Part shown: piece after piece, positions 1-29,718 of the stretch
Position numbering within the stretch: the first letter of the stretch is position 1
Layout of the letters: each line of letters begins with the position of its first letter
Source of the DNA: Candidatus Eiseniibacteriota bacterium
Lineage (GTDB): Bacteria; Eisenbacteria; RBG-16-71-46; JABDJR01; JAWXBZ01
DNA length: 29,718 nucleotides
Assembly (NCBI GenBank): GCA_034440375.1
Contig: JAWXBZ010000052.1
Span: 1-29,718 of the forward strand
Direction: 5' to 3'
The notes under the pieces: model-generated
What the model saw: only the letters and a program-made list of their open reading frames with translations
What the model was told of the DNA's origin: nothing
Databases searched by the model: none
Made by a program: the position numbers and the translations under genes

Positions 1-3000
1 ACTTCGGTCACCGTGATGATGTTGATATCAGCCGGCGTCGGGTCGGTAACCGTGGCAAAAACCTCCACGTCTCCACCCGGAGCCACCTGCGCCCGGTCGA
101 TTGACAGGGCAGCCACCGTCGGAGCGACCCGGTCCAGAATCACATCGATCTGGCCCTGGTTGTTTTCCGACAGGTTGCTGGTGACGTTGCCTTCCGAATC
201 GGTCACTTCCACGTGAACGTGGTTGATCGCGTTCTGGTGAAGCAGGTGGTTGTCATCGAGACGAGCCGAGCACCACCAATACGGAACCGCGGGAATCTGG
301 ATCTGCGATTCGTCGTGGCGGGGATCGTTCGTCGTGATGAAGTCACTTCCGACCAGGTCGATCGTGAATTCATAGTCGTAGGTGAAGCCAGGCAACAGTT
401 CGATCAGCACCGTCCAGTGACCGTCGCCGGCCACCAGGTCGTCGCCCGTCACGCCATCGTCGTACATGGCGAAGGTGCGGCTGCTCGGACCGTCCGTATA
501 CCCGCTCACCGTGATGGTGACGTTCTCCACGCGGTCCGGATCGACCGTCGGGAAGTCCGTCAGGTAAAGGACCTTGTGGACCGGCTGAGGCGGATCAGCC
601 TCGAGCGGATTCTCCGTCATCATGCAGGTGTCGGAATCGGCACCGTTCAGATCAAACGTGTGATAGACGATCAGCTTGACCTGTTCGATGTTCAACTCAT
701 CGGTCGTCACGAAGAACTCGGCCCAGTCACCCGAAAGCTTGTTGACCTGGGTGCCGATCGGATCGTCGTTGTCGAAGCCGAGGCCCTGGCTGACACAGAG
801 TGCGTTGCCGGGCATGTTGTCATTCAGGTCGATATTGCCATCGTTGTCGATGTCATCGATACCGTGAATGACGAACTCGCTGCCTTCGATATCGTTGAAC
901 CGGATCTGGAAGCCTTCGGAGACAATCGACTCTTCGCAGCTCACGCCATTGGGCGAGAAAGCCGCTGAGATGTCGAAGTGGGTCGTGTTGTTGTTGTCAC
1001 GCGACGGGACTGTCCACTCGGCCGTAAAGGGCGCCGTGTCGTCGCAGTCGATCGTCACGTAAGTGGTGATGTTGTAATCGATCGTGACGGTCACCCCAGC
1101 CGGGATGGCCGCGCCGAACTCGATGACATCACCACCGCTCCGCAGCGTGTAATGGCGGTAGGTCTTGGCCGGGGTCGAGGCAAAGAGTGCCGGTGCGACC
1201 CAGATGCCTTCCTGACCGTTGCTGAAGAACACGGACTCGTTCAGCCCGTTGCCGCTGCCGGGGACAGCTTCTTCGTTCAGCTGGCCGGAAACGAATGGGA
1301 ACGTGGTGGAGATGCCGGTGACCACTTCGCCCTCGATACGTTCGGCATAGTAGAAGCAGACCGAACCGGGGAGCGAGGCATCACTGACACTGGCTGAGAG
1401 AATGATCACATCACCCACCTGGACTACCGAGACGGGTAGATTGGAGCCCAGGAAGAGCGCGGTGGCCGCCACCGAGGCGGAGTTGCGGTTGATCGAGAAG
1501 CGATACGGATTGATCGGCGCCATCGTCCGGTTGCCGTTGGCATCCAGTGCGCTGGCGTAGAACTCGTATTCACCGTCCGCCAGGGTCGTGATGTCCCAGA
1601 CGAACTCATACGGATAGACACTGTCGACAATGCCGACCGGCTGATACTCGATTGCCGGGAAGGCATCCTCGTCAATGCTGCGGTAGTAGATGTCGATTTC
1701 GAGAATTTCGGCCTGATCCTCGGCGGTAACGAGGAGGTACATCGGGCCGACAGTCAACGAGTCGAGGCAGAGAGCATTGAGCGTGCCGCGGAGAACCGTT
1801 TCGATATCGAGGCTGTCACCATTGATGACGGCCACGACCACGTCGGTTTCCGGACCCTTGTTGTCACCCACGACCACGCTGATCGGATCGGGATCGCAGT
1901 CGGTGTTGCCGTTCAAGTCCATCGCGATCGAGCGGAACAGAACGTTCGTTTCCGTTGCGAACATGATGTTGTGGAAGAGGAAAGGCACCGAGTACGGGGC
2001 GAAGTAATCATCGGGGCTCTGGCCGCCAAGATCACTTACCGCCGTGTCGCCGTCCTCGTCCGTCTTGCCGTCGCCGTCGTCGTCCAGATCGTTGTTCGGA
2101 TCTTCGGAGACCAGCGGGAAGAGGTTATTGAACTTGCTCGACGGGTCAGTCGGCGTATCGATGACGCCGTTGTCACCCTTCGACAGGAAGATGTCGCCTA
2201 CCGTGTAGGTGCAACTGTTGTCGACGTCGACGAAAATCTCGTCGATACCTTCGTCAAACTGCCAGTTGCAATTGAGGTCGGCGTACATGTCGTTGTCGTC
2301 GTTGACATCGATGTTCGTCCAGGTAACGCCGCCATTGACGCTGTACTGGAAGAGCACCTTCAGAAGGTCGGTGTCGTCCGAGGTGACGTTGAGATAGAAG
2401 AATGCGTTGTCACCCGAGACGTAATCGCCATCGATCGGAGCGTTGATGACCGACTTGTCCTGGTTGGTGATGGAGGTGATGTTGGCCTCGGGAATGTCCG
2501 AGTCGACCTCGACCGCGGCCACCGGAATCGGTGAGCCGGGCAGGTCGCTATCGGTATTGCCGAGATTGTCGGTGGCAACCGCGCGGACCAGGTAGTCACC
2601 ATTCAGGCCGGTGACATCCCACAAGGCCATCCAGACATCCGTCTGCTCAGGACCCGCATTCAGCGGGTTGTCCTGCATGACGTAGTCGTTGGCATCGTAG
2701 GTCCCGTACGGCAGAACGTCAGCGAGATACTCGTTCGGCGCGAAGAGTGTCAGCACGGCACCCGAAGGGGGCACGTCGTTGCCTGGCCCGTAGGAGAGGA
2801 TGAAGTCCGCCCCGTTGTAGACACCATCGTTGTTCAAATCGGCAATGATGGGGTCAATCGAGCTGTATCCGTTGTTGTCCGGATCCCAGAACCGAACCGT
2901 GCCGGCAAAGGCCGTGAAGTCAATATGAAGGGCCTGAGCTACCCGCTCGAATCGTGCGATGCCGGCACGGAGAGTGACGTCACCCTTTCGTTCGTCGGCC

Positions 3001-6000
3001 TCGTCACCCTGCGTGTCGATATGGATCCAGCTACCGGCGTCATTGGCCACACCGTCGCCATTCGTGTCCGCGTAGTACTGGAATTCAACTTGCGACACGG
3101 TGCGGTCGTGAATGAAGACCTGGGCGAACAGTGTGTCCACCGAGGCAATGCCGCAGGTATCGAGTGTGTTGACACCCGGTACCACCGGCTGGATGTAGGC
3201 ACGGAGCGCCGTGTTGTCCAGCGTGACCGTGAATACGCACGAGGTCAGCACCGAGGTGTTGCCTTCGATGTCGACCGCTACCGCCCGGACCTCGTAAGAG
3301 CCGGCCGCCAGCGTGCGGGTATCCCAGGTCACGGTGGTCTTGAGCGTATCCGGCCCGGTGATGATGACCGGGTGGTGGATGCCGCTCGGATCACGCAGGA
3401 AGCCATCCGCCGGTACGCCGGTGAGGCTCGCAAACGGAATCCAGCTGTTCAGACCGATCGGCGTGTATTCGAAGTAGACATGGATGACGTCGTTGGTCGC
3501 CGGATCACCATCGCCGTCGCTGAACCCGGCTGAAACGTCCACGGCCTGCTCAACCGGCACCGCAGCGCCGTCGGACAGGTCGTAGTCGCTGCCAATCTGG
3601 CAGATACAGGCGTACGGGGCCGTGCCGTCAATCACGATGACGCAGAGTTCCCAGTTGCGCGCGTCGTCGAGGCAAAGCTCACCGACCGGACCATTGCCCG
3701 GAGTCGGAGGATCATTGTTGAGGGACTGGGCCTCGGTGTTGCCATGCTCATCGACGGCGTAGGCGCGGAAGTAGAACGTATCCGAGTCTGCCGGCGGGGC
3801 ATTGGACAAGAGCGGGGCATCCCAGTACAGCGTGTACGGGAAGGACGGATCCGGGTTCGCCGGATTCGCCGGGAGGAAATCCCAGGTCATCGTGCCCGCG
3901 TTCCAGATCTGGAAGTAGACGTTCGCGATGTCCGATCCGGAAACCACGTCCGCCCTCAGGATGTACGGGCCCGGATGGGCACCCCTGTCAAACACCTGGA
4001 GGCCGGGTATGGCCGGTTTGACGTCGACGAACCCGTCAAACTCCGGAGCCGCGCCGGTACCCGGCGTGTCGGAGTTCTGGGCCGGCGGAATGCAGACAAC
4101 CGGCGCCACCGAATCGAGCGTGAAGCGGAATGGGACCGCCCAGTTCGGGTTGTGGTTGTAAGCCTGGTCCACCGCCACCGCGCGCATCCGGTACTCCGAC
4201 CCGTCGACCAGGCCGTACAGGGCCTTGATGCGGCTCAGGTCGATGTTCCGGTCGCCGCGATCGCGGTAGTTCCAATCGAAGTACTGGAAGGCGCCCGTGC
4301 TGACGAAGGGCAGGTTGCTCGGGCCGCCGATGCCGGAGGCAATGATGTTCCGGGCGCCAAAGGCGTACGCCCCGAAGACATCCTTGCCACCGCGCTGGGT
4401 AAAGGCCGTCGAAACATTGCCGATGGTGTCGGACGTCTTGTCCAGGTAGCTCATCAGCCAGCTTCCCGGCGTCGTGCCCGGGACATCGGTGGTCGGCTTG
4501 GTGCTCTTCGAACCGGCGTATTTGGCAAGTTCGGCCGGGTTCTCGAAGGCGCGGACGCCGATCTGACCGGAGCCTGAGTTCGGCGACGCGGTCAGCTGTG
4601 CGATGGTCTGGTGAACGCCGCTCAGGGTGATGAAGCCGACGGTACCGTCCTGCATACCGTCTTCGTCGTCGTCCAGGTTGGCGTTGTAGTTTTCGACTTC
4701 GCTGGCATTGTCCACCGTGCCGTCGCCATCATCGTCAACGTCGTTGTCGATGGATTCGTCGACGTTGAACCAGACGACCGCGTTGGTGAACGGGTTGAAG
4801 CGGAAGAAGGCATCGTTGTCGTTGTCGATGCCGTCGTTGGTCCGCCAGATTCCGTCCGGCGCAATCGCGAGCGCGTTCGCCGCGGCATCCGCCTGCGAGG
4901 CATCCACGACCTGGGGATCGCTGAAGTCGACACCTTCGCCGTCTTCATCGACCACGCCGTCTTCGTCGTCATCAATACCATTCGTCTTGACGTTGGCAAC
5001 GAAGAGGCCGGTCGTGTCGTAATCGTCGTCGATGTTCCGGATACCCGGGAAACCGACATCCGCCTTGTCACCGACCGGGTCGAACGAGAGGTACTTCCAC
5101 CCCGCGTCCGGCTCCGAGCTCGAGTTCGGCGAATCGTCGATCTGGACCGCCACGAAGATCACATCGTCGTCCGACAGGGTCGAATCGACAAAGTTGATGT
5201 ACGGGGTGGCCATGCCCGAGGGCAGCTCATACACATTGTCGCCCGGCGTGATGATGTTGCCGGCCGGGTACGAACTGGCTTCGGTCAGACTGTTCTGCTT
5301 CTCGAGGTAGCTGATCTCCGAAACCGTCGGGGCCAGCGCGTCGAGCGTTGCCGTAAAGACCGAGTCCGCCGCCGTGTTGGTCAGATGATCCAGCGACAGG
5401 TCGGTCGTGAACGACATCGTGGCGCGGTTGGCCTGGCCGGGGAGTTCACTGGACAGAAGGTCCAGCGACGCCTGGTTCAGGATGGCGTTGTCGAGGATTC
5501 GGATCGGAATGTTGACATCGTCCAGCGTGGCGAAGTTGTCGCCGCCGTCCGGGTCGGCCACCAGGGTGGCGTCATTCGGATCGATCCAGTACTCGACGTA
5601 GTACCAGCCGTGCTCCTGCGGATCATTGGCATCGAGGTTGCCGTCGCCAATGTCGTAGATCTTCGTCGTGTAACCGGTACCGGTGTAATCAACGAAGGTC
5701 TCGCCGCAGTTGTAAATGCCGTCGCCATTCTCGTCGACGTACGGCTCCGGATAGTCCTTGACGTTGTTGAAGGCGATGACGCTGTTGTCGAAACGGGTCG
5801 AACCGTTGTCGATCCAGTCATTGTCTTCGTCGTTCTTGTTGGCGCCCAGGCTGATGAAGACGACACTGTCCGACCCGGCCCGCGTGCTGAAACCGCGGAA
5901 ATCGGCGGACAGGGCCAGGAGGTCGCTCTTGTGGATGCCGCTTGTATTGAAGACCGGATCAGGCGCATCGGCGCTGTCCGTCGCGGCCCCGAGAACGCGA

Positions 6001-8456
6001 ACCGTGTCGCCCGGTGAATAGCGGCGCAGGCTGTTGAGCGGATCCCGGAAGGTGGATGCGTAAACGGCATCCTTGTCCATCAGATCATTGCGGATGGCCG
6101 TCGGCGACGAGAGGGTCGAATTCCCCGCCACCACATCCACCGCGACGATCCAGACAAAATCGTCGGTCGGCTGGCCGATCGAGAAGACGTTGAACACGCC
6201 CGTGACCGGGTTGGCCGGACCCGAGCCGAGGAGGACTGTCAGAGCCGCGTCGTCATAGACGCGGATCGAGTCGGCTCCGATGGCCGAACCGGCATCACCG
6301 AAGATGAAGTGCTCTTCGGGATTCCGATTGCCGATGATGTGAATCATGTCGGTGTCGGTGGTCTGCCCCGGAACCGGAACGCACCCATCGGTAAACGCAC
6401 CGATTGGGCCGCCCTGTGCGCCCGCCGGATTGATCTGGCCGGGGGCCATGACGAAGCAGACGCAGTCATGATCGCGCGGCGCCGGAACCGGGCCGGCTAC
6501 CAGGGCGCCTGAGAACAGGCACGAAGTGGTATTCAACGCGATGTTTCCGTCCGCGTCGACGGCACAGATACCGAGGTTGACGTTGTCGCCAAGCGCGATG
6601 AGCTGACCGTCCGAATAAAACGCGACCCCGGGGCTGATGTCATAGGTACCGATGACGATCTTGTTGAGATCAGCGGCGACCTGGTAGCCCGGGTTCGGGT
6701 TGGCGATGAACGCGGCGTTGTTCAAGTGCGTTTCGATATAGATACGGTCGACCGGCACATTCTTCCGCGTGAAGAGGAGGAAATAGGCCGAGTCGTCCAC
6801 GTCCACTTCGTTGAACGCGTAGTAAGCGGTGTCAGCGCCGCTGATACTTTGCGCGTCACGGAAGTAGGTCTGGTTTAGCACGAAGTGAAGCTGCCGCGGG
6901 GCGGAGTAGTCACGGATGGGATACGTGGCGCCCGCACCGGTGTAGGTGGCAAGATCACCGTTGCCCGACGGAAGGGTCGGGGGTGCGCCGGCGGTCAGGT
7001 TTGTGGCCGTGTCGAGCCCGATCCGGTCGCCCGGCTCCCAGTTATTCGCGACCGTGAAACCGGTGATGGTCAGGAGACTGTCGTTATCGATGTTGTCGGT
7101 GACGATCAATCCGGTTGGATCGAAGCCATAGAAATCAAAATCGGTGACGTCGGCGAACATTCCGATCATCGGTGTGTCGAAAAAGATCTCGATGATGTCG
7201 GTGGCCGGATCGGAATCACCGCCGTCCTGGAATCGGGCCAGGACGATGACCGGCGAGGCGAAGACGGCGAGGCTGTTGCCCGCCGGGTTCACATTGCCCT
7301 GGAAGTCGGTGATCGAGCCGGTGACCGTCACGGTTCCGGTGACCACTGCGCCGACGAGGCCGGTGAAATCAGACAGCGTCAGGATGTGATCGCCGTCATT
7401 GCTGCCGAGCACCGGGCTGGTGATCACCCAGCTGAAACCGAAATCGCCAACCTGCACCGATGCCGGATCGACGTCGTCGCTGAACACCATCGTGAGGATG
7501 TCGTCGTTCAGACCGGCAGTGTTCTTGTCGTTGTAACCGGCAGCCAGGAGATAGGGGCCGCGGTAGGTAGTGGATCCGGCGGTCGACGTGGTGACGTCGA
7601 TGGTGTGGAACGGCGCGGTTGTCGAAATGTCATTCGTACCGTCGCCGGAAGCGGCGAAGTCGCCGGCCAGCGCCCCGGCAATGACCCGGATCTTCGAGAT
7701 CGCGGCCAGCATCTTGCCGTGCGAGGTGGAACCTTCACCTTCCTGGTTCTGGAAGGTGATGTCGACGGCCTTGCCGCTCGAGCCACCCACGATCGCGGAG
7801 ATCAGGTTGGCCGCACCGGTTCCGAACTCGGCCATGACAAAGTCCTGGCGGGGGTCGGTGGTGGCCAGCAGGGCCGCGTCGAGTTCATGGGTGAAATAGA
7901 GTCGCAGCACGTCGGCGTTGGGCCGGCTGCTGAAGACGTCCGGGGTGATCTCGGCGCGGTAAATGGCCGGGCCGGTCCGGATCTGGATCAGCGACACGTC
8001 GCTGGAGACGCTGCCGTCGGCGCCGCTCAGGGCGTCCATGACGGCCACCTGGACTGAGTCGCCGTTGGCGTAGGCGGTCGTGAAACCGGTCATGACAACC
8101 AGGTTTCTTCCGATGCGGGCGATGGAGCCTCCGGCGATCCCGCCAACGTCACCGACGGCCAGGCCGCCGTTGAAATTGAAGTCGGCCGCCTGGACGCTGC
8201 CCGCATTCACATCTTCGGAGAAGATGATGAACAGCGAGTCGTTGGCGGCGCCGGCTGGAGCCGTCGCCCGATAGACGGCGTCGACAATCGACGGGCCGAG
8301 GAGCTTCGGAGCGCCGTCAGCCAGTTTGAAGGGTGCCAGTGGCCCCAACTGCGGCGACAACGGGGGAGGCGCCGCGCCCGCGAACGATGCCGCCATCAAA
8401 CACGCGGCCACGCTCACCCACGCGAACGTATAACCCAACCTGCCTCTCCAACTCAT
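1..8456 (-). CDS. Giant secreted acidic multidomain surface protein (>2,818 aa, 3' end beyond the left edge); Ig-like repeats, Asp-rich putative Ca-binding loops, choice-of-anchor-X-like motif
   Basis: Manual translation: SD AAGGAGG, then ATG at 8456, gives MSWRGRLGYTFAWVSVAACLMAASFAGA|APPP (Sec-type signal peptide). The same frame still reads open at the window edge (..ADINIITVTE). The ORF track has no minus-strand ORF in this frame anywhere in 1-8456, which is what a stop-free ORF running off the edge would give. Recurrent Yx(V/F)RAxAxDxxGN and DxxxDG motifs. Confidence 0.92.
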   Translation of the reverse strand, partial: MSWRGRLGYTFAWVSVAACLMAASFAGAAPPPLSPQLGPLAPFKLADGAPKLLGPSIVDAVYRATAPAGAANDSLFIIFSEDVNAGSVQAADFNFNGGLAVGDVGGIAGGSIARIGRNLVVMTGFTTAYANGDSVQVAVMDALSGADGSVSSDVSLIQIRTGPAIYRAEITPDVFSSRPNADVLRLYFTHELDAALLATTDPRQDFVMAEFGTGAANLISAIVGGSSGKAVDITFQNQEGEGSTSHGKMLAAISKIRVIAGALAGDFAASGDGTNDISTTAPFHTIDVTTSTAGSTTYRGPYLLAAGYNDKNTAGLNDDILTMVFSDDVDPASVQVGDFGFSWVITSPVLGSNDGDHILTLSDFTGLVGAVVTGTVTVTGSITDFQGNVNPAGNSLAVFASPVIVLARFQDGGDSDPATDIIEIFFDTPMIGMFADVTDFDFYGFDPTGLIVTDNIDNDSLLTITGFTVANNWEPGDRIGLDTATNLTAGAPPTLPSGNGDLATYTGAGATYPIRDYSAPRQLHFVLNQTYFRDAQSISGADTAYYAFNEVDVDDSAYFLLFTRKNVPVDRIYIETHLNNAAFIANPNPGYQVAADLNKIVIGTYDISPGVAFYSDGQLIALGDNVNLGICAVDADGNIALNTTSCLFSGALVAGPVPAPRDHDCVCFVMAPGQINPAGAQGGPIGAFTDGCVPVPGQTTDTDMIHIIGNRNPEEHFIFGDAGSAIGADSIRVYDDAALTVLLGSGPANPVTGVFNVFSIGQPTDDFVWIVAVDVVAGNSTLSSPTAIRNDLMDKDAVYASTFRDPLNSLRRYSPGDTVRVLGAATDSADAPDPVFNTSGIHKSDLLALSADFRGFSTRAGSDSVVFISLGANKNDEDNDWIDNGSTRFDNSVIAFNNVKDYPEPYVDENGDGIYNCGETFVDYTGTGYTTKIYDIGDGNLDANDPQEHGWYYVEYWIDPNDATLVADPDGGDNFATLDDVNIPIRILDNAILNQASLDLLSSELPGQANRATMSFTTDLSLDHLTNTAADSVFTATLDALAPTVSEISYLEKQNSLTEASSYPAGNIITPGDNVYELPSGMATPYINFVDSTLSDDDVIFVAVQIDDSPNSSSEPDAGWKYLSFDPVGDKADVGFPGIRNIDDDYDTTGLFVANVKTNGIDDDEDGVVDEDGEGVDFSDPQVVDASQADAAANALAIAPDGIWRTNDGIDNDNDAFFRFNPFTNAVVWFNVDESIDNDVDDDGDGTVDNASEVENYNANLDDDEDGMQDGTVGFITLSGVHQTIAQLTASPNSGSGQIGVRAFENPAELAKYAGSKSTKPTTDVPGTTPGSWLMSYLDKTSDTIGNVSTAFTQRGGKDVFGAYAFGARNIIASGIGGPSNLPFVSTGAFQYFDWNYRDRGDRNIDLSRIKALYGLVDGSEYRMRAVAVDQAYNHNPNWAVPFRFTLDSVAPVVCIPPAQNSDTPGTGAAPEFDGFVDVKPAIPGLQVFDRGAHPGPYILRADVVSGSDIANVYFQIWNAGTMTWDFLPANPANPDPSFPYTLYWDAPLLSNAPPADSDTFYFRAYAVDEHGNTEAQSLNNDPPTPGNGPVGELCLDDARNWELCVIVIDGTAPYACICQIGSDYDLSDGAAVPVEQAVDVSAGFSDGDGDPATNDVIHVYFEYTPIGLNSWIPFASLTGVPADGFLRDPSGIHHPVIITGPDTLKTTVTWDTRTLAAGSYEVRAVAVDIEGNTSVLTSCVFTVTLDNTALRAYIQPVVPGVNTLDTCGIASVDTLFAQVFIHDRTVSQVEFQYYADTNGDGVANDAGSWIHIDTQGDEADERKGDVTLRAGIARFERVAQALHIDFTAFAGTVRFWDPDNNGYSSIDPIIADLNNDGVYNGADFILSYGPGNDVPPSGAVLTLFAPNEYLADVLPYGTYDANDYVMQDNPLNAGPEQTDVWMALWDVTGLNGDYLVRAVATDNLGNTDSDLPGSPIPVAAVEVDSDIPEANITSITNQDKSVINAPIDGDYVSGDNAFFYLNVTSDDTDLLKVLFQYSVNGGVTWTNIDVNDDNDMYADLNCNWQFDEGIDEIFVDVDNSCTYTVGDIFLSKGDNGVIDTPTDPSSKFNNLFPLVSEDPNNDLDDDGDGKTDEDGDTAVSDLGGQSPDDYFAPYSVPFLFHNIMFATETNVLFRSIAMDLNGNTDCDPDPISVVVGDNKGPETDVVVAVINGDSLDIETVLRGTLNALCLDSLTVGPMYLLVTAEDQAEILEIDIYYRSIDEDAFPAIEYQPVGIVDSVYPYEFVWDITTLADGEYEFYASALDANGNRTMAPINPYRFSINRNSASVAATALFLGSNLPVSVVQVGDVIILSASVSDASLPGSVCFYYAERIEGEVVTGISTTFPFVSGQLNEEAVPGSGNGLNESVFFSNGQEGIWVAPALFASTPAKTYRHYTLRSGGDVIEFGAAIPAGVTVTIDYNITTYVTIDCDDTAPFTAEWTVPSRDNNNTTHFDISAAFSPNGVSCEESIVSEGFQIRFNDIEGSEFVIHGIDDIDNDGNIDLNDNMPGNALCVSQGLGFDNDDPIGTQVNKLSGDWAEFFVTTDELNIEQVKLIVYHTFDLNGADSDTCMMTENPLEADPPQPVHKVLYLTDFPTVDPDRVENVTITVSGYTDGPSSRTFAMYDDGVTGDDLVAGDGHWTVLIELLPGFTYDYEFTIDLVGSDFITTNDPRHDESQIQIPAVPYWWCSARLDDNHLLHQNAINHVHVEVTDSEGNVTSNLSENNQGQIDVILDRVAPTVAALSIDRAQVAPGGDVEVFATVTDPTPADINIITVTE

Positions 8457-9091
8457 GCGAAAACCCTCCTTTGCTGACACCCGACCCTCATTCGGACCCC
8501 CATCATCGCGATCTGTCATACCGGAACTGTGAATTTTCGCTGGCAGCGAAGTTGACACCTTCTGCAAGGGCAACACCGTTATCTCCTTCCTAGAAGGCGC
8601 CGGACGGCGCCGCCTCCACGTATCGAACAACTCGATCTTTCTATCTGCGTCTCTGTGCATCGACTGTCTTTCCGGACAAAAGAAAAATCTGCAGAACTCT
8701 CGTTCTCCGCTTCCGCCCTTTTAAGCCTCAAACTACTGGTCTTGCAGATCTCTCTGTCTGTTCACTCGAACTGTCTGGCCGTCTTCGATGCTCTTCCTGG
8801 TTGCGCTCCTCGATGGCCTTGCGTCGTCTGGCGTACTTCGGCGTGCGTTTTCAACGTGTGACTTACCGGGTGACGCACATCATTCGTTGCAGGCTGTACT
8901 TCCCCCGTAACCCGTCACTGTTTGGTCTTCAGTGCCGGGACTATTGCACACGTAGAAAAAACTCGTCAACTGGCTAATACGTTCCCCCGGTTTGAGAGGG
9001 TTACTCCGCTTGCTTGCTGGACTTAGTTGCCACGTTTGAAAGTGTCGGTTGAGGTGCGGCCCCCACGTCGCGCATTGGCAAAATCGCGCGT

Positions 9092-9121
9092 AAACTAGCA
9101 CGCCCTCAAAAGAAGTGTCAA
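9092..9121 (-). promoter_or_regulatory. Candidate sigma70 promoter for the giant surface protein gene
   Basis: Minus strand reads TTGACA (9121-9116), 18 nt, then TAGTTT (9097-9092) preceded by TGc (extended -10). AT-rich DNA lies upstream. Confidence 0.45.
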
Positions 9122-9318
9122 TTGCAATTCAGAAAGGACCTGGAACCGCATGGAAATGACTCCCCCACTTTCACTTGGCAGTTTTCGACTTCATTGGAGA
9201 TGCACTTGAGAGAAAAGATGTTTTGGGATTTTTTAACCCAAATCATTGCACCGCAATAACTAAGCACCGAAACTCGCCGGTCGGGATGTACCGATCCAGT
9301 GCCTGTTGACTAAAGGCT

Positions 9319-9346
9319 CCGGCCGGAAGCCAAGGCTTCCGGCCGG
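9319..9346 (-). terminator. GC-rich hairpin just downstream of tRNA-Lys (probable terminator or processing stem)
   Basis: Perfect 13-bp inverted repeat CCGGCCGGAAGCC-aa-GGCTTCCGGCCGG, 5 nt after the tRNA 3' end. The U-tract is weak. Confidence 0.65.
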
Positions 9347-9351
9347 TAGTT

Positions 9352-9424
9352 TGACCCGTGCTGGAATCGAACCAGCGACTCCCTGATTAAAAGTCAGGTG
9401 CTCTACCATCTGAGCTAACGGGTC
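9352..9424 (-). tRNA. tRNA-Lys (anticodon TTT), CCA not encoded
   Basis: Reverse complement GACCCGTTAGCTCAGATGGTAGAGCACCTGACTTTTAATCAGGGAGTCGCTGGTTCGATTCCAGCACGGGTCA folds as a cloverleaf, with anticodon arm CCTGA-CTTTTAA-TCAGG and T-loop GTTCGA. Confidence 0.96.
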
Positions 9425-9430
9425 TGAATC

Positions 9431-10711
9431 CTAGAGACAAATCGTCTGATCACGGCCCGAACCGACCGACACCCAGCCGATCGGCGTATCGGCGATTTCG
9501 GCGATTCGCTCAAGATAACGCTGCGCTGCCTCCGGAAGATCATTCCAGCGGCGGCAACCGGTCAGGCACTCCTGCCAGCCCTTGTGTTCCTCATAGACCG
9601 GCCGACAGGCCTCGAGGCGCCCGGAATCAGCCGGAAATTCGGCGATCCACCCGCCGTCGATTTCGTATCCGGTACCGATGCTCAGCTTGTCGAGGCCCGA
9701 CAGCACATCGATCTTTGTGATGGCCAGCCGGGTCAGTCCATTCACGCGTACCGCGTGACGCAATCCGACGCCGTCGAGCCAGCCGCAGCGTCGCGGGCGC
9801 CCCGTCGTGGCACCGAACTCGGCACCTTGATTCCGCAGTGTCGTAGCCAGATCGATTGGCATCTCCGTCGGAAAAGGTCCCAGCCCGACGCGGGTTGTGT
9901 ACGCCTTGGTCACACCGATGACATCCTCGATCCAGTGCGGCCCGATGCCGGCCCCGATCAGGGCACCTCCCGCCGAGGCGCTGGATGATGTGACATACGG
10001 GTAGGTGCCATGGTCAACGTCGAGCAGTGTCCCCTGGGCCCCCTCGAGTAGCACGGCCCGGCCTCGTTTCAGTTCAGCGGTGAGCAGGCTTGAGACATCG
10101 GTCAGCATCGGCAGCAGGTGCTCGCCGAAGGCGCGGTACTGGTCGAAAATGGCCGTGGCATCCAGATCGGGCCGGCGGCCCCCGTCACGTGTCAGCCAAT
10201 GGCTGACCCATTCGACATTGGCCTCGATTCGATCCTTGAGGATCGATTCGTTGGCGAGATCGATCATCCGAATGCCGTTGCGGCTGGCCTTGTCGCGATA
10301 GGCGGGCCCGATGCCGCGCCGGGTCGTGCCGAAGGCGCCGGAGCCCCCCTCACGATCCTCCTCGAAGGCCTCGATTGTCTTGTGGTACGGGAGGATCAGG
10401 TGGGCACGCTCGCTGATCAGGATTCGGCCGGTCGTTTCGATGCCGCGCCGATTCAATCCCTCGATTTCTTCCAGGAAGGATGCGGGGTCGATGACCACGC
10501 CGTTGCCGAGTATGCCAATCTTGCCCGGATGCAGAATCCCCGAGGGAATCAGGTGGAGCACAAAAGTTTCGTTCCCGACAACGACGGTGTGGCCGGCGTT
10601 GGAACCACCCTGATAGCGGACCACGTAGTCGGCCTCCCCGGTCAGGAGGTCGACAAACTTACCTTTTCCCTCGTCACCCCACTGGGCGCCCAGAATGATC
10701 CGAGCCGGCAT
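9431..10711 (-). CDS. purA: Adenylosuccinate synthetase
   Basis: GAQWGDEGKGK, GGSNAGHT, EGAQG..LDVDHGTYPYVTSS and EFGATTGRPRRCGWLD signatures; 426 aa. Confidence 0.98.
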   Translation of the reverse strand: MPARIILGAQWGDEGKGKFVDLLTGEADYVVRYQGGSNAGHTVVVGNETFVLHLIPSGILHPGKIGILGNGVVIDPASFLEEIEGLNRRGIETTGRILISERAHLILPYHKTIEAFEEDREGGSGAFGTTRRGIGPAYRDKASRNGIRMIDLANESILKDRIEANVEWVSHWLTRDGGRRPDLDATAIFDQYRAFGEHLLPMLTDVSSLLTAELKRGRAVLLEGAQGTLLDVDHGTYPYVTSSSASAGGALIGAGIGPHWIEDVIGVTKAYTTRVGLGPFPTEMPIDLATTLRNQGAEFGATTGRPRRCGWLDGVGLRHAVRVNGLTRLAITKIDVLSGLDKLSIGTGYEIDGGWIAEFPADSGRLEACRPVYEEHKGWQECLTGCRRWNDLPEAAQRYLERIAEIADTPIGWVSVGSGRDQTICL

Positions 10712-10818
10712 CAGTCACATCCAATCAAGGCCGGCGCCCGCGCGGGGCGAGGGTCGGCTGGGAGGTCGATCGACAGAGTTTCAGAACGAAAAGCCGTCGG
10801 AGGCTAGCAGTCCGGCGC

Positions 10819-12414
10819 TCAGGCGGGCAACTGTACCCCGCGGACATACCGAACCCTCGGATCGGCCGCGATGGTTGCCAGGACCTCCGGTGTGGCCGGC
10901 AGGTCAAGACCAATGACCGTGAGCGCCGTGCCCCCCGGCCGATCACGGCCCCAGCTGATCCGGGCGATATTGAGCCCCGCCGATCCGAGCCAGCCGCCGA
11001 TGGCCCCGACGACCCCGGGAACATCATCGTTCCGAAGAACGATGAGTGGCCCGACCGGCACCGCTTCGAGTTCGAATCCGTCGATGGCCACCAGTCGCGG
11101 TTCCTCGCTGCGAATGACCGTCCCTTCCACCACCGTTGTCCCTGATTCGGTCTCCAGGGTCAGCCGGATCAGGTTGGAGTGATCACCGGCGACCGGATCG
11201 AACGATTCAACCACCTCGATCTGGAGCTCCTGCGCCTTGATCCTGGCATTGACGAAATTGACCACCTCGCCGGCCACGGTCGAGAGGACCCCCTTCAAGC
11301 CGGCCAGCGTCAGTGCCTGTAACGGCAGGTTGGCGGCCTCCCCCCGATAGTCGAGCGCCAGGCGGCGCCAGCTTCCCTGTGGGGCCAGCGAACCGGCCAG
11401 GAGGCCCAGCCTCTCGATCAGATCGAGATAGGGGCGAGCCTTCTGGTAGGCCTCGGCCGATAGGCCGGGCATGTTCACTGCGTTCCGGATGGCCCCCGAC
11501 TGAAAGTAATCGAGAACCTGGCGGGCCAGTTCCGCCGACACGTTTTCCTGTGCTTCACGGGTCGAGGCGCCCAGGTGCGGCGCCGCCACCACTCTTGGAT
11601 GCGAAAGGAGCGGATGGTCCGCCGGCGGTGGCTCCTGTTCAAAAACATCAAGTGCCGCGCCGGCCAGGTGGCCCGATTCCAGCGCGATGTGCAGCGCGGC
11701 TTCATCCACGAGGCCGCCGCGCGCGCAGTTGATCAGCCGGGAACCAGCCTTCATGGCGGCCAGTTCACGCCCGCCGATCAGGTGCTTCGTCGACTTCGTC
11801 AACGGCGCATGAAGAGTCACGATGTCCGCCGCGGCGATCAACTCGTCCATGGATGCCAGACGCGCGCCGGCCGCCCGGGCAATTTCCTCGGTCACGAAAG
11901 GATCGGCCACCAGCACCGTCATGTCGAAGGCGCGCGCGCGCGAGGCCACCTCGCGTCCGATCCGGCCAAAGCCGATCACACCGAGCGTCTTGCCGGCCAG
12001 TTCGGTTCCCATGAACCCGGCGCGATCCCATTTGCCGGCCGACAACGATACGGCCGCCGGCACGAGGTTGCGAACCATCGCCAGAAGCAGCGTCCAGGTC
12101 AGCTCGGCCGCCGCAATGGAATTGGCGTCGGGCGTATTCATGACGACGATCCCCCGGCGCGTGGCGGCCTCCACATCGACGTTGTCGACGCCGGTGCCGG
12201 CCCGGCCGATCAGCCGGAGGTGGGGTGCCATCGCCAGGACCTCGGCGGTGGCCCTGGTGCCGCTTCGAACGAGCAGCGCCTCGGCGGTCTCGAGCGCCCC
12301 GGCCAGAGCCGCAGGGTCGGCACCGCTCACCTGGACAACCTCGAAAAGCCCTGAGTGTCGAAGGAGATCGAGCCCCTCCGCCGCCATCGGATCGGACACC
12401 ACCACCCGAATCAT
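10819..12414 (-). CDS. serA: D-3-phosphoglycerate dehydrogenase (long type I form with C-terminal ASB and ACT domains)
   Basis: RAGTGVDNVD, GFGRIG, NCARGGLVDE, DVFEQEPP and PHLGAST motifs; C-terminal NDDVPGVVG ACT domain; 531 aa. Confidence 0.95.
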   Translation of the reverse strand: MIRVVVSDPMAAEGLDLLRHSGLFEVVQVSGADPAALAGALETAEALLVRSGTRATAEVLAMAPHLRLIGRAGTGVDNVDVEAATRRGIVVMNTPDANSIAAAELTWTLLLAMVRNLVPAAVSLSAGKWDRAGFMGTELAGKTLGVIGFGRIGREVASRARAFDMTVLVADPFVTEEIARAAGARLASMDELIAAADIVTLHAPLTKSTKHLIGGRELAAMKAGSRLINCARGGLVDEAALHIALESGHLAGAALDVFEQEPPPADHPLLSHPRVVAAPHLGASTREAQENVSAELARQVLDYFQSGAIRNAVNMPGLSAEAYQKARPYLDLIERLGLLAGSLAPQGSWRRLALDYRGEAANLPLQALTLAGLKGVLSTVAGEVVNFVNARIKAQELQIEVVESFDPVAGDHSNLIRLTLETESGTTVVEGTVIRSEEPRLVAIDGFELEAVPVGPLIVLRNDDVPGVVGAIGGWLGSAGLNIARISWGRDRPGGTALTVIGLDLPATPEVLATIAADPRVRYVRGVQLPA

Positions 12415-13508
12415 CGCACGCCCTCGATTTTCAGCTCGGACATCACCTCTGCCAGGGCGGCGAGTACATCCGTCACATCCTGGTCGGTGTACGCCCCCAT
12501 GTGGCCGATGCGGAAGATCTTCCCTTTCATGCTTCCCTGGCCACCGGCCAGGCGCATTCCGTGTTTTGCCCGCAACGATTTCACCAGCAGATCGGGGTCC
12601 GGCGTGGTGATCTCACCCACGGCGGTCACGCCGTTGGAGGGGGACGGGGCGAACAGCGGCAACCCGAGCGAGCGCACGCCGTCGCGGCAGGCCGCGGCCA
12701 GTCGCGCGTGACGGGCGAACACCTGTTCGAGACCCTCCTCGTTCAGCATCGCCAGCGATTCACGGAGCCCGATGATCAGGCTGATGGCCGGCGTGAACGG
12801 CGTCGTGCCCTTGGCCAGCTGCTTCGCCGCCTCAGCCAGGTCGAAGTAGAAGCGCGGCAGATCGGCATGAGCCATGGCCCGCCGCCCCATCTCGGAGAGG
12901 GCCACGAAGGCGAGGCCGGGCGGCAACATCAGCCCCTTCTGGCTGCCGCTGACCACGGCGTCCAGTCCCCACTCGTCCATCCGGATCGGGTGCACGCCGA
13001 GCGAGGTGATTGCATCGACCATGACTAGCGTTCCCCGATCGCGCGCCACCCGCGCCAGTTCGGCGATGTCGTGCAGCGCCCCGGTGGAAGTTTCGCTGTG
13101 GGTGAGCCCCACCGCCTGCACCGTATGCGGCTGCGCATCGAGAAAACTCGCCAGTTGCTCGGGTGTGGCCACCTGTCCGTATGGAACAGTCAGTTCGGCC
13201 ACATCGAGGCGGTAGGCCCGGCCGAGGTCGGTCCATCGTTCGCCGAACTTGCCGGCGTTGACCGTCACCAGCGTCTGCCCGGTTCGGCAGCAGTTCGCCA
13301 GGGCCGCCTCAAGGCCCCCGGTACCGGAGGCGGCCAACGTCAACACGTCCTCTTTGGTGCCGAACAGTGGCTGGAGGCCAAGGGACACCTCGCGGAAGAT
13401 CTCGGTAAATTCAGCGGTGCGATGATGAATGATCGGCTCGGACATGACGCGGCGGATCCGCTCGGGGATCGGCGTCGGGCCGGGCGTAAACAGGCGTTCC
13501 AGGGCCAC
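12411..13508 (-). CDS. Class V PLP-dependent aminotransferase (serine-pyruvate/alanine-glyoxylate family; likely supplies the phosphoserine aminotransferase step)
   Basis: FTPGP, HSETSTG, VDAITS and SGSQKG (PLP Lys) motifs, plus FRIGHMG. Start reassigned to GTG 13508 behind SD GGAGG. Overlaps the serA start by 4 nt. Confidence 0.9.
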   Translation of the reverse strand: MALERLFTPGPTPIPERIRRVMSEPIIHHRTAEFTEIFREVSLGLQPLFGTKEDVLTLAASGTGGLEAALANCCRTGQTLVTVNAGKFGERWTDLGRAYRLDVAELTVPYGQVATPEQLASFLDAQPHTVQAVGLTHSETSTGALHDIAELARVARDRGTLVMVDAITSLGVHPIRMDEWGLDAVVSGSQKGLMLPPGLAFVALSEMGRRAMAHADLPRFYFDLAEAAKQLAKGTTPFTPAISLIIGLRESLAMLNEEGLEQVFARHARLAAACRDGVRSLGLPLFAPSPSNGVTAVGEITTPDPDLLVKSLRAKHGMRLAGGQGSMKGKIFRIGHMGAYTDQDVTDVLAALAEVMSELKIEGVR

Positions 13509-13608
13509 GGGACCTCCAGTGCAACAAATGGTTCGGCCCACCGGCGGCAACGAACTGCCGACGATGGGCCGGAGATTATGCCCTTTTGGGCGGGGCGACG
13601 CGAGTGAG

Positions 13609-15996
13609 CTAGTGCGTCGTCAAGTTTCGGGTCTGGCGGAAGTCCGGGCTCTTTTCCGTCTTGGCGAGTGTGTGTTCCAGCACTTCGTCCATGTGCTCGA
13701 CAAGAATTATGTCCAGCCCCTGTCGCACTTCCTTCGGGATCTCCTCGAGATCCTTGCGATTGCCGGCCGGCACGATCAGCGTTTTCACTCCATGACGGCG
13801 AGCCGCCACCGACTTTTCGGTCAGCCCGCCGATCGGCATCACCGATCCGCGCAGCGTAATTTCACCGGTCATGGCCACGTGGGGCAACGTCGGAATGCCG
13901 GTCAGCGCCGAGATCAACGCCACCGCCATCGTGATGCCGGCGGACGGGCCGTCCTTCGGCACCGCGCCCTCGGGCACGTGAATGTGAATATCAATGTTCT
14001 GATAGAAGTTCTTTTCCAGCCCCAGGAAACCTGAAATCCGCCGCGCGTATGACAGGGCTGCGTGCGCCGATTCGCGCATGACCTCGCCCAGCTTGCCGGT
14101 CAGGTTCACCTTTCCCTTGCCGGTCAGGATCGACACTTCGATCGTCATGACATCGCCGCCGAACTCGGTCCAGGCCAGCCCGTTGGCCAGGCCGATCCGC
14201 CGTTCCTGTTCGAGCGGCTGGTCGAGGAACTTGGGCACGCCCAGATACTTGGAAAGCTGGGCGGGCGTCACCGTCGCCGGCACGCCTCCTTCGCCGCCGG
14301 CCACCTTGCGGGCCACCTTGCGGCAGATGGTGGCGATTTCGCGCTCGAGATTGCGAACGCCCGCCTCGCGGGTGTACTGCGTCACGATCTCGCCCAGCGT
14401 TTTCTCGGAAAGGATGACGTCCCCTTCCTTGAGACCGGTGGCTGCCAGCTGCTTTTTCACCAGGAAGTCACGGGCGATCTGGACCTTTTCGTTCTCGAGG
14501 TAGCCGGGCAGTTGGATGATCTCCATCCGATCGCGCAGCGGCGCCGGAATGTTGCCCAGGTAGTTGGCGGTCGTGATGAACAGGACCTGGGACAGGTCGT
14601 AGTCGACCTCGAGATAGTGATCGTTGAAGGCATTGTTCTGCTCGGGATCAAGCACCTCGAGCAAGGCCGACGAGGGATCACCGCGCCAATCGGAGCCAAT
14701 CTTGTCGACTTCGTCCAGCAAAATGACCGGGTTGATCGTGCCGGCCTTCTTCATGGCCTGGATGATTCGGCCGGGCATCGATCCGATGTACGTCCGGCGA
14801 TGGCCGCGGATCTCTGACTCGTCCTTGACCCCACCCAGGCTCATCCGCACGAACTTTCGTCCGAGGGAACGGGCGATCGACTTGCCGAGGCTGGTCTTGC
14901 CCACGCCCGGAGGGCCGGCAAAGCAGAGAATCGGCCCCTTGAGTGACTTGGAGAGCTTGATGATCGCCATGTACTCGAGGATTCGTTCCTTGATCTTCTT
15001 GAGCCCGTGGTGGTCCTCGTCCAGGCACTTCTGCACCGCGGCCAGATCGAGATTGTCATTGGAGCGTTTTTTCCACGGCAACCCGACCAGCCAGTCCAGG
15101 TAATTGCGCAGGACGGTGGCCTCGGGAGACATGAACGACATCTTGGACAGGCGGTCCAGTTCTCGGACGGCCTTTTCCTGGACTTCCTTCGGCATGCGGG
15201 CCTTCTTGATGTCCCGCTCCAGTTCCTCGATCTCCGAGGCAAACTCGTTCTGGTAGCCCAGCTCCTTGCGGATCGCCTTGAGCTGCTCGTTGAGATAGAA
15301 CTCCTTCTGATTCTTGTGCACCTGGCTGCGAACCTGTCCCTCGATCTTGCGCTCGAGCTTCACGATTTCAAGTTCGGACAGCAGCACTTCCGACAGGCGC
15401 TTCAGGCGCAGCATCGGATCGTCGATCTCGAGGACTTCCTGCTTGACCGGCACCTTGACCAGGAGATGACTGGCGATGGTGTAGGCCAGCGTGTGCGGAT
15501 CGGCGATGTTGTTGACGGTCAGCAGCACCTCATCGGAGATGCGGCGGTTGAGATGCACATAGTCGGTGAACTGGGTCAGGGTCGAGCGCATCAACGCCTC
15601 GGTCTCCGCGGAGCGATTGACCTCGTCGGGCATGAGCTCGAGCTTGACCTGGAAATAGTCCTCGGAGGCCATGAATCGCTTCACGCGCGCCCGGCAGATC
15701 CCCTCCACCAGCACCCGCATCGTGCCGTCCGGAAGACGGAAGAGCTGCAGGATTCGAATGACCGTGCCGACCTTGTGCAGGTCGTCGCGGGCCGGGTCGA
15801 CCATTTCGGGCTTCATCTGCGAGGTGGCGAAGAGAATGCGGTCGCGCTGGACTGCGGCTTCGATGGCGTTGACGGAACCGGCCCTGCCGACGAGGAGGGG
15901 GGTTGTCATGTAGGGGAACAAGACCACGTCCCGGAGGGGTAGTAGAGGAAGACGGTCTTCGATGTCGAAGATTTCGTCGTCGCGTTTGATTTGCAT
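13609..15996 (-). CDS. lon: ATP-dependent protease La
   Basis: [14 protein letters not shown]-domain, Walker [19 protein letters not shown], catalytic PKDGPSAG; 795 aa. Confidence 0.98.
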
Positions 15997-16058
15997 TTAG
16001 GTGGGTTGGTCCTTCTGGGGGTTGATTGAAGTTGGTCGGTGAAGGTCGGCTTTGGCGT

Positions 16059-16099
16059 CTCCAGGTGCGTAGCACCTGGAGCTACTGCACCTGGAGCTA
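16059..16099. repeat. Hairpin plus tandem 13-bp direct repeat in the clpX-lon spacer
   Basis: CTCCAGGTGC (16059-16068) is the reverse complement of GCACCTGGAG, which occurs twice as GCACCTGGAGCTA (16072-16084 and 16087-16099). Confidence 0.7.
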
Positions 16100-16100
16100 T

Positions 16101-17357
<1,257 letters not shown>

Positions 17358-17408
17358 CTCCTTGAAGGGGTCCTCCGGCGTCAGACGCCGGCTACCGGGG
17401 TTATCGGC

Positions 17409-17999
17409 CTAGACCTGGCCCCGCTTGACGATCACTTCGTCGACGATCCCGTATTCCTTGGCTTCGGCCGCCGACATGAAGTAGTTCCGGTCGGTGTCCT
17501 TCAGAATCTGCTCCAAAGTCCGGCCGGTGTGCGTATTGATGATCTGGTTGATCTTGTCACGGATAACCAGCATCTCCTTGGTATATATCTCGATATCGGT
17601 CGCCTGCCCCTGGGTTCCCCCCAGTGGCTGGTGGATCATGACCCGGGCGCTGGGCAGGATGGAACGCTTTCCCTTGGCCCCGGCCAGGAGCAGGAGGGCC
17701 CCCATCGAAGCGGCCTGCCCCATGCACGTGGTGGCCACGGCCGGTTTGATGAACTGCATCGTATCGTAGATTCCGAGACCGGCGGTCACGGAGCCCCCCG
17801 GGCTGTTGATATAAAGCTGGATGTCCTTGTCCGGGTCCTCGGCCTCCAGAAACAGCAACTGGGCGATGATCAGGTTGGCCACGACATCGTCGATGCCCGT
17901 TCCGAGGAAGATGATCCTGTCTTTCAGCAGTCGACTGTAAATATCGTACGCGCGTTCGCCGCGCGCCGACTGTTCGACCACCATTGGCACCAAAGCCAT
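17409..17999 (-). CDS. clpP: ATP-dependent Clp protease proteolytic subunit
   Basis: [34 protein letters not shown] (catalytic Ser), MIHQP. Confidence 0.98.
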
Positions 18000-18002
18000 T
18001 CC

Positions 18003-19286
18003 CTACCTCCCCTTCTTGACCACGTCGACCCGGGCCTGCCCGAGCAACGCCTCGATGACCTTGTGCCGGTACATGTCGTCCCGAAGGCGGTCCAACCCGC
18101 CTGATTTCTTCAGCTTACCCCGAACTTCGGCCGGCGTGATGCTTTCCCGGCCAGCGTATCGGATGATTTCATTGTCGACATCTTCCTGCAGAATCTGAAC
18201 ACCCAAGGCCTTGCCGGCCGCGGCGATGATCAGATCCGACTTCAGACGGCGTTCGACCGCGGGCCGGTAATATTCCCGGATCTCACGCTCCTCCTCGGCC
18301 GGCACCTCCTCGCCACCCCGCTCCCGCTTCGCCGAAGCAACCACATCGGAGAGGGCCGAGGTCACAATCGACCCCGGCACCTCGAAGGGGTTCCGGGTGA
18401 TCAGCTCGTCAAAAAGGGTCTCTTCGAGGCGATCGCGGCTCTTCATCATCTGCCGGCTTTCCAGTGAGAGACGAACCCTGGCCTTCAAGGCCTCGAGATC
18501 GGCGTTCTCACTGCCCAGCGCCTGCTTCGCAAAGCCGTCGTCCAGGGGCGGGGCGGTCTTTTCACGCACCTCGGTCAATACAATGTCGAAGGTTTGTTCT
18601 GGATGCTCGTGAACCCCTTCCTCGGTGTTGTGAGCCGCGGCCGGCAGTACCATCCGCCTTGATTCACCCTTCGAGGCCCCCATCAGGGCCTGGTTGAACG
18701 GCTCGGGCGTGTCGTCTGCGCCGATCTCGATGACGCCGGACTGAGCCTCGCCCCGGTTCCCTTCCGCGTCCAGGATCCAGTAATCGAGCGCCACCCGGTC
18801 TCCCCCCTGTGCGGGGCGGTCAACGCCCGGCCAGGTGGCCTGCGCATTCCGAAACTGCTCCATTTCGGCGGTTATTTCCTCGTCGGTGATTTCCTGCTCC
18901 TCGCGCACCATCTGAAGGCCCTGGTAGCCGGTCAGTTCAAACTTCGGCCAGACCTCGATGTGAGCATTGAACTTGAGCGGCTCACCCTGTTTGAATTTCA
19001 GTTCCTTTATTTCAGGTTCAGCAGCCGGCTCAAGGCCCGATTCGGTAAGGGCCTCCATGTAGGCCTTCGGCAGCGCCTTGCGCAGGTATTCGGATTCCAG
19101 GCTGTCGGCCATCTGCGCCTTGACCATATCCAGCGGGGCCTTCCCCTTGCGGAAGCCCGGAAGAATCACCTGGCGGCGATACTCCTCCACCACTTCGCGG
19201 AGGCCACCATCCACCTCATCGGCGGGAATTTCGATTTCCAGTACACGCTTGAGCTGGGGCTCTTCGATGACGTTTACCTTGACCAA
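18003..19286 (-). CDS. tig: Trigger factor
   Basis: LPGFRKGKAP ribosome-binding signature; lies upstream of clpP. Start reassigned to TTG 19286 (SD GAGG) because the track's longer start overlaps tRNA-Leu. Confidence 0.92.
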   Translation of the reverse strand: MVKVNVIEEPQLKRVLEIEIPADEVDGGLREVVEEYRRQVILPGFRKGKAPLDMVKAQMADSLESEYLRKALPKAYMEALTESGLEPAAEPEIKELKFKQGEPLKFNAHIEVWPKFELTGYQGLQMVREEQEITDEEITAEMEQFRNAQATWPGVDRPAQGGDRVALDYWILDAEGNRGEAQSGVIEIGADDTPEPFNQALMGASKGESRRMVLPAAAHNTEEGVHEHPEQTFDIVLTEVREKTAPPLDDGFAKQALGSENADLEALKARVRLSLESRQMMKSRDRLEETLFDELITRNPFEVPGSIVTSALSDVVASAKRERGGEEVPAEEEREIREYYRPAVERRLKSDLIIAAAGKALGVQILQEDVDNEIIRYAGRESITPAEVRGKLKKSGGLDRLRDDMYRHKVIEALLGQARVDVVKKGR

Positions 19287-19330
19287 CGGACAACCTCGGC
19301 TTCCTGTATTGGAGATGTCGAGCGGACATC

Positions 19331-19413
19331 TGGTGCGAGAGGGGGGACTCGAACCCCCATGGTTGCCCACCGGATCCTAAATCCGGCGCGTCTGCCAGTT
19401 CCGCCACTCTCGC
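19331..19413 (-). tRNA. tRNA-Leu (anticodon TAG), CCA encoded
   Basis: Reverse complement GCGAGAGTGGCGGAACTGGCAGACGCGCCGGATTTAGGATCCGGTGGGCAACCATGGGGGTTCGAGTCCCCCCTCTCGCACCA, with anticodon arm CCGGA-TTTAGGA-TCCGG and a long variable arm. tRNA-Leu upstream of tig is a common arrangement. Confidence 0.96.
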
Positions 19414-19458
19414 TGGTGAAAGGCTCCTATGTCGATGACGGCCGGCGAAAGCGGGCGG

Positions 19459-19486
19459 AGTATAGCATACCGGCCTTATCTGTTAA
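19459..19486 (-). promoter_or_regulatory. Candidate sigma70 promoter for tRNA-Leu-tig-clpP-clpX-lon
   Basis: Minus strand reads TTAACA, 16 nt, then TATACT preceded by TGc. An AT-rich UP-like tract lies upstream and a GC-rich discriminator downstream. Confidence 0.6.
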
Positions 19487-19515
19487 CTCTATATACAACT
19501 TTGATTTAGATAAAA

Positions 19516-20595
19516 TCAGGAAATTGGCCGCCCCCCGACGATTTCACCGGCCAGCAGGTCCCCGATCTCGGTAGTCGAAAGGCCCGTTCGGGCATCCAAC
19601 CCCGGCAATCGACCATCGGTCAAGACCCCCCGAACCGTCTCTTCGATCAGGGCGCCGGCAGCCGCCTGCCCCAGGAAGTCGAGCATCATTCCGACCGCCA
19701 GAACGGTGGCCGTCGGGTTGGCCGTTCCGGTGCCCGCGATGTCGGGCGCGGAACCGTGGATCGGTTCGAACAGGCTGACCCGTCCCGGGTGAATATTGGC
19801 GCTGGCTGCGGACCCCATCCCGCCCTGGAGCATGGCCCCCAAGTCGGTCAGGATATCGCCGAACATGTTGGTCGTGACCATCACATCGAACCGCTCCGGG
19901 GCTTGAACCATGAACATGGCCGCGGCATCAACGTACAGGGCATCAGTGGCCACATCGGGGTACTCGAGGGCCACCTCGCGAAACGTTCGTCGCCAGAGGT
20001 CGTGCGCCATGACGGCGTTGGCCTTGTCGACCAGGGTGAGCTTCTTCCGTGGCCGGCTCCTGGCCAGCTCAAAGGCGTAGCGAATCACCCGCTCCGTTCC
20101 CTTGCGGGTCACGATCATCTCGCCGGTGGCCACCTCGTCGGGCGTCCCCTTCTTGAAGAATCCCCCGAGGCCCACGTACAGGTCTTCGGTGTTTTCCCGG
20201 ACCACAATGAAATCGATATCCGCGGGCAGCTTCCCCTTCAGCGGCGTCAGGCGCTCGTGATACAGCCGCACCGGCCGGACATTGGCGTAGAGATCGAGCC
20301 CCCACCGCAATCCACCAACCACGGCCCGCTCGACCAGCCCGGGCGGTGCCCCCGGATGTCCCACCGCACCCAGCAGCACGGCATCAAATGTCCGGACCTC
20401 GTCCAGAACGCTGTCCGGCATGAGTTCCTTCGTGGCCAGCCAGTGGGCCCCGCTCCAGGGGAAACTCTTCCGCTCCGTTTGGAATCCGAACCGCTTTTCC
20501 GCTGCATCGAGCACCTTGAGCCCCTCGGCCACGACTTCGGGGCCGATGCCGTCACCGGGAAAGATGGCGATGCGATAGGTCGGGGGTTCCGTCAT
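19516..20595 (-). CDS. leuB: 3-isopropylmalate / tartrate dehydrogenase family decarboxylating dehydrogenase
   Basis: PGDGIGPEV, VRENTEDLY, NMFGDILTD and EPIHGSAPDIAG motifs. Exact substrate uncertain; no leuCD in the window. Confidence 0.75.
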   Translation of the reverse strand: MTEPPTYRIAIFPGDGIGPEVVAEGLKVLDAAEKRFGFQTERKSFPWSGAHWLATKELMPDSVLDEVRTFDAVLLGAVGHPGAPPGLVERAVVGGLRWGLDLYANVRPVRLYHERLTPLKGKLPADIDFIVVRENTEDLYVGLGGFFKKGTPDEVATGEMIVTRKGTERVIRYAFELARSRPRKKLTLVDKANAVMAHDLWRRTFREVALEYPDVATDALYVDAAAMFMVQAPERFDVMVTTNMFGDILTDLGAMLQGGMGSAASANIHPGRVSLFEPIHGSAPDIAGTGTANPTATVLAVGMMLDFLGQAAAGALIEETVRGVLTDGRLPGLDARTGLSTTEIGDLLAGEIVGGRPIS

Positions 20596-20691
20596 GACTT
20601 TCAGTCTCCGCGAATTGGGGTCATGTCGTAAAGGCGCCGGAGCCTACCAGAGCGCCGTTCACCCCGCTATTCCGGCCCGATCCGGATCACC

Positions 20692-20724
20692 AAAAAAGGC
20701 CCACCGCCATTTCGACGGTGGGCC
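20692..20724 (-). terminator. Rho-independent terminator after the SFFD-repeat gene
   Basis: Minus strand GGCCCACCGTC-GAAAT-GGCGGTGGGCC-TTTTTT. Confidence 0.85.
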
Positions 20725-20771
20725 CTCGAATATTGTGGCTGCCGGGGGGCGATCCGGGATCGCCCGACGGC

Positions 20772-21557
20772 TCAACGCAGGAGGTTCTTGATGTTCGTCC
20801 AGGTGGCGCCGACAACCGGCACCGGGTTCTCCTTGAAGGTTCCGTTAGTCCTGAGGCAAATGTCGGTCGGGCAGGGGCAGGGGTGACTTGCCGACACCCG
20901 AAAGTCGACGAAGACGTCGAAGAAGCTGTCGATGTAGCCGTCGTCGTCCGAGTCGGGATCGAGCGGCAGCTCGACGAACACGTCGAAGAACGACATCCGG
21001 CCGCCCGGTGATTCGCCGCGGGAGTGATAGGTGTGATCGCCGCTCGGATCGGCCACGCGATAGGTAATGTCGAAGAACGAGTCGTCGACGAAGATGTCGA
21101 AGAAGGAGTCGATGGAGCCGGGCGGGGCGGCAGGATTGACCGGAAGGAGGTGGCCCGGCGGGGAGAGCTGTTCGTTGGTGGATCGGATGACAAACTTGAC
21201 GACCGCCCTTCCATTGGCCGGAACGGCCAGGTCCTCATCAATGAAGATGTCGAAAAATGAGTCGATCGCGGGGGGAAGGCCGCCTTCGGAACCGTGCCCC
21301 TGCCCGTGGCACCGGGCATCCGGATATCCATCCAGGTCCATGTCGGCAATGGCGATGTCGACCCGCTGGGTGGCCTGGAACGAGCCGCCGAAATTGGTGC
21401 CGACGAGTGTGACCACCGATGAGGCGGGATACGGCGGACCGGCATACGGTATTTCGGTGAAGATGTCGAAAAACGAATCGACGGCCAGTGCCGGGCGCGG
21501 CGCCGCGGCAATGGCAAGAACCAGGATTCCGGCGGACAATTTAGCCATTCGTTGCAT
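20772..21557 (-). CDS. Secreted SFFD(I/V)-repeat protein with C-terminal PVPV..TWxxIK tail (261 aa)
   Basis: Start reassigned to ATG 21557 (SD GAGG). Signal peptide MQRMAKLSAGILVLAIAAAPRPALA|VDSFF; six SFFD(I/V) copies; ends PVPVVGATWTNIKNLLR. Confidence 0.85.
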   Translation of the reverse strand: MQRMAKLSAGILVLAIAAAPRPALAVDSFFDIFTEIPYAGPPYPASSVVTLVGTNFGGSFQATQRVDIAIADMDLDGYPDARCHGQGHGSEGGLPPAIDSFFDIFIDEDLAVPANGRAVVKFVIRSTNEQLSPPGHLLPVNPAAPPGSIDSFFDIFVDDSFFDITYRVADPSGDHTYHSRGESPGGRMSFFDVFVELPLDPDSDDDGYIDSFFDVFVDFRVSASHPCPCPTDICLRTNGTFKENPVPVVGATWTNIKNLLR

Positions 21558-21774
21558 GCGGGACCTCGTTAGGCGGAAGGTGGACGATTGGCTGTTGCTG
21601 ACTAATGGATGCGGGGCTCCGGTCCGAGGGCTCCTGGATGTGGTCGAAAACCCACAGGACACGCCACCAAATCGCCTTGATCTTACCAAAGCAGCAGCGT
21701 GGAACCGACCGGAATCCAAGTTCGATCGAGACCGGGCGGGATGACCCATTGGTGTCTCAACACGGTATTCCGGA

Positions 21775-22986
21775 TCAGACCCGCGCGATCAGCAGGGCGA
21801 TACCCTGTCCGCCACCGACACAAGCCGACGAGATGCCGTACGTGCCGCCACGCCGGCCCAGCTCCAGCGCCAGGGTCAGCGTGATCCGGGTGCCGGTGGC
21901 GCCGAGGGGATGGCCCAAGGCAATGGCGCCGCCGTTAACGTTGACTTTGTCTCGATCGAGGCCAAGGGCTCGCTCGACTCCCAGGTATTGAGCGGCGAAC
22001 GCCTCATTGATCTCGAACAGGTCGATGTCACTCAGCTTCAATTTTTCCCGCATCAGCAAATCCTGAATGGCTGGCACCGGCCCAAGTCCCATGACATCCG
22101 GCTCGACACCGACGAACGACCAGTTGACGATCCGCGCCAACGGCTTCAAGCCCCTGGCATGCACGGCCTCCTCGGAGGCAAGGACCACCGCCGCACCGCC
22201 GTCCACGATTCCGCTGGCGTTGCCGGCGGTTACAGAGCCGTCCTTGCTGAACGCCGCGGGCAGCCTGGCCAGATCCTCCATCGTCGTGTCGAACCGCATA
22301 TGGTCGTCCTGATCCACGAGAATGGTGTTGCGCCCCTGTTTCACCTCAACGGGAACAATCTCATCCTTGAACAGACCCTTCTGAAAGGCCGCTTCAGCCG
22401 CCTTCTGGCTGCGAACGGCATACTCATCCTGGTCCTGCCGGCTGATTTCCATTTTCTTCGCAATGTTCTCGGCCGTCTGCGCCATGAAAAAACCGCAGTA
22501 GGGATCGAGCAGGGCAGCCATCAGCAGGTCGTCCAGCTTCCCCTGTCCGAGGCGCAGGCCACCACGCAGACCATGCAGGACATGGGGCGCCTGGCTCATG
22601 TTCTCCATGCCGCCAGCCAGCACCGTCTTCGCGCGGCCAAGCTGAATCTGCTCCGCGGCCGAAACGATCGACTGGATGCCGGAGCCGCAGATTCGGTTCA
22701 CCGTGAGCGCCGGAACATGAAACGGTACCCCGGCCTTGAGTGCCACGTGGCGGGCACCATAAATGGCATCGTTCGAGGTCTGGAGCGCATTGCCGAAGAT
22801 GGCCTGATCGATCTCGGCCGGCGAAATTCCGGAGCGCTTCAGCGCCTCCTTCGCGGCCAGTGCCCCCAGCTCCAGGGCCGACAGGCCGGCGAAAAGTCCG
22901 CCGGGCTTGCCGTCGCCGCGCCGACCCGATTCATATTCGCACATGGGTGTCCGGGCGCCGGCCACCAGGAATACGTTGGTGCTCAT
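21775..22986 (-). CDS. Acetyl-CoA C-acyltransferase (thiolase)
   Basis: NRICGSG (catalytic Cys), NEAFA, GHPLGATG, CVGGGQG. Start reassigned to ATG 22986 (MSTNVFLV), 7 nt after the crotonase stop. Confidence 0.95.
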   Translation of the reverse strand: MSTNVFLVAGARTPMCEYESGRRGDGKPGGLFAGLSALELGALAAKEALKRSGISPAEIDQAIFGNALQTSNDAIYGARHVALKAGVPFHVPALTVNRICGSGIQSIVSAAEQIQLGRAKTVLAGGMENMSQAPHVLHGLRGGLRLGQGKLDDLLMAALLDPYCGFFMAQTAENIAKKMEISRQDQDEYAVRSQKAAEAAFQKGLFKDEIVPVEVKQGRNTILVDQDDHMRFDTTMEDLARLPAAFSKDGSVTAGNASGIVDGGAAVVLASEEAVHARGLKPLARIVNWSFVGVEPDVMGLGPVPAIQDLLMREKLKLSDIDLFEINEAFAAQYLGVERALGLDRDKVNVNGGAIALGHPLGATGTRITLTLALELGRRGGTYGISSACVGGGQGIALLIARV

Positions 22987-22993
22987 TGTATCC

Positions 22994-23776
22994 TCACTCG
23001 TTCCTGAAGGCCGCCGGACGCTTTTCGAGGAAGGCATTGAGCCCTTCCTTCATGTCGACGGTGGAGGCCACGACGCCGAAGAGCTGCGCCTCCAGATTAA
23101 GTCCGTTGTCCAGGTCCATGTCCATGCCGCGATGCACCGCTTCGATGCAGAGCCGCACCGCGATGGGCCCCTTGGCCATGATGGTGTTCAACATTTCTTC
23201 GGCCGCGGCCATCAGCTCCGGCTGCGGCACCACCTTGTTCACGAGCCCCAGGCGATGCGCTTCCTCGGCCGTTATCGCCCGCCCGGTGATGATCAGCTCG
23301 AGCGCGATCCCCTTACCGACCAGCCGCGGCAACCGCTGCGTGCCGCCGTACCCGGGGATGATTCCGAGGTTCACCTCCGGCTGGCCCATCTTCGCGTTGT
23401 CGCTGGCGATCCGCAGCGTGCAGGCCATCGCCAGCTCGCAACCACCGCCGTAGCAGTGCCCGTTGATGGCCGCGATGACCGGCTTTCCGCACAGTTCGAT
23501 GTCACGCAGAATCGCCTGCCCGCGCAACGCCGTCTGGACGCCCGCAACCGGCGAGTTGCGCCGCAGCTCGTCGATATCGGCCCCTGCGCAGAACGCCTTT
23601 TCGCCCGATCCGGTGATGATGACGCCCCCGACCTCGGGATTGCACTTCACCTCACCGAACGCGCGATGTATCTCTTCCATCAACGCCCCGTTCAGAGCGT
23701 TCAATACCTTGGGTCGGTTCAGGGTGATGAGGCCGATCCGTCCCTTGACCTCGTATGTGATCAGTTCAAAAGACAT
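22994..23776 (-). CDS. crt: Enoyl-CoA hydratase (crotonase)
   Basis: AFCAGADI, GGGCELAMAC, GQPEVNLGIIPGYGGTQRL; both catalytic Glu residues present. Confidence 0.92.
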   Translation of the reverse strand: MSFELITYEVKGRIGLITLNRPKVLNALNGALMEEIHRAFGEVKCNPEVGGVIITGSGEKAFCAGADIDELRRNSPVAGVQTALRGQAILRDIELCGKPVIAAINGHCYGGGCELAMACTLRIASDNAKMGQPEVNLGIIPGYGGTQRLPRLVGKGIALELIITGRAITAEEAHRLGLVNKVVPQPELMAAAEEMLNTIMAKGPIAVRLCIEAVHRGMDMDLDNGLNLEAQLFGVVASTVDMKEGLNAFLEKRPAAFRNE

Positions 23777-23780
23777 GAGA

Positions 23781-24674
23781 TCAGGCCCCCATCACCAGCC
23801 CGGCCGTCGGCTTCGGCGGATCGGAGCTGTAGTCGTAGAACCCCTTGCCCGACTTTCGGCCATGGTAGCCCGCCAACACCATCCGCTTGAGCAGCGTGGG
23901 CGCCGCATACTCCGAACTCTTGAACTCATCGAACATGATGTTCGCGATGTAGTAGGTGGTATCGAGCCCGACAAAGTCGAGCAACGTCAACGGTCCCATC
24001 GGGTGCCCGCACCCCAGCACCATCCCCTGGTCGATGTCCGGCACCGTGGCAATTCCCATCTCCACGGCGCGAATCGCGCCCAATAGATATGGCACCAACA
24101 ATAGATTGACGACAAACCCCGGACTGTCCTTCGCCACGATCGGCGCCTTCCCCAGCGACTTCGCAAAGGAGAGTCCCTGCTCCATGGTGTCATTCGAGGT
24201 ATTGAGGCCGCGAACGACTTCCACCAGCTTCATGAGCGGCACCGGATTGAAGAAGTGCAGTCCCAGGAATCGATCCGGCCGCCCCGACACCGCCCCCATC
24301 TCCGTGATCGACAGGCTGGAGGTGTTCGAGGCGAACAACGTGTCCGGCCCGCAAACCTTGTTCAGCGTCTGGAACGTCTCCCGCTTCAGATCCAGATTCT
24401 CGATGATGGCTTCAATGACAATGTCGCAGTCCGCCAGGTCTTCAAGCTTCGTGGTTCCCTTGAGTCGCCCCATCGTGGCATCCATGTCCGCCTGCTGGAC
24501 CTTCCCCTTCTCGACCCCCTTCGCCAGCATTCCGCGGATGCGGCCGAATCCCTTGTCGATGAAGGCGGCATCGACCTCACGGACCAGGGTGTCGTAACCG
24601 GACTGGGCCGCGATCTGAGCGATGCCCGCACCCATCAGGCCGCAGCCGAGGACGCCAACTTTCTTGATTGCCAT
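23781..24674 (-). CDS. hbd: 3-hydroxybutyryl-CoA dehydrogenase
   Basis: GCGLMGAGIA Rossmann motif, ASNTSSLSI, GLHFFNPVP, HPMGPL..LDFVGLD, GRKSGKGFY. Confidence 0.93.
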   Translation of the reverse strand: MAIKKVGVLGCGLMGAGIAQIAAQSGYDTLVREVDAAFIDKGFGRIRGMLAKGVEKGKVQQADMDATMGRLKGTTKLEDLADCDIVIEAIIENLDLKRETFQTLNKVCGPDTLFASNTSSLSITEMGAVSGRPDRFLGLHFFNPVPLMKLVEVVRGLNTSNDTMEQGLSFAKSLGKAPIVAKDSPGFVVNLLLVPYLLGAIRAVEMGIATVPDIDQGMVLGCGHPMGPLTLLDFVGLDTTYYIANIMFDEFKSSEYAAPTLLKRMVLAGYHGRKSGKGFYDYSSDPPKPTAGLVMGA

Positions 24675-24892
24675 GAGGAAGCCTCCAGATTCACCCGGGG
24701 TAGCCCAGTTCTAACGTTCATGCCGGCATCGTTTTGCAGCTACAACAAGTCGCGCCCGTAACATTTTGAGCGGCGGACAGCATAGCATGGTGGTTCCGGA
24801 CGACAAACGGCGGGAGGGGCGCTCCCAATCGGCAAGCGGTCGATTACTCGGACCCTCAAAATCATTGATGACCTTGACCGACAACGACTTCG

Positions 24893-25210
24893 TCAAAGGT
24901 GGCGTCGAATATCACGACCGCCGTGCAAGACTCGGAGTACAAGAATCCCGCCGGGGGTCGTCTTGTAGAAGATGAGGTATGTCGGGAAGTGTGGGACCGG
25001 CCAACTTCTTACGTTCTTGAGGGCCGAGTTTCTCCAGGCGGTTGAGTGACCGACTTGAGGAAAGTAAAGAAGTGTGTCGAGCGCGATCTCGGCGCAGTCG
25101 AGAAACCTTTCCGCAAGCACGATCGTGCCAGACTCGATCGCCAGGTGAGTGGCGATCTGACTGAGGTCAGCTTCAGCCTTGGCTGTCTTTCTTGCTCTTC
25201 TTCCCGCCAT
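24893..25210 (-). CDS. parE: Type II toxin, RelE/ParE family
   Basis: AEADL..I..HL N-terminus, FPQVG, YLIFY, C-terminal VLRVLHGGRDI; overlaps the 3' end of the antitoxin gene. Confidence 0.88.
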   Translation of the reverse strand: MAGRRARKTAKAEADLSQIATHLAIESGTIVLAERFLDCAEIALDTLLYFPQVGHSTAWRNSALKNVRSWPVPHFPTYLIFYKTTPGGILVLRVLHGGRDIRRHL

Positions 25211-25466
25211 TGACAACTTTCTCGTGCGTCAGGCGGCGGGTCACCTCGGCGCGTATCCTGTCCCAGTCGTTTCGGGTCATCACGGAGCTTGGGCCCTTCA
25301 GGCCCTCGAGCAGCAGTTCCTCAAGTTGCTCCTGGGTCCGCATTTTCTGATCCTGCCGGATCAGGTCACGGATGTATTCACTCGTGTTGCCGTACTTGCC
25401 AAGTTTGACCTGGGATTCCACCCAGCGGCGCAACGGCTCGGGAATTGAAATATTCATGCTCGGCAA
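25173..25466 (-). CDS. parD: Type II antitoxin, ParD family (ribbon-helix-helix, CC2985-like)
   Basis: MNISIPEPLRRWVESQV..GKYGNTSEYIRDLIR..LEELLLEGL pattern; TTG start behind SD AGGAGG. Confidence 0.9.
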   Translation of the reverse strand: MPSMNISIPEPLRRWVESQVKLGKYGNTSEYIRDLIRQDQKMRTQEQLEELLLEGLKGPSSVMTRNDWDRIRAEVTRRLTHEKVVNGGKKSKKDSQG

Positions 25467-25479
25467 CTGGTTCCCCTCC

Positions 25480-25520
25480 TGTCAAGAAGAGGGTGAGCGC
25501 GATGCCAATAGATGTCAATA
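25480..25520 (-). promoter_or_regulatory. Candidate parDE promoter/operator
   Basis: Tandem 10-bp repeat GATGCCAATA/GATGTCAATA (25501-25520) contains a minus-strand TTGACA; a further TGTCAA lies at 25480-25485. Confidence 0.5.
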
Positions 25521-25668
25521 AAAAGCAAAGCGGCGGGGCTCAGCTTTTCATGCGACACCCAGTGAGCCAGGACGGAGCTGTGTCAGGCAACTGAATGATG
25601 GCTGCACTTATCACGACTCTTAACACATTCATGTATATCAACTTATCTGATTTTCAATAAATCTGCAT

Positions 25669-25699
25669 ATTAATAATTGACAACTGGTCAATTATTAAT
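25669..25699 (+). promoter_or_regulatory. 13-bp perfect inverted repeat (candidate operator) overlapping a TTGACA -35 upstream of the Fic gene
   Basis: ATTAATAATTGAC-aactg-GTCAATTATTAAT, with TTGACA at 25677-25682, ending 12 nt before ATG 25712. Confidence 0.7.
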
Positions 25700-25711
25700 G
25701 AACATTTTATC

Positions 25712-26878
25712 ATGATCTTCAAGGCACCCACAGTCTCCCCCGGAGAGCGGCGCATCCACGACCAGGTCGATGCGTTGCGGCAGAACCTGGGCTATGCGAC
25801 GCAGGCCAGGGTTTGGACCGGGGCTCTTCGACGAGTCATGCTGGCCAGGGCGGTCCAGGGGTCGAACAGTATCGAGGGGATCCTGGCAACCATGGATGAC
25901 GTGCTGGCGGTCGATGACGGCGAGCCGGCCATGGAGGCGTCCGACGAAATAGTACTCGCCATCGCCGGCTATCGGGATGCCATGACCTACGTGCTGCAAC
26001 TGGCCGATGACCCGTTCTTCACCATCTCCCCGGAACTGATTCGCAGTCTGCACTTCATGATGATGAAGCACGAGCTGACCAGGTATACCGGACGATGGAG
26101 GCCGGGGCCGGGGCTGGTCGTGGACGAAAGGAGCGGCGATGTCGTCTACGAGGGGCCGTCGTCCGATGTCGTGCCCGGTCTGATGTCGGAATTGGTCGGC
26201 ACTATTCAGACTGATGATTCACCGGTCATGATCCGGGCGGCCATGGCGCACCTCAATCTGGCCATGATCCATCCGTTCAAGGGTGGAAACGGACGGATGG
26301 CCCGGGTGCTGCAGACGCTGATCCTGGCCCGCGAGGGAATCCTGGCTCCCCAGTTCTGCAGCATCGAAGAGTATCTCGGCCGAAACACGGCTGATTACTA
26401 CCGGGCGCTGGCCCTCGCCGGCCAGGGAAAGTGGAATCCGGAACGCGACGCAAGAGTCTGGATTCGGTTTTGCCTGACCGCGCATTACCGGCAGGCCGTC
26501 ACGCTGCTGCGCCGAACGCGTGAGTTGAATCGTCTGTGGGATCGCCTGGCCGAGGAGTGCCAGAAGCGACGGCTGCCCGACCGCATGATTCCGGCCCTGG
26601 CGGACGCGGCCATGGGCTACCGCGTTCGGACAACCGGTTACCGGGCACAGAGCGACCTGACGCAGAATTCAGCCAGTCGCGATCTCACGGCCCTCGCCAG
26701 GGCCGGGCTCCTCGAGGCTCATGGCGAAAAGCGAGGCAGATTCTACGTCGGCTCAACGCGGCTGGTCGAACTCCGAAAGGCGCTCCGGGAAGCGCGTGTG
26801 ACAATCCGGGATCCATTCGCCGACCCCAATGTCGATCAGGAGACCCTGCCGGGACTGGATCTGCCTGGTGTTGCTTGA
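25712..26878 (+). CDS. Fic family protein (class II, N-terminal inhibitory motif, probable C-terminal winged HTH)
   Basis: SNSIEG matches (S/T)xxxE(G/N); Fic motif HPFKGGNGRMAR; C-terminal TQNSASRDLTALARAGLLEAHGEKRGRFY resembles a wHTH. Confidence 0.9.
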   Translation: MIFKAPTVSPGERRIHDQVDALRQNLGYATQARVWTGALRRVMLARAVQGSNSIEGILATMDDVLAVDDGEPAMEASDEIVLAIAGYRDAMTYVLQLADDPFFTISPELIRSLHFMMMKHELTRYTGRWRPGPGLVVDERSGDVVYEGPSSDVVPGLMSELVGTIQTDDSPVMIRAAMAHLNLAMIHPFKGGNGRMARVLQTLILAREGILAPQFCSIEEYLGRNTADYYRALALAGQGKWNPERDARVWIRFCLTAHYRQAVTLLRRTRELNRLWDRLAEECQKRRLPDRMIPALADAAMGYRVRTTGYRAQSDLTQNSASRDLTALARAGLLEAHGEKRGRFYVGSTRLVELRKALREARVTIRDPFADPNVDQETLPGLDLPGVA

Positions 26879-26887
26879 CGTTGGAGC

Positions 26888-27280
26888 TTACGGTCGCTTC
26901 CGGGATGACAACCGAAGCCACGCGGCAAATTCGGCCTGATCCAGCTTCCGAGTGGCAAGCGCCAGCGTCGCGGCCACGGCGTCGGACTCGGAAGTTTCCA
27001 AACTTGCGCCATTGATTTCCAGGAAAACGCCTGCGGCGACAAGAGCCAGCCGTTTGTTTCCATCATGGAACGGATGGTTACGGATCAGGGCGTGTGCATA
27101 GGCGGCGGCGAGATCGAAGAGGTCGGCGTTGGCGTAGGCTTCTCGATTGCGGGGATTTGCCAGGGCCGATTCGAGGAGTCCGTCATCGCGCAGGCCGGCG
27201 GCTCCTCCATGTTCGGCGAGCAAAGCATCGTGCATGGCCAGGACTGCCGACTTGCTCAGCCACCGTGGCTGACGTTTCAC
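26888..27280 (-). CDS. doc: Death-on-curing (Doc) family toxin
   Basis: HGGAAGLRD.GLLESAL..P and NHPFHDGNKR (Doc-type Lys in the Fic motif); 4-nt overlap with the antitoxin gene. Confidence 0.92.
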   Translation of the reverse strand: MKRQPRWLSKSAVLAMHDALLAEHGGAAGLRDDGLLESALANPRNREAYANADLFDLAAAYAHALIRNHPFHDGNKRLALVAAGVFLEINGASLETSESDAVAATLALATRKLDQAEFAAWLRLSSRKRP

Positions 27281-27501
27281 TTCGCCAGTTCACGCAGGGC
27301 GTTGCGGTAGCGCTTCATGAAATCTTCGGCCGCCTTCATCGTGGCCTCGAACTCCGGATCGTACGGCGTGAGGCGATAGCCTTCCGGAGTCTCTGTCAGG
27401 TAAAGCTTGTCGCCTTCCTTAACGCCGAGTACTTGGGCGGCCTGAGCTGGCAAGGTGACGCCAAGCGAGTTGCCGAGCTTTCTGACCTTGAGTTCCACCA
27501 T
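27277..27501 (-). CDS. AbrB/MazE-family antitoxin paired with Doc
   Basis: LKVRKLGNSLGVTLP..LGVKEGDKLY, LTPYDPEF, YRNALRELAK; ATG 27501 behind SD GGAGG. Confidence 0.9.
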   Translation of the reverse strand: MVELKVRKLGNSLGVTLPAQAAQVLGVKEGDKLYLTETPEGYRLTPYDPEFEATMKAAEDFMKRYRNALRELAK

Positions 27502-27511
27502 GATCACCTCC

Positions 27512-27551
27512 GGTTATACAAATGTTATAACAATGCCGGTGGTGACCGCAA
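27512..27551 (-). promoter_or_regulatory. Promoter/operator of the AbrB-Doc operon
   Basis: Perfect palindrome TGTTATAACA (27523-27532) overlaps an extended -10 (TGtTATAAC). A degenerate second copy GGTTATACA lies at 27512-27520 and a TTGCGG -35-like hexamer lies upstream. Confidence 0.65.
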
Positions 27552-27603
27552 GAAGAATTAGCCCACACAAGATCCGACTGCGGATCCCATCAGGACTACT
27601 ACC

Positions 27604-28629
27604 CTACCGCGCCCGTCCAAAAATCATGTAAGCCAGCAGCAGGAGCCCGATGCCCACCATCGCCACGGTTACCTCCACCCCGTACTTCTGCGTGACGGGG
27701 CTCAGGAAGTTCTTTACCGGGCGGGGGATGAGGCGGTTGATGGCGGCGCCGGCATCGTTGATCACACCGGGGGTTTGGGGCGGAGTGAAGACGTCGCTGC
27801 CGTCCGGGGAGTACTTGCCGCTGCGCTCGCCGGCGTTGATGCGGATGGAGCGGTCGCTGGTGATGGGCCGAGTGCCTGGCTTCCTGGCGGCGATGGGGCC
27901 GGAGCCGCCGGCTTTGCCTTGAATGGCGGAGTCCATGGCGTCCTGGTGGGTCCGTGTTGATTTACCGACTGAGTTGGTCGTGGTCTTCGGCGCGTTGAGC
28001 GGGCCTCCCGAGGTGCCGGCCGGCGTCCCGTCGCCGGGGCCCCACCAGTCGTTGGATACCTGGCGACCCCACTCGGGGGCCTGGCGCAGATCGACGTTCA
28101 GGACCTTGGCCACCAGGATCACGATGCCGGCCACGACGGCCATGCGAACCACGAATCGGGTCAGCCAGTTGTTGAAGATTGGGCGGATGTAGCGGTGGGC
28201 GAAGCCGCCCCGGTAATAGTGGTCGCCCGGCATGCTGGAGGGGGCCGTCGAACCGGCCATGCCGCGGGCCGGCCGGGCGTTCTGGGAAATCCCCTTGTAC
28301 TTGTTCAGATACAGGTAATGGGTGTGCCAACGGTTGAGAAAGTCATCGCCGGGCGTGTAGCCGGACAGGCTGAGCTGACCGTTCATGAGATCGGTCATGC
28401 CGCGGACATTGGCCTGAGCTTCGGTGTTCAGGCTCCCCTGGTTCACGCCTTCCTGCAGCATCGGCAGGAACCCGGAAAGGGAAGCCTTGAGAGTCAGGAA
28501 CTGACGTTCCTGTTCGGGCGTAACGCCGGCCTGACCGCCCAGGCGGCTGACCGTATCGCGATACTCGACCCACTGCTCTATGAGCCGGTCGAGCTTGCGA
28601 TTCCGGGACATCCGGTCAACAAACTGCAT
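27604..28629 (-). CDS. Hypothetical membrane protein (two predicted TM segments)
   Basis: 341-aa ORF directly downstream of the PilT-like gene. Hydrophobic segments FVVRMAVVAGIVILVAKVL and VTVAMVGIGLLLLAYMIF flank a G/P/S/T-rich linker. Confidence 0.75.
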   Translation of the reverse strand: MQFVDRMSRNRKLDRLIEQWVEYRDTVSRLGGQAGVTPEQERQFLTLKASLSGFLPMLQEGVNQGSLNTEAQANVRGMTDLMNGQLSLSGYTPGDDFLNRWHTHYLYLNKYKGISQNARPARGMAGSTAPSSMPGDHYYRGGFAHRYIRPIFNNWLTRFVVRMAVVAGIVILVAKVLNVDLRQAPEWGRQVSNDWWGPGDGTPAGTSGGPLNAPKTTTNSVGKSTRTHQDAMDSAIQGKAGGSGPIAARKPGTRPITSDRSIRINAGERSGKYSPDGSDVFTPPQTPGVINDAGAAINRLIPRPVKNFLSPVTQKYGVEVTVAMVGIGLLLLAYMIFGRAR

Positions 28630-28665
28630 GACACACCGTCCTTGTCAATGCGCGCCCCCGCCCAG

Positions 28666-29718
28666 TTATGGACGCGCTTTCAGCTTGGCCAGCTTCTCCG
28701 CGTCGGTCATGCGAATGACCGCGCTGGCGTAGGACACGATCCCGCGGCTGGCCAGGTCGAGGATCGAATCATCCATCAGTACCATGCCTTCCCTGGCTCC
28801 GGTGGCGATGGCATTGTTGATCTGGTGAACCTTTCCCTCCCGGATCAGGTTCGATACGGCATTGTTGACAAACATCATCTCGCGCGCCGCCACCCGGCCG
28901 GGCTGATCAATCCGTCGCATCAATACCTGGCTGATGACGACCTTGAGCGTCAATGCCAGGCGGGTGCGAATTTCGGATTGGTGCTCCACCGGAAAGATGT
29001 CGATGATGCGGTTGATGGTCTTGGCGGCGGACTGCGTCGACAGCGTGCTGATGACGATGTTGCCCGTCTCCGCGGCGGTCAATGCCACCTCGATCGTTTC
29101 CCGATCGCGCATTTCGCCGACGAAGATGACATGCGGCATCTGGCGCAGCGCGGCCCGCAGGCCCCGGACGTAGTCCTTCACATCGTAGCCGATTTCCCGC
29201 TGATCGATGATGCAGGTCTTTGGCGTGAAGAGGAACTCGATCGGATCCTCGATCGAGATGATGTGCTTGGGGGTGCCGCCCTCGGTATTCAGAAACTCGA
29301 TGTACGAGGCGATGGTCGTCGACTTGCCCGCCCCGGTAGGCCCGGTGATCAGGATCAGGCCGTTGGGAATGTTGGCCATCTCCAGAATGACCCGCTCGGC
29401 CACGCCGATTTCGGAATAGTGAGGCACGCGCAGCGGAACCAGGCGAAGAACGGCAGCCAGTGTTCCCCTCTGCTGGAACACCGCGACGCGGAATCGGGCC
29501 AGCCCCTGAATATGATAGGCCAGGTCGATATCCCGCTCGTTCTCGAAGACCTTCCGCTGCTCCATGGTCATGAACTGGTAGATCAGGTCCTGCGTCTCGG
29601 TGCCCGACAGGACCCAGTCCGCGTCATATGGAATGAGCTGACCGAAGACATGGAAGGTGACCGGCGATCCGGCCGTGATGAGGATGTCGGAGGCCTGCTC
29701 GGCCACCGCCTCCTTCAG
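28666..29718 (-). CDS. pilT: PilT/PilU-family type IV pilus ATPase (5' end probably beyond the right edge; divergent motifs)
   Basis: GLARFRV..F.QRG, Walker A GPTGAGKSTT, IEDPIEF, QREIG, VGEMRD.ET, AAETG, AVSNLIREGK. The frame stays open to the window edge (LKEAVAEQASD..). Confidence 0.88.
   Translation of the reverse strand: MKEAVAEQASDILITAGSPVTFHVFGQLIPYDADWVLSGTETQDLIYQFMTMEQRKVFENERDIDLAYHIQGLARFRVAVFQQRGTLAAVLRLVPLRVPHYSEIGVAERVILEMANIPNGLILITGPTGAGKSTTIASYIEFLNTEGGTPKHIISIEDPIEFLFTPKTCIIDQREIGYDVKDYVRGLRAALRQMPHVIFVGEMRDRETIEVALTAAETGNIVISTLSTQSAAKTINRIIDIFPVEHQSEIRTRLALTLKVVISQVLMRRIDQPGRVAAREMMFVNNAVSNLIREGKVHQINNAIATGAREGMVLMDDSILDLASRGIVSYASAVIRMTDAEKLAKLKARP

Follow-up and report, generated by a model that had tools for sequence, protein, structure and literature searches.

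A giant, predicted Ig-like surface protein of an Eisenbacteria genome and its neighbouring PorV-family barrel with a peptidoglycan-binding domain

The window analysed here is the whole of one contig (C52; 29,718 nucleotides) from a 264-contig MAG of Candidatus Eiseniibacteriota. Its left end is taken up by the first part of a very large minus-strand gene, which is separated from purA by a long untranslated region. The features are listed below with their coordinates in the window.

3..8456, minus strand: coding sequence of the giant gene, residues 1-2818, running off the contig end (N-terminal ~53%)
8373..8456, minus strand: signal peptide, residues 1-28 (MSWRGR, hydrophobic core, AGA/A), by inspection
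6387..8372, minus strand: head, residues 29-690, an AF2-predicted run of five or six Ig-like beta-sandwich domains
4467..6359, minus strand: most conserved acidic block, residues 700-1330, from conservation and motifs
3..4319, minus strand: array of divergent Ig-like modules, residues 1380-2818, from boundary motifs and colinear conservation
8465..8471, minus strand: Shine-Dalgarno sequence AAGGAGG, 8 nt upstream of the ATG at 8456
8457..9430, minus strand: untranslated region of 974 nt between purA and the giant gene, presumed promoter and leader
9431..10711: purA, identified by Pfam

The first-pass annotation had described a stop-free minus-strand frame beginning at an ATG at 8456 behind a Shine-Dalgarno sequence, and both features hold up. 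Counted from 8660, the open frame reaches the left edge after 2,886 codons ('3open'), and from the ATG at 8456-8454 onward it comprises 2,818 codons with 0 stops, against 81.6 expected from base composition (P(no stop) ~1e-36). GC at codon positions 1, 2 and 3 is 0.60, 0.43 and 0.81, and the remaining five frames of 3-8456 contain 11-139 stops each. The plus-strand ORFs had been taken for antisense shadows, and rightly so, because the plus frame with 11 stops is the usual shadow of such a gene. As had also been said, the gene was missed by the ORF track: ORFs running off the end of the source are unlisted unless open ends are included. The ribosome-binding motif AAGGAGG occupies 8471-8465, and the same start lies behind an in-frame, Shine-Dalgarno-coded E[GE]xGM in 12 of 12 orthologs. 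A database protein, P0002, is a 100% match to the window-encoded part.

The encoded N terminus, judged by eye and by ortholog conservation, matches a Sec-type signal peptide: residues 1-28 end in AGA/A, as first proposed, and the basic n-region and hydrophobic core recur in 12/12 orthologs. A lipoprotein reading of VAAC (residues 16-19) was considered and rejected; Cys19 is absent from the closest ortholog, and a lipobox is unlikely because this residue is not conserved. The composition of residues 1-2818 is likewise as described earlier, rich in Asp, Gly, Thr and Asn (11.3%, 8.8%, 7.6% and 6.5%) and poor in Lys and Arg (1.3% and 2.7%). Upstream, the interval 8457..9430 holds one sigma-70-like site (8969-8940) and two weak terminator-like hairpins, none of which exceeds shuffle expectation. 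Logan contigs from runs X1 and X2, which may be the source samples, cross positions 1-1200 with 0 differences, and the contig of run X5 differs by a single G>C at 318. Run X7 leaves most of 1-1200 uncovered and carries no evidential weight. No RNA run is among the 20 runs listed.

The gene continues beyond the window. At its start, contig C241 of the same genome carries 2,490 further codons, and comparison with orthologs indicates that the C52 frame and the C241 ORF encode one protein. In the ortholog P0003, residues 1-1261 align with residues 1568-2816 of the giant protein at 63.6% identity, and residues 1282-3742 align with residues 1-2490 of the C241 ORF at 67.1%. A same-family ortholog (G055) has 5,348 codons in a single open frame and is 66% identical over giant residues 1-2816; in an alignment of 13 sequences, the unassembled gap between the two contigs corresponds to 18 of its residues, and overall the gap is put at ~18-20 residues. 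The join rests on these orthologs because a blastn-short search of the genome with 300 bases from either end of C52 gave no overlap with another contig end. Logan contigs also reach past window position 1, by 1,993 letters in run X2 and by 1,945 or 6,627 letters in run X1, depending on strand convention; for these extensions the data are lengths only, without the letters. Joined in this way, the protein would measure ~5,330 residues and ~570 kDa with a pI of ~4 (D+E 791, K+R 255), and the window would hold ~53% of a ~16-kb gene. The earlier description of a giant secreted protein is thus retained, and its length of more than 2,818 residues grows to roughly twice that figure. The first pass had further suggested looking on the neighbouring contig for the stop and for a sorting domain of the FlgD-Ig or T9SS kind, and C241 supplies both. 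A tblastn search of the 2,818 residues against their own genome returned a single weak match outside C52, on C241 (E 8.6e-4), so there appears to be no close paralog in the genome.

Matches to the protein occur in 32 of the 206 genomes of the phylum, all of them in families f1-f6, where 31 of 44 genomes have one with the host genome (G000) left out; families f7-f18 have none in 161 genomes. The orthologs are single open frames of 4,958-5,906 residues in assemblies of 4-20 contigs, and 13 sequences (12 orthologs and the giant protein) are colinear over their full length, with ortholog identities to the window part of 66%, 50% and 36%. Their public names are 'hypothetical protein' and 'Ig-like domain-containing protein', and one member with a VWA insert is named 'Mg-chelatase subunit ChlD'. 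The protein family itself is uncharacterised. Neither an in-frame stop nor a characterised family matching over the full length came to light, the two findings that the first pass had named as counting against its proposal.

In overall architecture, the giant protein appears to consist of roughly 45-50 divergent Ig-like beta-sandwich modules and is very acidic. The head is the best-defined part. Its AF2 model, built from a 26-sequence alignment, is all-beta with a pLDDT of 75.4 and a pTM of 0.78. With VIA-align, model residues 24-237 match the S-layer protein SbsC (Z 11.3, rmsd 2.1, 95 aligned) and SbsB (Z 9.3), and residues 490-628 match FN3-type domains (Z 7-8). Foldseek retrieves Ig-array proteins only, with Sap and EA1 also in the lists; the structural matches are to single Ig-type domains, with whole-model TM values of at most 0.2. 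Leads from the ESM Atlas are Big_5/CopC/SWM_repeat at 0.91, and a profile of the head finds 68 proteins only among 1.84 billion. The model suggests five or six Ig-like domains with a resemblance to SbsC over the N-terminal ~630 residues, and this head is probably the distal tip of a fibre.

The acidic block that follows contains Dx[DN]x[DN]G / DNDxD calcium-loop-like motifs at residues 908, 1162, 1239 and 1262, of which the whole protein has 14 compared with 1.5 +/- 1.2 in 200 shuffles. Conservation peaks at residues 901-950 and 1201-1250, with invariant Asp clusters, and these motifs point to putative calcium binding. The AF2 model of residues 700-1330 (13 sequences) is poor, with a pLDDT of 42.1 and a confident beta-sandwich only at ~720-790, so the fold of this block is not established. 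Beyond it, recurring Y.hRAhAhD..GN and vD...P motifs mark module boundaries (motif positions 1422, 1561, 1721, 1955 and 2172), and weak Big_13, Big_3_3 and OmpL47 matches, all under cut-off, fall at residues 1707-1752. The protein had been called clearly modular, which is true in a loose sense: there are no DNA tandem repeats, and at the protein level the modules show weak internal similarity (29% identity over 99 residues in the best of 20 tile pairs at E<=0.01; highest internal identity 29-35%).

Known families and structures contribute little over this length. No Pfam or NCBIfam model passes its cut-off on the 2,818 residues, and no Pfam model does so on the N-terminal halves of 11 of 12 orthologs. 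Searches of the PDB with phmmer and profiles found no sequence-related solved structure for the window part, with profiles A3 and A4 returning chance-level FN3/Ig matches only (E 0.05-0.5). Near-invariant columns (at least 12 of 13 sequences) number 525 and include 138 D, 71 G and 59 P; potentially catalytic residues among them are few (3 His, 2 Cys and 5 Ser). The view taken at the outset, that no catalytic domain or named family could be recognised, is borne out by these searches, and with no catalytic motif conserved the sequence argues for a structural, non-catalytic protein.

By its sequence, the C terminus encoded on C241 is a sorting domain (CTD) of the T9SS type A / FlgD-Ig kind. Residues 2399-2484 of the C241 part reach 27.5 bits with the type A model TIGR04183, whose cut-off is 23, and FlgD_ig scores 30.8 and 37.2 bits against 27; Por_Secre_tail (PF18962) falls under its cut-off (19.8 and 24.7 against 27). 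The domain is strongly conserved up to its last residues, KxxxW[RN][ED]. Among the 10 NCBIfam families listed at E<=0.1 for the C-terminal half, none is a type B CTD family. The host genome also encodes type IX components: SprA on contig C34 (535 bits summed), which is present in 4 of 4 relatives as well; PorU on contig C196 (26443-29850; 520.5 bits against a cut-off of 420), with a canonical PorV-family barrel adjoining it (C196:30153-31085); and six PorV_fam places over cut-off in all. The GldM, GldL and GldK models (TIGR03517, PF12081, TIGR03513, TIGR03525) gave 0 matches in the host genome, which is 93.7% complete, and GldM (TIGR03517) was found in 0 of 4 relatives that are 94-100% complete. 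TIGR03517, the only validated model of the four, scored 473.9 bits in a Flavobacteriaceae genome used as a positive control, and none of the four models had a match in 14 standard control genomes. Divergent forms of these proteins are possible in the host. A canonical T9SS motor is not shown there, because GldM, GldL and GldK were not found, and our proposal is limited to the giant protein working like a T9SS cargo, with no claim to a canonical T9SS. A full-text literature search found no paper on Eisenbacteria together with type IX secretion. For type A cargo in Bacteroidota, the sections of the literature drawn on here describe a general PorV shuttle and covalent anchoring to anionic LPS, not retention on a barrel of the cargo's own (PMC9143113, PMC12618676); the type A score of the CTD thus counts against the reading favoured below.

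A likely partner for this sorting domain is encoded next door. The partner gene starts 115 nt past the stop of the giant gene on C241 and encodes a PorV/PorQ-family outer-membrane barrel followed by TSP3 repeats and an OmpA_C peptidoglycan-binding domain (79.7 bits). The family model NF033709 scores 96.9 bits on the whole partner and 99.2 on the barrel alone (cut-off 90), and the protein is not an equivalog of PorV (31 vs 250 bits), PorQ (37 vs 220) or PorV2 (46 vs 325). None of the five families listed for the barrel at E<=1 is a PorP/SprF family. There is no terminator-like site in the 115-nt interval, and a 17-pair hairpin with a T-run lies 3' of the partner (locus L001, 9260-9297). Wherever an ortholog locus extends past the giant gene, in 11 of 11 cases, the partner lies directly downstream, and the arrangement argues that the two genes are a two-gene operon.

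Complex prediction, which covered the CTD and this private barrel only, supports docking of the CTD on the OmpA-fused barrel. The model reached an ipSAE of 0.85 (median of three runs), compared with 0.00 for the best control; that mark was attained by 116 of 157 solved complexes and by 2 of 215 mismatched pairs. Contacts agreed at 90% or more among the runs, the partner pLDDT was at least 83, and the modelled interface takes in the invariant CTD residues P20, N21, P22, N83, G84, K104 and W108. Solved structures of PorV with cargo exist, and the model may pass through resemblance to them. Gene pairs of this kind extend beyond the giant locus: 7 of 10 PorV-family places in the host genome follow a CTD gene, and among 78 related barrel loci, spread over many phyla that include Elusimicrobia, Zixibacteria, Cloacimonadota and Poribacteria, 36 are preceded by one. 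By eye, the CTDs that precede PorV-like barrels carry a K-I-A-V signature in the final strand.

We favour a reading in which the giant protein is exported and then held on the cell surface by its dedicated, wall-anchored barrel as a long-reach adhesin or contact fibre, and on balance we consider this reading probable. According to this model, Sec would export the protein to the periplasm, the CTD would take it through the genome-encoded SprA-type translocon and then remain docked on the private PorV-like barrel, and the OmpA domain of the barrel would rivet the protein to the cell wall. A single barrel-OmpA polypeptide would thus do the work of PorP and PorE. The product would be a calcium-stiffened fibre of ~200 nm if extended, by our own estimate of ~50 domains at ~4 nm each, with the SbsC-like head at the far end. 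Within microbial mats and sediments it would most likely act as an adhesin or contact fibre.

Several other explanations can be weighed against this one. An artefactual frame, arising from a pseudogene, from chimeric assembly or from C52 and C241 carrying unrelated genes, is suggested by the fragmentation of the MAG and by a join that is inferred, but this idea is close to refuted. The frame lacks stops at odds of ~1e-36 with a GC3 of 0.81, orthologs of 4,958-5,906 residues are intact in assemblies of few contigs, and both halves are similarly identical to P0003 (64% and 67%). It is also very improbable that the protein is a gliding adhesin moved along the cell surface by a T9SS motor. Size, Ig-like repeats, a T9SS-type CTD and an adjacent barrel gene do recall SprB-SprF as that pair is outlined in the source excerpts, but GldM, GldL and GldK were not found in the host, GldM was absent from the four relatives by a model whose positive control worked, neither a type B CTD family nor a PorP/SprF family is listed, and an anchor riveted to peptidoglycan is incompatible with an adhesin that moves. 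An S-layer or cell coat, in which the protein would tile the surface as a lattice with no projecting fibre, draws on the first two domains matching SbsC and SbsB best in structure, on the presence of Sap and EA1 in the match lists, and on an acidic protein rich in calcium motifs; many S-layer proteins are acidic and rich in such motifs. To our knowledge, however, all S-layer lattice subunits are far smaller than ~570 kDa, no SLH or other S-layer anchoring family is listed by Pfam for either half, and the matches concern single Ig-type domains with low whole-model TM. We therefore regard a lattice as quite unlikely, and of the adhesin, S-layer or scaffold protein offered by the first-pass annotation, the very large secreted surface protein stands while the S-layer is left as a minority reading.

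Somewhat less improbable, though still unlikely, is that the protein is a classical type A cargo, for which the barrel is a transient shuttle, PorU cuts the CTD, and the protein is linked to glycolipid or released as a matrix scaffold. The CTD passes TIGR04183, the host PorU exceeds its cut-off, and anchoring to anionic LPS is the textbook type A route in the part of the review relied on here (PMC9143113). Nevertheless, an OmpA wall anchor makes little sense on a mobile shuttle, the barrel-OmpA gene is fixed beside the giant gene in 11/11 loci, and the CTD is conserved to its final residues, as expected of a part that is retained. A bolder version of our own proposal, which we regard as unlikely, is that a CTD protein and a PorV/PorQ-like barrel form an autonomous anchoring, and perhaps export, module that operates without Bacteroidota-type GldKLMN, with each of several Eisenbacteria cargos having its own PorV paralog. 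The giant protein would then be a rigid, position-specific and possibly multi-stranded fibre of the grappling-hook type in a wall-riveted socket. This extension is suggested because the modules are individually conserved without repeats, because so many PorV-family places in the host (7/10) and related loci (36/78) follow a CTD gene, and because SprA is present but GldM was not found.

The locus is of wider interest on several counts. The giant gene, at ~16 kb, is among the largest in the genome and so represents a large cell investment, and genes like it are under-counted because they are cut in two in fragmented MAGs such as this one. The sorting domain is type A-like, and the private barrel with which it is paired belongs to the PorV family and bears its own peptidoglycan anchor, in a phylum where the SprA translocon is seen and the GldM motor is not recognisable. 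If the predicted docking is true, the logic of a cognate shuttle or anchor associated with type B domains and PorP/SprF extends to the PorV family and outside Bacteroidota. The two genes would also offer a compact system for testing how the outer membrane holds giant fibres, and a ~200-nm fibre on bacteria of mats and sediments could serve attachment or cell-cell capture.

Known systems provide a context for these proposals. LapA, MpIBP and SiiE are very large acidic arrays of Ig-like domains that are exported by type I secretion, are thought to be stiffened by calcium and, retained by one end, project from the outer membrane; their tandem repeats are near-identical, and they carry RTX repeats at the C terminus along with a T1SS signal. 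The giant protein differs in having no tandem repeats and in carrying a Sec signal peptide and a T9SS-type CTD, and no RTX family is listed by Pfam at E<=1 for either half. In the PorU-PorV and PorZ-PorQ pairs of the T9SS attachment complex, a CTD protein is likewise encoded directly upstream of a PorV/PorQ-family barrel and retained on it. Here the partner has TSP3 repeats and an OmpA domain, and in place of a sortase or LPS-delivery protein the cargo would be a ~570-kDa fibre. The rule given in the available portion of PMC12618676 is that PorV recognises all type A CTDs, and a single cargo with a PorV paralog of its own is an exception to it.

The PorE-PorP-PG1035 complex of Porphyromonas gingivalis and the SprF-SprB complex of Flavobacterium johnsoniae have been described (PMC9143113), SprB being an adhesin of 6,497 residues (PMC9143113, PMC12618676). 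As far as these partial accounts go, a cargo CTD is held in each case by a barrel encoded in the adjacent gene and coupled to a peptidoglycan-binding OmpA_C protein, as proposed here. Those systems use type B CTDs and PorP/SprF barrels, whereas here the CTD fits the type A model and its partner is a PorV/PorQ-family barrel that carries the PorE function in the same polypeptide. Another of the closest counterparts is GhpA, the grappling hook of Aureispira (Bacteroidota) and of a family marked by parallel heptamers of Ig-like strands with a distal hook, which is described in the preprint text available as a protein of 5,898 residues with Ig-like domains and a T9SS CTD, with GhpB (PorP-like) and GhpC (PorE-like) encoded downstream (bioRxiv 10.1101/2024.01.29.577165). 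Like GhpA on that description, the giant protein has more than 5,000 residues, with a signal peptide, successive Ig-like domains and a T9SS sorting domain at the C terminus, and like GhpA-GhpB-GhpC it is followed directly by a barrel and an OmpA-like peptidoglycan binder and is proposed to form a long contact fibre. The two differ in that the barrel here belongs to the PorV/PorQ family and not to PorP, with the OmpA domain fused, and in that the host is of another phylum with no GldM found. For GhpA, sequence comparison means comparison with its solved PDB fragments: phmmer of the window part against all PDB chains, these included, gave 0 matches at E<=0.1, and the C241 half matched only FlgD, at the CTD. 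The fragments 9flw, 9flv and 9fly are among the Foldseek matches to the head, as generic Ig arrays with TM of at most 0.2. Of the undescribed cell-surface system first suspected at this locus, then, the protein family remains uncharacterised, and the layout of giant T9SS cargo, private barrel and wall anchor is by these comparisons already known in Bacteroidota from GhpA-GhpB/C, SprB-SprF and PG1035-PorP-PorE.

The minus strand of the window carries a single frame that stays open from position 8660 to the left edge. From a Shine-Dalgarno-preceded ATG at 8456, this frame runs for 2,818 codons with zero stops, just as the first-pass annotation had described, against 81.6 stops expected from base composition (P for none ~1e-36). 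The remaining five frames of the region hold 11-139 stops each, and GC content in the giant frame is 0.81 at the third codon position versus 0.43 at the second. The plus-strand ORFs of this region, earlier read as antisense shadows, do lie in the antisense shadow frame of the giant gene. At one orthologous locus, L017 (G048:C1:220500-240499), the antisense frame is open for 5,128 codons (plus strand, 3899-19282) and exceeds the true minus-strand gene of 5,104 codons; long open shadow frames of this kind could mislead gene callers. The window is one entire contig (C52, 29,718 bases) of a source genome of 264 contigs and 3.96 Mb that is 93.7% complete. Positions 1-1200 are covered with 0 differences by Logan contigs of sequencing runs X1 and X2, both of which may be source samples, and run X5 differs by a single G>C, at position 318. 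The giant gene's ribosome-binding site and the neighbouring genes are as follows.

8471-8465, minus strand: Shine-Dalgarno sequence AAGGAGG, 8 nt upstream of the ATG
9431-24674, minus strand: housekeeping block upstream of the giant gene, with purA, a serA-like dehydrogenase, a class V aminotransferase, lon, clpX, clpP, trigger factor, isocitrate/isopropylmalate dehydrogenase, thiolase, enoyl-CoA hydratase and 3-hydroxyacyl-CoA dehydrogenase
20772-21749, minus strand: ORF of 325 residues, no Pfam family at E<=1e-5
25712-26878, plus strand: Fic/DOC-domain protein, 388 residues, Pfam 54.1 bits
27094-27561, plus strand: ORF of 155 residues, no Pfam family at E<=1e-5
27604-28629, minus strand: ORF of 341 residues, no Pfam family at E<=1e-5

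Upstream purA recurs at two or more of the orthologous loci (L016, L020). The Fic/DOC gene is the sole sizeable plus-strand gene in a minus-strand block and sits where the GC content of the window is lowest (0.55), and the 341-residue ORF adjoins a T2SSE/PilB-type ATPase gene (28666-29706) that reaches the contig end.

A scan of every contig end identified a second frame, 2,490 codons long and open on its 5' side, with which another contig, C241, begins; the frame ends in '...GVYLARIDANDGTRTVSQVLKIAVWRD'. A word-indexed protein search, with 7,993 scored candidates, returned the giant protein itself and three relatives, one of which (P0003; 3,742 residues, N-terminus missing) aligns over its residues 1-1261 with giant residues 1568-2816 (63.6% identity) and over residues 1282-3742 with residues 1-2490 of the C241 ORF (67.1% identity). 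Genome G055, of the same family, encodes its ortholog in one frame of 5,348 codons, 66% identical across giant residues 1-2816, and in our own alignment the unassembled gap between C52 and C241 corresponds to 18 of its residues. The two contig ends share no overlap, so we infer from the orthologs that only half of the giant gene sits in the window and that the remainder lies on C241; a Logan contig of run X2 extends 1,993 letters past window position 1. The giant has 2,818 residues in the window and another 2,490 on C241. Without the signal peptide, both parts amount to 5,280 residues (568.9 kDa, pI 4.05, D+E 791, K+R 255). A stop and a C-terminal sorting domain had been anticipated on an adjacent contig, and the C241 frame does end in a T9SS-type/FlgD_ig C-terminal domain (CTD).

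Last ~90 residues of the giant (C241): T9SS type A sorting domain, TIGR04183 27.5 bits against a cut-off of 23
Giant C-terminus (C241): FlgD_ig, Pfam 30.8 and 37.2 bits against a cut-off of 27

Pfam Por_Secre_tail scored under its cut-off on this C-terminus.

The partner gene on C241 begins 115 nt after the giant's stop and encodes 538 residues. Behind a signal peptide come a barrel of the PorV/PorQ family (NF033709; 96.9 and 99.2 bits, cut-off 90), three TSP3-type Cys/Asp repeats and OmpA_C (79.7 bits). The protein falls short of equivalog status for PorV, PorQ and PorV2, and PorP/SprF is absent from the families listed for its barrel. There is no terminator-like site between the two genes, and a 17-pair hairpin with a T-run lies 3' of the partner. 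When the CTD was modelled with this private barrel, the complex reached an ipSAE of 0.85 (best control, 0.00), a mark that 116 of the 157 solved complexes and 2 of the 215 mismatched pairs attain. Contact agreement between runs is at least 90%, and partner pLDDT at least 83. The predicted complex supports docking of the CTD on the barrel. Complexes of PorV with cargo have already been solved, so the pass may reflect likeness alone.

The genome encodes SprA as well as PorU with an adjoining PorV-family barrel, and the PorU model matched ~50 further places through its CTD part. SprA is present in five of five genomes (this one and the near-complete relatives G055, G048, G047 and G007). Model searches found no GldM, GldL or GldK in the source genome and GldM in none of the four relatives; in a Flavobacteriaceae control, the same GldM model gave 473.9 bits. 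Export in these bacteria, in which SprA, PorU and several PorV paralogs occur, may follow a T9SS-like route that lacks the known motor.

The giant's residues encoded in the window are rich in D (11.3%), G (8.8%), T (7.6%) and N (6.5%) and poor in K (1.3%) and R (2.7%), in line with the first-pass annotation, and on inspection residues 1-28 look like a Sec signal peptide, with the AGA|A ending it had given. It had also recognised no catalytic domain or named family, and across the 2,818 residues no Pfam or NCBIfam family passed its cut-off, with weak Big_13, Big_3_3 and OmpL47 traces near residues 1707-1752 only; no PDB sequence is related. Pfam was equally empty for the N-terminal halves of 11 of the 12 orthologs. 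In the remaining one (L025 = G001:C142; 5,906 residues) it found an inserted VWA domain (46.4 bits, residues 2359-2525), an adhesion-type domain gained in that one lineage. A full-length alignment of 13 sequences contains 525 columns conserved in 12 or more of them (D in 138, G in 71, P in 59 and N in 31, but H in only 3, C in 2 and S in 5), a pattern that argues against a conserved active site.

The claim of a modular protein survives in part. The motif 'Y.hRAhAhD..GN' recurs at residues 1422, 1561, 1721, 1955 and 2172 and at six C241 sites, and invariant 'D...P' pairs recur along the protein; we take both to be boundary marks of bacterial Ig-like domains. The gene contains no DNA tandem repeats, and tiles of the protein resemble one another only faintly (at E<=0.01, 20 pairs, of which the best is 29% identical across 99 residues). 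The modules are ancient and each distinct. Calcium-loop-like Dx[DN]x[DN]G sequences number 14, versus 1.5 +/- 1.2 and never more than 6 in 200 shuffles. For residues 29-690, AF2 with a 26-sequence alignment gave an all-beta model (pLDDT 75.4, pTM 0.78) with Ig-like domains, and its Foldseek matches, at TM <=0.2, are Ig-array proteins only, including FMG1B (E 5.5e-13), SbsB (1.1e-8) and GhpA fragments 9flw, 9flv and 9fly (3.6e-8 to 2.7e-6). VIA-align matched model residues 24-237 to SbsC (Z 11.3, rmsd 2.1, 95 aligned) and SbsB (Z 9.3), and residues 490-628 to FN3-type domains (Z 7-8). An ESM Atlas lead for the head (Big_5/CopC/SWM_repeat, 0.91) agrees with the Ig-like reading; the model of residues 700-1330 was unusable (pLDDT 42.1).

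Matches at E<=1e-10 occur in 32 of 206 phylum genomes including our own; excluding it, they occur in 31 of 44 genomes of families f1-f6 and 0 of 161 of families f7-f18. The 12 fetched orthologs (4,958-5,906 residues; L027, at 4,971, is truncated by a contig end) share an SD-coded start signature and signal peptide and are colinear with the giant end to end at ~20-55% identity per 50-residue block, and the barrel-TSP3-OmpA gene comes next in all 11 loci having downstream DNA. A profile built on the N-terminal head matched 68 proteins at E<=0.001, 32 of them at E<=1e-30, in a set of 1.84 billion cluster representatives; in strong matches the head is always N-terminal, and complete proteins have ~5,000 residues. 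In public databases the members go by 'hypothetical protein [Candidatus Eisenbacteria bacterium]', by 'Ig-like domain-containing protein' or, in the case of the one with VWA, by 'Mg-chelatase subunit ChlD', a name that the inserted domain explains. The giant belongs to an uncharacterised protein family restricted to Eisenbacteria, and a full-text literature search found no paper covering both Eisenbacteria and type IX secretion (T9SS).

The CTD-barrel cassette extends beyond this family. Seven of the 10 places matched by the PorV/PorQ model in the source genome lie directly 3' of a same-strand ORF with a CTD-profile tail, including PorU before the canonical PorV. A barrel-profile search of genome contigs gave 80 loci, 78 of them evaluable, and 36 of the 78 have a matching CTD at the end of an upstream ORF that is 200 residues or longer. 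The nearest relatives belong to Eisenbacteria, Cloacimonadota, Ignavibacteria and Zixibacteria; their upstream ORFs reach 2,400-3,300 residues or more, and the 10-kb flank truncates most of these. C241 (locus L001) holds a second cassette, in which a 442-residue ORF (11798-13126; CTD-profile tail, E 3.9e-8) shares 4 nt with the beginning of another PorV/PorQ-family barrel gene (13123-13821, 56 bits, incomplete at the contig end), with a LacI-type regulator just upstream (10562-11623). On inspection, CTDs preceding PorV-like barrels (loci L028-L107 and own-genome tails) often have a last strand of the form '[LIV]K[IVL][AGT]V' (LKIAVWRD, VKIAVIR, IKIAVK), and other own-genome CTDs end in strands of the 'RKMLLVR' type. 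The former could be a targeting signature.

Our analysis shows that the giant has a signal peptide, recognised by inspection, followed by an acidic array of Ig-like type and a type A-like CTD; it also shows a barrel plus peptidoglycan-binder operon partner and strict co-inheritance of the gene pair. Sec probably exports the giant, which would then pass through SprA; its CTD would stay held on the private barrel, a docking that the complex model supports, and the OmpA domain would rivet that barrel to the wall. The product would be a calcium-stiffened fibre of ~200 nm with an SbsC-like head at its far end. This design is already known from GhpA-GhpB/C of Aureispira (bioRxiv 10.1101/2024.01.29.577165), PG1035-PorP-PorE of P. 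gingivalis (PMC9143113) and SprB-SprF of F. johnsoniae (PMC9143113, PMC12618676). The Eisenbacteria system differs from these three in having a type A-like CTD, a barrel of the PorV/PorQ family, barrel and OmpA fused into one protein, and a host without recognisable GldM.
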